In this document: positions 1 to 34,151 of the stretch, one piece after another | How the letters are laid out: every line of letters begins with the position of its first letter | Position numbering within the stretch: the stretch's first letter is position 1 | Origin: Candidatus Krumholzibacteriia bacterium | GTDB lineage: Bacteria > Krumholzibacteriota > Krumholzibacteriia > LZORAL124-64-63 | NCBI GenBank assembly: GCA_046484865.1 | Contig: JAWOID010000113.1 | Span: forward strand, 1-34,151 | Length of the DNA stretch: 34,151 nt | Direction: 5' to 3' | Notes under the pieces: generated by a model | Told to the model about the DNA's origin: nothing | Seen by the model: the letters and a program-made list of their open reading frames with translations, nothing else | Databases searched by the model: none | Made by a program: the position numbers and the translations under genes

Positions 1-282
1 AGGTCCATCTGGCGCTGGCCAACGCCGAATTTGCCCAGGGGTCTCTCTACAGCGCCCTGTACCCAGGCTCGCGCTGCAGCGGGAAGAACGCCAGCCCGTC
101 CAGCCGCGGCCCGAGCTCGCCGTAGAGCCGCTCCAGACGCAGGCGCGAGAGCTTCAGCCCGAGGCCGTCGTTGATGAAGTCGTCGAGCTCACGCCCGAGG
201 TAGTGCAGCTGGTTGTCACGGAGCTCCACGAGGTCACCGGTGCGCGGGAGCGACGGCGTGGGCGCTGGGGATCCTGCTGGTC

Positions 283-1854
283 GTGACCGCGACGGGCGTG
301 GCGGCCCAGCCGGTTCCCGACACCACGGCGCCGGGGACGACGGCGGCGGGGATCGTGGGCGATCCCGAGCCGTACCACGAGATGGAGCGGAAGCAGGACC
401 CCAAGGAGCTGAACTTCATCGGCTATTACTTTCTCAAGGGCACCTATTCCAACATCGCGCCGACCAACGAGTTCTTGAAGGGACAGGTGGTGGGCCGGCT
501 CTTCGGCGGCAACACGACGATCACGAGCGACGCCACCTCGAGTTACGCAGAGCAGCGCTTCATCCCCATGTTCACCTACTCGCCGCGGCTCTTCGACGGC
601 TGGGCCAAGATCCGGGCGAGCTTCGAGCTGGACTGGACCTGGGGCGACGCCGCCTACGGCACCGGCGGCAACTTCGGCGGCGGCTACGCCGCGGATTTCG
701 TGAACGTCCAGACGCAGAACCTCTTCCTGGAACTGCGTCCCCGCCGGAACCTCTTCATCAATGCGGGACTGCAGCGGCTCTTCGACAACGTCCGCGTGCC
801 CTGGTACACCTTCACCGATCATCTCACCTACAAGGGCTACCGCCTGGCCTTCTTCGGTTCGGACGCGACCGGCCTGTCGGCCCACTGGCTCTTCGACACC
901 GACAAGCGTCTCACGGTGGGGTTCTATCAGCTGTGGGAGAACAACGTCGAGCAGGACGACGACGTGGTCCTCTACAAGGCGGAGGTGGAGAAGGACCTCT
1001 CGATCGACAGTTCGGCCGGCCTCTCGTTCCGCTACGTTCGCGACCATGCCAGCGGCGAAGGGGGCGTCTCGATCCTGGGACAGGGGCTCAACTCGGGTCT
1101 GAGCAACTACAACGGCGTCTTCAACTTCGACTTCGGCAACCAGACCTATACCGCCGACGTCTTCTGGCTCGGCACGCAGTTCCACAAGGACCCGCTGCTC
1201 AGCCAGGGCGACACCGGCTTCGGCGGCTTCCTGGTCTGGAACTTCGGCGAGGCGCGGACGGCCGTGCAGTCGGTGGACATCAACGGGCTGGCCGGCAACC
1301 TCCGGATCGCGCACCGCTACGGCCCCTGGGCCGAGGACCAGATCGTGCTCGACGCCCTCTACACGACCGGCGACGACGACGGCATCGCCGACGGCACCTA
1401 CAGCGGCGTGCTCACGGGCAACAACTGGTCGTCGCCGGGCGCCGTCTTCATCAGCCACGGCCTGTATCTGCTCTTGCCCCACGGCAACGTGGTGAATCGG
1501 TTCGTGGCGGCGGTGATGGACATCCAGAACATCGGCTACGGCATGCAGGCGGTGTCGCTCGGCTTGTCCAAGGAAATGGTGCCCAACAAGTTCCGGGCGA
1601 GACTGGGCGGCGGCGTGGGTTACGCGTCGCAGACCGTCGCCGGCATGGGCGACCTGATCGGGACCGAGTTGAATCTGAACCTGCGCTGGCGGATGCGGGT
1701 GTTCATGGACCTGGAACTGCACGCGGCCTACCTGTGGCTGGGCGACTTCTACGACTCGCCCGAGGTCAACGGCTCCACCACCCAGAATCCCCTGGAAGGA
1801 AGGCCGCAGGATCCCTGGACCGTCTTCACCACCTTCAAGTGGATCGCCTTCTAG
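283..1854 (+). CDS. Putative outer-membrane beta-barrel protein (porin-like); true start uncertain
   Basis: 523-aa ORF, Gly/Tyr/Phe-rich with alternating aromatic pattern typical of beta-barrels. C-terminal residue is Phe (…TFKWIAF), the classic OMP sorting signature. A signal-like hydrophobic stretch (…LGILLVVTATGVAA-QP) is encoded in frame immediately upstream of the first GTG (283), see finding. Confidence 0.6.
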   Translation: MTATGVAAQPVPDTTAPGTTAAGIVGDPEPYHEMERKQDPKELNFIGYYFLKGTYSNIAPTNEFLKGQVVGRLFGGNTTITSDATSSYAEQRFIPMFTYSPRLFDGWAKIRASFELDWTWGDAAYGTGGNFGGGYAADFVNVQTQNLFLELRPRRNLFINAGLQRLFDNVRVPWYTFTDHLTYKGYRLAFFGSDATGLSAHWLFDTDKRLTVGFYQLWENNVEQDDDVVLYKAEVEKDLSIDSSAGLSFRYVRDHASGEGGVSILGQGLNSGLSNYNGVFNFDFGNQTYTADVFWLGTQFHKDPLLSQGDTGFGGFLVWNFGEARTAVQSVDINGLAGNLRIAHRYGPWAEDQIVLDALYTTGDDDGIADGTYSGVLTGNNWSSPGAVFISHGLYLLLPHGNVVNRFVAAVMDIQNIGYGMQAVSLGLSKEMVPNKFRARLGGGVGYASQTVAGMGDLIGTELNLNLRWRMRVFMDLELHAAYLWLGDFYDSPEVNGSTTQNPLEGRPQDPWTVFTTFKWIAF

Positions 1855-1863
1855 GGGGAGCCC

Positions 1864-2820
1864 ATGCGTGAACTGAAGATCCTCGTGACGGGAGCGGTGC
1901 TGCTCGCGGCCCTGAACGGTTGCTCCTCCACGGCCGGCTGGTACCACCTGCCGCCGCTGGAGTTCGACGAGGTGGATTACGGGTACGACGTGGAGCGGAC
2001 CCGCGTGCGCAACCTCGAGGTGGCGTACATCGACGCGGGCCGCGGCGACGTGCTGCTGCTGATCCACGGTCTCGGCAGCAATGCGAAGGCCTGGCTGCGC
2101 AATATCCCGGTCCTGGCCAGGGAACACCGCGTGATCGCGGTGGACCTGCCCGGCTACGGCAAGAGTTCCAAGGGGCCGTACCCGTACAGTCTCTCGTTCT
2201 ACGCCCAGGTGCTCACCGAGCTGCTCGACGAGATCGGTGTGCCGAGCGCCACCTGGGTGGGCCACTCCATGGGCGGTCAGATCGCGCTGGTCGCCGCCCT
2301 GGAGCGCGCCCGGGCGGTGGATCGCCTGGTGCTGGTCTCGCCCGCCGGCTTCGAGCGCTTCACCGACGGCGAGGGCGCCTGGATGCGCGGCGCGGTGACG
2401 GCCGAGTTCGTCTGCGAGACGCCCATCCGTTCCATCGCCGAGAACCTGGAGGTCAACTTCCACCGGAAGCCGCCCGAGGCGGACTTCATGATCACCGATC
2501 GCATCCAGATCCGCGGCGCCAGCGACTTCGAACGCTACTGCTACGCCGTGAGCCGGAACGTGGGCGCCATGCTGGACCACCCCGTGTACGAGGAACTGGT
2601 CCACGTGCGGCAACCCACGCTCGTGCTCTTCGGCGAGCGCGACGCGCTGATTCCCAACTCCTACCTGCACGGCGGCTTCGCCGAGGACGTGGCTCGCGAG
2701 GGGGCGGAGCGTCTGCCCGACGCGGAGCTGATCATGGCGCCCGACACGGGCCACTTCGTGCAGTTCGAGGCGGCGGACCTGACCAACCAGGCCATCCTGG
2801 CGTTCCTGCGGCGACGGTGA
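1864..2820 (+). CDS. Alpha/beta-fold hydrolase, lipoprotein
   Basis: RBS GGGGGAG before ATG. N-terminal signal with lipobox (LAALNGC). HGLGSN oxyanion region. GHSMGG nucleophile elbow (G-x-S-x-G). C-terminal His-containing region typical of alpha/beta hydrolases. Confidence 0.85.
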   Translation: MRELKILVTGAVLLAALNGCSSTAGWYHLPPLEFDEVDYGYDVERTRVRNLEVAYIDAGRGDVLLLIHGLGSNAKAWLRNIPVLAREHRVIAVDLPGYGKSSKGPYPYSLSFYAQVLTELLDEIGVPSATWVGHSMGGQIALVAALERARAVDRLVLVSPAGFERFTDGEGAWMRGAVTAEFVCETPIRSIAENLEVNFHRKPPEADFMITDRIQIRGASDFERYCYAVSRNVGAMLDHPVYEELVHVRQPTLVLFGERDALIPNSYLHGGFAEDVAREGAERLPDAELIMAPDTGHFVQFEAADLTNQAILAFLRRR

Positions 2821-2911
2821 GGCGACGGCGCCGCGCACCCTGAGGCGGCACCACCGCGCGCTGAGGCGACGGCGCCGCGCGGCGATGCGACGGGCGCCGC
2901 GCGGCGATGCG
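2818..2911. repeat. Nested short direct repeats in convergent intergenic region
   Basis: 19-bp unit TGAGGCGACGGCGCCGCGC occurs at 2818-2836 and again at 2862-2880. CGCCGCGCGGCGATGCG occurs twice (about 2873-2889 and 2895-2911). Lies between the stop codons of convergent genes. Confidence 0.5.
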
Positions 2912-2919
2912 GCCTCGTC

Positions 2920-3903
2920 TCAGGTGACCACCACGTCCGGCTCCCGGCGCGTGCCTGCCCACCCGCCGATGGCGGCCGCGAAACCGCCCAGCAGCAGGAC
3001 GGCGAACGCGATGATCGCGGCCGTACCGACGGCATCGGTCGCAGCCCCGGCAGTCTGCCGCGCCTGCCGGCCGATCCGCTGGCCGATTCGGGAGATGGTC
3101 TGCTCGGCGTTCCCGAACTCCTGTTCCCAGCGCCGGGCCAGTTGCTGTGACTCGGCCCGGGTGAGCGTCGTCTCCCGGGCCAGGACGTCCACGATCGTCT
3201 GACGGTCGAGTTCGCGCTGGTCGTCGACGGCGATCCGCAGCAGGCTCCTCAGGGCGTTCTCCACCTCGGCCATCTCCACCTCGATCACGTTCTCGGGAAT
3301 CCCGGCCTCGCGCAGGACCTCCCGCGCCTCCTGCCTGAGCGTGGAGCCGATCTCCAGGTCGAGCTCCTCCACCAACCCGGACGAACCGGAGACCGCGGTG
3401 CTCGCGCCCCGGCCTGCCAGCTCCAGCACCTGCCGGGTGGTCTGAACAGTCGTGCTGACGACCGCGCCGATCCCCGTCGAGAGCCCCCAGAACACGATGA
3501 TCGACACGAGCCCCCAGGCGACCACGCCGTGCAGCGCGCCCCCGAGCCTGCGCACCGGGCCGGAGAGGCGGCCGGCGATCAGGCCGCCGACGATGAGCGC
3601 GAGCAACCAGGTGGCGACCCACCAGATGACCGCGCCCGTGCCCAGACCGGCGAGCGGATCATCCTCCTGGGCCGGGTTGATGGACAGCAGCCCCACCCCC
3701 AGCCCCAGCAGGTTCAGGGTCATCATGACGGCCAGCGCCACGATGGTACCCGCGAAGATCGCGCCCCACGATGCGCGCGAACCCGACCGTCCGGTCTGCA
3801 CGACGGTCGTCTGGTGGACGGGCTCGGTATAGCCGGGGTCGAAATCGGGTCCGGGAATGGGTCCCTCGGTTCTCCGCGGCGGCTGACGGGATCCGCTCTC
3901 CAT
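2920..3903 (-). CDS. Hypothetical integral membrane protein (several TM helices, C-terminal charged coiled region)
   Basis: Track ORF 2920..3948 on the minus strand. Preferred start is ATG at 3903 (MESGSRQ…), preceded by GGAGG with about 6-nt spacing. Multiple hydrophobic helices (e.g. AIFAGTIVALAVMMTLNLLGLGVGLL, VIWWVATWLLALIVGGLIAG). No recognisable catalytic motifs. Confidence 0.6.
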   Translation of the reverse strand: MESGSRQPPRRTEGPIPGPDFDPGYTEPVHQTTVVQTGRSGSRASWGAIFAGTIVALAVMMTLNLLGLGVGLLSINPAQEDDPLAGLGTGAVIWWVATWLLALIVGGLIAGRLSGPVRRLGGALHGVVAWGLVSIIVFWGLSTGIGAVVSTTVQTTRQVLELAGRGASTAVSGSSGLVEELDLEIGSTLRQEAREVLREAGIPENVIEVEMAEVENALRSLLRIAVDDQRELDRQTIVDVLARETTLTRAESQQLARRWEQEFGNAEQTISRIGQRIGRQARQTAGAATDAVGTAAIIAFAVLLLGGFAAAIGGWAGTRREPDVVVT

Positions 3904-3940
3904 GGCATGCCTCCATTGACTCGGGTCTGGCTGAATGCAG

Positions 3941-3958
3941 TGTCGCACGGGTGCGACA
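3941..3958. promoter_or_regulatory. Inverted repeat TGTCGCAC-GG-GTGCGACA, candidate operator upstream of membrane protein gene
   Basis: Perfect 8-bp arms with a 2-bp spacer, about 38-55 bp upstream of ATG 3903 on the coding (minus) strand. No U-run follows, so a protein-binding site is more likely than a terminator. Confidence 0.35.
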
Positions 3959-4097
3959 ACAACCTGACCAACTGGCAGCTGTCCACCATCAGGAGGACCC
4001 CGATGTCTTCAGTCGGGGAGAAATCGTGTCTGCGGGTCGACCAGGCCGGGGAGCACGGCTAACCGGCGATTCTGACCGCCTGCCCGGTATCCGGCCG

Positions 4098-4910
4098 TCA
4101 GCGGGCGGCGGCTCCAGCCGGTCGCCAGACCAGGCGGGCGCGATAGACCTCACGCCGGTCCTGCCCGCGCAGCAAAACGTGATCGAAGGTGAGGGGCGAG
4201 TCGGATGCCCGGATGCGGCGGCTGATCACCACGTCCGGGTAGACGGCCTCCGCCAGGAAGTTCACCTCCATCTCGGCGATCTCGTGGCTGCGGAGGAAGC
4301 CCGGCTCGTAGGTTTCCAGCGCCAGGTCCAGGTAGCGGGTGTTGGTCACGTGGCCGAGCAGATCGATGTCGCTCCAGCGCAGCGGCACGTGCTGTTCCAG
4401 TTCGTGGTCGGCCATGGGAGGCAGCTTGTCGGTGTCACGGTCCAGTGCCCGATCGTCCCGCCATGGCCGATGCTGTTCGAACCGATCCAGTGACACCGCA
4501 CGCCGCGATCGCAGGCTCATCAGGAAGTAGGCGCCGCTGGCCGCGGCGAGTTCCTCCCCGGCCGCGGAGAGCAGGCGGAAGTCACGCAGGCCGCGCAGGC
4601 CGGAGAGCGTGCGCGGCCACGTCTCGAGGACCACCTCGTCCTGGAACACCGGGTAGCGGTGCACGCGCACGAGCAGACCTCCCACCACCCAGGTCAGCCC
4701 CTCGCGCTGCAGCGTCTGGAAGCCGACGCCCAGCCGGTCGGCGTGGTTCACCGCCGTTTCCTGGAGGTACCGCCCGAGCGCCGCGGGAGAGAGCCGGGCG
4801 CGGGGGTCGGCGTCCCAGGAGGTGACCCGGTAGAGTTCGCGCAGGGTGAGTCCGTCGGGCGAGACGCCGGCGGTCGTCCCGGAGGTCTGCTCGTGGTCGG
4901 CGGCGGACAT
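4098..4910 (-). CDS. Acyl-ACP thioesterase family protein
   Basis: 270 aa; GGAGG RBS about 7 nt before ATG. Tandem hotdog organisation with motifs typical of the FatA/FatB-type acyl-ACP thioesterase family (…LGHVTNTRYLDLALE…, …NHADRLGVG…). Confidence 0.8.
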   Translation of the reverse strand: MSAADHEQTSGTTAGVSPDGLTLRELYRVTSWDADPRARLSPAALGRYLQETAVNHADRLGVGFQTLQREGLTWVVGGLLVRVHRYPVFQDEVVLETWPRTLSGLRGLRDFRLLSAAGEELAAASGAYFLMSLRSRRAVSLDRFEQHRPWRDDRALDRDTDKLPPMADHELEQHVPLRWSDIDLLGHVTNTRYLDLALETYEPGFLRSHEIAEMEVNFLAEAVYPDVVISRRIRASDSPLTFDHVLLRGQDRREVYRARLVWRPAGAAAR

Positions 4911-5236
4911 CGGTCATCCTCCAGCGATGATCGGCTGATGCAGGGCGCAGCCTGCGGTCGAGAGCGGGTCATCCGGCACGGTGGGGTCGATCGGCGCCGG
5001 CCGCAAGTCCGTTCTGCCGCCCCCGGGACGCGGGGCCGGGCGGCCGCGCACCATCGCCCGCGCCGCGGTGGGACCTGCTGCCCGATGCGCTGCACCTCGC
5101 ACACCGCTCGGGCCGCGCGCGCCGCTCCGGGACTTGCTTGGCGCGATCGGCTCGACGATCATCCTTCCGGCGCATCCCGGGCCCGAGCCGCCAGCTGATT
5201 CGAAGGCGACCTGAGCCGCCGCCGTGAGGAGTCCGC

Positions 5237-6244
5237 ATGTCCCTGCAGCCCCTGCGCATCGCCGTCATCGGCGCCGGACACCTGGGCCGCTGGCACGCCC
5301 AGCAGCTCTCCACGCTCCCGGACGTGGAACTGGTCGCGATCTGCGACCCGGACCCGCGGTGCCGCGAACTGGCCGACCGGTACGGGTGCGCGCTGGTGCA
5401 GGAGGCGGCGGACCTCGACGCCGGCGGGCTGGACGGCGCGACCATCGCCGCTCCCACGACGCTGCACCACGATCTCGCCCGACACTTCCTGGAGCGGGAC
5501 GTGCCCTGCCTGGTCGAGAAGCCGCTGGCCGCCACGGTGTCGGATGCCCGCGCGCTCTGTGAACTGGCCGAGGGCCGCGGCGTGCTGCTGCAGGTCGGGC
5601 ACATCGAGCGGTTCAACCCCGCCCTGCGGGCGGTGGCACAGCAGATCCGGATGCCACGCTTCCTGGAGGCGGTGCGGCTGGCTCCGTATCCCTTCCGGGC
5701 CACCGACGTGGGCGTGATCCTCGACCTGATGATCCATGACCTGGAGATCGTCATCGCCCTGGTGCAGCGGGAGATCCGGGTGGTGCGCGCCTGGGCGGCA
5801 CCGGTGTTCTCGGACACCGAGGACCTCGCCGCGGCGTGGATCGAGTTCGAGGGCGGCGCCTGCGCGCAGCTGAAGGCGGTCCGTGCCGCCCTGCACAGCG
5901 AACGCCGCCTGCGGGTCTACCAGGACGACGGCTGCCTGGAGGTGGATTTTCTGGGCCGCACCGCGACCATGATCCGGCGCCGGGACGACGTCGATCCCGA
6001 GCTGGTGCCGTCCAGCTTGAGTCCGGACGATCTCGGCGGGATGGCCCCGGTCGACTTCGTGCGGGAACGGCTGGTGACCGTCGAACAGCCGGCCGTGGAC
6101 GTCGGCGCCAACCCGCTGCGCGACGAACTGGCGGCCTTTGCGGCGAGCATCCGCCTCGGCACGCCGCCCCTGGTCGGCGGCCGGGACGGTCTGCGGGCCA
6201 TCGAGGCCGCCGAGCGGGTTCGGACGGCGGCGGGCCTGGGCTGA
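5237..6244 (+). CDS. Gfo/Idh/MocA family NAD(P)-dependent oxidoreductase
   Basis: RBS GAGGAG. N-terminal Rossmann motif IAVIGAGHLGRWH. EKP motif (CLVEKPLA) characteristic of the Gfo/Idh/MocA family. C-terminal alpha/beta domain. Confidence 0.85.
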   Translation: MSLQPLRIAVIGAGHLGRWHAQQLSTLPDVELVAICDPDPRCRELADRYGCALVQEAADLDAGGLDGATIAAPTTLHHDLARHFLERDVPCLVEKPLAATVSDARALCELAEGRGVLLQVGHIERFNPALRAVAQQIRMPRFLEAVRLAPYPFRATDVGVILDLMIHDLEIVIALVQREIRVVRAWAAPVFSDTEDLAAAWIEFEGGACAQLKAVRAALHSERRLRVYQDDGCLEVDFLGRTATMIRRRDDVDPELVPSSLSPDDLGGMAPVDFVRERLVTVEQPAVDVGANPLRDELAAFAASIRLGTPPLVGGRDGLRAIEAAERVRTAAGLG

Positions 6245-6398
6245 GGGATGGCCACGGCGGTCGTGCGGAGGTTCCTGCGGCAGCCGCGCGGACGCACCCT
6301 GCCGGCCTCGAGCGCGTAATTCGGATGAATCAACATGTGAATCGAGTGGGGATCGCCACCATAGTCCGTTCTTTTTTGCCCCCGGCCCGAAAACCGCG

Positions 6399-6426
6399 TT
6401 GACATCCAACCGCGATCTCGTACTTT
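6399..6426 (+). promoter_or_regulatory. Sigma70-like promoter (TTGACA-N16-TACTTT) upstream of kamA operon
   Basis: TTGACA at 6399-6404, then a 16-bp spacer and TACTTT(AT) at 6421-6426. It sits in a locally AT-richer stretch, about 150 nt upstream of the GTG start at 6579. Confidence 0.4.
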
Positions 6427-6578
6427 ATCGCGCCACTACCGGGTGTGACCGGTCGGGAGGCCGGCCCCCGTGTCGTACCGACGGACCGTCCGGGCGCCGC
6501 CCCTGCGCGGCATCAGAATCCGGACGACCAGACCGCCGGCGAGGTTTGTGTGGTTGCCAGCCTTCGAGGAGGCGAACC

Positions 6579-7895
6579 GTGCAGAAGCACCTCGTGAGCG
6601 GTAGGGCGTACTCGTTCAAGGTTCCCGTGCGGATCCAGGAGGTCGAGTCGGACACGTCCGACGACCCACCGTCCGCAGGAGCTGCGCCCGCCGAAGACGA
6701 ACACCACCCTCCCTCCGATGACCTCACCCACCTGATCGCCAAGCGACTGCCCGCTTCCGGGCCGCGGACCCGCGCCTTCCGGCGCGCGTTCCATCCGCGC
6801 GTGACGGACCGCGAGTGGAACGACTGGCGCTGGCAGATGCGCCACCGTGTCCGCTCCTTCGACCAGCTCGACCGGATGGTCCGGCTCTCGGACCAGGAGC
6901 GGCATGCGCTCCAGCAGGGCGGATCGATGCTGCCGGTGGCGATCACCCCGTATTACATGAGCCTGCTCGATCCAGACGATCCGCTGCAGCCCCTGCGCCG
7001 CACGGTGATCCCCGTGCAGTCGGAGTTCCTGCGCTCCGTCGGCGAGTCGGACGACCCGCTGGGCGAGGACGACCATAGCCCGGTGCCCGGTCTCGTGCAC
7101 CGCTACCCGGACCGGGTGCTCTTCCTGGTGCACGACCACTGCGCCACCTTCTGCCGCTACTGCACGCGTTCGCGCGTGGTGGGACAGGGCGAGCTGAAGC
7201 CGGACAAGGAGCGCTTGGAGGCGGGGCTCGCGTACATTCGCCGCACGCCCGCCATCCGCGACGTGCTGCTCTCGGGCGGCGATCCCCTGAACGTGGCCGA
7301 CGACCGGCTCGACTGGCTCCTGGGTGAGCTGCGGCGCATCCCGCACGTCCAGTTCCTGCGCATCGGCACCAAGGTGCCGGCGGTGTTGCCTCAGCGAGTG
7401 ACGCCGGCGCTGGCGAGGATGCTGCGCAAGCATCACCCGCTGTTCCTGAGCATCCATTTCACCCACCCGGACGAATGCACCGTGGAGACGGCGCGCGCCT
7501 GCCGGCGCCTGTCCGACGCGGGCATCCCCCTGGGATCGCAGACCGTGCTGCTCAAGGGCGTGAACGACGACGTGGTGACGATGAAGCAGCTCGTCCACCG
7601 GCTGCTGGTCATGCGCGTGCGTCCCTATTACCTGTACCAGTGCGACCCGATCTCCGGATCGAGTCATTTCCGGACGAGCGTCTCCAGAGGGCTCGAGATC
7701 ATCCGGGGCCTGCGCGGGTGGACCACCGGATACGCCGTCCCCACCTACGTCATCGACGCGCCCGGCGGCGGCGGCAAGATCCCGCTGCAGCCGGACTCGG
7801 TGGCCGGTCGGGAAGGCGATGATCTCCTGCTGCGCAATTTCGCCGGCGAGGTGTTCCGGTACCATGACCGCGGCAGCAGCGTGGAGGTGATGTGA
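6579..7895 (+). CDS. kamA: KamA-family radical-SAM amino-acid 2,3-aminomutase (lysine 2,3-aminomutase-like, PLP-dependent)
   Basis: GGAGG RBS 8 nt before GTG 6579. Conserved KamA N-terminal WNDWRWQ motif. Radical-SAM CxxxCxxC (HCATFCRYCTRS). PLP-lysine motif PTYVIDAPGGGGKIP. Full-length C-terminal domain, so not the short EpmB type. The 5' part of track ORF 6138..7895 is rejected as read-through. Confidence 0.85.
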   Translation: MQKHLVSGRAYSFKVPVRIQEVESDTSDDPPSAGAAPAEDEHHPPSDDLTHLIAKRLPASGPRTRAFRRAFHPRVTDREWNDWRWQMRHRVRSFDQLDRMVRLSDQERHALQQGGSMLPVAITPYYMSLLDPDDPLQPLRRTVIPVQSEFLRSVGESDDPLGEDDHSPVPGLVHRYPDRVLFLVHDHCATFCRYCTRSRVVGQGELKPDKERLEAGLAYIRRTPAIRDVLLSGGDPLNVADDRLDWLLGELRRIPHVQFLRIGTKVPAVLPQRVTPALARMLRKHHPLFLSIHFTHPDECTVETARACRRLSDAGIPLGSQTVLLKGVNDDVVTMKQLVHRLLVMRVRPYYLYQCDPISGSSHFRTSVSRGLEIIRGLRGWTTGYAVPTYVIDAPGGGGKIPLQPDSVAGREGDDLLLRNFAGEVFRYHDRGSSVEVM

Positions 7896-8953
7896 TGCGC
7901 ATCGGCCTGACCTACGACCTCCGGGACGAGTACCTGAGCCTGGGCTACGACGAGGAGGAGACGGCGGAGTTCGACCGCATCTCCACCATCGACGAGATCG
8001 ACGACGCCCTGCGGCGGCTCGGACACGTCACCGATCGTATCGGCCACGCCCGGCAGCTGGTGGAGCGCCTGGCGGCGGGCGAGCGCTGGGACCTGGTGTT
8101 CAACATCGCCGAGGGGATGCACGGGATCGGACGCGAGGCGCAGGTGCCGGCGCTCCTGGACGTGTATTCGATCCCCTACACCTTCAGCGATCCGCTGGTC
8201 CTCTCGCTGACGCTCCACAAGGGGATGACCAAGCGCGTCCTGCGCGACGCAGGCCTGCCCACCAGCGCCTTCGTCGAGGTGGCCGGCCTGGCCGACCTGG
8301 AGGGACTGAACCTGCCGTTCCCGCTGTTCGCCAAGCCGGTGGCCGAGGGGACGGGCAAGGGGATCGACGGCGATTCGGTGCTGCGTACGCCCGCCGAGAT
8401 GCACGAGCGCTGCGCCCTGCTGCTGGAGCGGTTCCGGCAGCCGGTGCTGGTGGAGACCTTCCTGCCCGGCCGCGAACTCACCGTGGGCATCACCGGCACC
8501 GGCGACCGCGCGCAGGTTCTGGGCACCCTCGAGGTGGTGCTGCTCGACGGCGCCGAGGCCGAGGCCTACACCTACACCAACAAGGAGAACTGCGAGGACC
8601 TGGTGGAGTACCGCCCCGTGGACGGCCGCCTCGATCCGCAGGTGCGTCGCGCCGAAGAGGCCGCGCTGGCGGCGTGGCGCCTGCTGGGCTGCCGCGATGC
8701 CGGCCGGGTGGACCTGCGCGCCGACGCGCAGGGCGTCCTGCAGATCATGGAGCTGAACCCGCTGGCGGGGCTGCACCCCGAGCATTCGGATCTGCCGATG
8801 ATCGCCACCGCTGCGGGCATGAGCTACGACGACCTGATGCGCCGCATCGTCGATTCCGCCCGCGAGCGCCTGGTGGTGGTGCCGCTGCGGGAGGTGACCG
8901 GCCATGCGTGTGCTGTTGCTGCACAACGCGGTGTCGCCGCACGCGGCGCCTGA
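7895..8953 (+). CDS. ATP-grasp ligase, D-alanine--D-alanine ligase-like (paralog 1)
   Basis: Start overlaps the kamA stop (GTGATGTGATG context; GTG 7892 or ATG 7895). Ddl-family motifs include …PFPLFAKPVAEGTGKGI…, …LVETFLPGRELTVGI… and …GRVDLRADAQGVLQIMELNPLAGL…. Confidence 0.8.
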   Translation: MRIGLTYDLRDEYLSLGYDEEETAEFDRISTIDEIDDALRRLGHVTDRIGHARQLVERLAAGERWDLVFNIAEGMHGIGREAQVPALLDVYSIPYTFSDPLVLSLTLHKGMTKRVLRDAGLPTSAFVEVAGLADLEGLNLPFPLFAKPVAEGTGKGIDGDSVLRTPAEMHERCALLLERFRQPVLVETFLPGRELTVGITGTGDRAQVLGTLEVVLLDGAEAEAYTYTNKENCEDLVEYRPVDGRLDPQVRRAEEAALAAWRLLGCRDAGRVDLRADAQGVLQIMELNPLAGLHPEHSDLPMIATAAGMSYDDLMRRIVDSARERLVVVPLREVTGHACAVAAQRGVAARGA

Positions 8954-9902
8954 CGAGGCGGACGTCCTCGCTCAGGTGGAGGCGGTCGCCGCCGCGCTGA
9001 AAGGACTGGGGCACGAGACCGCGGCGTTCGGCTGCAGCCTCGACCTGCAGGCCGTCGCCGGCGCCCTGGCCGAGTGGCGCCCCGGCGCTGTCTTCAACCT
9101 GGTCGAGAGCCTGGCCGGCCACGGACGTCTGATCCACCTGGCACCGGCCGTCGTGGAGGCGTCCGGCGTCCCGCTGGCGGGCTGCCCGACCGAGGCCATC
9201 TTCCTGACCTCGCACAAGCTCGTGGCGAAGGAATGCCTCCAGCGTGCGGGGCTGCCCACGCCCGCCTGGCTCGGCCCGGACGGCTCGCCCGGCGGGCGGC
9301 CTCCGGCGAACGAACCGCGGCAGTGGATCGTCAAGTCCGTGTGGGAGGACGCATCGCTGGGCATGGACGACGGTTCGGTGATCACCGGTACGGCCGCCGC
9401 CCGCGATCTCCTGCGGCAGCGGTGCGGCACGGCCGGCGCCCCCTGGTTCGCGGAGGCGTTCGTGGAGGGCCGCGAGTTCAACATCGCGCTGCTCGACGGG
9501 ACCGACGGCCCCCGGGTGCTGCCCCCGGCGGAGATGCTATTCGCGGACTACCCGGACGGCAAGCCGCGCATCGTGGGCTACGCCGCCAAGTGGCACGCCG
9601 ATTCCTTCGAGTACGGCCATACCGTGCGCACCTTCGACTTCCCGTCGGAGGACCGGTCGTTGCTGGACGAGCTGACCGATCTCTGCCACGCCTGCTGGCG
9701 GTCGTTCGGGCTGCGCGGCTGGGCACGGGTCGATTTCCGGGTGGACGCCGACGGGCGACCATGGATCCTCGAGGTGAACGCCAACCCCTGCCTGGCTCCG
9801 GACGCCGGCTACGTCGCCGCCGTCGAGCGGGCCGGTTCGACCTTCCCGCGGGCCGTGGCGCAGATCCTCGCCACGGCGGCCGCCGACGGCCGCCGGCCCT
9901 GA
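8904..9902 (+). CDS. ATP-grasp ligase, D-alanine--D-alanine ligase-like (paralog 2)
   Basis: ATG 8904 overlaps the 3' end of paralog 1 by about 50 nt. Motifs include …QWIVKSVWEDASLG…, …FAEAFVEGREFNIALL… and …GWARVDFRVDADGRPWILEVNANPCLAPDAG… (Ddl-type Mg/ATP site region). Confidence 0.8.
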   Translation: MRVLLLHNAVSPHAAPDEADVLAQVEAVAAALKGLGHETAAFGCSLDLQAVAGALAEWRPGAVFNLVESLAGHGRLIHLAPAVVEASGVPLAGCPTEAIFLTSHKLVAKECLQRAGLPTPAWLGPDGSPGGRPPANEPRQWIVKSVWEDASLGMDDGSVITGTAAARDLLRQRCGTAGAPWFAEAFVEGREFNIALLDGTDGPRVLPPAEMLFADYPDGKPRIVGYAAKWHADSFEYGHTVRTFDFPSEDRSLLDELTDLCHACWRSFGLRGWARVDFRVDADGRPWILEVNANPCLAPDAGYVAAVERAGSTFPRAVAQILATAAADGRRP

Positions 9903-9919
9903 CGGGAGGAAGTCGCCGC

Positions 9920-11656
9920 ATGTTCCGCATCCGACGCATCCATGACGACGCCCTGCCGGTGAACCTGGCCGCCCTCGAGCAGGTGCAGGCCATCCTGCGC
10001 GACCGCTTCCCGGACGCGCCCGACAAGGACGCCGACGAACTGCCGTCCCGCCTGCGCGACCCGTACCTGCACCGGTTCCACGGCGTGCTCTACGTGGCGG
10101 AGAAGCAGAGCGGGGGCGGGGTGCAGGGGTTCGCCCTGGTGCTGCACGATGCGCAGCTGCGGATGCTCTATCTCGACTACATCGCCGCCCAGGCGCGGCT
10201 CACGAGCCGCGGCATCGGCGGCGCCCTCTACCAGCGGGTCCGCGACGAGGGCAAGGCGCTGAACGCCCGCGGCGTCTTCTTCGAGTCGCTCCCGGACGAC
10301 CCGGCCGACTGCGGCGACCGGGCGCTGCTCGTCGCGAACAAGGCGCGGCTGCGCTTCTACGAGACCTTCGGCGCCCGGCCGCTGGTGAACAACGATTACA
10401 CCAGACCGGTGCGCCCCGACGACACCTGCATGCCGTATCTGGTCTACGATCCCCTGGACGGCAAGGCGCCGGGCCGCCGCTTCGTCCGCGAGGCGGTCCG
10501 CGCCATCCTGGAGCGCAAGTACGCCCACCTGTGCCCGCCCGAGTACGTGGAGGCGGTGGTCCGCTCCTTCAAGGACGACCCGGTGCAGATGCGCGCTCCG
10601 CGCTACCGCAAGGAACCGCGGCCGGTGGCACCCGCGGTGGTGGGCCAGGAGCGGATCGCGCTCATCGTCAACCAGAAGCACGACATCCACCACGTTCACG
10701 ACCGGGGCTACGTGGAGGCGCCGGTGCGCGTATCCCGCATCCTGGCCGAGCTGGACCGGACCGAGGCCTTCGAGCGCCTGGAGGCGCGGGAACGCGGCGT
10801 CGAGCACATCAAGCAGGTGCACGACCGCGGCTACGTGGAGTACCTGCGACGGGTCTGCGCGGGGCTCGACGCGAAGCAATCGGTCTACCCGTACGTCTTC
10901 CCCGTCCGCAACGCCAGCCGGCCGCCGCAGGATCTGGCCGTGCGCGCCGGCTACTACTGCATCGACACCTTCACTCCGCTCAACCAGAACGCCTACAAGG
11001 CGGCGCGGGGGGCGGTGAACTGCGTCCTGGCCGGTGTGGAGGAGATCAGACGCGGCCGGCGGCTGGCCTATGCCCTGGTGCGGCCGCCCGGCCACCACGC
11101 GGAGCGGAGGTCGTTTGGCGGCTTCTGCTACTTCTGCAACGGCGGGATCGCGGCCAGCGAGCTGGCGCGCCTGGGCAAGGTGGCTCTGCTGGACATCGAC
11201 TACCACCACGGCAATGGCCAGCAGGACATTTTCTATGCCCGCGACGACGTGCTGACGGTCTCGATCCACGGCCATCCGCGGTTCTCGTACCCCTACTTCT
11301 CGGGCTTCGCCGAGGAAGAGGGCGAGGGCGCCGGCCGCGGCTTCAATCTCAACCTGCCGCTGCCGGAGACCATCGATGCGATCCGCTACCGCGAAGCGCT
11401 GGAGCAGGCGCTGCGCCGGGTGCGTTCGTTCAAGCCGGCGGTACTGGTGGTGTCGCTGGGGCTGGACACCGCCAAGGGTGACCCGACCGGCACCTGGTTC
11501 CTGGCGGCCGACGACTTCTTCGAGAACGGGCGCCGCATCGGCGCCATGGGCCTGCCGACCCTGGTGGTGCAGGAGGGCGGCTACCGCACCCGCACCCTGG
11601 GTCGCAACGCGCGCGCCTTCTTCGAGGGGCTGCGCAAGGGAGAGCGCGAATCGTGA
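9920..11656 (+). CDS. Bifunctional fusion: N-terminal GNAT acetyltransferase domain + C-terminal histone-deacetylase/acetylpolyamine-amidohydrolase (HDAC/AcuC/APAH) family domain
   Basis: GGAGG RBS before ATG 9920 (MFRIRRIHDD…). N-terminal ~180 aa carry GNAT motif A (…SRGIGGALYQRV…). C-terminal ~390 aa carry the HDAC signatures RPPGHHA, DIDYHHGNG, SLGLDTAKGDP and QEGGY. The upstream part of track ORF 9074..11656 is rejected. Confidence 0.8.
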   Translation: MFRIRRIHDDALPVNLAALEQVQAILRDRFPDAPDKDADELPSRLRDPYLHRFHGVLYVAEKQSGGGVQGFALVLHDAQLRMLYLDYIAAQARLTSRGIGGALYQRVRDEGKALNARGVFFESLPDDPADCGDRALLVANKARLRFYETFGARPLVNNDYTRPVRPDDTCMPYLVYDPLDGKAPGRRFVREAVRAILERKYAHLCPPEYVEAVVRSFKDDPVQMRAPRYRKEPRPVAPAVVGQERIALIVNQKHDIHHVHDRGYVEAPVRVSRILAELDRTEAFERLEARERGVEHIKQVHDRGYVEYLRRVCAGLDAKQSVYPYVFPVRNASRPPQDLAVRAGYYCIDTFTPLNQNAYKAARGAVNCVLAGVEEIRRGRRLAYALVRPPGHHAERRSFGGFCYFCNGGIAASELARLGKVALLDIDYHHGNGQQDIFYARDDVLTVSIHGHPRFSYPYFSGFAEEEGEGAGRGFNLNLPLPETIDAIRYREALEQALRRVRSFKPAVLVVSLGLDTAKGDPTGTWFLAADDFFENGRRIGAMGLPTLVVQEGGYRTRTLGRNARAFFEGLRKGERES

Positions 11657-12192
11657 GCCGAACCGAGCGCAAGCAGGCAGCCGGGACGCCCGGCCGGGGT
11701 GGCGCGGCCGCCGGTGCAGCGGTCCTGCGGGACGACGTACGACCTTCGGACGTGGCCGCCGTCCGCGACCTCGTGGCCGCCACCGGCTTCTTCAGTGCCG
11801 AGGAGGTGGGAATCGCCGCCGAGCTGGTGCAGGAGCACCTCGAGAAGGGAGCGGCCAGCGGCTACGAGTTCCTCTTCGCCGAGGTGGACGGGCGCGTGGT
11901 GGGCTACACCTGCTACGGCTTGATCCCGTGCAGCACCGTCAGCTGGGACGTCTACTGGATTGCGGTCGACCCGGACCAGCAGGGGAGCGGGCTGGGGCGG
12001 CGGCTCATGGCAAAGACCGAAGACCGGGCGCGCGCACGCGGCGGTGTGACGGTCTTCGCCGAGACCAGCGGTCGCGCCCAGTACGAGCCCACGCGCGGCT
12101 TCTATCACCGCTGCGGTTACCACGAGGCCGCGCTGCTCGAAGATTTCTATGCGGTCGGCGACGCCAAGGTGATTTTCGCGCGCCGCCTGTGA
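11653..12192 (+). CDS. GNAT family N-acetyltransferase
   Basis: GTG start overlaps the stop of the preceding gene (GTGA). GNAT core (…VGYTCYGL…WIAVDPDQQGSGLGRRLM…). Confidence 0.8.
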   Translation: MSRTERKQAAGTPGRGGAAAGAAVLRDDVRPSDVAAVRDLVAATGFFSAEEVGIAAELVQEHLEKGAASGYEFLFAEVDGRVVGYTCYGLIPCSTVSWDVYWIAVDPDQQGSGLGRRLMAKTEDRARARGGVTVFAETSGRAQYEPTRGFYHRCGYHEAALLEDFYAVGDAKVIFARRL

Positions 12193-12317
12193 ACACGGTG
12201 GCCTCCTCCGGTCGCCGGCCTCCGGTAGCCTGCCGTGGGGGCCTGCGCTAAGCTGGCGGGCAGACGCCGGCCACCGCGCTCCCGCCGCCGCGCTCCCGAG
12301 GACCAGGAGGACCGCCG

Positions 12318-13085
12318 ATGCCCGGAGCCAGCGCAGCCCTGCTCGCGAATCGCACGGCCCTGATCACCGGCTCCAGCCGCGGTATCGGCGCCGCCGTGGC
12401 CCGGCTGATGGCGCTGCACGGGGCCCGCGTGGCGGTGAACTACTGCCGCTCCGAGGCGAAGGCCCGGGTCCTGCGCGACGAGATCACCGAGGCGGGGGGC
12501 GAGGCCATCGTCGTCTGCGCGGACGTCACCAGTCCCGACCAGATCGAGTGCATGTTCGCCGAGGTCAAGGAAGCCTTCGGACCGGTGAACATCCTGGTGA
12601 ACAATGCGTCCATCAGCTTCCCGATCACGTCGTTCGTCGAACTCCGGTGGGACGACTTCATCCGCAAGCTCACCGACGAGCTGCGCGCCGCATTCCACTG
12701 CTGCCGCCATGCGGTCGACCACATGACCGAGAGCGGTGGCGGCTCGATCATCAACGTGAGCAGCGCCCTGTCGCGGCATCCCGGCCACGGCTTCGCCGCC
12801 CACTCCAGCGCGAAGGCCGCCCTCGACGCCTTCTCCCGCGACCTGGCCGTGGAACTCGGTCCCCAGGGCATCCGCGTGAACGTGGTTGCGCCGGGGCTCA
12901 CCCTGACCGACGCCACCGCCTACACCCCCGACGACCTGAAGGAGGCCATCGCCATGCAGACGCCGCTGCAGCGGCTGGGTCTGCCCGACGACATCAGCGG
13001 CACGGTGGTCTATCTGGCCAGCGACCTGTCGGCCTTCGTCACCGGCGCCTACATCCCGGTGAGTGGCGGCATCCAGATGATCTAG
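12318..13085 (+). CDS. SDR family oxidoreductase (3-oxoacyl-ACP reductase-like)
   Basis: RBS AGGAGG. TGSSRGIGAAVA cofactor motif, NNAS motif, and catalytic S…Y…K spacing (…SSA…K…). 255 aa. Confidence 0.85.
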   Translation: MPGASAALLANRTALITGSSRGIGAAVARLMALHGARVAVNYCRSEAKARVLRDEITEAGGEAIVVCADVTSPDQIECMFAEVKEAFGPVNILVNNASISFPITSFVELRWDDFIRKLTDELRAAFHCCRHAVDHMTESGGGSIINVSSALSRHPGHGFAAHSSAKAALDAFSRDLAVELGPQGIRVNVVAPGLTLTDATAYTPDDLKEAIAMQTPLQRLGLPDDISGTVVYLASDLSAFVTGAYIPVSGGIQMI

Positions 13086-13114
13086 CCCGGGGGCGGCGTT
13101 CCGGAGGAGTTCCC

Positions 13115-14362
13115 TTGGAGACCTGGGATGTGGTGGTGGCGGGAGCCGGCGCGGCGGGCGTGTTCGGCGCCCTGCGCTGCCTGGAACTGGCGCCATCCGC
13201 CCGGGTGCTGGTGCTGGAGAAGGGACCGCGTCCGCTCACCAAGGTGGGGATCAGCGGCGGCGGCCGCTGCAACGTGACGCACGCTTGCTTCGATCCGCGT
13301 CTGCTGGTGGCGTCCTATCCGCGCGGCGGGCGCGAGTTGCTGGGGCCGTTCACCCGTTTCGGCCCCGCGGAGATGGTCGCCTGGCTGGCCGCGCGAGGCG
13401 TCGCGGTGAAGGCCGAATCAGACGGACGCATGTTCCCGATCTCCGATCGTTCCGATACCGTCGTGGAGACCTTCCTCGCGGCGGCGCGCCGTTTGGGAGC
13501 GACGCTGCGCACGCGAGTCGCGCTGACGACGGTCCGGCCGGAACCGCCGGGCGGGTTCCGCCTCGCGATCGGGGGCGGGAGCGAACTGCAGTGCCGCCGG
13601 CTGCTGCTCGCCACGGGCGGCGACCGCCGGCCCGCGGCGTACAGCGTGCCCGCGGCGCTCGGACACACCATCGCGCCCCCGGTGCCGTCGCTCTTCACCT
13701 TCAAGATCCCCGATCCGCGGCTGCGCGGTCTGGCGGGCGTGGCGGTCGAGAAAGCCGTCGTGGCGGTGGCCGGCACGTCGCTGCGCCAGCGGGGTCCGGT
13801 CCTCGTCACGCACTGGGGGCTGAGCGGACCGGCGGTGCTGGCGCTCTCGTCCCGCGGCGCGCGGGACCTGCACGCGGCGCGGTACCGCTTCGACCTGCAG
13901 GTGAGCTGGGTGCCGGCTCTCGGCACCGGACCGGGCCGGACCGAGACGGCCGGCGAGTTGCTGCGTGGCACGGCCGCCGCACATGGCCGCCGGCGCGTCC
14001 ACGCCCACGTCCCCGTCGATCTGCCGCGGCGGCTCTGGTCGGCTCTCGTCGCCGGCGCCGGCGTGCCCGGCGACCGGGTGTACGCCGACCTGACCCGCGA
14101 CGAGCGTCGCGCTCTGGCCGCCGAACTGACGGCCGGAAGCTACGCGGTGACGGGGGTGTCGACGCACAAGGAGGAGTTCGTCACCTGCGGGGGGGTGGTG
14201 CTGAAAGAGGTGGATTTCCGCAGCATGGAGAGCCGCGTCCAGCCAGGGCTGCACCTGGCGGGCGAGGTGCTGGACATCGACGCGTTGACCGGCGGCTACA
14301 ACTTGCAGGCCGCGTGGACAACCGGGTGGATCGCGGGCGAGGCGATGGCACGGGCGATCTGA
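13115..14362 (+). CDS. HI0933/BaiN-like (aminoacetone-oxidase family) NAD(P)/FAD-dependent flavoprotein
   Basis: Preferred start TTG 13115 (GGAGGAG RBS 7 nt upstream), within track ORF 12548..14362. Dinucleotide motif DVVVAGAGAAG. GGGRCN motif typical of the HI0933 family. C-terminal …GGYNLQAAWTTG…. Confidence 0.8.
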   Translation: METWDVVVAGAGAAGVFGALRCLELAPSARVLVLEKGPRPLTKVGISGGGRCNVTHACFDPRLLVASYPRGGRELLGPFTRFGPAEMVAWLAARGVAVKAESDGRMFPISDRSDTVVETFLAAARRLGATLRTRVALTTVRPEPPGGFRLAIGGGSELQCRRLLLATGGDRRPAAYSVPAALGHTIAPPVPSLFTFKIPDPRLRGLAGVAVEKAVVAVAGTSLRQRGPVLVTHWGLSGPAVLALSSRGARDLHAARYRFDLQVSWVPALGTGPGRTETAGELLRGTAAAHGRRRVHAHVPVDLPRRLWSALVAGAGVPGDRVYADLTRDERRALAAELTAGSYAVTGVSTHKEEFVTCGGVVLKEVDFRSMESRVQPGLHLAGEVLDIDALTGGYNLQAAWTTGWIAGEAMARAI

Positions 14363-14476
14363 GGTCGCCGGCCGGCGCGCCGGTGGCGGGTGCTGCCGCC
14401 AGCCCAGGCGCGGCACGTGGCCGTCACCCGGTCCAGCGGACTGCCCGGCGGCCGGCCGGTCTCCGGTACCCCCGGC

Positions 14477-14944
14477 TCAGCGGAAGAGTCGCCTCACCGC
14501 CGACCAGCTCGTCTCCTCGGCCGTTACCCCACATGGTTCGAACTGCCCGCGGATCGCGCCGTTGGGGAACGCGGAAGTGTGGACCTGGACGTAGATGTTG
14601 CCCAGGAACAGCGCCTCCACCTCGGTGGCGGTGGGCATCCACGTGCCGGTGACGGACTGCCCGCTTTCGAGCGGGAAGACGACCGGACCGTTCTCTCCGA
14701 ATGCTCCGATGTGCAGGTGAGCGCCGGTGACGTCCACGAGTCCCTGGTACTCGAGGTAATACGCCACCTCGGTCTGGGCGGCGTTCAGGAACAGAGCGGC
14801 ATGACCGGTCCCCGTGACCGGGGTCGGCGGTACCACCTCTGTCCCGTCGAGTCCGGCCACGAAGCTCCATTCGAGTGCTGCGGCTCCGCCGGCCAGCAGC
14901 AGACTGAACGCTCCGATCAGCATGATGCGCCTAGCAATGCTCAC
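14477..14944 (-). CDS. CHRD-domain secreted protein
   Basis: GGGAGGG RBS 6 nt before GTG 14944. Signal peptide (…RRIMLIGAFSLLLAGGAAA). CHRD signature GAHLHIGAFGENGPVV. Track ORF 14477..15133 is trimmed at its 5' end. Confidence 0.7.
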   Translation of the reverse strand: MSIARRIMLIGAFSLLLAGGAAALEWSFVAGLDGTEVVPPTPVTGTGHAALFLNAAQTEVAYYLEYQGLVDVTGAHLHIGAFGENGPVVFPLESGQSVTGTWMPTATEVEALFLGNIYVQVHTSAFPNGAIRGQFEPCGVTAEETSWSAVRRLFR

Positions 14945-15223
14945 GTGTTTCCCTCCCGTGACGCGAGACGTTCTGCCGGCCGCACGATATCGCACACCAT
15001 ATCGGCGATGGTGTCTGGTGCGGTTGACCGGCCCTTCCGTCGGCCGCGCGCGGGAGCGATCCTCATTCCCCCCACGGATCACGCGTCGAGCGACCGCATT
15101 CCGGTCTTGTCCGTGCAGAAACTGCTCTGTCAATAACAGTGGGAAGGAAAGGCGCGATCATCGGGGTGTCCCCGAACGGCGGCCCGAGAAACCCCCGATC
15201 CGCACGACCCCGCTGCCGGCGGC

Positions 15224-15955
15224 TCAGTGCCTGGCGCTGTCGCTCTCTTGCGCGGTCGGTCCGGAGCGCAGGCGCGGGAACAGGACATTGTTCTCCTTGT
15301 GGATGTGGCGGTGCGTGTCGCGCTCCAGCTCGGCGATGGCCCGGACGAGCGCGCGCCAGCTCTCGCAGGCGTCGTCCGGCGTGGCGTGGTCGCCGGTCAG
15401 TCGCCGCATCGTCGCCAGGAGCTCGCCCGCCTGCTCGTGTTCGGTCTCCATCACCCGGAGCGGACCCTCCAGGTGGTGCGCTCGTCCGGAGGCGCCGTCG
15501 TCCTCGCTGGCGCGGGCGAAGGCGCGGACGGCAGGGAAAAGGATCTGCTCCTCCTTCGCCAGGTGGCTCTCGATCTCGGCCCGGAAGCCGCCGATGACCC
15601 GTTCCAGCTCGACCAGCTCCGGGTGCCGGTCGCCATGGGCGTCGCGCACGCGGGCGGCGAGTTCGGTCAGGCGCGGCAGCTCCGACTTGAGATAGGCGTG
15701 GTGGAGGCCCTCGATATGATCGACCAGTTCCTGGAGGTCCATGCCCGCGACGTCCGACTCGTCGTCGCTCGCCGCGGCCGCGGGCATGCTTTCGAGCATG
15801 AGCGCGACGGTGTCGGCATCGAGCCCGCGCTCGGCGCAGGCGTCGGCCAGGGACCGCTGGCCGCCGCAGCAGTAGTCGAGCTGCAGACGGTCGAAGACCC
15901 CCGCCAGATGAGGTCGGGCGCGCACCAGCTCGCCGAGGGTGGTCCGGGTGTTCAT
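15224..15955 (-). CDS. ytfE: Iron-sulfur cluster repair di-iron protein (YtfE/ScdA/RIC)
   Basis: N-terminal ScdA_N motif (GELVRARPHLAGVFDRLQLDYCCGG). Hemerythrin-like C-terminal domain with His/Glu ligand spacing (…HHAYLKSE…, …HIHKENNVLFP…). Confidence 0.85.
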   Translation of the reverse strand: MNTRTTLGELVRARPHLAGVFDRLQLDYCCGGQRSLADACAERGLDADTVALMLESMPAAAASDDESDVAGMDLQELVDHIEGLHHAYLKSELPRLTELAARVRDAHGDRHPELVELERVIGGFRAEIESHLAKEEQILFPAVRAFARASEDDGASGRAHHLEGPLRVMETEHEQAGELLATMRRLTGDHATPDDACESWRALVRAIAELERDTHRHIHKENNVLFPRLRSGPTAQESDSARH

Positions 15956-16149
15956 GTCGGCAACCTCCTGATCGCAAGGAATCGAGGACGACGCGGTCCT
16001 GATGAGGCCAACGTAAGCGCACCGGCCCCTGAGTCAAGACTAATTTCGTCGTGTTTCCGTCCGGCGCCGGTGCGATTAGGTTGGGCAGCGGCAGCCGTAT
16101 GCCGGACGGCGTGTGACGGCGCCCGGCCGACCCGATCGAGGAGGGGTCC

Positions 16150-16527
16150 ATGACCGACTACCACGAGCCGTGGGACGCGCAGTCCGAGGAGGACCGGAAC
16201 ATCCACCGGGCTCTGATGAGCCTCAAGGAGGAGATCGAGGCGGCGGACTGGTATCACGAGCGCGCCGCCGCCACGCGCGACGAGTCCCTGCGCAAGATCC
16301 TCGTCCACAACCGCGACGAGGAGATCGAGCACTCCTGCATGCTGCTGGAGTGGCTGCGCCGCAGGATGCCGGCCTTCCAGGAGCAGCTCTCGCTCTACCT
16401 CTTCAAGGAAGAGGACATCACCGAGATCGAGGAGATGGCGGAAAGCGGCGACGAGGACGGGCAGGAAGTCGAGGCCGCCCCCGGATCGACCGGGCTCGGC
16501 ATCGGCAAGCCGAAGGGGGATGAATGA
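16150..16527 (+). CDS. Encapsulated ferritin-like cargo protein (EncFtn/Flp-type) with C-terminal encapsulin targeting peptide
   Basis: 125 aa. Di-iron E-x-x-H-type motifs (EEIEAADWYHERAA, EEIEHSCMLLEWL). C-terminal tail …GSTGLGIGKPKGDE resembles the G-x-L-G-I-G-x-L-K encapsulin cargo-loading peptide. Stop overlaps the start of the shell gene (ATGA). Confidence 0.7.
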   Translation: MTDYHEPWDAQSEEDRNIHRALMSLKEEIEAADWYHERAAATRDESLRKILVHNRDEEIEHSCMLLEWLRRRMPAFQEQLSLYLFKEEDITEIEEMAESGDEDGQEVEAAPGSTGLGIGKPKGDE

Positions 16528-17351
16528 TGGATTTCCTGCGCAGAGGGCTGGCGCCGGTGGCGTCCGGAGCCTGGGGTGAGATCGACGAGACCGTCGCACG
16601 CGTGCTGCGCGCGCAGCTCCGCGGCCGGTCGGTGGTCGACGTGGAGGGTCCGTTCGGGCTGGACCGGGCCGCCGTGGGCCTGGGCCGCCTGAATTCGGTC
16701 AGCAACCCCGAGAAGGGTGAGGTTGGTTTCGGCGTGCACCGCGTCCAGCCGCTGGTGGAGACACGCGTGTCGTTCGACCTGGACGTCTGGGAGCTGGACA
16801 ACCACGCCCGCGGCGCGGTGGACCTGAAGCTCGACGCGGCCGAGGAGGCCGCGCGCGCCATCGCCCGCTTCGAGGACGAAGCGGTCTTCAACGGTTTCGA
16901 CGACGGCTCGATCGTCGGTCTGACCGAACTCCGGGAACACGACCCGGTGGCCATCGCCGCCGAGCCCGGATCGTTCCTCGACGGAGTGGCGCGGGCGCTG
17001 CTCACGCTCCGGGACGCCGGCGTGGAAGGGCCGTACGCCCTGGTCCTCGGCCCCGACCTCTACCGGCTGTACGCCACCCATGCCGCAGGCTATCCGCTGA
17101 AGAAGCAGGTCCAGAATCTCGTGGAAGGCGACGTGGTGTACGCGCGCAGTCTCGAAGGGGCCCTGCTGCTGAGCCAGCGCGGCGGCGACTTCGTGCTGAC
17201 GCTGGGCCAGGACCTGGCGGTGGGCTACGAGGGCCATACCAACCGAACGGCCACCCTCTTCATCACGGAGTCGTTCACCTTCCGCGTGGTCGACCCGAAC
17301 GCCGGGGTCGTGCTCCCGGTGAAGAGCAGCCAGGACGCTGTGCCCGGGTAA
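16524..17351 (+). CDS. Family-1 encapsulin nanocompartment shell protein (HK97-fold, linocin M18-like)
   Basis: 275 aa, typical family-1 length. Sequence recognised as encapsulin shell (…VETRVSFDLDVWELDN…, …GPYALVLGPDLYRLY…, …FVLTLGQDLAVGYEGH…). Immediately downstream of the cargo gene, with start/stop overlap. Confidence 0.8.
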   Translation: MMDFLRRGLAPVASGAWGEIDETVARVLRAQLRGRSVVDVEGPFGLDRAAVGLGRLNSVSNPEKGEVGFGVHRVQPLVETRVSFDLDVWELDNHARGAVDLKLDAAEEAARAIARFEDEAVFNGFDDGSIVGLTELREHDPVAIAAEPGSFLDGVARALLTLRDAGVEGPYALVLGPDLYRLYATHAAGYPLKKQVQNLVEGDVVYARSLEGALLLSQRGGDFVLTLGQDLAVGYEGHTNRTATLFITESFTFRVVDPNAGVVLPVKSSQDAVPG

Positions 17352-17410
17352 GAGCCGGCACGCGATGCCCGGGCCAGCGCCGGGTGTCCGGGGCCGAGCC
17401 GGGGGCCCGC

Positions 17411-17484
17411 GTCCCGCGCCGGGTCCCGGGTCCCGCGCCGGGCGGCTGGGGTCCCAGCGCCGGGGGCAGAGTCCCAGCGCCGGG
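17411..17484. repeat. Four direct copies of ~14-bp motif GTCCC(G/A)GCGCCGGG at ~20-bp periodicity
   Basis: Copies at about 17411, 17430, 17451 and 17471. All lie in the convergent intergenic region between the encapsulin stop (17351) and the speE stop (17492). Confidence 0.55.
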
Positions 17485-17491
17485 CTCCGGG

Positions 17492-18388
17492 CTAGACAGC
17501 GTCCAGGTACTCCGCGACCGCGACGCGAGCGAACTCCGGCAGCGCGAAGGCCGCCCGGTGGATGTCGAGGTTGTAGTAGCGCCCCGGCAGCCCGGCGGCC
17601 ACCGCGCGTTCGGGCTTCAGGTCGCCGACCGGGCGCAGCCCCAGCGACGCGAAGCTGAACGACCAGAGACCACCCGGATAGGTGAGGTTGGAGTAGTCGT
17701 AGAGGTTGAGCTGCGGGAACACATCCCGCAGCGTTCCCATCAGGCTGCGCTGGGCTGCGCCCTCGTACCACGGGTTCTCACCCTGGGAGACGACGATCCC
17801 CTGCCGGGTGAGCACCCGCTTCACGTCGCCGTAGAATTCGCGGCCGAAGAGCGGCTGGGCCGGTCCGATCGGGTCGGTGGAATCGACCAGCACCACGTCG
17901 TAACGATCGGCGGTGTCGCGGACGAAGGCCACGCCGTCGCCGATGGTCACCTGGACGCGAGGATCGTCGAGGGCGGCCGACGTCAGGCGCAGGTGCTCCC
18001 GGCAGGCGTCTACCACCATCGCGTCGATCTCGACCAGTCGCACGTGCTCCACCGACGGATGGCGGAGAACTTCGCGCACGGTGCCGCCGTCACCGCCGCC
18101 GATGACCAGGACGCGGCGCGGATCCGGGTGCACGCAGAGCGGCACGTGCGCGATCATCTCGTGATACGCGAACTCGTCGCGCTCGGTGACCATCACCAGG
18201 CCGTCGTTGAGCAGCATGCGACCGTGGCCGGCCGTCTCCACCACGTCGACGCGCTGGAACTCGCTGCGGCCGGAGAAGAGCACGCGGGTGACCCGGAAGC
18301 GGCTGGCGTAGATGTCGCGGAAGCGCTCCTCGATCCAGAGGTCGAGCGGCGCGCCCTCGCCGGCGCCGGCGGGCTGGGTCTCGTTCAT
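17492..18388 (-). CDS. speE: Spermidine synthase (aminopropyltransferase)
   Basis: 298 aa. Motifs VLVIGGGDGGTVREV (AdoMet-derivative binding) and VVLVDSTDPIGPA. The start ATG overlaps the stop of the upstream gene (ATGA). Track ORF 17492..19390 is trimmed to this start. Confidence 0.9.
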   Translation of the reverse strand: MNETQPAGAGEGAPLDLWIEERFRDIYASRFRVTRVLFSGRSEFQRVDVVETAGHGRMLLNDGLVMVTERDEFAYHEMIAHVPLCVHPDPRRVLVIGGGDGGTVREVLRHPSVEHVRLVEIDAMVVDACREHLRLTSAALDDPRVQVTIGDGVAFVRDTADRYDVVLVDSTDPIGPAQPLFGREFYGDVKRVLTRQGIVVSQGENPWYEGAAQRSLMGTLRDVFPQLNLYDYSNLTYPGGLWSFSFASLGLRPVGDLKPERAVAAGLPGRYYNLDIHRAAFALPEFARVAVAEYLDAV

Positions 18389-19362
18389 GACGTGCTCCTC
18401 TCGACCCGCGGCTCGCGCTGCAGGTGGGCGTATTCCACGGCATAGCCGCAGCTCAGGACCCGCCCCGTCCGGTGGGTGACGGTCAGGCCTCCGGTCACGG
18501 CGCCGGCCTCGTCCGGGTCCAGCGCGAGACTCCTCTGGAAGATGAGCAGCTCCGCCCTGGCCGGGCGGAACGCTTCCAGCAGGCGGGCGACGACGGCCCG
18601 CTGGCCGGCCGCGTCCAGCTGCCGGTTGGTCTCGAAGCTCACGTACGATCCGATGCGCTGCGGGGTCACGTGCAGGGTGGCGTAGGTGGAGCCGCCGAGG
18701 GCGTTGTAGGAGTAGCCCTGCGGCGCGAAGATGTGGTCGTCCACCGCCAGGTCGCCGAAGAGGTCGGCCAGGCCCGACCGGCGCCGCAGCTCGGGAGCGT
18801 CGTTGCGGCCCGGGACGAACAGCCCGCCCACATCGTCGGGGATGCCGTGCATGAGCAGCTCCAGCGTCGTGTCGTCGGCGTCCGGTTGCCAGGCCCGGTC
18901 CAGATGGAACAGCGCGATGTGATCCCCGTCCGCATCGCCGAACACCTCGGTGGCGCCCGCGACCAGCGCCCGCAGCCGCACCACGTCGTCGTCGAACGAC
19001 GACCGCTGCAGGTGGGGGAAGTTCTCGTTCTTGCGCTCGTAGATCACCGATGCCAGCGCGGCGCCGGTGCCCACCTGCCGCAGGATGCGCTCGGCCGCCA
19101 CCGCCAGCGTGGTCCGGCCGCAGGTGATCATCAGCAGGCGGTCGTCCCAGACGAAGAGGCTCGACTCCGAGAGCAGGTAGGCGTCGCATTCCGGGCTCGA
19201 GAGCTGCGAGAGGATCTCGGCCTCCGCCGCGGCCACGACGCCCTCCCAGAAGGTCGGTCCCAGCCCGCGCAGAGGCGGCGCCGCGGGGGCGAGCAGCACC
19301 TCCAGCTTCTTCTCCGGACCCTCGAACAGCATCTCCACCTCCTCCGTCGTCGCGGCGGCCAA
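18385..19362 (-). CDS. S-adenosylmethionine decarboxylase proenzyme, class II (eukaryotic-type)
   Basis: 325 aa. N-terminal FEGPEKKLEV… matches the eukaryotic-type AdoMetDC signature. LLSESSLFV contains the Glu-Ser autoprocessing site that generates the pyruvoyl cofactor. Upstream of and overlapping speE. Confidence 0.85.
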   Translation of the reverse strand: MAAATTEEVEMLFEGPEKKLEVLLAPAAPPLRGLGPTFWEGVVAAAEAEILSQLSSPECDAYLLSESSLFVWDDRLLMITCGRTTLAVAAERILRQVGTGAALASVIYERKNENFPHLQRSSFDDDVVRLRALVAGATEVFGDADGDHIALFHLDRAWQPDADDTTLELLMHGIPDDVGGLFVPGRNDAPELRRRSGLADLFGDLAVDDHIFAPQGYSYNALGGSTYATLHVTPQRIGSYVSFETNRQLDAAGQRAVVARLLEAFRPARAELLIFQRSLALDPDEAGAVTGGLTVTHRTGRVLSCGYAVEYAHLQREPRVERSTS

Positions 19363-19512
19363 TGTTAACGCCGGCGGGCGTCCCGGTCAAAAACCCCCCG
19401 GTTGCCGGTCGATGGGGGTATGCCTAGGTTCGGGAGGGAAAGAGCCACGGAAACGGGCGGGAGCGCGGGCGGACGGGGGGCGCTCGTTCGCCCAGGACAG
19501 GAAGGACGAGTC

Positions 19513-19944
19513 ATGGCGAACGCCAAGCAGGGAGACCGGGTCAAGATCCACTACACGGGCCGCCTCAAGGACGGCACGGTCTTCGATACCAGCGAGGGAC
19601 GCGAACCTCTGGAATTCACGGCCGGCAGCGAGGAACTGATCACCGGCGTGAGCCACGCGGTCATCGGCATGGAGGAAGGTCAGGAGCGGACGATCACGGT
19701 GCCCCCGGAAGAGGGGTTCGGAGAGCGGCGCGAGGACCTGGCCCAGGAGGTCCCCCGCGATGCCTTGCCGCAGGACGTGAAGGTCGGCGAGCCGCTGACG
19801 GCGCGCTCCGGCGAGCAGGAGGTCCGCGTCTGGGTCCGGGAGCTCTCGGACGACAGCGCGGTGGTGGATGCGAACCATCCGCTGGCGGGACATACCCTGG
19901 AGTTCGACGTCAAGGTGGTGGGCGTCGAGGAACCCGCCGATTAG
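19513..19944 (+). CDS. FKBP-type peptidyl-prolyl cis-trans isomerase (SlyD-like, cytoplasmic)
   Basis: Start MANAKQGDRVKIHYTGRLKDGTVFDTS… is the canonical FKBP N-terminus. It lies within track ORF 19402..19944. There is no signal peptide. An inserted-flap-like region is followed by …LAGHTLEFDVKVVGV…. Confidence 0.8.
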   Translation: MANAKQGDRVKIHYTGRLKDGTVFDTSEGREPLEFTAGSEELITGVSHAVIGMEEGQERTITVPPEEGFGERREDLAQEVPRDALPQDVKVGEPLTARSGEQEVRVWVRELSDDSAVVDANHPLAGHTLEFDVKVVGVEEPAD

Positions 19945-20127
19945 TTCCGCCGACGATCTCGGTCCCGTCGTCGCCGCGCCGCGTCGCCGCCTCGCCGCTG
20001 CGTCGCTTCGCCGCTTGACCGTCCGCCGCCTCGCCGCCTCGCTGCCCTCGCCGCGTGGCGGAGACGCGACTACCGTTTCTGCGGGTGTCGATCGTCGCGA
20101 TTTCCGACCGGCCGAAAGGAGACCAAG

Positions 20128-22452
20128 GTGCCGGACGAGATACGGATCAAGGTGGCGGAGTCCCGTCAGCCGGATGTCGGCAAGGGCCTCGTCAGGCTGT
20201 CGGTGGACGCCATGGCCACGCTCGGTCTCCAGGACGGCGGACTGGTGGAGCTCGAAGGCAAGCGGCGCACGGCGGCCGTCGTGCTCTCGGGCTTTCCGGA
20301 GGACGAGGGGCTCGACATCGTCCGCATGGACGGCCTGCTGCGCGGCAACGCGGGCATCGGTATCGGTGAGCAGGTGCTGGTGCGCCGGGCCGACGCCAAG
20401 GAGGCGCGCTCGGTCACGCTCTCGCCCGCCAAGCCGGGTGTGCGCCTGGGCGGATCGGGCGACGGTCTGAAGCCGACGCTGCTGCACCGGCCGCTGGTCA
20501 CGGGCGACCTCATCTCCACCAGCGTGTTCAAGCGCATGCCCGACCAGATGCCGCCGGGCGCCACGCCGAACGAATTCCTGCGCGGCATGCTGCAGTCGCG
20601 CGCCTTCGGCCTGATGGAGATCCGGCTGGTCGTGATGAAGACGCAGCCCACGGGTGTGGTGCGGGTGACCGAGAACACCCAGATCGAGCTGCTGCCCGAA
20701 TACGAGGGCGATCCCGAGCATGCGATCCGCGAGGTCACCTACGATGACATCGGCGGCATCCGCCCGGTCATCCAGAAGCTGCAGGAGATGGTGGAACTGC
20801 CGCTGAAGCATCCCGAGCTCTTCGCCAGGCTGGGCATCGATCCACCCAACGGCGTGCTGCTGCACGGCCCCCCGGGCACCGGCAAGACCCTGCTGGCGAA
20901 GGCGGTGGCGCAGGAATCGGATGCGGCCTTCTTCGTCATCAACGGCCCGGAGATCATGGGGAAGCACTACGGCGAGTCCGAGGAACGCCTGCGCGCGGTG
21001 TTCGAGGAGGCGGCTCAGAACGCTCCGGCCATCGTCTTCATCGACGAGCTCGACTCGATCGCGCCCAAGCGGGCGGAGGTCACCGGCGAGGCGGAGCGGC
21101 GCATCGTGGCGCAGCTCCTGACGCTCATGGACGGCATGCGCGACCGGCGCAAGCTGATGGTGATCGGCGCCACGAACCGGGTGGACGCCATCGACCAGGC
21201 GCTGCGTCGCCCCGGTCGGTTCGACCGCGAGATCGAGGTGCGCATCCCGGACCGGGTGGGTCGTCTGGAGATCCTGCAGATCCACACGCGCGGCATGCCG
21301 CTGGAGAAGGATGTCGACATCGCCGACCTGGCGGAGCACACCCACGGGTTCACGGGTTCGGACATCGCCGCACTGGTCAAGGAAGCGGCTCTCGCCACCC
21401 TGCGGCGGCTCATGCCCACGATGAACCTCGAGGAGGAGACCATCCCGCCCGAGGTCCTGGAGCGGCTGATCGTGCAACGGCAGGACTTCGATCAGGCCCG
21501 CAAGGAAGTGCAGCCGTCCGCCCTGCGCGAGGTCATCGTGGAGGTGCCGGCGGTGCGCTGGGACGACGTGGGCGGCCTGCAGGACGTCAAGCGCCTGCTG
21601 CACGAGATGGTGGAGTTGCCGCTGCAGAGCCCGGAGGCCTTCGAACGCCTCGGCATCAGGCCGGCGAAGGGGCTGCTGCTCTACGGGCCGCCCGGAACCG
21701 GCAAGACCCTCATCGCGAAGGCGGTGGCCACCGAGGCGGGAGCGAACTTCCTGTCGGCCAAGGGCAGTTCGCTGCTCTCCAAGTGGTACGGGGAGTCCGA
21801 GAAGCGGGTGGCGGAGTACTTCGCCCGCGCCCGACAGGTGACGCCGGCCATCCTCTTCTTCGACGAACTCGACGCCCTCGCGCCGGCGCGCGGCGGCTCC
21901 CTCGGCGAGCCGCACGCCACCGAGCGGGTCGTGAACCAGCTGCTCGCCGAGATGGACGGCATGGAGGAGTTGCGCGGCGTCGTGGTGCTGGGCGCCACCA
22001 ACCGTCCCGACCGCATCGATCCGGCGCTGCTGCGCCCCGGGCGTTTCGACGAGATGGTCTACGTGTCCATTCCCGACCTCGAAGCTCGCCGGTCCATCCT
22101 GGCGGCCCACACGCGCGAGATGGCGCTCGACGAGGATGTCGATCTGGAGAAGCTCGCCCAGATCACCGACAGGTTCACCGGCGCGGACATCGCCGGCGTC
22201 TGCGCGCGGGCCGGGATCTTCGCCCTGCGCGAGAACGTGGAAGCCGAGGCGGTGACGATGGACCACTTCCAGCGCGCGGTGAAGGAGACCATCCCGTCGG
22301 TCACCCCCGAGATGGAGCGGCAGTACCAGAAGGTGGCGCGGCAGGTGAAGCAGCAGGCCTCGCGGATCGGCTTCCTCACCGAGGAGGAGACCGCCGCCGC
22401 AAAGGCCGCCTCGGCCGCCGCCTCCGCTTCTGCGCAGCGCCCGGAAGAATAG
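20128..22452 (+). CDS. Cdc48/p97/VCP-like AAA+ ATPase (N-terminal double-psi-barrel domain + two AAA domains)
   Basis: 774 aa. AAGGAGA RBS before GTG. Cdc48-type N-domain (…[23 protein letters not shown]…). Two Walker A (GPPGTGKT x2) and two Walker B ([16 protein letters not shown]) motifs. Second-region-of-homology arginines are present. Confidence 0.9.
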
Positions 22453-22455
22453 GCG

Positions 22456-23700
22456 GTGGAGGCACGGGAGCCTGCGCACCGCGACGAGCCGCCTGCCGGA
22501 CTCGCCGCGGGAGGGGTGCTGCGCGATCGCAACCTGCACCTCGTGTTCGCGGTGACGCTGATGGCGGTGCTCGGCGTCTCGAGCATCGCCCCGGCCCTGC
22601 CGAAGGTCGGTCGCGTCCTCGACCTCACCCCGCAGGAGACCGGCTGGCTGGTCACCATCTTCACCTTGCCGGGGGTGGCGCTGACTCCGGTCGCCGGCGT
22701 GCTGGCCGACCGGTTCGGCCGCCGGCGCATCCTCGTGCCGGCGCTCTGGGTGTTCGCACTGGCGGGCGCCGCCTGCGCGCTGGCCGGCAGCGTGCGCATG
22801 CTGCTCATCCTGCGGCTGATCCAGGGCATGGGAGCGGCGTCGCTGGGATCGCTGAACGTCACGGTCCTCGGCGATCTCTACCAGGGCCGCCGGCGAGCGG
22901 CCGCCATGGGCTACAACGCCGCCGTCCTCAGCGTGGGCACCGCGGCCTACCCGGCGCTCGGCGGGCTGCTGGCGCAGTTGCACTGGCGCCTGCCGTTCGC
23001 GCTGCCGCTGCTGGCCATCCCCGTGGCGCTGGCTGTACAGAGGCTGCTCCGCAACCCCGAGCCCGACGGAGGCGGTTCGCTGCGCGAGTACTTCGGCGCG
23101 GTGGGACGCGGGCTGCGTCACCGCGCCATCCTCGGCATCTTCACGGTGAGCGTCGTCACCTTCGTGCTGCTCTACAGCGCCATGATCATCTATCTCCCGC
23201 AACTCCTGGACCGTCGCTACCACCTCGCTCCCGCGATCATCGGGATCTTCCTGACCGGCTCGTCCGCGGTCACGGGCCTCGTCTCGTGGCACCTGGGCAA
23301 GCTCTCGCGCCGCCACGGCGAGGGGCGTCTGATCCGGCTCGGCTTCCTGCTCTTCGCGCTGGCGCTGGTGCTGGTGCCGGTGCTGCCCGGGCCGTGGGCC
23401 CTGGCTCTGCCCGCGGCGCTCTTCGGGGCGGGCATGGGTCTGACCATGCCCAGCCTGATGACCATGCTGGCGAGCCTTGCGCCGCAGGCGCACCGGGGCG
23501 CGTTCATGTCGCTCAACGGCATGGTCCTGCGGTTGGGACAGACCCTGGGCCCGCTGGTCGGCGGGCTGGCCTACGGTCTGGGCGGCCTCGATGCGCCCTT
23601 CCTGGCGGGCGCGGTCCTGGCGGTGATCACGTTCCTGCTGATCCTCGCGACGTTGCCCCGGCGGGCGGCGGCAGACGGGCCGGCGCAGGAGTCGGCCTGA
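22456..23700 (+). CDS. MFS transporter
   Basis: Starts 3 nt after the Cdc48-like stop. 12-TM pattern. MFS loop motif between TM2 and TM3 (GVLADRFGRRRIL). Confidence 0.8.
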   Translation: MEAREPAHRDEPPAGLAAGGVLRDRNLHLVFAVTLMAVLGVSSIAPALPKVGRVLDLTPQETGWLVTIFTLPGVALTPVAGVLADRFGRRRILVPALWVFALAGAACALAGSVRMLLILRLIQGMGAASLGSLNVTVLGDLYQGRRRAAAMGYNAAVLSVGTAAYPALGGLLAQLHWRLPFALPLLAIPVALAVQRLLRNPEPDGGGSLREYFGAVGRGLRHRAILGIFTVSVVTFVLLYSAMIIYLPQLLDRRYHLAPAIIGIFLTGSSAVTGLVSWHLGKLSRRHGEGRLIRLGFLLFALALVLVPVLPGPWALALPAALFGAGMGLTMPSLMTMLASLAPQAHRGAFMSLNGMVLRLGQTLGPLVGGLAYGLGGLDAPFLAGAVLAVITFLLILATLPRRAAADGPAQESA

Positions 23701-23779
23701 GCAGTGCGTCCGCGAGGCGGCCGCTGGCGTCGGGCTCGAACGCGACGACCATGTGGAGACACGATTCCGCCGGCCCGGC

Positions 23780-23809
23780 GCCGTCAGACGCCGTCAGATG
23801 CCGTCAGCG
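23780..23809. repeat. Tandem 3 x 10-bp repeat GCCGTCAGA(C/T/G) immediately upstream of pirin RBS
   Basis: GCCGTCAGAC GCCGTCAGAT GCCGTCAGCG. The 10-bp period equals one helical turn. The repeat ends about 15 bp before ATG 23825. Confidence 0.5.
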
Positions 23810-23824
23810 GAGCAGGAGGCTGTC

Positions 23825-24526
23825 ATGACCATCACGCTGCGCCCGGCCCGGGAGCGTGGCCACTTCGACCACGGCTGGCTCGACACCTACCACACCTTCT
23901 CGTTCGGGGAATACCGCGATCCCCATCACGTGGGGTTCCGGAGCCTGCGGGTGATCAACGAGGATCGTCTGCTGCCCGGCAAGGGGTTCCCCACCCACCC
24001 GCACGCCGACATGGAGATCGTCACGTACATCGTCTCGGGCGCGCTCGAGCATCGCGACAGCATGGGCAACGGCTCGGTGATCCGTCGTGGCGACATCCAG
24101 CGCATGAGCGCCGGCACGGGCGTGACGCACAGCGAATTCAACCCCTCCGACGTGGAACCCGTGCATCTGCTGCAGATCTGGATCGTCCCCGAGCACCGGG
24201 GGCTGCGGCCCTCCTACGAGCAGAAGAATTTCCCGGATGAGCAGCGCCGGGGGCAGCTGCGGCTGGTGGGCTCGACCGACGGACGCGAGGGCTCGGTGCG
24301 ATTGAACGCGGACGTGCGCATCTTCTCCGGATTGCTGGAGGCCGGTTCGTCCGCCGCCCTGGACCTCGCGCCCGGACGCCAGGCCTGGGTGCAGGTGGTG
24401 GACGGGCGCCTGGAACTGAACGGGATCGAACTGGGCCACGGCGACGGCGCCAGCGCCAGCGACGTGCCGCGCCTCACCGGATCGGCCATCGGCTCGACGG
24501 AACTGCTGATCCTCGACCTGGGCTGA
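23825..24526 (+). CDS. Pirin-family protein (bicupin)
   Basis: GGAGCAGGAGG RBS before ATG (MTITLRPA…), within track ORF 23753..24526. Pirin N-terminal cupin metal site (…FPTHPHADMEIVTYIVSGALEHRDSMGN…). Confidence 0.85.
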   Translation: MTITLRPARERGHFDHGWLDTYHTFSFGEYRDPHHVGFRSLRVINEDRLLPGKGFPTHPHADMEIVTYIVSGALEHRDSMGNGSVIRRGDIQRMSAGTGVTHSEFNPSDVEPVHLLQIWIVPEHRGLRPSYEQKNFPDEQRRGQLRLVGSTDGREGSVRLNADVRIFSGLLEAGSSAALDLAPGRQAWVQVVDGRLELNGIELGHGDGASASDVPRLTGSAIGSTELLILDLG

Positions 24527-24602
24527 ACCCGCCGCACGGACGGCCGGCGACCGCCCCGCCGGCGCTGCGGAACCGAGATCCCGTGCGGAGACCCGTCCCG
24601 GC

Positions 24603-24620
24603 CGCGCCCCGCGGGGCGCG
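24603..24620. terminator. 18-bp perfect GC palindrome CGCGCCCCGCGGGGCGCG between convergent genes (candidate bidirectional terminator hairpin)
   Basis: Located between the pirin stop (24526, + strand) and the Trm112-like stop (24631, - strand). Forms a strong GC stem in either transcript. No clear U-tract. Confidence 0.35.
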
Positions 24621-24630
24621 TGGACCAGGG

Positions 24631-24858
24631 CTAGCGGCCGCTGAACGGGGCGGCGTCGTGCCGGGCCAGGATCTCCCGCCACTCCGCTTCCGGCAACACC
24701 TCGGATTCGTCCACGAGCATGATCGGGATGTCGTCCTCGATGCGATAGCGGCGGCGCGTGGCCGGATCGGTGGACACCAGCGTGTCGCCGTCCAGCACCA
24801 GGGGCGCCTTGCTCTCGGGGCAGACCAGGATGTCCAGCAGGTCCTTGTCGATGGCCAT
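24631..24858 (-). CDS. Trm112 family protein (UPF0434/YcaR-like small zinc-ribbon-like protein)
   Basis: 75 aa. N-terminal LLDILVCPESKAPL and the …EDDIPIMLVDE… arrangement are typical of the Trm112 family. Confidence 0.8.
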   Translation of the reverse strand: MAIDKDLLDILVCPESKAPLVLDGDTLVSTDPATRRRYRIEDDIPIMLVDESEVLPEAEWREILARHDAAPFSGR

Positions 24859-25104
24859 GGGCGGCCGTCCTCCGCGTTTGGGGGGTGATCCCGGCGTCCG
24901 GGCACTACGATAGCACCGCGACGGTCCGAGCGACAGGTCTCCGCGCCGGGCGACCCGTCGCGCAGCAGGCGCCTTGCATAATGTCGCGGGATGCTCTATC
25001 TTTCCCCGTCCGCACGCGCCGGAATCACGGTGCGGTGCCGTCGTTTGCGCCGCGCGACGAGAGCGCCCTGGCGCGCATCAGCGAGTTGTGGAGGAGAGCC
25101 GGCC

Positions 25105-25272
25105 ATGGCCAAGAAGGGTCCGCGGAAGATCGTGATCCTGGAGTGTACCGAGGCGCCGGGGACGTCGGTCTACACGACCTACAAGAACCCGCGCAACGAC
25201 CCGGACCGTCTCCAGCTCAAGAAGTACAACGCGGTGCTGCGCAAGCACACGATGCATCGCGAGAAGAAGTAG
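25105..25272 (+). CDS. rpmG: 50S ribosomal protein L33
   Basis: 55 aa; [55 protein letters not shown] matches the L33 family. No CxxC pairs, so a zinc-independent form. Lies within track ORF 24991..25272. Confidence 0.9.
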
Positions 25273-25402
25273 CCGTTGCGAAGCTGGCCGGCCGTCGAGG
25301 GCCGGACCCGTCGCGCTGTCCCGCCGGCGTCAGTGGCCGCGGTCCCAGGCGGCGCGTCCGGATCCTGGACCGTCGCCGTCCGCGGAACGAGGAGAACGAC
25401 CG

Positions 25403-25642
25403 ATGTCCCGTCGCTGCAAGCTGACCGGAAAGGGCCCGCTGGTGGGATACAACATCTCCCACGCCCACAACAAGACGAAGCGTCGCCAGCTGCCGAACCT
25501 GCAGACCAAGAAGATTTTCGTCCCCGAGCTGGGCAGGTCGCTCAAGATCAAGCTGTCCACGCGCGCACTGCGCACGGTGGACGAGGTGGGTCTGATGGCG
25601 TTCCTGCGCAAGAACGGGATGTCCCTACGCGACGTGAGCTAG
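25403..25642 (+). CDS. rpmB: 50S ribosomal protein L28
   Basis: 79 aa; [34 protein letters not shown]… is the canonical L28 N-terminus. Confidence 0.9.
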
Positions 25643-25877
25643 GAATCGGCGGGTCCGCGCTCGAACCGCCGTCCGACCCGGGAAGCCCGGGGCCGGGCGC
25701 GTGGTCGGCGCCAGCATCTCGGCCGTCCGGCCTTCGCCCGGACGGCCTCTTCGTGCCCGGTTCGCGCCGCCGGACCGGCGCTCCGGCGACCTGCCGATTC
25801 TCGCTGGCGCGCTTAACGTGCCCTCCGGAGCCTGGACCCGGGAGGACGGGGCGCGAATCCCAACCGAAGGAGTGATC

Positions 25878-26588
25878 ATGCGATTCTTGACAATGGGCGG
25901 AATCGTGCTGCTGGCCCTGAACCTGGCGGCCTGCGGCAACGACGCTGAGCGAACCGAGGTCACCAGCCTCGACACCGATGCGGCACGCCGTTCCTATGCC
26001 GTGGGAATGGACGTGGGCGGTTCGCTGCAGCGGACCGGGGTCGAGATCGACATGGCCGCTTTCGAGCAGGGCCTGCGAGACGGTTTCGCCGGCCGTGATT
26101 CGCTGCTCACTCGTCAGGAGATCCAGCAGACGCTGCAGGCGTTCCAGACCGAAGCGCGCGACGCCATGACTGCGCGGCAGCAGGAGCAGGCCGGCGCGGC
26201 GGAGGAGGAGGGTCGCGCGTTCCTGGACCAGAACCGCCAGCGCGAGAACGTGCAGGAGACCGAGAGCGGGCTGCAGTACGAGGTCATCGAGGAGGGCGAG
26301 GGTCCGCAGCCGGAACCCACCGACGTGGTCCGCGTGCACTACGAAGGCCGGCTCGTCAGCGGCAAGGTCTTCGACAGCTCCCGCGAGCGTGGCGAGCCCG
26401 CGGAGTTCCAGCTCAACCGGGTGATCCCGGGCTGGACCGAGGGGTTGCAACTCATGCACGTGGGCGGCAGCTACCGCTTCTTCATCCCATCCGAACTCGC
26501 CTACGGCGAGCGCGGGGCCGGGCCCGACATCCCGCCCAACGCCACGCTGATCTTCGACGTGGAACTGCTCGACATCATCGAGCAGTAG
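25878..26588 (+). CDS. FkpA-like FKBP-type peptidyl-prolyl isomerase, periplasmic lipoprotein
   Basis: ATG 25878 (MRFLTMGG…) within track ORF 25701..26588. Signal plus lipobox (LNLAACG). N-terminal helical dimerisation-like region. C-terminal FKBP domain (…[19 protein letters not shown]…[31 protein letters not shown]…). Confidence 0.85.
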
Positions 26589-26609
26589 GGCGGCGCGTGA
26601 CGGATGCGT

Positions 26610-26642
26610 GGGGCGTCCACCTCAGTGGTGGTCGCCCCACAT
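26610..26642. terminator. Imperfect GC hairpin (GGGGCGTCCACC-tcagt-GGTGGTCGCCCC) at convergent gene ends
   Basis: Sits between the fkpA-like stop (26588) and the DUF1684 stop (26622) and overlaps the last codons of the latter. Candidate bidirectional terminator. Confidence 0.3.
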
Positions 26643-27608
26643 CTTCTCGCCGGCGGTCACCGCGACCGGGAGCCGGTTCTCCGGGGGCGGCAGCGGACAG
26701 GTGGCGTACGGGGTGAAGACGCAGGGCGGGTTGGTGGCCCGGTTGAAGTCGAGCACGACCCGTCCTTCTGCGTCCGGCGCCGGCGCGGACAGGAACCGCC
26801 CGCCGGCGTAGGTGGTCTGGCCGCTGGTGGCGTCGGCGAAGACGATGAACAGCGGCTGGCCGGTCTCGCCCACGGGGGTCAGCTCGCAGCGCCGGCCCTC
26901 CAGCTCGAACACCAGGGTTCCGGGCGTGGGTTCACGGTCGACCTGGCCCAGGACGTTCGGCATCTCCACGGAGCGCGGCTCGGCGTCGGGCACGAGTTGC
27001 GCCTCCACCCGCCAGCGGATGTCCACCGGGAATCGCTCCACGCCCTCGAAGCCGCGTCGCACGGAACTCTCGCTGTCACGCACGCGCAGGAACCGGCGTC
27101 CGCCACGATCGATGACGTGGAAGCTGACGCTCCCGGTCCTCACCACCGTGGGTTCGGCGCCGGCATCGCTCGCGAGCGCGGTCACAGCGCCGCCTGCGAG
27201 CGGCATTCCGTTCGCCGTCACCTCCGCCCCGGGTGCGGCGCGCAGCAGCACCTCCTGTTCGTTCACCTCCAGCGTTCCGAGGTCGGCGGGCGCATCCGCA
27301 GGCAGGACGACAGCCGCGTCCGAACGCGATCCCACGGTGTGTTCGCCGGGGCTCAGCTCGTGCAGACCCACGAGGGTGAGCCAGCCGTCGGGCGCCGTGA
27401 GCCGGTCGATGCGTCCAGCGTGCCAGGCGTCCACCTCCGCCGCATAGTCCGCGGAGGTGACCGGCCCGCCGTCGCCGCAGCCGCCGGCGGCAGCCGGTAG
27501 CACGGCAGCCAGGAGCACGGCCGCCGCGACCCGCAGTCGGCGCTCCGGTTGTGCCAGCGAAAATGTGTCCGGGGTCGTCGCGGGCCAGAATGAGCGGAAT
27601 CGGGCCAT
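26622..27608 (-). CDS. DUF1684 family protein, probable lipoprotein
   Basis: Motifs …TTYAGGRFL… and …DFNRATNPPCVFTPYATCPLPP… match DUF1684. Signal with lipobox-like …LPAAAGGC. Start is ambiguous: ATG 27608 (MARFRS…) or ATG 27638 (MKFFGVWIKI…). The upstream part of track ORF 26622..28328 is rejected. Confidence 0.7.
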   Translation of the reverse strand: MARFRSFWPATTPDTFSLAQPERRLRVAAAVLLAAVLPAAAGGCGDGGPVTSADYAAEVDAWHAGRIDRLTAPDGWLTLVGLHELSPGEHTVGSRSDAAVVLPADAPADLGTLEVNEQEVLLRAAPGAEVTANGMPLAGGAVTALASDAGAEPTVVRTGSVSFHVIDRGGRRFLRVRDSESSVRRGFEGVERFPVDIRWRVEAQLVPDAEPRSVEMPNVLGQVDREPTPGTLVFELEGRRCELTPVGETGQPLFIVFADATSGQTTYAGGRFLSAPAPDAEGRVVLDFNRATNPPCVFTPYATCPLPPPENRLPVAVTAGEKMWGDHH

Positions 27609-27744
27609 TATTTTGATCCAGACTCCGAAAAATTTCATCTCCAGTGCTCTCCTGAGGTGCGGTACGGGCCTGGACACAGTTTCCCTGGCAGAACCGATGT
27701 TACCGCGGTTGCATGGGCGCGGCGAGCGGAGATCACGCCCCGCC

Positions 27745-29811
27745 TCAGGCCGGCGCAGCCCCCGGCGCTGCCTCCGGCGCTGCCTCCGGCGCAGCCGTCG
27801 GTCCAGCCGCGGCGCCGGCACGGATCTGCTCCAGGTTCCAGAGCGCGTCGGCCGCAGCCGGCTCGCGGGCGAGCACCGACAGCAGCAGTTCCTCGGCGCT
27901 GGCCGCGTCGCCGGACCGCCAGCGGCAGACCGCCAGATTGCTGGCCGCCCGGCTCCAGCGCGGCCGATGGCGCAAAACGGCGGTGAACAGGCGTTCCGCG
28001 GTGCGCAGGCGCCCGGAAGCGAACAGGGTCTCGCCGGTGTCCAGCCAGTCGTGCAACTCGCCGTCGGCGGCCGGCACCGGCTCCCAGGCGGCCGCATCCA
28101 GGACGGGGACGAAATGCAGCGCCGGGTGGTAGCCGCCGGCAAGGACCGGCGAGTGCGCCATCGCTCCGGGTCCCCGAGCACCGGGCGGCAGTTCCCACAG
28201 GTCGCAGAGTTGACGCCACGCAGCAGCCGTGGCCACGTCCGCTCCCGGCACGGGCGTCGTCGCGGCGGCGGGGGTGGTGACCACTCCCAGGCCGGCCACC
28301 GTCGCGCGCAGGCAGAGGTCGGCCACACCCGCTGCGGCGTCGTCCAGGCCCGGTTGCCACCCGCCGGCGCGGGCCAGGGCGCGGGCGGTCACCAGCAGCA
28401 GGACGGGCGGCAGGATGAGCGCCCGTCCCGGGCCGCCGCCGTTGCTACCGTGGCCCACGATGCCGGTGCTCGGATCGGCCGTCGCCGCCAGCATCGCCGC
28501 GAGCCAGCCGGGCTGCGGACATGTCCGTGCGTCGAGCAGCGCGACGTGCCGGCCGTGCGATCTCGCCAGCGCGGCGTTCACCGCGGCGGCGAGGCCGGTC
28601 GCCGGCGGCGTCGGCGCGACGGCCACCGTTCCGGATCCTGCTCGGGCCAGCCGGGCGCAGTCCTCGCGAGCGGCTGCCGTGTCGTCGCGGGGCACCACCA
28701 GCCACTGCGCCGCGGCACCGGCCGCGCGCGGATCCGGGAGCGAGACCTGTGCGCCGGGCGACCCCGCCAGCACGATCACCGTGGCGGCCGGTCCGGCCAC
28801 CGCGTCCACCGCTGCCGGTGCCGCCGCTGCCGTCGCCGTTGCCGTCGCAGCTGCCGGTGCCGCCGCAGCTGCCGGTGCCGTCGCAGCTGCCGTCGCCGCT
28901 GCCATCGCCGTTGCCGCCGCGGTCGATCCCGCCGCCGCCGGCGGCTGCTCGCGCCGGCGCCAGCGGGGCGGGACGTAGGGCGCGGGAGTGCTTGCGTCCG
29001 GGTGCGATTCGGCCACCTGCTCCGGCGTCTCGACGAAGTCCGGCACGACCCGGCCGCGCCAGCGCCGGTCGAGCAGCGCCATGTTCTCGCGCACCCGCGA
29101 CCAGCGCTGGGTCCCGCTCTGCGACTCGTAGTGGATCACCACGCTCTCGGGCCGGTAGACGGTGCCGTATCCGGCCGCGGCGATCCTGAAGCAGAGATCC
29201 ACGTCCTCGTTGCCGTTCCAGAAGCTCTCGTCGAAGCCGTCGAGCCGCCGGAAGAGCTCCGCCCGCACCAGCAGGCACGCACCGGTCACCGCCTGCAACC
29301 GCAGCGGCCGGCTGGCGCCGGGGAAGTCGGCCGGTTTGCGGTAGCTCAGATGGCGCCCGCCGAGGAGGTGGCCGGCACCCGTCCACTGGTCGATGACGGC
29401 GACTCCGGCGTGCTGGATGGTGCCGTCGGGAAACAGCAGCCGTGCTCCGACTGCCCCGATCTCGGGATCGTCGTCCAGGGTGACGATCAGCGGGGTCAGC
29501 CAGCCGGGCGTCACCTCCATGTCGTTGTTCAGGAACAGGAGGTGGCGGCCGCGACCGGCGGCGGCGCCCTGGTTGCATCCCCGGGCGAAGCCGCCGTTGG
29601 CGGGATTGCTCACGACACGCAGACGACCGCGGGCGGTCTCCTCCCTCAGGTACTCGGCGGTTCCGTCGCTCGAGCCGTTGTCCACCACGACGATCTCGAA
29701 ACGGCCCGGTGGCGTGTGCCGGTGGATCGATGCCACGCAGGCCCGCGTCAGTTCGAGCCGGTCGAACACGGGGATCACGATGGAGACGTCGAGATGCGGA
29801 TCGGTGGACAT
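27745..29811 (-). CDS. Multidomain family-2 glycosyltransferase (GT2 domain + Ala/Thr-rich linker + second GT-like domain + C-terminal TPR-like region)
   Basis: ATG at 29811 (MSTDPHLDVSIVIPVFDRLELT…). GT-A motifs VVVDNGSSDGT, NNDMEV and the DxD-like FDES. Low-complexity AAATAMAAATAAATAPAAAAAPAAATATATAAAAPAA segment. A second region, HVALLDARTCPQPGWL…, follows. The C-terminus ends with APEAAPEAAPGAAPA. The 5' part of track ORF 27745..31764 beyond 29811 is rejected. Confidence 0.75.
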   Translation of the reverse strand: MSTDPHLDVSIVIPVFDRLELTRACVASIHRHTPPGRFEIVVVDNGSSDGTAEYLREETARGRLRVVSNPANGGFARGCNQGAAAGRGRHLLFLNNDMEVTPGWLTPLIVTLDDDPEIGAVGARLLFPDGTIQHAGVAVIDQWTGAGHLLGGRHLSYRKPADFPGASRPLRLQAVTGACLLVRAELFRRLDGFDESFWNGNEDVDLCFRIAAAGYGTVYRPESVVIHYESQSGTQRWSRVRENMALLDRRWRGRVVPDFVETPEQVAESHPDASTPAPYVPPRWRRREQPPAAAGSTAAATAMAAATAAATAPAAAAAPAAATATATAAAAPAAVDAVAGPAATVIVLAGSPGAQVSLPDPRAAGAAAQWLVVPRDDTAAAREDCARLARAGSGTVAVAPTPPATGLAAAVNAALARSHGRHVALLDARTCPQPGWLAAMLAATADPSTGIVGHGSNGGGPGRALILPPVLLLVTARALARAGGWQPGLDDAAAGVADLCLRATVAGLGVVTTPAAATTPVPGADVATAAAWRQLCDLWELPPGARGPGAMAHSPVLAGGYHPALHFVPVLDAAAWEPVPAADGELHDWLDTGETLFASGRLRTAERLFTAVLRHRPRWSRAASNLAVCRWRSGDAASAEELLLSVLAREPAAADALWNLEQIRAGAAAGPTAAPEAAPEAAPGAAPA
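28808..28925. repeat. Imperfect tandem GC-rich repeats (GCYGCYGCCGTCGCC-like) encoding the Ala/Thr-rich linker of the GT2 protein
   Basis: Reiterated GCCG(C/T)(C/T)GCCGTCGC and GCAGCTGCCGGTGCC units seen directly in the sequence. Lies inside CDS 27745..29811. Confidence 0.6.
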
Positions 29812-30144
29812 ACGCGTGACCTCGGGTCGGGGGATGGGCGATGCCGACCATCCGCTTGCAAGCCGCCGACCAGCCGCGGACCTCCGGACGAGCGAACGTG
29901 AAGGCCGTAACCGAATGCCAGGATAGGGATTCCGGAGCTCGATGACCCCAGACGGCCGTGACGACCACCGGCGGGCGCCGGCGCCGGCGGATTCAAATCG
30001 GCCGCCGCCGGACGGGGCTCGACCAGCCCTTCCCGGGCGTCGCCCGCGGTCCTGACCGATCGTGATTACCTTCCCAGGTGCGGGTCGTACCGGCGGCGAG
30101 AGGCCGCGTCCGGCAAACGTTTCGACGGGATCGGAGGGTCCGCG

Positions 30145-31275
30145 ATGGTGATCGGTATCCGTCTGCTGCTCGCGTTGATCGGCGCGGGTCTCGTCGGCAT
30201 CGTCGCTCCGGCGCCGGCGCCGGGCCGAGTGGCGGCGCCGGTTGCGGCGTCGGTCGCGGCGGGTCCCGGGCGCTGCCTGGCCGAGGGCTGGAACCTGGTA
30301 CAGGAGGCCACCAGCGACCGCCAGTGGACCGGCATCGCCGTGGCCGGCGACGGCCGCGTGTTCGTCTGCTTTCCGCGCTGGTCGCCGGACGTCCCGGTGA
30401 GCGTGGCTCTCCTCACCCGGGGCGAGCCGGTGCCGTACCCCGACCGGGAGTGGAACTGCTGGAACGCCGGCGACGAGGCCGATCTCGATCCGTCGCGTCG
30501 TTTCGTCTGCGTGCAGAGCGTGCACGTCGACGCCCGCGATCGCCTGTGGATCCTCGATCCCGCCAGTCCGATGTTCCAGGGCGTGGTGCCGGGAGGCGCC
30601 AAGCTGCTGGAGGTGGACCTCGCCGCCGACCGCGTCGTGCGCACGATCGTCTTCCCGCCGCACATCGCGCCGCCCGCGAGCTATCTCAACGACGTGCGTG
30701 TGGATGTCGCGACCGAGACGGCGTACCTGACGGACTCCGGCGAGGGAGCTCTCGTGATCGTGGATCTCGCGAGCGGCGCGATGACCCGCCGGCTCGCCGG
30801 GCACCCGGCGACCCGGGCCGACGGCATCGAGGTGGTCGTCGATGGACGTCGCTTCGACCGGCCCGTGCACGCCGACGGCATCGCCCTGGACGCCGTCGGC
30901 GGCTGGCTCTACTTCCAGCCGTTGACCTCCCGCACGCTGCGGCGGCTGCCGCTGGTGGCACTGCGGGACACCGGCCTCGATGACGAGGCGCTGGCCGCCC
31001 GCATCACCGAGGTGGCCGACAGCGGCGTGGCGGACGGTCTGCTGTACGCCTACGGTGGCGTGCTGTTGTCGGCGCTCGAGGCGGGCGAGGTGCGCCACGT
31101 CTCGCCCGGCGGTTACATGGTGACCCTGGTGCGGGATCCCCGCGTGTCGTGGCCCGACAGCTTCGCCCTGGGGCCGGATGGCAGCGTCTGGTTCACCACC
31201 TCGCAGATCCACCTCGGACGCAAGCCGGTGACCCCCTACCGGGTGCTGCGGCTGATACCCGCGAGCGCCCGCTGA
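30145..31275 (+). CDS. Major royal jelly protein / yellow family (MRJP) secreted beta-propeller protein
   Basis: GGAGGG RBS. Signal peptide (MVIGIRLLLALIGAGLVGIVAPAPA). MRJP/yellow-like motifs (…ETAYLTDSGEGALVIVDL…, …DGIALD…, …PDSFALGPDGSVWFTTSQ…). Confidence 0.75.
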   Translation: MVIGIRLLLALIGAGLVGIVAPAPAPGRVAAPVAASVAAGPGRCLAEGWNLVQEATSDRQWTGIAVAGDGRVFVCFPRWSPDVPVSVALLTRGEPVPYPDREWNCWNAGDEADLDPSRRFVCVQSVHVDARDRLWILDPASPMFQGVVPGGAKLLEVDLAADRVVRTIVFPPHIAPPASYLNDVRVDVATETAYLTDSGEGALVIVDLASGAMTRRLAGHPATRADGIEVVVDGRRFDRPVHADGIALDAVGGWLYFQPLTSRTLRRLPLVALRDTGLDDEALAARITEVADSGVADGLLYAYGGVLLSALEAGEVRHVSPGGYMVTLVRDPRVSWPDSFALGPDGSVWFTTSQIHLGRKPVTPYRVLRLIPASAR

Positions 31276-31498
31276 TCCGCGAGCACGCACCGCGGGCCCG
31301 TCCGGGTGCCCGCTGATCCGCGCCGGTGCGCCGGCCGGCCCTGCGTTCGGGCCCGGGTTTCGACTCCGGCTCCGCGCGATCGGGCGATGCTGGTGTCCGG
31401 ACGGGGTCCGGTGGTATGGTGTCGTCTCAGGGGATACCCGCGCGAGTGCTGCCCGCGATGGCGCCGGCGCAGTCTGACGGCGAGCAAAGGATGGGGCC

Positions 31499-31843
31499 AT
31501 GAGGTACAAGTACGAGTCACAGGGGGGCGATCTGGTCGTCCTGACCCTCTCCGGCAAGGTGATGGGTGGGCCCGATTTCGAGAAGTTCCACGCGGACGTC
31601 AAGAACCTGGTGGAGGAGGGACATCGCCGCTTCCTGCTCGACTTCTCCAAGGTGGACTGGATCAACTCCACCGGTATCGGCATCATGGTGTCGGCCTTCC
31701 ACTCGATCAAGGCCGCCGAGGGGCGGATGGTGATCTGCGGGGCCAACAAGCGGGTGCGCGGCATCTATTACGTCTCCAAGCTGGACCAGATCTTCGAGAC
31801 CTTCGACAGCTGCGACGAGGCGATGCGGGCCTTGCAAGCGTGA
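31499..31843 (+). CDS. STAS-domain protein (anti-sigma-factor antagonist, SpoIIAA-like)
   Basis: 114 aa. STAS fold signature (…LVVLTLSGKVMGGPDFEKF…LLDFSKVDWINSTGIGIMV…). Confidence 0.8.
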   Translation: MRYKYESQGGDLVVLTLSGKVMGGPDFEKFHADVKNLVEEGHRRFLLDFSKVDWINSTGIGIMVSAFHSIKAAEGRMVICGANKRVRGIYYVSKLDQIFETFDSCDEAMRALQA

Positions 31844-32610
31844 GTCGCGAACGCCCCGGCCTGCTCGCTCACGCCGACCGGGCGGTGCGCGCCCTGCGAC
31901 GATGTCGCGAGCGTACCGCCCGGCTCTCGTTCGGCGAACCGGTGACCCACGTCTACCGGCCGCTGGAGTATGCGTGGGCGCCGCACGAGGAGTACCTGCG
32001 GCGCTTCGGCGCCGGTCCGCGGCGGGTTCTCTTCATGGGCATGAATCCCGGCCCGCACGGCATGGCCCAGACCGGGGTGCCGTTCGGCGAGGTGGCGGCG
32101 GTCCGGGACTGGTTGGGGATCGCATGCGAGGTGGGGCGCCCGCGGCACGAGCATCCTCGCCGGCCCGTGCTGGGCTTCGGCTGCGAACGCTCCGAGGTGA
32201 GCGGTCGTCGTCTGTGGGGGCTGTTCGCCGATCGCTTCGGCTCCGCGGAACGCTTCTTCGCCGACCATCTGGTGGTGAACTACTGCCCTTTGCTGTTCCT
32301 CGAGGAGTCGGGACGCAACCGCACGCCCGACCGCCTGCCGGCGGTCGAGTCGGACCCGCTGCTGGCGGCATGCGACGCGTTGCTGGCGGATCTGGTGGCC
32401 ATCTACCGGCCGCAGTGGGTGGTGGGGATCGGCGCCTACGCCGGGCGACGCGTCCGGGCCGTGGTTGACGACCGGTCGGTCGAGTGCGCGCAGATCCTGC
32501 ACCCGAGCCCGGCCAGCCCCGCCGCCAATCGCAACTGGAGCGCCGCGGTCACCGCGCAGCTCGAGAGCATCGGCGCGTGGGATCGTCGCGACCGCCACGC
32601 GGTGGGGTGA
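31840..32610 (+). CDS. SMUG1-like single-strand-selective monofunctional uracil-DNA glycosylase (UDG superfamily)
   Basis: GTG 31840 overlaps the STAS stop (GTGA). GMNPGPHGMAQTGVPFG matches the SMUG1 motif-1 region, and HPSPASPAANRNW matches the SMUG1 motif-2 region. Lies within track ORF 31306..32610. Confidence 0.8.
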   Translation: MSRERPGLLAHADRAVRALRRCRERTARLSFGEPVTHVYRPLEYAWAPHEEYLRRFGAGPRRVLFMGMNPGPHGMAQTGVPFGEVAAVRDWLGIACEVGRPRHEHPRRPVLGFGCERSEVSGRRLWGLFADRFGSAERFFADHLVVNYCPLLFLEESGRNRTPDRLPAVESDPLLAACDALLADLVAIYRPQWVVGIGAYAGRRVRAVVDDRSVECAQILHPSPASPAANRNWSAAVTAQLESIGAWDRRDRHAVG

Positions 32611-32625
32611 AGGAGCGTCGGCGAC

Positions 32626-33444
32626 ATGGTCCGTCCCGCCTTCCTCGATTTCGTCACCGGCCTGGTCCGCATCATCGCGGCCCGGCCCCGCGTCGCGCGA
32701 CCGCTGGCCGGCAACCCGGTGCTGGCGGCCGTGCTGGGACGTCGCAGCGTGCGCGCGTTCCGCTCGCGGGAGCTGCAGCCGGACGTCTGGGAAGCCATTC
32801 TCGAGGCCGGGCGCCTCGCCCCGTCCACGGTCAACCTGCAGACCTGGTCCTTCGTGGAGTTCACGGCGGACACGTGGCGCACCACCTTCGGCCGGCCGCT
32901 GCCCTTCGGCGCGGCGCGCGCGGTGATGGTGCTGGCCGACGTCCATCGCGCGCGGCGGGCGGTGGAGGGCTTCCCGTACTCGCCGCTGTGCGAGTACACG
33001 GTCGGGGTGATGAACGCATCCCTGGCCGCCATGGCGATGACCATCGCCGGCGAGGGGCTGGGCGTGGCCTCGGTGATGCTCTCGGAGACGGGTCGCACCG
33101 GCTTCTACGACGCCGGCGATCTGGCTGGCCGGCTGGAGCTGCCGCCGGGCGTGGTGCCCATCATGAGCATCGCCTTCGGCTACCCGCGTCACGCGCCCCC
33201 ACCGATGCCGCCACGCCTGCCGCGGACGGCGGTGGCGTTTCCGCCCCCCTATCGTGAGACCGAGCAGGACGTCCTGGACGCCTGGATGCAACAGATGCAG
33301 GCGGGCTACTCCGCCAGCAATCCGGGGCGGCGTTTCCGCAGTCAGATCTTGCACTACAATCGACGCATCGGGCAGGCCGAGCGCGATCTGCGACGGCTGG
33401 TCTTCTACGCGGGCGAACCGCACGACGAGAGGGAGGAGTCATGA
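32626..33444 (+). CDS. Nitroreductase family protein
   Basis: RRSVRAF motif and …APSTVNLQTWSFVEF… are typical of the nitroreductase fold. 272 aa with a Pro-rich C-terminal tail. Confidence 0.8.
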   Translation: MVRPAFLDFVTGLVRIIAARPRVARPLAGNPVLAAVLGRRSVRAFRSRELQPDVWEAILEAGRLAPSTVNLQTWSFVEFTADTWRTTFGRPLPFGAARAVMVLADVHRARRAVEGFPYSPLCEYTVGVMNASLAAMAMTIAGEGLGVASVMLSETGRTGFYDAGDLAGRLELPPGVVPIMSIAFGYPRHAPPPMPPRLPRTAVAFPPPYRETEQDVLDAWMQQMQAGYSASNPGRRFRSQILHYNRRIGQAERDLRRLVFYAGEPHDEREES

Positions 33445-34151
33445 CGGGGAGGAAGACCGGATGGACGGACGCAGCCCGGAGCGGAAAGGCGCGCCGGTCC
33501 GGATCCCGGACCGTTGGCAGCGGCCGCCGTGCCGCAGCGGTGGCCGCGATCATCGTGACCGGAGCGGTGTTGCTGGGCGTCGGCGCCTGCGGCGATGAAC
33601 AGGCGGAGCGACGGCCGGACGATCGGGTCGGTTCGGAGGACGCGGCCCCGCCGTCGGGGGATGTCGCCGATCTGTCCTCGTCCTCGCGGCAGACCCCTGC
33701 GGAGGAGATCGGAGGCGATCAACCCCGTCTGCTGCGCGGGACAGTCGTCCAGGAGGCGCGCGGGCTGGTGTTCACGCCATGCGGCAGTGACGATCGCTTC
33801 CTGCTCGCCGACAGGACGACCCTCGGTCTGGCCGGCCTGGTGGCCCGCGCAGCGGGAGACGACCGTCCCGTTTATCTGGAGTTCATGGGCGAGACGGGAC
33901 CGGGGCCGGCGGGCGACGGCCTCCCGGGAGTGGCGGGAGTGATGCTGGTCAGCCACCTGCTCTTCGTCGCCTTCGGGGAAAGCCGCGGCTGCGAGGAGGA
34001 TCTGGCCGGTGTGGAGATGGTCGCCCGGGGCCAGGAGCCGGGCTGGCAGGTCGAGATCCGCAAGGACAGCGCCGTGCTCCGCACGGCCGAACAGCCCGAC
34101 GGGGTCCGGTTCTCCGAACTGACGGCGAGCCACGCCGGCGGGGGGCGGGTC
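33440..34151 (+). CDS. Hypothetical lipoprotein, 3'-truncated by window end
   Basis: ATG overlaps the nitroreductase stop (ATGA). Translation is open to the window end. Signal plus lipobox (…AAVAAIIVTGAVLLGVGACG). Not in the ORF track because no stop lies within the window. Confidence 0.5.

Follow-up and report, generated by a model that had tools for sequence, protein, structure and literature searches.

Which product could be made by an operon that joins a KamA-family aminomutase to two ATP-grasp ligases and two acetyltransferases, one of them fused to a deacetylase? This question is raised by five co-directional, translationally coupled genes on the + strand (positions 6579-12192) of a window of 34,151 nucleotides from a metagenome-assembled genome of Candidatus Krumholzibacteriia. 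The genes encode KamA (6579-7895; 438 residues from a GTG start; NCBI protein MFO7654676.1), the ATP-grasp amide ligases AG1 (7895-8953; 352 residues) and AG2 (8904-9902; 332 residues), a GNAT::HDAC fusion (9920-11656; 578 residues), and the small GNAT acetyltransferase GNAT5 (11653-12192; 179 residues), with GGAGG ribosome-binding sites at 6567, 7883 and 8890 for the first three. For four of the proteins the gene calls are identical to those that NCBI gives for the source contig, and GNAT::HDAC corresponds to a 578-residue NCBI protein on the same contig with 100% identity and coverage. As the first-pass annotation had proposed, gene calls and junction sequences reveal a single-strand array of overlapping or nearly overlapping genes: in the context GAGGTGATGTGATGCGC, the last base of the KamA stop codon TGA (7893-7895) is the first base of the AG1 ATG (7895), AG1 and AG2 overlap by 50 nt, and GNAT::HDAC and GNAT5 share a GTGA overlap, both overlaps being read directly in the sequence as claimed, whereas the gap between AG2 and GNAT::HDAC measures 17 nt and not 18 nt. 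Position 6399, previously given as the start of the gene region, marks a -35 hexamer, and the first gene begins at 6579. Of the σ70-like promoter suggested there, the -35 TTGACA (6399-6404, + strand) is perfect; however, the -10 TACTTT (6421-6426), after a 16-nt spacer, matches the consensus at only 3/6 positions and, because of this, a consensus scan across 6000-12600 called no promoter, leaving 6399-6426 as a possible promoter on weak evidence. The leader of roughly 150 nt between this putative promoter and the kamA start (6430-6578, + strand) has no known riboswitch: an Rfam scan at gathering thresholds gave zero matches in the whole window, and a permissive scan of 6150-6800 gave matches at chance level only.

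KamA contains Radical_SAM and LAM_C domains and, among the NCBIfam models, scores highest with AblA (485.9 bits), while its score with EpmB (251.5 bits) lies below the cut-off of that model (369 bits), ruling out the EpmB assignment that had been considered earlier. Compared with the Clostridium lysine 2,3-aminomutase (2A5H; 457 bits), KamA keeps CxxxCxxC, R134, D293, D330 and K337; among 66 KamA orthologues from related cassettes, the QCD motif and the D293 motif are each present in 66/66 and the D330/K337 motif in 55/66. The first-pass annotation had left the beta-amino acid general, naming beta-lysine, beta-glutamate and beta-arginine, and had pointed to the substrate-binding Asp residues for a decision. 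Because the lysine-binding residues D293 and D330 are both kept, we retained beta-lysine and rejected beta-glutamate and beta-arginine. The assignment of KamA as a lysine 2,3-aminomutase of the KamA/AblA type, which would convert L-lysine to beta-lysine, is well supported by these sequence features.

AG1 and AG2 each carry a Dala_Dala_lig_C domain, to which AG2 adds a weak TTL match; the N-terminal Ddl domain PF01820, which had been expected, was not detected in either ligase. AG1 has orthologues of 59-61% identity in Desulfococcus and Planctomycetota, and AG2 is a distant paralogue of AG1 whose relatives at E<=1e-30 fall into 1115 clusters at 50% identity. NCBI labels both proteins D-alanine--D-alanine ligase, and none of their relatives other than Ddl and Van ligases has a solved structure, as would be expected if these were true D-Ala-D-Ala ligases of the cell wall that cluster with kamA incidentally. 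Nevertheless, their best Ddl models reach 143 bits (AG1) and 82 bits (AG2) against cut-offs of 243 bits (subfamily), 404-1015 bits (Ddl equivalog models) and 495-775 bits (Van-type models). The fold and the ATP/Mg catalytic residues are those of Ddl and Van ligases, and AG1 retains the equivalents of R255, D257, E270 and N272, but K215-Y216 of Ddl is K-E in AG1 and K-W in AG2, so that Tyr216 of the substrate triad is replaced in both. The genomic context is, moreover, unrelated to the cell wall, and over 50 loci keep the linkage to kamA and a GNAT gene, gene fusions included. We therefore regard a cell-wall function as extremely improbable; judged by their sequences, AG1 and AG2 are Ddl-like in fold and not genuine Ddl enzymes, as the first reading of the locus had anticipated.

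GNAT5, which matches Acetyltransf_1/7/10, scores 162 bits against 2R7H, an uncharacterised structural-genomics GNAT that we take to be the crystal structure of the GNAT5 orthologue from Desulfovibrio G20, without assigned function. Its best named model is RimI (52 bits, below cut-off); AblB, on whose model it reaches 12.9 bits where the cut-off is 205, was ruled out. In GNAT::HDAC, an N-terminal Acetyltransf_1 domain (9920-10669; residues 1 to ~217) is separated by a short helical region and linker from a Hist_deacetyl domain (10670-11656; residues ~262-578; 246 bits). The best PDB sequence matches of the latter are all acetylpolyamine amidohydrolases (APAH; 214-247 bits), as are its top 16 Foldseek matches (36-39% identity); it shares fold, zinc site and catalytic residues with the enzymes of Mycoplana ramosa, Burkholderia, Marinobacter and Pseudomonas, and no variation is seen in the His-His pair, the Asp/His/Asp metal ligands or the EGGY tyrosine. 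These features suggest a small-molecule deacetylase of the APAH type, which differs from the known enzymes in its fused N-terminal GNAT, joined in some genomes by a C-terminal GNAT, and in its location within a beta-lysine operon.

The kinship to APAH raises the possibility that the ligases make a cationic oligo-beta-lysine or a beta-lysyl-polyamine, the charge of which would be tuned by the GNATs and the deacetylase much as SpeG/SSAT and APAH adjust the charge of polyamines. Beta-lysine is chemically a substituted putrescine, and both GNAT domains, which keep the acetyl-CoA motif, faintly match streptothricin acetyltransferases, enzymes that act on beta-lysine chains; these matches are, however, near noise (E ~1e-3). 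Likewise, the nearby speD and speE, from which the first-pass annotation had drawn a polyamine connection, are real genes (17492-19362, - strand), but because the flanks of the cassette are not conserved and this neighbourhood is not kept in other loci, we consider the link coincidental. Both ligases also retain the equivalent of Ddl Arg255, which in Ddl touches the incoming amino acid at its carboxylate and so would suit an amino-acid nucleophile over a polyamine, although this argument is weak. Taken with these points, a polyamine surrogate is possible but rather unlikely.

Genomes carrying the labels of at least 10 phyla, most of them anaerobes judging by taxon label, share the cassette gene order, with near-uniform gene content and proteins of 50-75% identity; the order is identical in Desulfococcus, Planctomycetota, Phycisphaerae and Desulfovibrio. 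Chance falls far short of accounting for the arrangement, as dozens of unrelated genomes show the same colinear order. Among 58 AG2-seeded loci with enough flanking sequence, KamA is present in 54, AG1 in 52, GNAT5 in 52 and the deacetylase in 24; the neighbourhood is thus conserved as had been predicted, but its conserved unit is the four-gene core KamA-AG1-AG2-GNAT5 and not all five genes. With its gene in only 24/58 loci, the GNAT::deacetylase is therefore an accessory module and not an obligatory biosynthetic step. Natural fusions are found between AG2 and GNAT5 (26 of the 150 best representatives), between AG1 and AG2 (12 of the 150) and, in proteins of 750 residues, as GNAT::HDAC::GNAT5, and tie all parts to one pathway. 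Because GNAT5 is absent nearby in 5/44 complete loci, acetylation may not be universal, and because a few loci have AG2-GNAT5 without KamA within the fetched stretch, this pair may also act on a substrate other than beta-lysine. A full-text literature search found no description of the cassette, in agreement with the earlier remark that the gene combination is undescribed; it is a widespread cassette for which no described product or function was found.

One of the closest described systems is AblA/AblB, by which N-epsilon-acetyl-beta-lysine is made in methanogens, in green sulfur bacteria and also in Bacillus cereus, and KamA together with one GNAT could make this known osmolyte while the ATP-grasp genes serve otherwise. 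Both systems start with a lysine 2,3-aminomutase, AblA being the closest model to KamA, both have an adjacent GNAT, which is almost always present in the cassette and is expected to acetylate beta-lysine there, and both are cytoplasmic without a transporter; the deacetylase could recycle the solute. In contrast to AblA/AblB, however, the cassette GNAT is not of the AblB type, the core has two ATP-grasp ligases, and an APAH-type deacetylase is optional. AG1 and AG2 vary less in their presence than the GNAT does and occur as fusions with it and with one another; they therefore belong to the same pathway, and we consider plain N-epsilon-acetyl-beta-lysine synthesis quite unlikely; the expected product is a conjugate and not a free acetyl amino acid.

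Our working hypothesis, to which we assign a probability of about 0.5, is that the five genes form a self-contained cytoplasmic pathway that yields an N-acetylated beta-lysine di- or tripeptide, the acetyl-switch module being an optional part. Based on family chemistry, conserved order and fusions, beta-lysine from KamA would be N-acetylated by GNAT5, AG2 would spend ATP on linking this beta-lysine unit, via an acyl-phosphate, with a further amino acid, and AG1 would form a second amide bond; both the sequence of these steps and the choice of partner amino acids are guesswork. Where present, the GNAT::APAH-type deacetylase may add acetyl groups to free amino ends or remove them, which would permit turnover, recycling or a change from neutral to cationic form and back. 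In chemical terms, beta-lysine acetylated at N-epsilon has an end that equals N-acetylputrescine bearing a carboxymethyl branch, which would explain the recruitment of a polyamine-type deacetylase. By analogy, the proposed logic of a GNAT and an ATP-grasp ligase yielding an N-acetylated dipeptide is that of Ngg/AsnO, which makes N-acetylglutaminylglutamine amide (NAGGN), and of mammalian NAT8L and RIMKLA, which make N-acetylaspartylglutamate. In Ngg, as in the cassettes of many lineages, GNAT and ATP-grasp are fused, but the cassette fusion has the reverse order (ATP-grasp, then GNAT), and the cassette lacks an AsnO-type amidotransferase, has a second ligase and an aminomutase, and would use a beta-amino acid as building block.

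No recurrent neighbour outside the cassette was found in more than 6/84 loci, and no transporter is conserved, one locus among 14 intra-cassette gaps examined having an MFS gene inside the cassette; this suggests that the pathway is cytoplasmic and self-contained. Most likely, the proposed peptide serves anaerobic bacteria as a solute inside the cell or as a metabolite resembling polyamines. With freshwater, soil, peat and wastewater as sources of host genomes besides saline sites, an osmolyte role is not specially favoured. About a quarter of lineages have a sigma54 promoter at the cassette, which in a few of them also adjoins an enhancer-binding protein; that the corresponding signal is osmotic is not obvious.

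The flanks also bear on whether beta-lysine might be destined for a protein, with the ATP-grasp enzymes ligating it or a beta-lysyl peptide onto EF-P or a ribosomal protein and the GNAT and deacetylase editing the tag. EF-P beta-lysylation is a known fate of beta-lysine, for which EpmB/EpmA, like the cassette, use a KamA-family aminomutase that makes beta-lysine for ligation to an amine. Proteins are tagged by RimK- and TTL-type ATP-grasp enzymes, AG2 has its weak TTL match, and the best named model of GNAT5 is RimI, albeit below cut-off. Nevertheless, the cassette has a long aminomutase of the LAM/AblA type whose EpmB score is below cut-off, an EpmA (LysRS-like) ligase is absent, efp adjoins the cassette in only 1/84 loci (upstream, 870 nt apart) and no candidate target gene is conserved beside it. 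The ligases, moreover, lie in the Ddl clade, with its small-molecule substrates, and not in the RimK clade, making protein tagging unlikely.

Finally, beta-lysine is found in streptothricin, viomycin and negamycin-type antibiotics, and the acetylate-then-deacetylate logic of prodrugs has precedent; a secreted antibiotic or chelator could accordingly be acetylated for self-protection and deacetylated for activation. However, conserved genes for export, regulation or tailoring do not accompany the cassette in the 84 loci, and PADLOC returned no match. The nearly uniform, highly conserved cassette is a pattern typical of physiology and not of variable natural-product clusters, and we hold a secreted metabolite to be very unlikely. 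The only recurrent extra gene, located inside the cassette in 9 loci, encodes a CxxCxxCC protein.

The five-gene operon proposed by the first-pass annotation was confirmed with minor corrections. It lies on the forward strand and comprises genes for a lysine-type 2,3-aminomutase (KamA, 6579-7895), two ATP-grasp ligases resembling D-alanine--D-alanine ligase (Ddl; AG1, 7895-8953, and AG2, 8904-9902), a GNAT acetyltransferase fused to an HDAC-family deacetylase (GNAT::HDAC, 9920-11656), and a small GNAT (GNAT5, 11653-12192). The products match deposited NCBI proteins, exactly in the case of KamA (MFO7654676.1), AG1 (MFO7654677.1), AG2 (MFO7654678.1) and GNAT5 (MFO7654680), and at 100% in the case of GNAT::HDAC. 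As read from the sequence, KamA and AG1 share a TGATG stop/start overlap, AG1 and AG2 overlap by 50 nt, AG2 and GNAT::HDAC are separated by a 17-nt gap, and GNAT::HDAC and GNAT5 overlap in GTGA; all starts but that of GNAT5 have a GGAGG-type ribosome-binding site in front of them. The domains named in the initial reading were all recovered with Pfam apart from the N-terminal domain of Ddl, which was not detected. Of the sigma70-like promoter placed upstream of the operon, the -35 element stands as a perfect TTGACA at 6399-6404, but the -10 element is weak (TACTTT) and a consensus scan calls no promoter. No sigma54 promoter was found upstream of kamA in the window, no Rfam riboswitch family was detected in the window, in a permissive scan of the ~150-nt leader or at seven related loci, and PADLOC matched none of the five proteins to anti-phage defence. 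After a 125-nt gap, the cassette is followed on the same strand by genes for an SDR (12318-13085) and an HI0933-like flavoprotein (to 14362); the gap has no terminator-like site and these genes may be co-transcribed with the cassette in the window, and neither recurs at related loci. The window is an entire contig (34,151 bp) of a Candidatus Krumholzibacteriia MAG, with G+C of ~70% throughout.

KamA aligns to LAM (lysine 2,3-aminomutase) of Clostridium subterminale (PDB 2A5H) over 357 residues with 457 bits. In LAM, Arg134 binds the alpha-carboxylate, and Asp293 and Asp330 bind the epsilon-ammonium group; the latter two positions are Lys and Asn in glutamate 2,3-aminomutase. In the 2A5H alignment (Clostridium numbering), KamA keeps the CxxxCxxC motif, Arg134 and the PLP lysine Lys337, and the comparison of lysine-binding aspartates suggested at the outset showed that Asp293 and Asp330 are both conserved. 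Moreover, all 66 recovered cassette orthologues carry the Asp293 motif, and 55 carry the Asp330/Lys337 motif. KamA is thus predicted to convert L-lysine to beta-lysine. The best NCBIfam model was AblA (TIGR03820), with 485.9 bits and thus below its equivalog cut-off of 525.4; the last ~56 positions of this model are absent from KamA. The glutamate-2,3 type (421.8 bits, cut-off 650) and arginine-2,3 type (378.2 bits, cut-off 600) models followed. Identity with EpmB, named in the first-pass annotation as a possible refutation, is unsupported (251.5 bits vs a cut-off of 369.3).

Both ligases carry the NCBI name D-alanine--D-alanine ligase. The only relatives of known structure are Ddl and Van ligases, which AG1 matches with no more than 85 bits and AG2 with no more than 53; against the NCBI Ddl subfamily model NF002378 (cut-off 243) they reach 143 and 82 bits, respectively, and against the Ddl equivalog models their scores are far lower still relative to the cut-offs. 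We aligned both proteins with E. coli DdlB using hhalign, with a reference sequence whose numbering is self-consistent (E15 and H63 where expected). AG1 and AG2 keep the ATP/Mg and transition-state residues K215, R255, D257, E270 and N272; by contrast, in place of the specificity residue Tyr216 AG1 has Glu and AG2 has Trp, and Ser150 is replaced by Thr and Ala, respectively, such that neither protein has the Ddl substrate triad Glu15-Ser150-Tyr216. Because the Ddl scores are low and the catalytic residues are kept while the specificity residues are replaced, AG1 and AG2 look like active amide ligases of the Ddl clade that are distinct from cell-wall Ddl. That they are true Ddl, which the original reading had considered as a way in which its proposal could fail, is excluded by scores below the cut-offs together with the genomic context. 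The NCBI name is probably a misannotation of these two proteins, and likely a systematic one of the whole family, by which reconstructions of the cell wall and of metabolism would be misled.

The deacetylase domain occupies the C-terminal two-thirds of GNAT::HDAC and is closest to acetylpolyamine amidohydrolases (APAH): it scores 214-247 bits against five APAH structures vs 186 against HDAC6, and the top 16 Foldseek matches of a model of the protein are all APAH (36-39% identity). Across 38 deacetylase orthologues there is no variation in the His-His dyad, the Asp/His/Asp metal ligands or the catalytic Tyr. In these comparisons, the domain falls in the APAH clade of the HDAC family. GNAT5 is a clear sequence orthologue (162 bits) of PDB 2R7H; this protein, solved by structural genomics but uncharacterised, bears the name 'putative D-alanine N-acetyltransferase' and presumably originates from Desulfovibrio G20. 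We also considered that GNAT5 might be an AblB-type beta-lysine acetyltransferase, and this was ruled out by its score of 12.9 bits with the AblB model TIGR03827 (cut-off 205.1); the N-terminal GNAT of GNAT::HDAC gave no match to this model. Streptothricin acetyltransferases matched both GNATs marginally (E about 1e-3), which is a hint at most. Judged by its sequence, then, the operon encodes an aminomutase of the lysine type, two non-Ddl ligases with intact catalytic residues, an intact deacetylase of the APAH type and two GNATs with intact CoA loops.

An AG2 alignment scan with one genome per species returned at least 600 stretches, of which 599 were confirmed, and AG2 relatives fall into 1115 clusters (50% identity, E<=1e-30) among 1.84 billion representatives. 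Many of the 80 best AG2 loci are labelled Desulfobacterota (Desulfobacterales, Desulfobulbales, Syntrophales), and the remaining labels include Krumholzibacteriota, Fibrobacterota, Planctomycetota, Lentisphaerota, Kiritimatiellia, Spirochaetota, Acidobacteriota, Bacteroidota and Neomarinimicrobiota; some unexpected labels (Patescibacteria, Dependentiae) could reflect errors in binning. Overall, the hosts are labelled as at least 10 phyla and, by taxon labels, are mostly anaerobes. Since AG2 was the only seed for these loci, the occurrence of the other genes is unbiased. Among the best AG2-seeded loci with at least 2.6 kb upstream of AG2, KamA was present in 54 of 58 and AG1 in 52 of 58; with the same room downstream, GNAT5 was present in 52 of 58 and the deacetylase in 24 of 58. 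In the 44 loci complete on both sides, the arrangement was KamA-AG1-AG2-HDAC-GNAT5 in 19, KamA-AG1-AG2-GNAT5 in 15, KamA-AG1-AG2 in five, AG2-GNAT5 in three and KamA-AG2-GNAT5 in two. No substitute for GNAT5 was found at the loci from which it is missing. Related cassettes with the same order between unrelated flanks include those of Desulfococcus, of a Phycisphaerales MAG, and of genomes of 8.8 and 3.7 Mb. Many metagenomes and genomes contain full-length relatives of GNAT::HDAC (59-73% identity), and 750-aa GNAT::HDAC::GNAT5 proteins with GNAT5 at the C-terminus exist, e.g. in Desulfococcus multivorans. In the 150 best AG2 representatives, we counted 26 AG2::GNAT5 and 12 AG1::AG2 fusions, the former also being found at three of the gathered loci (L051, L069 and L081). 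Natural fusions of three kinds and the conserved order thus link all parts of the cassette.

When the flanking ORFs of 84 loci were clustered, no gene outside the cassette was found in more than six. The sole recurrent extra is a CxxCxxCC protein (PF03692, YkgJ family; ~170-200 aa) in about nine of the 84 loci, which sits between KamA and AG1 (L004, 7380-7886; also L030, L037, L043, L072 and L085) and has no counterpart in the window; it might supply electrons to the radical-SAM enzyme or act as an accessory that modifies lysine, and FliB, the flagellin lysine N-methylase, belongs to its family too. Among 14 intra-cassette gaps examined, only one holds an apparent transporter, a 463-aa multi-pass membrane protein recognised by its hydrophobic sequence (L012, 2156-3547) between AG2 and GNAT5 in a Desulfatirhabdium MAG. 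That no exporter is conserved speaks for a product retained inside the cell. A secreted antibiotic does not fit a cassette that is uniform, exporter-less and pan-phylum. A link to EF-P was rejected: efp is absent from the window and adjacent in one of 84 loci (L082, 6549-7109), where 870 nt separate it from a downstream AG2-GNAT5 pair with no kamA nearby.

We suggest the following pathway. GNAT5 would acetylate beta-lysine made by KamA, and AG2 and AG1 would join it to one or two further amino acids via an acyl-phosphate, giving an N-acetylated beta-lysine di- or tripeptide. The logic of a GNAT acting with a Ddl-like ATP-grasp enzyme is known from the synthesis of N-acetylglutaminylglutamine amide (NAGGN) by Ngg and from mammalian NAAG synthesis. 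The likeness to Ngg is one of domains, the GNAT and the Ddl-like ATP-grasp enzyme being paired and often fused in the cassette as well; however, the order in AG2::GNAT5 is the reverse of that in Ngg, and unlike the NAGGN system (Ngg and AsnO), no AsnO-type amidotransferase is present in the window cassette or recurrent at related loci. In contrast to the AblA/AblB system, the aminomutase has no neighbouring AblB-type GNAT (TIGR03827), and a route to plain acetyl-beta-lysine leaves unexplained the two ligases, whose occurrence is more constant than that of the GNAT. Tagging of a protein by the ligases is disfavoured by their place in the Ddl clade and by the lack of an EpmA-like gene in the cassette and of a conserved target gene beside it; EF-P beta-lysylation by EpmB/EpmA likewise differs in using a short EpmB-type aminomutase and the EpmA ligase, both missing here. 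For lysine fermentation (kamA-kamDE-kdd-kce-kal), the beta-lysine 5,6-aminomutase and downstream genes are absent from the window cassette and its recurrent neighbours. We rate the cassette as a combination of an AblA-type beta-lysine route, an Ngg-type GNAT/ATP-grasp peptide route and an optional APAH-type eraser.

Beta-lysine is 3,6-diaminohexanoate, i.e. putrescine with a carboxymethyl group, so that N-epsilon-acetyl-beta-lysine would offer an APAH-type enzyme essentially an N-acetylputrescine end. Because the deacetylase module is missing from 59% of cassettes, we read it as an accessory for turnover or charge switching rather than as an obligatory deprotection step. The strongest rival to an acetylated peptide is an oligo-beta-lysine or beta-lysyl-polyamine product, toward which the APAH affinity of the deacetylase points and against which the conserved Arg255 equivalents of the ligases speak weakly. 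Candidate roles for the product are a compatible solute, a polyamine-like cation and a nitrogen-rich reserve; the hosts are not specially saline. The most far-reaching reading, to which we assign a probability of roughly 0.4, is that the cassette makes acetylated beta-lysine peptides or beta-lysine oligomers that serve as a general cytoplasmic solute or polyamine substitute in bacteria labelled as at least 10 phyla (among them Desulfobacterota, Planctomycetota, Spirochaetota, Fibrobacterota, Krumholzibacteriota, Acidobacteriota and PVC relatives) and whose charge is toggled by a GNAT::APAH-type writer/eraser. If true, this would be an undescribed small-molecule family and the first acetylation switch on a beta-amino-acid metabolite.

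To our knowledge, few fates are known for free bacterial beta-lysine, namely N-epsilon-acetyl-beta-lysine, the modification of EF-P, fermentation and a small number of actinomycete antibiotics, and the cassette would add another. We found no description of the gene combination in searchable full text; a prior in-silico mention is possible, e.g. in the 2009 survey of ATP-grasp/GNAT amidoligases by Iyer, Abhiman, Burroughs and Aravind. The cassette is not rare: AG2 relatives are found in sulfate reducers, syntrophs, planctomycetes and uncultured phyla that matter ecologically. Cultured carriers are Desulfococcus multivorans, Desulfovibrio mangrovi and relatives of Desulfovibrio alaskensis G20, and a MAG assigned to Syntrophus aciditrophicus also has it. 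With four or five genes, wide distribution, cultured hosts and one component of solved structure (PDB 2R7H), it lends itself well to experiments.

In Desulfovibrio and some Planctomycetota-like genomes, a gene for a sigma54 enhancer-binding protein adjoins the cassette (L087, 3874-5465; L088, 3857-5569; also L004 and L006), and TGGCAY-N5-TTGCW promoters and GGAAC/GTTCC palindromes lie upstream of kamA. The activator gene is immediately upstream of kamA in D. mangrovi, where the intergenic region contains TGGCAT-N5-TTGCT and GGAAC/GTTCC palindromes, and also on the contig encoding a protein 99% identical to 2R7H. Fifteen of 61 loci have sigma54-like sites upstream of kamA, at a density of ~0.5 per kb vs a background of 0.065 per kb (~8-fold enrichment). 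Such control in some lineages is not diagnostic of the role of the product.

The polyamine genes that the initial reading had pointed out are indeed nearby on the reverse strand (17492-19362), but other genomes do not keep them linked to the cassette. speD (SAM decarboxylase, 18385-19362) is followed by speE, whose true start is probably near 18370 because the 632-aa ORF has its spermidine synthase domain in the C-terminal half. Elsewhere in the window are genes for a CHRD-domain protein unrelated to the cassette (14477-15133, reverse strand; 96 bits) and for an encapsulin shell protein (16524-17351, forward strand; Linocin_M18, 283.6 bits). Finally, G+C has a local peak of 78% at 28001-29000, vs ~70% elsewhere, within very long overlapping ORFs on both strands.

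What the first reader, a model, noticed from the sequence alone, without database searches (positions are those of the whole stretch)
9920..11656. Single polypeptide fusing a GNAT acetyltransferase domain to an HDAC/AcuC-type deacetylase domain
Seen directly: the N-terminal ~180 aa carry the GNAT acetyl-CoA motif (R-x-x-G-x-G/A: SRGIGGALYQRV). The C-terminal ~390 aa carry complete zinc-deacetylase signatures (RPPGHHA, DIDYHHGNG, GLDTAKGDP, EGGY).

Established knowledge: GNAT and HDAC activities are normally separate, opposing enzymes, for example AcuA and AcuC regulating acetyl-CoA synthetase in Bacillus.

Inference: a covalent fusion of the writer and the eraser is unusual. It suggests either a built-in futile-cycle regulator or two sequential steps on different nitrogens of one substrate, for example deacetylating one amine while acetylating another of a beta-lysine or polyamine-type substrate.
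Basis: partly seen in the sequence, partly recalled or inferred. Interest (0 to 1): 0.7.

Follow-up and report, generated by a model that had tools for sequence, protein, structure and literature searches.

The report
Acetyltransferase–deacetylase fusion in a β-lysine operon
One real 578-residue protein joins an acetyl-adding (GNAT) domain to an acetyl-removing (acetylpolyamine-amidohydrolase-type) domain; it recurs in hundreds of bacterial species, usually beside a lysine 2,3-aminomutase, two ATP-dependent ligases and a second acetyltransferase, which points to an uncharacterised β-lysine-derived metabolite pathway.

Summary

The fusion is not an artefact. The same architecture occurs in at least 598 species-level genomes across more than 10 phyla. 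About 20 of the best 120 homologues carry the downstream small GNAT (window 11653..12192) as a third fused domain.

The protein sits in a translationally coupled operon: lysine 2,3-aminomutase, two Ddl-like ATP-grasp ligases, the fusion, then the small GNAT. All five parts lie together in 25 of 38 well-flanked fusion loci, in at least six gene orders. Conversely, half of the ligase-seeded loci lack the fusion nearby, so it is a frequent but separable accessory to a four-gene core.

I found no publication on this cluster. Best reading, inferred rather than shown: a small-molecule enzyme that acetylates one amine and deacetylates another on β-lysine or its ligation products. The product is unknown. 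This is a new variant of known kinds and is moderately to highly interesting.

The parts
6399..6404 (+). Promoter-like -35 hexamer TTGACA ahead of the operon (weak evidence)
   Evidence: The TTGACA and a following TCGCGCCA block are conserved between the window and the Krumholzibacteria relative L084. The consensus scanner found no full sigma-70 site. The leader is not unusually structured (z = 0.74) and has no Rfam match.
6579..7895 (+). Lysine 2,3-aminomutase (KamA/AblA-like radical SAM), first gene of the module
   Evidence: GTG start at 6579 preceded by GAGGAGG. NCBIfam AblA scores 484.6 bits against a cut-off of 525.4, ahead of Glu- and Arg-2,3-aminomutase. The match to PDB 2A5H has E = 2e-136, and Asp293 and Asp330 (the lysine ε-amine binders, by my recollection) are conserved. 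The gene is adjacent to the fusion in 47 of 81 loci.
7895..8953 (+). ATP-grasp ligase AG1 (Ddl-like, not a D-Ala-D-Ala ligase)
   Evidence: The ATG overlaps the LAM stop (TGATG), with GGAGGTG upstream. Pfam Dala_Dala_lig_C E = 2.7e-23. NCBIfam Ddl scores 143 bits against a cut-off of 243. ATP/Mg catalytic residues are invariant, but the D-Ala-binding positions are replaced: E15 to A, H63 to E, Y216 to E, L282 to D.
8904..9902 (+). ATP-grasp ligase AG2 (paralogue of AG1)
   Evidence: ATG at 8904 preceded by GGGAGGTGA, overlapping the AG1 tail by 50 nt. Pfam Dala_Dala_lig_C E = 3e-14. Catalytic residues are kept, but substrate positions differ: E15 to D, H63 to E, Y216 to W, L282 to G.
9920..10459 (+). 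The finding, part 1: GNAT acetyltransferase domain (aa 1-180)
10460..10669 (+). The finding, part 2: conserved helical linker (aa ~181-250; ILERKY...CPPEYV...SF.DDPV..R.PRY)
   Evidence: Helices 186-200 and 207-215 in both AF2 models. L197, Y201, Y209, S216, P221 and R225 are invariant. It leads directly into the L1 lid loop of the deacetylase domain.
10670..11656 (+). The finding, part 3: APAH-type Zn-deacetylase domain (aa ~251-578) and stop codon
   Evidence: Pfam PF00850 E = 5.5e-73. Best PDB sequence hits are APAHs 9gkz, 6phr and 3q9b. Foldseek TM is 0.82-0.89 to the same structures. H392/H393, D425/D427/H429, D516 and Y555 are invariant, and the motif is DPTGTW instead of DPIS.
11653..12192 (+). 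Small GNAT (GN2), last gene of the module; fused to the C-terminus of the fusion protein in ~750-aa homologues
   Evidence: The GTG overlaps the fusion's stop (GTGA). Pfam Acetyltransf_1 E = 2e-15. It is an orthologue of the uncharacterised PDB entry 2R7H (E = 1.3e-46). It aligns with the C-terminal extension of P0059, P0091, P0098 and P0106.

Best explanation
The gene encodes a genuine bifunctional small-molecule enzyme. An N-terminal GNAT N-acetyltransferase is tethered by a conserved two-helix linker to an acetylpolyamine-amidohydrolase-type Zn deacetylase. It is an accessory acetyl-handling component of a conserved β-lysine pathway.

Proposed pathway:
1. The aminomutase makes β-lysine.
2. 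Two Ddl-like ATP-grasp ligases with acidic, non-D-Ala substrate pockets form amide bonds with it.
3. The small GNAT (GN2) and the fusion set which of the amines carry an acetyl group.

The fusion most likely acetylates one nitrogen and deacetylates a different nitrogen or a different intermediate. This could be protect, ligate, deprotect, or relocation of the acetyl between the β- and ε-amines. Either avoids a futile cycle.

Shown: both domains, their intact catalytic residues, the fusion's conservation and its linkage to the β-lysine/ligase genes. Inferred: the substrate, the order of steps and the product.
For: **Identity and integrity of both domains.**

**Small-molecule character.**
- The nearest solved relatives are polyamine deacetylases of Graf et al.'s cluster 4.
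- Invariant acidic residues D9, D10, D86, E122 and D126 sit on the GNAT acceptor side.

**Linkage to β-lysine chemistry.**
- LAM, AG1, AG2, the fusion and GN2 form a coupled operon in the window, with overlapping or abutting genes.
- 25 of 38 well-flanked fusion loci carry all five genes, in at least six different gene orders, across Planctomycetota, Desulfobacterota, Chloroflexota, Bacteroidota, Alpha- and Gammaproteobacteria and others.
- Flanking genes are not conserved.
- GN2 is fused to the fusion protein in about 20 of the top 120 homologues, a Rosetta-stone link.
- LAM keeps the lysine-specific Asp293 and Asp330.

**Ligases.** Both keep ATP-grasp catalytic residues but replace D-Ala-binding residues with Asp, Glu, Trp or Gly, consistent with cationic substrates.

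**Coupling of the two domains.** The deacetylase is co-transcribed with, and fused to, acetyltransferases. That fits a biosynthetic protect/deprotect logic better than antagonism on one nitrogen (inference; precedents such as ArgA/ArgE and bialaphos bar/dea are from my own knowledge). The linker feeds straight into the L1 lid loop of the deacetylase, so the GNAT sits at the deacetylase entrance (inference).
Against: - No experiment or publication addresses this family.
- Half of the AG1-seeded loci (11 of 22) have LAM-AG1-AG2-GN2 with no fusion within ~5-7 kb, and no substitute hydrolase nearby.
- 10 of 38 fusion loci have no pathway gene nearby.
- Those two points mean the fusion is not demonstrably essential to the core pathway. 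It could be a turnover or salvage enzyme instead.
- Inter-domain geometry is uncertain (pTM 0.62), and I could not inspect coordinates, so a shared cleft is untested.
- The APAH substrate-recognition features are not conserved: E106 is replaced by A/S and PIS by PTG. The substrate therefore cannot be read from homology.
Confidence: 0.45

Rival explanations
1. Turnover or homeostasis enzyme. The four-gene core (LAM, AG1, AG2, GN2) makes an N-acetylated β-lysine compound, for example a compatible solute related to Nε-acetyl-β-lysine or an N-acetyl peptide analogous to NAGGN. The fusion degrades or remodels it: the APAH domain removes the acetyl, and the GNAT domain re-acetylates or detoxifies the released amine.
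For: - The core occurs without the fusion in 11 of 22 well-flanked loci, and the fusion occurs alone in 10 of 38, so the two are separable.
- Many host MAGs come from saline, marine or soda-lake samples, judging by record titles.
- β-lysine is the precursor of a known osmolyte, and ablA genes are osmoregulated (PMC9337991).
- Nε-acetyl-β-lysine has an acetamide to ammonium spacing like that of N-acetylputrescine, which is an APAH substrate (inference).
Against: - Co-transcription and physical fusion of a degradative deacetylase with the biosynthetic acetyltransferase would create a futile cycle unless it is regulated.
- Neither GNAT matches the AblB family model TIGR03827.
- Hosts also include freshwater and soil MAGs.
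- The two ligases have no role in classical Nε-acetyl-β-lysine synthesis.
Confidence: 0.25
2. The GNAT domain is a non-catalytic acetyl-CoA sensor or lid regulator. It gates the deacetylase according to acetyl-CoA supply, so the protein has only one chemical activity.
For: - The linker connects the GNAT directly to the L1 lid loop.
- The three invariant loops around the deacetylase entrance (aa 259-265, 325-331, 398-401) are the only low-confidence parts of the model. That is consistent with ligand- or partner-induced ordering.
- The GNAT Pfam score is marginal in this copy.
Against: - The residues GNATs usually use for catalysis are invariant across 74 homologues: Tyr147 in the FYE motif, Glu122 on β5 and the β4 bulge at L85-D86 (their roles are assigned from general GNAT knowledge).
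- The acceptor-side acidic residues are also invariant, and a pure CoA sensor would not need them.
Confidence: 0.1
3. Generic polyamine acetylation/deacetylation enzyme. The link to the β-lysine genes would reflect co-transfer on a mobile island rather than shared chemistry.
For: - The closest solved relatives are polyamine deacetylases.
- The window also encodes spermidine synthase and AdoMet decarboxylase about 6 kb away.
- The fusion is more conserved across phyla (51-61% identity) than its neighbours (28-74%), and it is sometimes alone.
Against: - Linkage is kept through at least six gene orders, and GN2 is fused to it. That is hard to explain without a shared function.
- The polyamine genes are not conserved next to it elsewhere.
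- The APAH specificity features (E106, PIS) are replaced by family-specific invariant residues.
Confidence: 0.1
4. Protein-lysine writer/eraser (AcuA/AcuC-like) that switches pathway enzymes or other proteins on and off by reversible acetylation.
For: - Both domain superfamilies include protein-lysine enzymes.
- The cluster-4 enzyme PsApaH has some peptide deacetylase activity (PMC11532494).
Against: - The deacetylase is APAH-type, not AcuC-type.
- There is no acetyl-CoA synthetase or other known target in the neighbourhood.
- Writer and eraser on one chain acting on one site would be futile.
Confidence: 0.07
5. Assembly or frameshift artefact that joins two separate genes.
For: None. A few database entries are truncated or frameshifted fragments, for example P0172 and P0186.
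Against: The identical continuous architecture occurs in 80 independent loci and in 120 of the 120 best database homologues, with a conserved linker.
Confidence: 0.01

Closest known systems
Acetylpolyamine amidohydrolases (APAH; cluster 4 of Graf et al. 2024, e.g. PDB 9gkz, 6phr, 3q9b)
   Same: The C-terminal domain has the same fold and catalytic machinery: tandem His, Asp-His-Asp zinc site and catalytic Tyr. Sequence E-values are 1e-65 to 3e-72, with 35-39% identity over about 340 residues and TM 0.82-0.89.
   Different: - It carries an N-terminal GNAT plus linker, which no solved APAH has.
- The gatekeeper motif is PTG (invariant T523) instead of PIS.
- The position of MrApaH Glu106 / PsApaH His106 is Ala or Ser.
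- The Asp163 partner of the dimer salt bridge is Arg.
- Substrate and oligomeric state are unknown.
AcuA/AcuC (Bacillus acetoin-utilisation GNAT and class-I-like deacetylase acting on acetyl-CoA synthetase)
   Same: It pairs a GNAT with a Zn-dependent deacetylase of the same two superfamilies.
   Different: - AcuA and AcuC are separate proteins that act on a protein lysine.
- AcuC belongs to cluster 2c, whereas this domain is APAH-like.
- No acsA lies in the neighbourhood.
AblA/AblB pathway for the osmolyte Nε-acetyl-β-lysine
   Same: A lysine 2,3-aminomutase lies next to a GNAT. The LAM's best NCBIfam match is AblA, and the Asp293/Asp330 lysine-binding residues are kept.
   Different: - The LAM score is below the AblA equivalog cut-off (484.6 against 525.4), and the protein lacks the C-terminal end.
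- Neither GNAT matches the AblB model.
- This module also has two ATP-grasp ligases and a deacetylase, which the Abl pathway lacks.
N-acetylated peptide synthesis by GNAT plus ATP-grasp enzymes (NAGGN by Ngg; NAAG by NAT8L plus RIMKLA/B). Recalled from knowledge, not tested here
   Same: The enzyme logic is the same: acetylate an amino acid, then extend it with ATP-grasp ligase(s) to give a small N-acetyl peptide.
   Different: The ligase subfamily differs (Ddl-like rather than RimK-like), a β-amino acid precursor is involved, and a deacetylase is present.
PDB 2R7H 'putative D-alanine N-acetyltransferase' (structural-genomics entry, function unknown)
   Different: It is a single-domain protein, and its name is an annotation guess. 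Only one paper in the library cites the entry, and that paper concerns an unrelated tRNA-acetylating toxin.

Membership tests
GNAT superfamily (PF00583 clan) | GNAT α/β fold with a central mixed sheet and a β4/β5 V-opening | tested here: met
GNAT superfamily (PF00583 clan) | Motif A (Q/R-x-x-G-x-G/A pyrophosphate-binding loop) and motif B | tested here: met
   R97-G-I-G100-G-A102 is present. G98, G100, Y104, R108, N140, R143, F146, Y147, E148 and G151 are invariant in 74 homologues.
GNAT superfamily (PF00583 clan) | Profile score above the Pfam gathering threshold | tested here: met
   The score is 21.4 bits against 20.7, so only marginally met in this copy. Many relatives have PF00583 or PF13508 hits on record.
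GNAT superfamily (PF00583 clan) | Acetyl-CoA-dependent N-acetyl transfer | not testable with these tools
   This needs an enzyme assay.
Zn-dependent deacetylases (arginase/deacetylase fold, PF00850) | Profile match over the whole domain | tested here: met
   246.3 bits, E = 5.5e-73, covering profile positions 2-297 of 298.
Zn-dependent deacetylases (arginase/deacetylase fold, PF00850) | Catalytic set: tandem His, Asp-His-Asp zinc ligands and the Tyr of xGGY | tested here: met
   H392/H393, D427/H429/D516 (plus D425) and Y555 are invariant.
Acetylpolyamine amidohydrolase (cluster 4, Graf et al. 2024) | Closest sequence and structure relatives are APAHs | tested here: met
   9gkz E = 2.7e-72, 6phr 1e-69, 3q9b 1e-65. 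Foldseek ranks 1-16 are all APAHs.
Acetylpolyamine amidohydrolase (cluster 4, Graf et al. 2024) | PIS gatekeeper motif after the zinc-binding Asp, and Glu/His106 at the end of the L2 loop | tested here: not met
   The motif is DPTGTW (invariant T523) in place of DPIS. The position equivalent to 106 is Ala341, or Ser in the consensus.
Acetylpolyamine amidohydrolase (cluster 4, Graf et al. 2024) | Head-to-head dimer through the L1 and L2 loops (Arg95-Asp163 salt bridge) | tested here: inconclusive
   The Arg equivalent (R330) is invariant, but the Asp163 position is Arg397. The L1 and L2 loops have low pLDDT in the monomer model. No multimer model was run.
Acetylpolyamine amidohydrolase (cluster 4, Graf et al. 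2024) | Deacetylation of acetylputrescine, acetylcadaverine or acetylspermidine | not testable with these tools
   This needs an enzyme assay.
AcuA/AcuC system | AcuC-type (cluster 2c, class-I-like) deacetylase with an acetyl-CoA synthetase target nearby | tested here: not met
   APAHs outrank all class-I-like enzymes. No acetyl-CoA synthetase gene lies in the window operon, and none is among the recurrent neighbours.
AblA/AblB Nε-acetyl-β-lysine pathway | AblA equivalog score | tested here: not met
   TIGR03820 scores 484.6 bits against a cut-off of 525.4. It is still the best-scoring KamA subfamily, and Asp293 and Asp330 are conserved.
AblA/AblB Nε-acetyl-β-lysine pathway | AblB-type β-lysine acetyltransferase (TIGR03827) | tested here: not met
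   The NCBIfam scan at E <= 0.01 lists no AblB model for the fusion protein or for GN2.
D-alanine-D-alanine ligase (for the two neighbouring ligases) | Ddl family score and the D-Ala-binding residues E15, H63, Y216 and L282 | tested here: not met
   Scores are 143 and 82 bits against a cut-off of 243. The substrate residues are replaced while the ATP-grasp catalytic residues are invariant.

The most novel reading that the evidence does not exclude
The fusion, together with LAM, two non-Ddl ATP-grasp ligases and GN2, makes or remodels a so-far undescribed β-lysine-containing metabolite (an N-acetylated β-lysyl peptide or amide serving as an osmolyte, a polyamine surrogate or a bioactive compound). 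This metabolite would be widespread in anaerobic and sediment bacteria of more than 10 phyla. The GNAT-APAH(-GNAT) protein would be a dedicated acetyl-relocating or protect/deprotect enzyme with two or three active sites on one chain. As far as I could find, that enzyme logic has not been described for small-molecule amines.
Probability: 0.3. Interest if true: 0.75.

Novelty: new variant of a known kind. Interest (0 to 1): 0.6.

Why it matters
Acetyl 'writers' and 'erasers' are normally separate, opposing enzymes. A conserved covalent fusion of the two, sometimes with a second writer, implies an ordered, probably channelled, acetyl-on/acetyl-off chemistry on a small amine.

Its tight link to a lysine 2,3-aminomutase and two unusual ATP-grasp ligases flags a compact four- or five-gene pathway with no known product. 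The fusion protein was confirmed in at least 598 species-level genomes spanning Planctomycetota, Desulfobacterota, Chloroflexota, Bacteroidota, Proteobacteria, Krumholzibacteriota and others.

Solving it would do three things:
- Add a new β-lysine-derived metabolite to bacterial physiology, with osmoadaptation or polyamine-like functions as the obvious candidates.
- Correct thousands of 'D-alanine-D-alanine ligase', 'histone deacetylase' and 'acetylpolyamine amidohydrolase' annotations.
- Give a natural example of a bifunctional acetyltransferase/deacetylase for enzymology.

The pathway is directly testable, because cultured hosts such as Desulfococcus multivorans carry it.

Tried and rejected
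**Literature.** Ten full-text searches found no paper on this fusion or cluster.
- Terms combined aminomutase, ATP-grasp, deacetylase, GNAT, acetyl-β-lysine, APAH, 2R7H, Dde_ locus tags and Pfam names.
- Graf et al. 2024 do not mention GNAT fusions in the main text.
- The Dde_304x tags I recalled led only to an unrelated copper-stress paper.
- Iyer et al. 2009 on amidoligases, which might discuss such neighbourhoods, is not held.

**Regulatory RNA.** There is no Rfam match in the window or in the LAM leader, and the leader fold is no better than shuffles. A multi-locus Rfam scan exceeded the size limit.

**Other conserved neighbours.**
- Clustering all ORFs of 81 loci gave only shadow ORFs, generic ABC ATPases and histidine kinases, plus a small Cys-rich ORF in 5 loci.
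- The window's SDR, HI0933-like flavoprotein and GFO/IDH/MocA genes are not conserved with the module.
- Loci where the fusion is alone have unrelated neighbours: peptidases M19, M20 and M60, DUF2126, RimK/RimB, DNA pol III and GH95.
- Loci with the core but no fusion show no substitute hydrolase.

**Structure.** Model coordinates and PAE are not exposed, so I could not check whether the two active sites face a common cleft.

**Glutamate or arginine 2,3-aminomutase.** Rejected for the LAM on score order and on Asp293/Asp330.

**True D-Ala-D-Ala ligase.** Rejected for AG1 and AG2.
Full report
**1. The observation**

The stretch 9920-11656 (+) translates into 578 residues with a single terminal stop. 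The ATG at 9920 follows a GGGAGG ribosome-binding site and lies 17 nt after the stop of the upstream gene. Third-position GC marks this frame as coding from about 9960 to 11700. The longer ORF listed from 9074 is only the open frame running back over the upstream gene.

Pfam gives Hist_deacetyl over aa 265-570 (E = 5.5e-73). For the N-terminus it gives only a borderline Acetyltransf_1 hit (21.4 bits against a cut-off of 20.7). I therefore tested the N-terminal domain independently:
- An AlphaFold2 model of aa 1-240, built on 74 homologues, is very confident (pLDDT 93.5, pTM 0.90).
- Across 74 homologues the pyrophosphate loop (G98, G100, then Y104 and R108), the N140/R143/F146-Y147-E148/G151 motif, E122 on β5 and the L85-D86 bulge are invariant.
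- By general GNAT knowledge these are the acetyl-CoA-binding and catalytic positions.

In the C-terminal domain the tandem His (392/393), the metal ligands (D425, D427, H429, D516) and the catalytic Tyr555 are invariant. Both halves therefore look catalytically competent.

**2. What kind of deacetylase**

The nearest solved proteins are acetylpolyamine amidohydrolases:
- By sequence: 9gkz at 2.7e-72, 6phr at 1e-69 and 3q9b at 1e-65.
- By structure: Foldseek ranks 1-16, with target TM-scores of 0.82-0.89.

HDAC6, HDAH and AcuC-like enzymes fall well behind. Graf et al. 2024 (PMC11532494) place such enzymes in their cluster 4, the only bacterial cluster with polyamine deacetylase activity. The family here is a distinct subgroup:
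- The 'PIS' gatekeeper is an invariant 'PTG' (DPTGTW).
- The Glu/His106 position is Ala or Ser.
- The Asp163 partner of the dimer salt bridge is Arg.

The label 'AcuC-type' is therefore not right, and the substrate cannot simply be assumed to be a classical acetylpolyamine.

**3. The fusion is real, common and specific**

The window protein is identical to an NCBI MAG protein named 'acetylpolyamine amidohydrolase [Candidatus Krumholzibacteriia bacterium]' on a 34151-bp contig.
- The 120 best database relatives (59-73% identity) have the same N-terminus and the same junction. JGI already annotates them 'AcuC-like enzyme/GNAT superfamily N-acetyltransferase'.
They come from Planctomycetota, Desulfobacterota, Dehalococcoidales, Bacteroidales, Alpha- and Gammaproteobacteria, Myxococcota, Lentisphaeria, Synergistaceae, Brocadiaceae and others.
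- The N-terminal GNAT is a narrow subfamily. Against 1.84 billion representative proteins it finds only 461 clusters (E <= 1e-3). Nearly all of those are the N-terminus of 575-600-aa or ~750-aa proteins, or contig-end fragments. A few possible stand-alone ~240-aa forms also appear.
- A frameshift or assembly artefact is excluded.

**4. Context: a conserved β-lysine/ATP-grasp module**

In the window the gene is the fourth of five tightly packed same-strand genes:

| Gene | Coordinates | Start and junction |
|---|---|---|
| Lysine 2,3-aminomutase (LAM) | 6579-7895 | GTG after GAGGAGG |
| ATP-grasp ligase AG1 | 7895-8953 | ATG overlaps the LAM stop |
| ATP-grasp ligase AG2 | 8904-9902 | ATG overlaps the AG1 tail by 50 nt |
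| The fusion | 9920-11656 | 17 nt after the AG2 stop |
| Small GNAT GN2 | 11653-12192 | GTGA overlap with the fusion's stop |

*The aminomutase.* It scores best as AblA (484.6 bits, below the 525.4 cut-off), then as Glu- and Arg-2,3-aminomutase. It aligns to Clostridium LAM 2A5H at E = 2e-136 and retains Asp293 and Asp330. By my recollection of the LAM structure papers these residues bind the lysine ε-ammonium and are replaced in glutamate 2,3-aminomutase. β-Lysine is therefore the likely precursor.

*The two ligases.* Both are Ddl-like but score far below the Ddl cut-offs (143 and 82 bits against 243). I aligned 51 AG1 and 50 AG2 sequences to E. coli DdlB.
- The ATP-grasp catalytic residues are invariant: K97, K144, E180, E187, K215, R255, D257, E270 and N272.
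- The D-Ala-binding positions are replaced. E15 becomes A or D, H63 becomes E, and V18 becomes D. Y216 becomes E in AG1 and W in AG2. L282 becomes D in AG1 and G in AG2.
- Both therefore look like active ligases with acidic pockets, and neither is a D-Ala-D-Ala ligase.

*GN2.* It is the orthologue of the uncharacterised structural-genomics entry 2R7H (E = 1.3e-46).

**5. How conserved is the module**

Seeding with the fusion gave 81 loci.
- 43 contain all five genes, and several more are cut by contig ends.
- Among the 38 loci with at least 5 kb on both sides, 25 are complete, 3 are partial and 10 have the fusion alone.
- Gene order varies: LAM-AG1-AG2-FUS-GN2 in 24 loci; LAM-AG1-AG2-GN2-FUS in 13; LAM-FUS-AG1-AG2-GN2 in Bacteroidales; AG1-AG2-GN2-LAM-FUS; and two divergent arrangements.
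- Flanking genes are not conserved. The SDR, the flavoprotein and the GFO-type oxidoreductase that flank the module in the window are therefore not part of it.
- In about 20 of the top 120 homologues, GN2 is fused to the C-terminus of the fusion protein, giving a ~750-aa GNAT-APAH-GNAT chain. Desulfococcus multivorans is an example, and there the locus is LAM-AG1-AG2-triple fusion.

Seeding the other way, with AG1 in metagenome contigs, gives an important qualification.
- Of 22 loci with at least 4.5 kb on both sides, 11 have the complete five-part module.
- The other 11 have LAM and both ligases, usually with GN2 (9 of the 11), and no fusion nearby. No substitute hydrolase sits next to them.
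- Where the fusion stands alone, its neighbours are unrelated from locus to locus.
- The best description is a four-gene core plus a frequently linked, sometimes fused, but separable fifth component. I could not determine whether core-only genomes encode the fusion elsewhere.

**6. Mechanism**

*Shown:*
- Two intact catalytic domains with opposing chemistry on one chain.
- A conserved helical linker (aa ~181-250) that runs straight into the L1 loop. In APAHs the L1 loop forms the lid of the active site.
- Linkage and fusion to a second GNAT.
- Linkage to β-lysine formation and to two ligases.

*Inferred:*
- Acetylating and deacetylating the same nitrogen would only burn acetyl-CoA. The two domains therefore most likely act on different nitrogens or different intermediates.
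- β-Lysine has two amines and one carboxylate. Activating its carboxylate as an acyl phosphate, the ATP-grasp chemistry, invites self-reaction with the ε-amine. Transient N-acetylation would prevent that, as N-acetylation does in arginine biosynthesis (established knowledge).
- Co-transcription of a deacetylase with the biosynthetic genes fits a protect, ligate, deprotect scheme, or relocation of an acetyl between the β- and ε-amines.
- Nε-acetyl-β-lysine has the same acetamide-to-ammonium spacing as N-acetylputrescine. This gives a rationale for an APAH-type pocket.
- The invariant acidic residues on the GNAT acceptor side (D9, D10, D86, E122, D126) and in the ligase pockets fit cationic substrates.

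I give this model 0.45.

*Rivals:*
- The main rival (0.25) is that the four-gene core makes an N-acetylated β-lysine compound, for example an osmolyte, and the fusion turns it over. The separability seen and the many saline or marine sources favour this. Operon coupling and fusion to GN2 speak against a purely degradative role.
- Lesser rivals are a non-catalytic acetyl-CoA-sensing GNAT (0.10), a generic polyamine enzyme (0.10) and a protein-lysine writer/eraser (0.07).

*Model limitations:* the full-length model has pTM 0.62. Its only low-confidence segments are three invariant loops around the deacetylase entrance. That is compatible with induced fit or oligomer dependence, but it leaves the inter-domain geometry unresolved.

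**7. Comparison with known systems, and novelty**

- The protein works like an APAH joined to a GNAT. It passes the superfamily tests for both domains but fails APAH-specific substrate features.
- It is not an AcuA/AcuC system.
- The neighbourhood resembles AblA/AblB only in having an aminomutase and a GNAT. Neither GNAT matches the AblB model.
- The enzyme logic recalls NAGGN and NAAG synthesis (GNAT plus ATP-grasp), which I cite from memory.
- I found no publication on the fusion or the cluster in ten full-text searches.
- The architecture is visible in public annotations, so the fusion as such is not a discovery. Its pathway context, the triple fusion and the non-Ddl nature of the ligases appear undescribed.

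I rate it a new variant of known kinds, with interest 0.6.

**8. Verdict**

This is a real, conserved bifunctional acetyltransferase/deacetylase. It is probably a small-molecule enzyme of an uncharacterised β-lysine pathway. The specific chemistry remains to be shown, and the experiments listed under next steps are straightforward.

Noticed in passing
window 16117-17351 (+): An EncFtn-like gene (16117-16527, E = 1.8e-35) overlaps the start of an encapsulin shell gene (16524-17351, Linocin_M18, E = 1.5e-84). Together they form a ferritin-cargo encapsulin operon.
   Followed up: no
window 17492-19362 (-): Spermidine synthase (17492-18445) sits next to an S-adenosylmethionine decarboxylase of the PF01536 family (18385-19362, E = 1.5e-56). 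I recall PF01536 as the eukaryote-type enzyme. These polyamine genes lie about 6 kb from the APAH-like gene but are not conserved next to the module in other loci.
   Followed up: partly
window 6579-7895 (+): The module's lysine 2,3-aminomutase ends about 40 residues before the end of clostridial LAM. Pfam LAM_C matches only positions 1-56 of 127, and the alignment to 2A5H stops at residue 366 of 416. It therefore lacks the C-terminal part of the LAM_C region, which probably explains why it falls below the AblA cut-off.
   Followed up: partly
L004:1428-2048, L012:5107-5637, L038:5482-5988, L041:179-661, L051:5342-5926: In five loci (L012 is a Pirellulaceae MAG) a ~170-aa cysteine-rich ORF (CxxC...CC...C pattern) is inserted between the aminomutase and AG1. 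It may be an accessory metal or Fe-S protein for the radical SAM enzyme. It was not scanned against Pfam.
   Followed up: no
L095, L097, L105, L106, L110, L112, L118, L122, L124, L136, L159: These metagenome loci have LAM and both ligases, with GN2 in nine of the eleven, but no fusion gene within ~5-7 kb and no other recurrent neighbour. The core pathway can therefore be encoded without an adjacent fusion.
   Followed up: partly
proteins P0153, P0176, P0219: Three proteins of 236-242 aa consist of the fusion-type GNAT plus linker only, ending just after the conserved R.P.Y motif. They may be stand-alone versions of the N-domain or split genes. Their genomic context could not be looked up.
   Followed up: no
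L085:8001-12158: In another Krumholzibacteriia genome the fusion gene (64% identical) stands alone, without the β-lysine genes. Convergent to it lie a RimK-type ATP-grasp gene and a RimB-like protease gene.
   Followed up: no
window 8904-8953 (+): The two ligase genes overlap by 50 nt as called: the AG2 ATG at 8904 has a good RBS, and the AG1 stop is at 8953. In most other loci the two genes abut or are separated by a short gap.
   Followed up: no
window 14477-15955 (-) and 20128-22452 (+): Three further genes were identified by Pfam: a CHRD-domain protein (14477-15133), an ScdA/RIC-type di-iron hemerythrin (15224-15955) and a Cdc48-like double-AAA ATPase (20128-22452). They are unrelated to the finding.
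   Followed up: no
window 28001-29000: Local GC content peaks at 78%, against about 70% elsewhere. The region lies inside long overlapping ORFs on both strands (27457-29901 on + and 27745-31764 on -). It was not examined.
   Followed up: no

Follow-up and report, generated by a model that had tools for sequence, protein, structure and literature searches.

Is the divergent arrangement of ytfE, coding for the iron-sulfur cluster repair protein RIC, with genes for an encapsulated ferritin (EncFtn) and an encapsulin shell a functional and regulatory unit, or do two independent units happen to adjoin each other? The question is raised by a MAG contig of Candidatus Krumholzibacteriia, and it was approached here in the whole stretch of 34,151 nt (the window, about 34 kb) and in related loci. 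With a probability of about 0.88, EncFtn and shell make up an iron-storage operon of the classical family-1 encapsulin type, with ytfE as its divergent neighbour. Co-regulation of both units is a more tentative matter and is treated separately below.

Genes of the locus

The genes and the region between them are as follows.

14477-14944, minus strand: CHRD-domain protein of about 155 aa, a neighbour only (Pfam CHRD, 3e-27)
15224-15955, minus strand: ytfE/RIC, iron-sulfur cluster repair di-iron protein, 243 aa (Pfam and TIGR03652)
15956-16149, no strand: divergent ytfE-encFtn intergenic region, 194 bp, the putative place of the promoters of both units
16150-16527, plus strand: encFtn, encapsulated ferritin cargo, 125 aa (PF22277, 1.4e-35)
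16524-17351, plus strand: family-1 encapsulin shell protein, 275 aa (PF04454, 1.5e-84)

In EncFtn, a two-helix ferritin-like domain (residues 4-87) is followed by an acidic, Gly-rich linker and by the C-terminal loading peptide GLGIGKPKGDE, the LGIGK of which is encoded by nt 16495-16509. The protein scores 121.3 bits against Pfam PF22277 (cut-off 27) and 138.6 bits against NCBIfam TIGR04535 (cut-off 125); in PDB it matches Haliangium ochraceum 7oe2 (1.9e-30) and Rhodospirillum rubrum (Rru) 5da5 (1.3e-23). Roles of Rru EncFtn Glu32, Glu62, His65 and Tyr39 are described (PMC11202242). By the +4 offset taken from the 5da5 alignment, these ferroxidase residues correspond to E28, E58, H61 and Y35, all invariant in the alignment with seven close relatives (A1). 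LGIGK is likewise invariant in 7/7 close relatives. Of 120 homologues, 88 have LGIG and 100 a relaxed motif, and L-x-IGSLK variants are found in most of the others. The family-1 consensus of loading peptides is SDGSLGIGSLKRS (PMC8346489). The cargo C-terminus, on the conservation of which the initial annotation had staked its reading, is thus conserved. EncFtn is the only ORF in the window with a loading-peptide-like C-terminus. In all relatives with a visible upstream neighbour (8/8), the gene immediately preceding the shell gene codes for an EncFtn.

The shell protein scores 283.6 bits against Pfam PF04454 (Linocin_M18; cut-off 24.3) and 275.2 bits against the NCBIfam equivalog NF041155 (encap_f1; cut-off 100). 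It passes both encapsulin models, a comparison set beforehand as a possible refutation. At the level of sequence, its residues 2-264 align in full length with residues 1-263 of solved shells, as expected of an HK97-fold protomer. The best of these are H. ochraceum 7odw (1e-65) and Thermotoga maritima 3dkt (1.7e-61), whereas matches to Myxococcus xanthus EncA 4pt2 (5.6e-14) and to 6nj8 (1.2e-12) are far weaker. The latter two form larger T=3 and T=4 shells. As 4pt2 and 6nj8 fall behind the T=1 shells by some 50 orders of magnitude in E value, the shell is predicted to be most likely a T=1 60-mer.

Cargo and shell genes overlap in an ATGA, composed of the cargo stop TGA (16525-16527) and the shell ATG (16524-16526). 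Solved shells align from a second ATG of the shell gene, at 16527. Translation of both genes is coupled, and this holds with the shell start at either 16524 or 16527. No finding contradicts the identity of the operon. According to the proposed model, EncFtn would assemble into decamers whose dimer interfaces house a di-iron ferroxidase centre, and its C-terminal LGIGK would anchor it on the inner side of the shell protein. The shell, translated from the overlapping downstream frame, would assemble into a T=1 60-mer of roughly 24 nm, and oxidised iron would be mineralised inside.

YtfE combines an ScdA_N domain bearing a DYCCGG motif (Pfam, 2.7e-18) with a hemerythrin-like four-helix bundle (Pfam Hemerythrin, 4.3e-19). 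Its score against the NCBIfam equivalog TIGR03652 is 237.9 bits (cut-off 204.7), and it matches the Escherichia coli YtfE structures 5fnn/7bha with 2.5e-35; as with EncFtn and shell, the match to solved structures extends along the entire protein. The alignment with 7bha pairs H79, H130, E134, H172, H216 and E220 with E. coli H84, H129, E133, H160, H204 and E208 (E. coli di-iron ligands listed in PMC9268430). A ribosome-binding site, AGGAGG, is located 8 nt upstream of the ytfE ATG. The CHRD gene follows downstream of ytfE on the same strand after a gap of 279 bp and, as read from the sequence, likely starts with GTG at 14944. Its product has an N-terminal hydrophobic leader. No CHRD homologue adjoins ytfE at any of 85 other ytfE loci.

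Hemerythrin cargos are known in family-1 systems (PMC8346489) and YtfE carries a hemerythrin-like domain, so one may ask if the shell takes up YtfE, or the CHRD protein, as a second cargo, by analogy with hemerythrin-cargo encapsulins. Several features argue against it. No loading-peptide motif was found at either terminus of YtfE: its C-terminus (...GPTAQESDSARH), like that of the CHRD protein (...AVRRLFR), has no LGIG- or GSLK-type motif, and its N-terminal TLGELV belongs to the conserved ScdA_N domain. Moreover, ytfE lies on the strand opposite to the encapsulin genes. A second cargo is thus highly improbable; YtfE is a RIC di-iron protein of the ordinary, cytosolic kind.

As regards the initial annotation, its ORF calls agree with ours in coordinates, strands and lengths, including the EncFtn end GLGIGKPKGDE, and the coordinates confirm its ATGA overlap. 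The gene identities that it had assigned (YtfE/RIC, EncFtn cargo with C-terminal loading peptide, family-1 encapsulin shell) are upheld by curated Pfam and NCBIfam cut-offs. The CHRD-domain gene downstream of ytfE is also confirmed, the signal peptide of its supposedly secreted product being judged by eye only. Shell and RIC protein already bear these names in the NCBI record. On the contrary, the label "island" is not retained, since GC content at the ytfE-encapsulin locus (0.67-0.70) equals that of the remainder of the window and genes for unrelated housekeeping functions flank it. No phage genes (terminase, portal, protease) were found near the encapsulin genes; their neighbours in the annotated window are metabolic.

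Recurrence of the ytfE-encFtn pairing

The closest relative of YtfE (63% identity) is encoded on an independent metagenome contig (JGI 3300042731) in the same divergent layout with EncFtn, the comparison concerning gene layout only. The EncFtn encoded there has 101 aa and is absent from results of the EncFtn homologue search. None of the 85 other ytfE loci has a divergent EncFtn or shell gene. Conversely, ytfE is not found beside EncFtn and shell at any of the eight loci with visible upstream neighbour; upstream neighbours in these relatives all differ (FtsH, FAD oxidase, PDZ, glyoxalase, cytochrome P460, LonC). Shell search of genome contigs retrieved one distant Bacteroidales locus only. The pairing appears to be lineage-specific.

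Both sets of counts, as well as the variety of upstream neighbours, favour the explanation that ytfE and the encapsulin operon are independent in function and regulation and stand side by side in this lineage by shared ancestry. The same layout on an independent contig, the YtfE of which is just 63% identical, speaks against it. This explanation also has to account for the sequence between both units, described below.

The divergent spacer and candidate regulatory sites

The spacer, given as about 195 bp in the initial annotation, measures 194 bp. It contains the following elements.

16008-16026, minus strand: left arm of an inverted repeat, GCCGGTGCGCTTACGTTGG (read towards ytfE; from repeat score)
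16030-16057, no strand: AT-rich core, 38% GC, between two putative -35 regions (from composition)
16066-16084, plus strand: right arm of the inverted repeat, GCCGGTGCGATTAGGTTGG (read towards encFtn; from repeat score)

The score of this 19-nt inverted repeat is 13, compared with a mean of 7.4 (sd 1.05, maximum 11) in shuffled sequences, none of which reached 13 (0/300). Its arms have 17 of 19 positions in common, and the arm pattern yields two exact matches where 0.1 is expected. The repeat is clearly non-random. No further copies of the 19-mer with two or fewer mismatches were found in 652 kb of other loci.

Each arm ends in a -10-like hexamer facing one of the genes. In the left arm it is the putative ytfE -10 TACGTT (16015-16010), 16 nt downstream of TTGACT (16037-16032); in the right arm it is the putative encFtn -10 TAGGTT (16077-16082), accompanied by a weak -35, TTTCCG (16054-16059). 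A TAnKKT hexamer occurs 23-114 nt upstream of the EncFtn start in six of seven relatives, which supports the -10 reading of the encFtn hexamer. Strict sigma-70 scan of the spacer detected neither promoter nor terminator, and the promoter positions of ytfE and encFtn are inferred from reading the sequence. On this reading, both units would be transcribed from back-to-back promoters, with predicted starts at about 16000-16005 (ytfE) and 16088-16092 (encFtn). The spacer and -10 segments of both promoters would then be near-identical inverted copies flanking the AT-rich core.

The core was initially described as the only AT-richer stretch of the region. It is indeed the lowest-GC 26-mer stretch (38%) inside 15224-17351, yet one of four such stretches across the window. 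The spacer sequences GCCGGTGCGNTTANGTTGG and GACTAATTTCGTC were considered as possible elements of a shared operator. Two other interpretations of the repeat were discarded. Its arms do not fit an ECF-sigma pattern (GGAAC-N16-18-GTT), as no -35 GGAAY is seen by eye at the right distance. A MITE at 16008-16084 would be one without target-site duplication and without a second copy, as judged by a search confined to the 34-kb window and 652 kb of other loci.

It might be objected that the repeat works in RNA rather than as DNA sites, forming a stem-loop (attenuator or stabiliser) in a long 5' leader. A hairpin is predicted on both strands, with a z-score of -2.35 on the ytfE strand but just -1.08 on the encFtn strand. 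Rfam search of the spacer returned nothing at gathering score, only chance-level matches with E values of at least 0.6. Further, a T-tract is absent and the inferred promoters leave neither transcript with both arms. An RNA element thus appears quite improbable.

Boxes of Fur, PerR, Zur, E. coli NsrR, FNR, IdeR, SoxR and OxyR were not found in the spacer when compared with shuffled sequence. Best matches to Fur (9/19), PerR (7/14) and E. coli NsrR (10/22) are equalled by 50%-82% of shuffles, and those to IscR type 2, HcpR-like, Irr and LexA consensus sequences are at chance level as well. A 12/19 match to the IdeR site, equalled by 2.6% of shuffles, was rejected, as one arm resembles a single half-site in a wrong arrangement. 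Among the regions preceding ytfE at 82 other loci, FNR/Dnr-type boxes and a AACCTGnACGTnCAGGTT palindrome were seen, both of which are absent from the window. The window also encodes no regulator.

The IscR type-1 (Rrf2) consensus, checked against PMC3899308, is weakly matched at 16032-16056 (18/25). The match is the best in the window, with a local shuffle p of about 0.002, which becomes about 0.03-0.1 when corrected for the 14 motifs compared. A regulator of the IscR or NsrR kind, sensing Fe-S and encoded outside the window, might bind here, overlapping both -35 regions, and switch both units jointly according to Fe-S, NO or oxidative status. This would be in line with Rrf2 genes adjoining ytfE in other bacteria (loci L011-L013) and with the classical repression of RIC genes by NsrR (PMC9268430). 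However, 38 equally good matches occur in 652 kb of other loci (about one per 17 kb), no such site is found upstream of EncFtn in eight relatives, and no Rrf2 gene is present in the window. The consensus itself comes from Proteobacteria, far from Krumholzibacteriota. An Rrf2-type operator is therefore unlikely. The shared Fur/PerR/Rrf2-type operator of the initial annotation is thus not borne out in its Fur and PerR parts, as no Fur, PerR or NsrR box exceeds shuffle level in the divergent region, and retains of its Rrf2 part only the weak IscR type-1 likeness.

A shared operator for ytfE and the encapsulin operon is possible. Their co-regulation through a shared site may be suspected, though we would bet against it. 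The absence of the pairing from 85 ytfE and eight EncFtn-shell loci, the lack of a fitting known consensus and the lack of a regulator gene are points against co-regulation. The opposite view, fortuitous adjacency, would see in the repeat either a pair of housekeeping promoters that resemble each other or a small repeat element. It is favoured by the failure of known operator consensus sequences to fit the spacer, but is at odds with the 17/19 positions common to both promoters across their spacer, which normally drifts freely. We give this view even odds. The encapsulin iron-storage operon with a divergent ytfE neighbour is the reading preferred here.

Relation to known systems

The locus adds one member, already annotated publicly, to the family-1 encapsulins of EncFtn type, and it does so in a candidate phylum of which few samples exist. 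The main text of the 2021 survey makes no mention of Krumholzibacteriota. What is noteworthy is the pairing with ytfE, recurring in one relative, together with the symmetric promoter region.

For both shell and cargo, the best solved match is the EncFtn-encapsulin of H. ochraceum (7odw/7oe2/5n5f), which agrees with the window in the order of its two genes and in its ferroxidase residues and likewise has a loading peptide with LGIG. It differs in the peptide (SLGIGS... there, LGIGKPKGDE in the window), in the host phylum (Krumholzibacteriota for the window) and in the shell C-terminus, which in the window is about 10 residues longer (PVKSSQDAVPG). R. rubrum EncFtn 5da5, with its four equivalent residues, and T. 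maritima encapsulin 3dkt, with its full-length shell match, are taxonomically distant, and neither exhibits a difference bearing on function.

Actinobacterial family-1 encapsulins with hemerythrin cargo are another case of a di-iron hemerythrin-type protein genetically associated with a family-1 shell (PMC8346489). Those cargos have a C-terminal loading peptide and are encoded within the operon, whereas YtfE of the window has neither property. With E. coli YtfE (RIC), the window protein has both domains, the CC motif and the di-iron ligands in common. E. coli ytfE is repressed by NsrR, a box for which was not found in the window spacer.

An ambitious extension of the co-regulation idea would regard RIC and encapsulated ferritin as a co-regulated module of one Krumholzibacteriia lineage, in which the encapsulin serves as both iron sink and source for Fe-S repair by RIC, and the bipartite repeat with the AT-rich, Rrf2-like core switches both units on together. 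We consider this module doubtful at best. Should co-regulation hold, a cytosolic iron donor for Fe-S repair would be linked to an encapsulated iron store, and the link to RIC would suggest a route for iron leaving encapsulins. In E. coli, a physical interaction of RIC with Dps, a mini-ferritin that stores iron, is described (PMC9268430). RIC has thus a precedent for being linked to a ferritin-like store, the neighbour in the window being an encapsulated ferritin and not Dps. The module, if real, would be to an encapsulated store what the RIC-Dps partnership of E. coli is to Dps.

Encapsulin operon and its divergent neighbour

Three ORFs were found at the positions proposed by the initial annotation:

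15224-15955, minus strand: ytfE (RIC), 243 aa
16150-16527, plus strand: EncFtn cargo, 125 aa, C-terminal end GLGIGKPKGDE
16524-17351, plus strand: family-1 encapsulin shell, 275 aa

The proposed identities are supported, all three products scoring above curated Pfam/NCBIfam thresholds. YtfE contains Pfam ScdA_N and Hemerythrin domains, reaches 237.9 bits with equivalog TIGR03652 (cut-off 204.7) and has E. coli YtfE as best structure (2.5e-35). The cargo matches PF22277 (1.4e-35) and TIGR04535 (138.6 bits, cut-off 125), the shell PF04454 (1.5e-84) and equivalog NF041155 (275 bits, cut-off 100); best structures are Haliangium ochraceum EncFtn (1.9e-30) and H. ochraceum shell 7odw (1e-65), respectively. 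NCBI product names are "iron-sulfur cluster repair di-iron protein" (YtfE), "ferritin-like domain-containing protein" (cargo) and "family 1 encapsulin nanocompartment shell protein".

Judged from alignments, the active sites are intact. YtfE carries the DYCCGG motif, and its His/Glu di-iron ligands align with those listed for E. coli YtfE (PMC9268430). The cargo matches Rhodospirillum rubrum EncFtn (1.3e-23), whose Glu32, Glu62, His65 and Tyr39, with roles described in PMC11202242, correspond to cargo E28, E58, H61 and Y35 (alignment offset +4). These four residues are invariant in an alignment of the window protein and six relatives.

The shell, with 67% identity to its nearest other relative, aligns end to end with H. 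ochraceum and Thermotoga maritima (1.7e-61) shells, both of the T=1 type. In contrast, matches to Myxococcus xanthus EncA (5.6e-14) and 6nj8 (1.2e-12), which are T=3 and T=4 shells, are much weaker. Because of this difference, the window shell probably forms a T=1 particle of roughly 24 nm.

The C-terminus of the cargo was expected to be conserved in homologs, and LGIGK is indeed invariant in 7/7 close relatives. Among the 120 best EncFtn homologs, 88 contain LGIG within the last 22 residues and 100 a relaxed loading-peptide motif; most of the remaining ones have L-x-IGSLK variants. EncFtn tails agree with the family-1 loading-peptide consensus SDGSLGIGSLKRS (PMC8346489). The hemerythrin domain of YtfE raises the question of a second, hemerythrin-type cargo. 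Besides EncFtn, no window ORF, YtfE and the CHRD-domain ORF included, has a loading-peptide-type C-terminus; YtfE is thus not such a cargo, and EncFtn is the only one visible in the window.

The predicted ATGA overlap is present (shell ATG 16524-16526, cargo stop TGA 16525-16527). A second shell ATG at 16527 encodes the residue aligned to residue 1 of solved shells. With either ATG, translation of cargo and shell is expected to be coupled. ytfE lies outside this operon, across a divergent spacer (15956-16149) whose length, announced as about 195 bp, is 194 bp. Downstream of ytfE, and in the same orientation, the CHRD-domain ORF (Pfam 3e-27) is indeed present; it probably starts with the GTG at 14944, 279 bp away from ytfE. 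The term "island" is an overstatement for this neighbourhood of three or four genes, because GC content equals that of the flanks and Pfam assigns the neighbours to metabolic types (SDR, HI0933-like flavoprotein, spermidine synthase, AdoMet decarboxylase).

The convergent gap between the shell and spermidine-synthase stops is entirely occupied by a degenerate GC-rich tandem repeat (17367-17485; ~6 copies of a 19-20-bp unit, roughly GGGTCCCAGCGCCGGG...), predicted to fold no better than shuffled sequence. The spermidine synthase gene overlaps that of AdoMet decarboxylase (17492-19362, minus strand), which matches PF01536, not a bacterial SpeD-type model; PF01536 is the eukaryote-type family, uncommon in bacteria. 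At 19402-22452 (plus strand), a gene for an FKBP-type isomerase precedes that of a CDC48-like double-AAA ATPase with CDC48_N domain. At 6138-11656 (plus strand), a lysine-2,3-aminomutase-like radical-SAM enzyme, two ATP-grasp (D-Ala-D-Ala-ligase-like) proteins and a long GNAT plus histone-deacetylase ORF are co-directional and may constitute a cluster for a beta-lysine-derived compound; an AT-rich patch is located at 6315-6345. Large putative ORFs (298, 814 and 523 aa) at 26604-29901 and 283-1854 (plus strand) have no Pfam match, and an AT-rich patch (27605-27653) lies inside or beside such ORFs.

Symmetry of the ytfE-encFtn spacer

Following the suggestion of a shared Fur/PerR/Rrf2-type operator, the spacer was searched for known elements. 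Matches to Fur, PerR, Zur, E. coli NsrR, IscR type-2, FNR, HcpR-like, SoxR, Irr, OxyR and LexA consensus sequences were no better than in shuffled sequence, and Pfam scans of ~30 window ORFs detected no Fur-, PerR- or Rrf2-family gene. Such an operator is therefore not demonstrated. Scans of the spacer likewise revealed no Rfam family, strict sigma-70 promoter or intrinsic terminator.

The AT-richer stretch (16030-16057), initially regarded as the only one, does contain the lowest-GC 26-mer of the locus (38% GC), but is one of four such in the 34-kb window. Positions 16032-16056 agree with the IscR type-1 (Rrf2) consensus ATASYYGACTRWWWYAGTCRRSTAT (worded as in PMC3899308) at 18/25 positions. 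No position in the window matches better (composition-matched shuffle p ~0.002 before correction for the 14 motifs tried). Other loci, however, contain an equally good site roughly every 17 kb, and none was found upstream of EncFtn in eight relatives. The core is a candidate IscR type-1 site and a weak lead.

The spacer has the following symmetric elements:

16008-16026 (minus strand) and 16066-16084 (plus strand): 19-nt inverted repeat, GCCGGTGCG[C/A]TTA[C/G]GTTGG
Read towards ytfE: putative promoter TTGACT-16 nt-TACGTT
Read towards encFtn: putative promoter TTTCCG-17 nt-TAGGTT

The repeat is non-random. It extends to 25 nt with 84% complementarity, ranks in the top three by strength of all local inverted repeats in the window and scores 13 (shuffle mean 7.4, maximum 11; 0/300 shuffles reach 13). 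Exact hits of the 19-mer number two against 0.1 expected; in other loci, 652 kb in total, it does not occur even with up to 2 mismatches. The corresponding RNA hairpin is unremarkable (z-scores -1.08 and -2.35). Since each arm, read towards its gene, terminates in a TAnnnT hexamer, and TAnKKT occurs 23-114 nt upstream of the EncFtn start in 6/7 relatives, supporting its role as a -10 element, we infer that the repeat comprises, for each of two back-to-back promoters, the spacer and the -10 element. The unusual likeness of these two segments may point to binding by a protein.

In other bacteria, two boxes recur in front of ytfE (L011, L015, L057; L031, L043, L044, L048, L075, L076): palindrome AACCTGnACGTnCAGGTT, just past a sigma-70-like promoter and in L011 beside a divergent Rrf2 gene, and FNR/Dnr-type TTGAT-N4-GTCAA. 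Neither is present in the window.

Conservation of the pairing

Ten loci of shell relatives (47-67% identity) were compared, two of them cut off upstream of EncFtn. EncFtn directly precedes the shell gene in all eight loci where that region is visible; ytfE accompanies none of them. Their upstream neighbours all differ (FtsH, FAD oxidase, unknown gene with rubrerythrin, PDZ, glyoxalase/SelR/DsrC, cytochrome P460, LonC). Dodecin (L094, L095), GerE-type response regulator (L002, L094), DJ-1/PfpI (L006, L094) and AAA proteases FtsH or LonC (L002, L008, L094) repeatedly lie beside relatives' operons; none adjoins that of the window.

Conversely, 85 ytfE loci at 40-56% identity were inspected, of which 80 came from scanning metagenomes and five from context look-ups; over distances of up to 6 kb, none had an EncFtn, shell or CHRD homolog. 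Only the closest YtfE relative, P0122 (63% identity), departs from this pattern: on its 1800-bp JGI contig (3300042731), an EncFtn-like gene diverges from ytfE over 459 bp and is followed by a truncated gene at the shell position. As P0122 alone among these loci shares the layout, the pairing appears to be specific to one narrow lineage rather than general.

The EncFtn calls of the P0122 contig (101 aa, 110-bp gap before the next gene) and of P0247, a homolog on another contig (102 aa, ending inside the acidic linker), are those with most bearing on the window lineage; both are short and without loading peptide. The contigs being short, truncated calls or frameshifts seem more likely here than cargos that genuinely lack the peptide.

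Possible function and relation to known encapsulins

RIC proteins are iron donors for Fe-S repair. That of E. coli binds the mini-ferritin Dps (PMC9268430). EncFtn decamers oxidize Fe(II) at a dimer-interface di-iron site and cannot store iron by themselves; the C-terminal peptide tethers them inside the shell, where mineral accumulates (PMC8346489, PMC11202242). Co-regulation of ytfE with the encapsulin operon is a tentative reading, to which we assign roughly one chance in three.

A full-text literature search for encapsulins together with YtfE retrieved a single review, in which the two are treated separately. The system itself is a family-1 encapsulin of the EncFtn/Flp cargo class, with each testable defining feature present; this class is the second-largest cargo group, distributed over 23 bacterial phyla (PMC8346489). 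Divergent pairing with ytfE is its only undescribed aspect. The symmetric promoter region and recurrence of the pairing in a close relative form a modest lead.

Follow-up and report, generated by a model that had tools for sequence, protein, structure and literature searches.

The 774-amino-acid protein encoded at 20128..22452 (forward strand) on an NCBI contig from an uncultured Krumholzibacteria MAG is probably a VAT-like unfoldase without canonical 20S docking, with a p97-like element in its C-terminal tail and with FKBP and MFS genes that are mere neighbours. The contig annotation already labels it 'CDC48 family AAA ATPase'. The window referred to below is the whole stretch of DNA that was analysed (34,151 nt). 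The gene (774 codons plus stop codon) starts with GTG, 6 nt downstream of a Shine-Dalgarno sequence (AAGGAG, 20116-20121), and was assigned by the NCBIfam model TIGR01243 and by its match to VAT.

Family assignment and domain architecture

The protein scores 973.8 bits against TIGR01243 (cutoff 802.65). Its top solved relative is Thermoplasma VAT (5g4f) at 766 bits, with 53.7% identity over 710 columns (residues 5-736), and p97 scores about 670 bits. When the AF2 model was searched with Foldseek, the best matches were p97 and CDC48A (TM-scores 0.75-0.82, 44-46% identity). These results bear out the original prediction of a Cdc48/p97-like double-ring AAA+ protein: among the classic AAA ATPases it is a genuine Cdc48/VAT/p97-type protein of bacterial origin. 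The assignment also stands when other AAA families are considered: the FtsH model reaches only 510.6 bits (cutoff 600) and, with TIGR01243 above its own cutoff, an FtsH-like or CbbX-like identity is ruled out.

Pfam divides the protein into CDC48_N (residues 7-89), CDC48_2 (114-191), two AAA and two AAA_lid_3 domains. The first two (PF02359 and PF02933) correspond to the double-psi barrel and the beta-clam of the N-domain (20146..20700, forward strand). Compared to VAT, the beta-clam carries about 25 additional residues (about 134-159), an insertion that is seen as a gap in the phmmer alignment and has a pLDDT below 50 in the AF2 model (mean pLDDT 81). A counterpart of this insertion is present in homologues, with the consensus FFRxFFESPAFG (alignment A1). 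The D1 module (20854..21432, forward strand; lid at residues 395-435) was delimited by Pfam and motif reading, and the D2 module (21673..22356, forward strand) by Pfam, motifs and the AF2 model. The last D2 helix (727-743) contains Tyr733, which is invariant in homologues and corresponds to p97 Y755.

Both modules contain the Walker A sequence GPPGTGKT (247-254 in D1, 520-527 in D2), a Walker B motif (IVFIDELD, 302-309; ILFFDELD, 575-582), the sensor-1 sequence GATNR (347-351 with N350; 622-626 with N625), an Arg-finger motif (358-366; 633-641) and an aromatic pore-1 loop (KHYG, 279-282; KWYG, 552-555). These positions are invariant or nearly so among 43 aligned homologues, and Tyr281 of the D1 pore loop is conserved in at least 90% of alignment A1. 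Pfam and motif reading agree on the predicted full complement of N-domain, D1 and D2 with two intact Walker A/B sets.

The N-D1-D2 architecture and two complete ATPase sites are shared with VAT and archaeal Cdc48 (Thermoplasma acidophilum; PDB 5g4f, 5vc7), and the D1 pore loop of VAT (KYYG) is likewise aromatic. The differences from VAT are the bacterial host, the beta-clam insertion, the lack of a C-terminal HbYX motif and the hydrophobic-Gly-Phe of the tail, which presumed-archaeal relatives do not have. The likeness to eukaryotic p97/VCP/Cdc48 lies in the fold and in an Arg...Gly-Phe sequence a few residues past the last D2 helix. The D1 pore loop of p97 has no aromatic residue (consistent with PMC6017811), in contrast to those of VAT and the unfoldase. 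Peculiar to p97 are ubiquitin adaptors and a long acidic tail that ends in LYG and recruits PUB/PUL cofactors, whereas no ubiquitin-like system is evident beside the unfoldase in the window. Actinobacterial Cpa is also a bacterial Cdc48-like double-ring ATPase without classical HbYX, but it forms a separate actinobacterial cluster with a degenerate D1 that has neither the sensor Asn nor the Arg finger, and its gene is part of a psd-pssA-cpa operon in the vicinity of proteasome genes (PMC6017811). Unlike Cpa, the unfoldase falls into the archaeal-like group, its D1 is canonical, and neither psd nor pssA adjoins its gene.

The C-terminal tail

The tail contains the motif R746-I747-G748-F749 (22363..22374, forward strand), followed by a lineage-specific, Ala-rich extension of 25 residues (22375..22449, forward strand) that by sequence reading ends in ...SAQRPEE. 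The motif emerges from conservation in homologue alignments: I747, G748 and F749 are conserved in at least 90% of alignment A1, and Gly and Phe are invariant in alignment A3. Hydrophobic-Gly-Phe occurs in 250 of 258 unique bacterial tails, compared to 6% of shuffled tails, as IGF (234), VGF (7), LGF (4), FGF (3) or MGF (2). In one representative of a 50%-identity cluster (P0242) it is IGL, as in ClpA. The segment is flexible in the AF2 model (pLDDT below 50); across homologues the linker from the last helix to the motif measures 5 to 11 residues, and 0 to 40 non-conserved residues trail it. Presumed-archaeal cluster representatives do not have the motif and end in a terminal Tyr motif instead, a distribution that an ancient intrinsic regulatory element does not obviously predict.

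phmmer aligned the tail of the unfoldase with ...RKYEMFAQTLQQS-R of p97, which places R746 and F749 within 1-2 residues of p97 R766 and F768, in a register that is itself uncertain by 1-2 residues. In p97, R766 makes contact with the gamma-phosphate and F768 occupies an allosteric pocket of the adjacent D2 subunit; the F768A substitution doubles kcat (PMC11181084). Judged by position, RIGF 746-749 is most parsimoniously read as a likely inter-subunit regulatory element of the p97 Arg766/Phe768 type. Since Pro replaces the motif Arg in about 40% of tails (e.g. those of Sphingomonadales), an Arg that contacts the gamma-phosphate would not be universal.

A different reading is that the [ILVM]-Gly-Phe tail docks the protease ClpP, in the manner of the IGF/IGL/LGF loops of ClpX, ClpA and ClpC. 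Here, an archaeal-type Cdc48 acquired by bacteria would have exchanged its 20S-docking HbYX for a ClpP-docking tail and so given rise to a Cdc48-ClpP protease. The consensus for ClpP docking in the ClpX/ClpA literature is [LIV]-G-[FL], which the tail motif matches exactly, including the ClpA-like variant. The variable linker, the variable trailing residues and the low pLDDT are the behaviour of a short linear motif. Moreover, the tail leaves the D2 exit face, the site at which the archaeal Cdc48 tail docks on 20S, and in ClpX, ClpA and ClpC the tripeptide is similarly borne by a flexible element where substrate leaves the ring. Because presumed-archaeal relatives are without it, the motif follows the domain of life in which ClpP occurs. 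A literature search for docking of a Cdc48 tail on ClpP found no paper. Nevertheless, ClpX, ClpA and ClpC belong to another AAA+ clade and carry the motif in an internal loop, and no partner of ClpP is known to dock through a C-terminal tail instead of a loop. The linker is also short for reaching the ClpP pockets, and clpP was not found within 6-10 kb of cdc48 at any of 170 loci. The Arg-Gly-Phe of p97, at the same position, has a demonstrated intramolecular role, so that conservation of the motif is explained without a new partner; docking on ClpP is unlikely.

Neighbouring genes

Upstream of the unfoldase lies a gene for a SlyD/SlpA-like cytoplasmic FKBP prolyl isomerase of 144 aa (19510..19944, forward strand; PF00254, E=1.6e-23), labelled peptidylprolyl isomerase on the NCBI contig, with full-length but sub-threshold matches to the SlyD (PRK10737) and FkpB (PRK15095) models. 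Sequence reading puts the spacer between the two genes (19945..20127, forward strand, containing the AAGGAG) at 183 nt, close to the 180 bp originally given, and neither a terminator-like site nor a forward-strand promoter-like site was found in it. Downstream, an MFS transporter of 414 aa (22456..23700, forward strand; PF07690, E=2.8e-59) starts with GTG 3 nt past the unfoldase stop codon (ends 22452), as had been noticed, and in this genome it probably shares a transcript with the unfoldase gene.

The adjacency with a folding catalyst had been called conserved, a description that does not survive comparison. An FKBP gene precedes Cdc48 in only one other Krumholzibacteria lineage (loci L001-L005 and L141), in which Cdc48 is 64% and FKBP 49% identical to those of the window. 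Order and orientation match there and the spacer measures 142 nt, but all other flanking genes differ. No FKBP was found within 6-10 kb of Cdc48 at about 165 other loci in more than ten phyla, nor beside the closest Cdc48 homologue (P0002, 75% identity). The MFS adjacency fared no better in the synteny check, as an MFS of the window type adjoins Cdc48 at 0 of about 170 related loci. FKBP and MFS are neighbours in this lineage, not parts of a conserved module.

Even so, the gene pair could be a functional unit for protein remodelling, with the SlyD-like FKBP as an adaptor or refolding partner. The recurrence of order, orientation and short spacer in the second lineage hints faintly at a functional link, and SlyD-type FKBPs, whose models match here below threshold, have a chaperone (IF) insert. 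As the pair survives in two Krumholzibacteria lineages despite otherwise different flanks, there may be a lineage-specific FKBP-Cdc48 coupling. Both lineages belong to one class, however, and the spacer shows no meaningful sequence conservation between the window and L001. The four closest FKBP orthologues examined (73, 69, 62 and 55% identity) adjoin FGE-sulfatase, acetyltransferase or PMT genes instead. One locus, L171, shares an FKBP...Trm112p-L33 backbone with the window, and an FGE-sulfatase takes the slot that Cdc48-MFS-pirin takes in the window. This suggests an insertion beside a housekeeping FKBP, and a remodelling module formed by the pair appears quite improbable.

Possible coupling to the proteasome

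As originally predicted, the C-terminus (...SAQRPEE) has no proteasome-docking tail: HbYX is absent, with neither Tyr nor Phe in the penultimate position. Activation of 20S by archaeal Cdc48 depends on HbYX (PMC3493965), and without the motif canonical 20S docking of the unfoldase is not expected. A Pfam scan of about 38 ORFs that span nearly the whole window, systematic for ORFs of about 90 aa or more but not for smaller, Pup-sized ones, gave no match to proteasome, ClpP, Pup or ubiquitin-like families, in line with the earlier report of no 20S, Pup or ubiquitin-like genes. A non-canonical, Cpa-like activator that docks on 20S, Anbu, BPH or HslV encoded elsewhere is very improbable, given that the motif is followed by 25 residues in the unfoldase, that the window holds no proteasome-family gene, and that Alphaproteobacteria carrying the unfoldase clade (e.g. 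Sphingomonadales) are not known to have 20S proteasomes. Cpa does bind 20S without HbYX (PMC6017811), and in a few homologues the very last residues are ...IGFR or ...IGFK, which fits the relaxed HbYX pattern of Forouzan et al. ([LVIMGAPFYW][FY]x), but this pattern is matched by just 9 of the 144 unique tails among the homologues. With neither HbYX nor a linked proteasome or ClpP gene, the unfoldase most likely stands alone or hands its substrates to a partner encoded at a distance.

Proposed role

By homology with VAT and p97, six subunits would assemble with the D1 ring stacked on the D2 ring, and the N-domains would take hold of a substrate or adaptor. ATP hydrolysis in both rings would then thread the polypeptide hand-over-hand down the central pore, entering at D1 and leaving at D2, so that the substrate would be unfolded, or pulled out of a complex or aggregate. 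The RIGF tail, located just after the last D2 helix, probably reaches the neighbouring D2 subunit and tunes ATPase turnover, as in p97. The protein most likely serves in cytoplasmic protein quality control as a stand-alone unfoldase/segregase, or pass substrates to a partner encoded elsewhere.

Distribution among bacteria

Bacterial Cdc48 had been considered uncommon outside Actinobacteria, a view that is not borne out: more than 8000 proteins match the unfoldase at E<1e-50, and homologues with 55-75% identity over the full length are spread over more than ten bacterial phyla. Their hosts include Binatia, Deltaproteobacteria, Desulfobacterota, Tectomicrobia, Planctomycetota, Acidobacteriota, Gemmatimonadota, Spirochaetota, Verrucomicrobiota, Nitrospirae and many cultured Sphingomonadales. 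Grouping of non-actinobacterial bacterial Cdc48s with archaeal ones was already described by Ziemski et al. 2018 (PMC6017811). The unfoldase is a member of this uncharacterised 'CDC48 family AAA ATPase' clade (the PGAP name, given via TIGR01243), with which it shares the N-domain insertion and the ...KQxxxR/P-IGF tail, whereas the Ala-rich extension, the His in the D1 pore loop KHYG, and FKBP and MFS as neighbours are lineage-specific. The clade is large, bacterial, mostly vertically stable and related to archaeal Cdc48. The gene annotation and the broad bacterial clade were known already; the new detail is the near-invariant hydrophobic-Gly-Phe motif in the tail.

Domain architecture and family assignment

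The Cdc48 ORF (20128-22452, + strand) encodes 774 amino acids from a GTG start located 6 nt past an AAGGAG ribosome binding site (20116-20121). Two N-terminal domains are recognised by Pfam, CDC48_N (PF02359, residues 7-89, 87.5 bits) and CDC48_2 (PF02933, residues 114-191, 40.1 bits), together with two AAA and two AAA_lid_3 domains. The catalytic motifs are complete in both D1 and D2, namely Walker A (GPPGTGKT, 247-254 and 520-527), Walker B (302-309 and 575-582), Sensor-1 (GATNR, 347-351 and 622-626) and the Arg-finger motif (358-366, ALRRPGRFD, in D1 and 633-641 in D2). With the NCBIfam model TIGR01243 the protein reaches 973.8 bits (cutoff 802.65), residues 5-742 aligning to model positions 2-731 of 733. 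The original prediction of a Cdc48-type N-D1-D2 ATPase with two intact Walker sets is borne out, and the protein is assigned by its sequence to the Cdc48/VAT/p97 subfamily. Its best solved relative is VAT, the Thermoplasma acidophilum homologue (766 bits, 53.7% identity over 710 aligned columns), followed by human p97 at about 670 bits.

An AlphaFold2 monomer model built from 43 homologues has a mean pLDDT of 81, and Foldseek matches it best to p97 and plant CDC48A (TM-scores 0.75-0.82). The modelled N-domain comprises a double-psi beta-barrel and a beta-clam, with pLDDT values of 83-93 except in an insertion at residues 134-159. This insertion in the beta-clam, of approximately 25 residues relative to VAT (residues ~134-159, window 20527-20604), is common to the bacterial clade and has a pLDDT below 50. 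In homologues it is rich in aromatic residues (consensus FFRxFFESPAFG), and it could be a candidate clade-specific binding site for substrates or adaptors.

The pore-1 loops read KHYG in D1, where VAT has KYYG, and KWYG in D2, and the 43-sequence alignment shows conservation of Tyr281 at 90% or more across the clade. Aromatic pore loops in both rings represent a VAT-like arrangement, as would be expected of a processive threading unfoldase.

Several other identities were rejected. An FtsH-like or CbbX-like ATPase, the alternatives for which an HMM comparison had been proposed, is not supported: the FtsH model TIGR01241 reaches 510.6 bits where 600 are required, with a match limited to the AAA core, a peptidase M41 domain is absent and there are two AAA modules, so that the family assignment stands. 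The anti-phage protein IteA (NF042959, 230.5 bits; cutoff 510) and PAN, CdvC and EccA all fall under their respective NCBIfam cutoffs. Nor is the protein Cpa, the Cdc48-like ATPase of actinobacteria, because its D1 is canonical and its neighbours are different. In Cpa, D1 is degenerate, with neither sensor Asn nor Arg finger, and the gene lies in a psd-pssA-cpa operon near the proteasome locus of an actinobacterial host (PMC6017811), whereas the gene studied here belongs to a member of the Krumholzibacteriia and is surrounded by FKBP, MFS, pirin and polyamine synthesis genes.

Distribution of bacterial Cdc48 proteins

As a gene call, the window Cdc48 is ordinary. The exact protein (P0001) has already been named by the NCBI pipeline, as a "CDC48 family AAA ATPase" on the MAG contig, and homologues are abundant. 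Cdc48 had been expected to be uncommon in bacteria outside Actinobacteria, a view that is not supported: more than 8000 proteins match at E<1e-50. The named proteins in the top 120 represent Binatia, Deltaproteobacteria, Tectomicrobia, Planctomycetes, Acidobacteriota, Nitrospirae, Bipolaricaulia and Krumholzibacteria, with 61-75% identity over the full length. When each species was represented by a single genome, the scan yielded 393 relatives, and the best 80 extend the range to Gemmatimonadota, Spirochaetota, Verrucomicrobiota (Udaeobacter) and numerous cultured Alphaproteobacteria (Novosphingobium, Erythrobacter, Altererythrobacter, Croceibacterium, Microvirga and Salinarimonas). To our knowledge, the diderm hosts of this clade have neither proteasomes nor ubiquitin-like tagging.

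The literature search returned a single paper mentioning the bacterial clade, where it is viewed as a set of sporadic transfers from archaea, and no paper characterising any of its members. Ziemski et al. 2018 (PMC6017811) reported that non-actinobacterial bacterial Cdc48 homologues group with archaeal Cdc48s, and read them as horizontal acquisitions. The GC content (69-70%) and GC3 (0.91) of the Cdc48 gene match those of the flanking genes and so give no indication that it entered the contig by recent horizontal transfer. The window Cdc48 is a member of a known, functionally uncharacterised bacterial clade, and its locus adds little beyond the existing annotation.

Gene neighbourhood

An FKBP gene (19510-19944, PF00254) ends 183 nt upstream of Cdc48, and an MFS transporter gene (22456-23700, PF07690) begins 3 nt past its stop codon, both as originally described. 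The FKBP is of the common cytoplasmic SlyD/SlpA-like isomerase type (~142 aa). In the spacer between FKBP and Cdc48, a promoter and terminator scan found no terminator and no promoter match on the + strand.

Conservation of these adjacencies was examined at 170 Cdc48 loci, of which 80 came from metagenomes and 90 from genomes and exact-protein look-ups; the tblastn queries were the FKBP, MFS, pirin, AdoMetDC, SpeE, encapsulin and FkpA proteins of the window. Contrary to the suggestion of a conserved pairing with a folding catalyst, FKBP lies upstream of Cdc48 in only one other lineage, represented by a Krumholzibacteria MAG together with metagenome contigs that match it (L001-L005 and L141). 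There, Cdc48 is 64% and FKBP 49% identical to the window proteins and the spacer measures 142 nt; alignment of the window spacer with that of L001 gave GC-rich noise only and no conserved element. All remaining flanking genes differ, and the FKBP-Cdc48 pair has therefore survived rearrangement within the class. P0002, the closest Cdc48 homologue (75% identity), has no FKBP beside it and a zinc alcohol dehydrogenase upstream; the genes that surround Cdc48 in loci of Binatia, Desulfobacterota and Acidobacteriota are unrelated.

The FKBP itself points the same way. The four closest orthologues examined (73, 69, 62 and 55% identity) adjoin FGE-sulfatase, acetyltransferase or PMT-like genes, not Cdc48. 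At the locus of the closest orthologue (L171) the gene order is FKBP, FGE-sulfatase, Trm112p (-), DksA/TraR, L33 and L28, and in the window it is FKBP, Cdc48, MFS, pirin, Trm112p-like (-) and L33, with Trm112p-like (-) and L33 (+) downstream of FKBP in both (window 24631-25272; L171 5588-6851). Because the two loci share this FKBP...L33 backbone, in which Cdc48-MFS-pirin fills the slot of the FGE-sulfatase, the comparison argues for insertion beside a housekeeping FKBP into an older backbone, and not for an inherited two-gene module.

The MFS adjacency fares no better, as a homologue of the window MFS adjoins Cdc48 at none of the other loci (tblastn, 170 loci). Unrelated MFS genes are found directly downstream of Cdc48 in L012 and L014 only, and were treated as chance because MFS genes are common. 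Clustering of conserved neighbours around Cdc48 revealed no cross-phylum partner, the clusters reflecting vertical synteny in Sphingomonadales (polA, CoA-transferase, Usp-like and HAD genes). An FKBP/MFS module is not worth pursuing outside Krumholzibacteria.

In the Sphingomonadales loci (L029-L090) the cdc48 neighbourhood is stable, with CoA-transferase subunits upstream and polA downstream, and the Cdc48 tail is extended, with a conserved PIGFIxEGMVESTRxxKH. The stable neighbourhood and the conserved extended tail suggest that the gene has long been inherited vertically in this bacterial order and that the functional part of its tail is longer there.

As noted originally for 20S, Pup and ubiquitin-like genes, Pfam found no proteasome, ClpP, Pup or ubiquitin-like families in ~38 ORFs spanning almost the whole 34-kb window, with systematic coverage of ORFs from about 90 aa upwards. 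Several window genes have a stress flavour (EncFtn-encapsulin, RIC/ScdA, polyamine synthesis, pirin and FKBPs); no inference was drawn from them because none is conserved beside Cdc48.

A number of these and other window genes deserve mention in their own right. A second FKBP, of the periplasmic FkpA type (FKBP_N and FKBP_C, 25701-26588, +), is consistent with a diderm host and is unrelated to the Cdc48-adjacent FKBP apart from the catalytic domain. Divergent from the latter is a polyamine pair consisting of spermidine synthase (PF01564, 17492-18400, -) and a eukaryotic-type S-adenosylmethionine decarboxylase (PF01536, 192 bits, 18385-19362, -) that overlaps the end of the synthase gene. PF01536 is a mainly eukaryotic family, which may make its occurrence in a bacterial polyamine operon worth closer attention. 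At 16117-17351 (+), a gene for an EncFtn-like encapsulated-ferritin cargo (PF22277) is followed by, and overlaps with, one for the encapsulin shell (PF04454, 284 bits), a classic iron-storage nanocompartment operon; just upstream is a gene for a RIC/ScdA di-iron repair protein (15224-15955, -).

The gene run at 6138-12192 (+) encodes a radical-SAM lysine-2,3-aminomutase-like protein, two ATP-grasp proteins of the D-Ala-D-Ala-ligase type, a long ORF that has a histone-deacetylase domain at its C-terminus, and a GNAT acetyltransferase, and may specify a pathway for a beta-lysine-derived metabolite or osmolyte. The long ORF has 860 aa if read from the GTG at 9074, but this reading overlaps the ATP-grasp gene before it, so the true start is probably later. 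The gene at 27745-29949 (-) encodes a family-2 glycosyltransferase whose C-terminal region contains TPRs, and the imperfect 12/18/36-nt tandem repeat in its Ala-rich linker (28811-28920) explains why GC rises locally to 78% at 28-29 kb.

A conserved motif in the C-terminal tail

The window Cdc48 ends in ...SAQRPEE and, in agreement with the original prediction, lacks the hydrophobic-Tyr-X (HbYX) motif for 20S docking. When the pattern of a small or hydrophobic residue, Tyr or Phe, and any residue at the extreme C-terminus (PMC3493965) was applied in relaxed form, it fitted 9 of 144 homologue tails. What the original prediction missed is a conserved motif: the extreme C-terminus is variable, yet just past the last D2 helix lies a nearly invariant element, ...VKQQAS-R746-I747-G748-F749.

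In the 43-sequence alignment I747, G748 and F749 are each at least 90% conserved between variable flanks, and among 24 tails of 36-71% identity the motif Gly and Phe are the only invariant tail residues and Tyr733 the only invariant residue of the last helix. The pattern [ILVMF]-Gly-[FL] occurs in 250 of 258 unique tails, compared with 6% of shuffled tails, in the forms IGF (234), VGF (7), LGF (4), FGF (3) and MGF (2); the preceding residue is Arg in 110 and Pro in 105. Homologue tails have a linker of 5-11 residues between helix and motif and 0-40 unconserved residues past it. The motif segment has a pLDDT below 50 in the AlphaFold2 model, and a PDB search with the short tail peptide gave coiled-coil noise only. 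Distant representatives of 50%-identity clusters, presumably archaeal, have no such motif and finish in Tyr-containing ends (...YVG, ...YFG, ...AYR), the label "archaeal-like" for these tails resting on the literature and not on taxonomy.

A separate family of double-AAA proteins of ~700 aa (P0363 at L176 3115-5220, P0339, P0351 and P0376) has no Cdc48 N-domain but shares this tail, which is of the ...RRIGFER type. Its gene in L176 and L177 is located between integrase and Hsp70-like genes, in a setting that resembles a mobile or defence island.

A phmmer alignment places Arg766-Gly767-Phe768 of p97 at the position of the tail motif, pairing a stretch of 15 window residues with p97 ...RKYEMFAQTLQQS-R in a register that is uncertain by one or two residues. 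In p97 with bound ATPgammaS, Phe768 occupies an allosteric pocket of the neighbouring D2 subunit, which the R625/D627 loop forms together with the C-terminal helix bearing K754/Y755, and Arg766 touches the gamma-phosphate; the F768A substitution raises kcat about 2.1-fold (PMC11181084). The window counterparts of the pocket, R626, D628 and Y733, are conserved in the 43-sequence alignment. Because p97 has Arg-Gly-Phe at the same place, with a known role, and the pocket residues have conserved counterparts, the parsimonious reading is that the motif would act as a p97-like inter-subunit regulatory tail.

The uncertain register, the replacement of Arg by Pro in ~40% of tails and the lack of the motif in the presumed archaeal relatives are caveats to this reading, and docking to ClpP was therefore kept as an alternative. 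ClpX, ClpA and ClpC dock on ClpP through an IGF/IGL/LGF tripeptide, and the near-invariant, flexible IGF at 747-749 matches [LIV]-Gly-[FL]. Bacteria that inherited an archaeal-type Cdc48 would then have swapped HbYX for an "IGF" tail, giving a Cdc48-ClpP ATP-dependent protease in more than 10 phyla, including cultivable Sphingomonadales. We consider this improbable. It was dropped to a low rank as the leading account once the correspondence with p97 R766/F768 appeared, as the same position has an intramolecular role in p97. In addition, tblastn with E. coli ClpP gave no convincing match in the window or in the 6-10 kb around cdc48 at the 170 loci. If true, docking would reveal a previously unrecognised Cdc48-ClpP protease, which makes it an alternative of high value.

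Proposed mechanism and significance

The catalytic and pore-loop residues of the window Cdc48 are intact in both rings of its N-D1-D2 architecture, its tail carries a conserved, flexible motif, and it has neither HbYX nor linked protease genes. By homology with VAT and p97, it would assemble into a stacked hexamer whose N-domains capture a substrate or adaptor, with ATP-driven hand-over-hand translocation from D1 to D2, and with D2 turnover modulated by the tail. The context suggests a cytoplasmic quality-control or segregase role, which might be independent of a protease or involve a partner encoded elsewhere.

The wider interest lies with the clade. The tail motif provides a concrete, cheap and testable handle on bacterial Cdc48 function, and the clade could inform how AAA unfoldases switch partners in evolution. 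Cdc48/VAT-type unfoldases are spread over diderm bacteria, and knowledge of their substrates and of any protease coupling would fill a gap in bacterial proteostasis.
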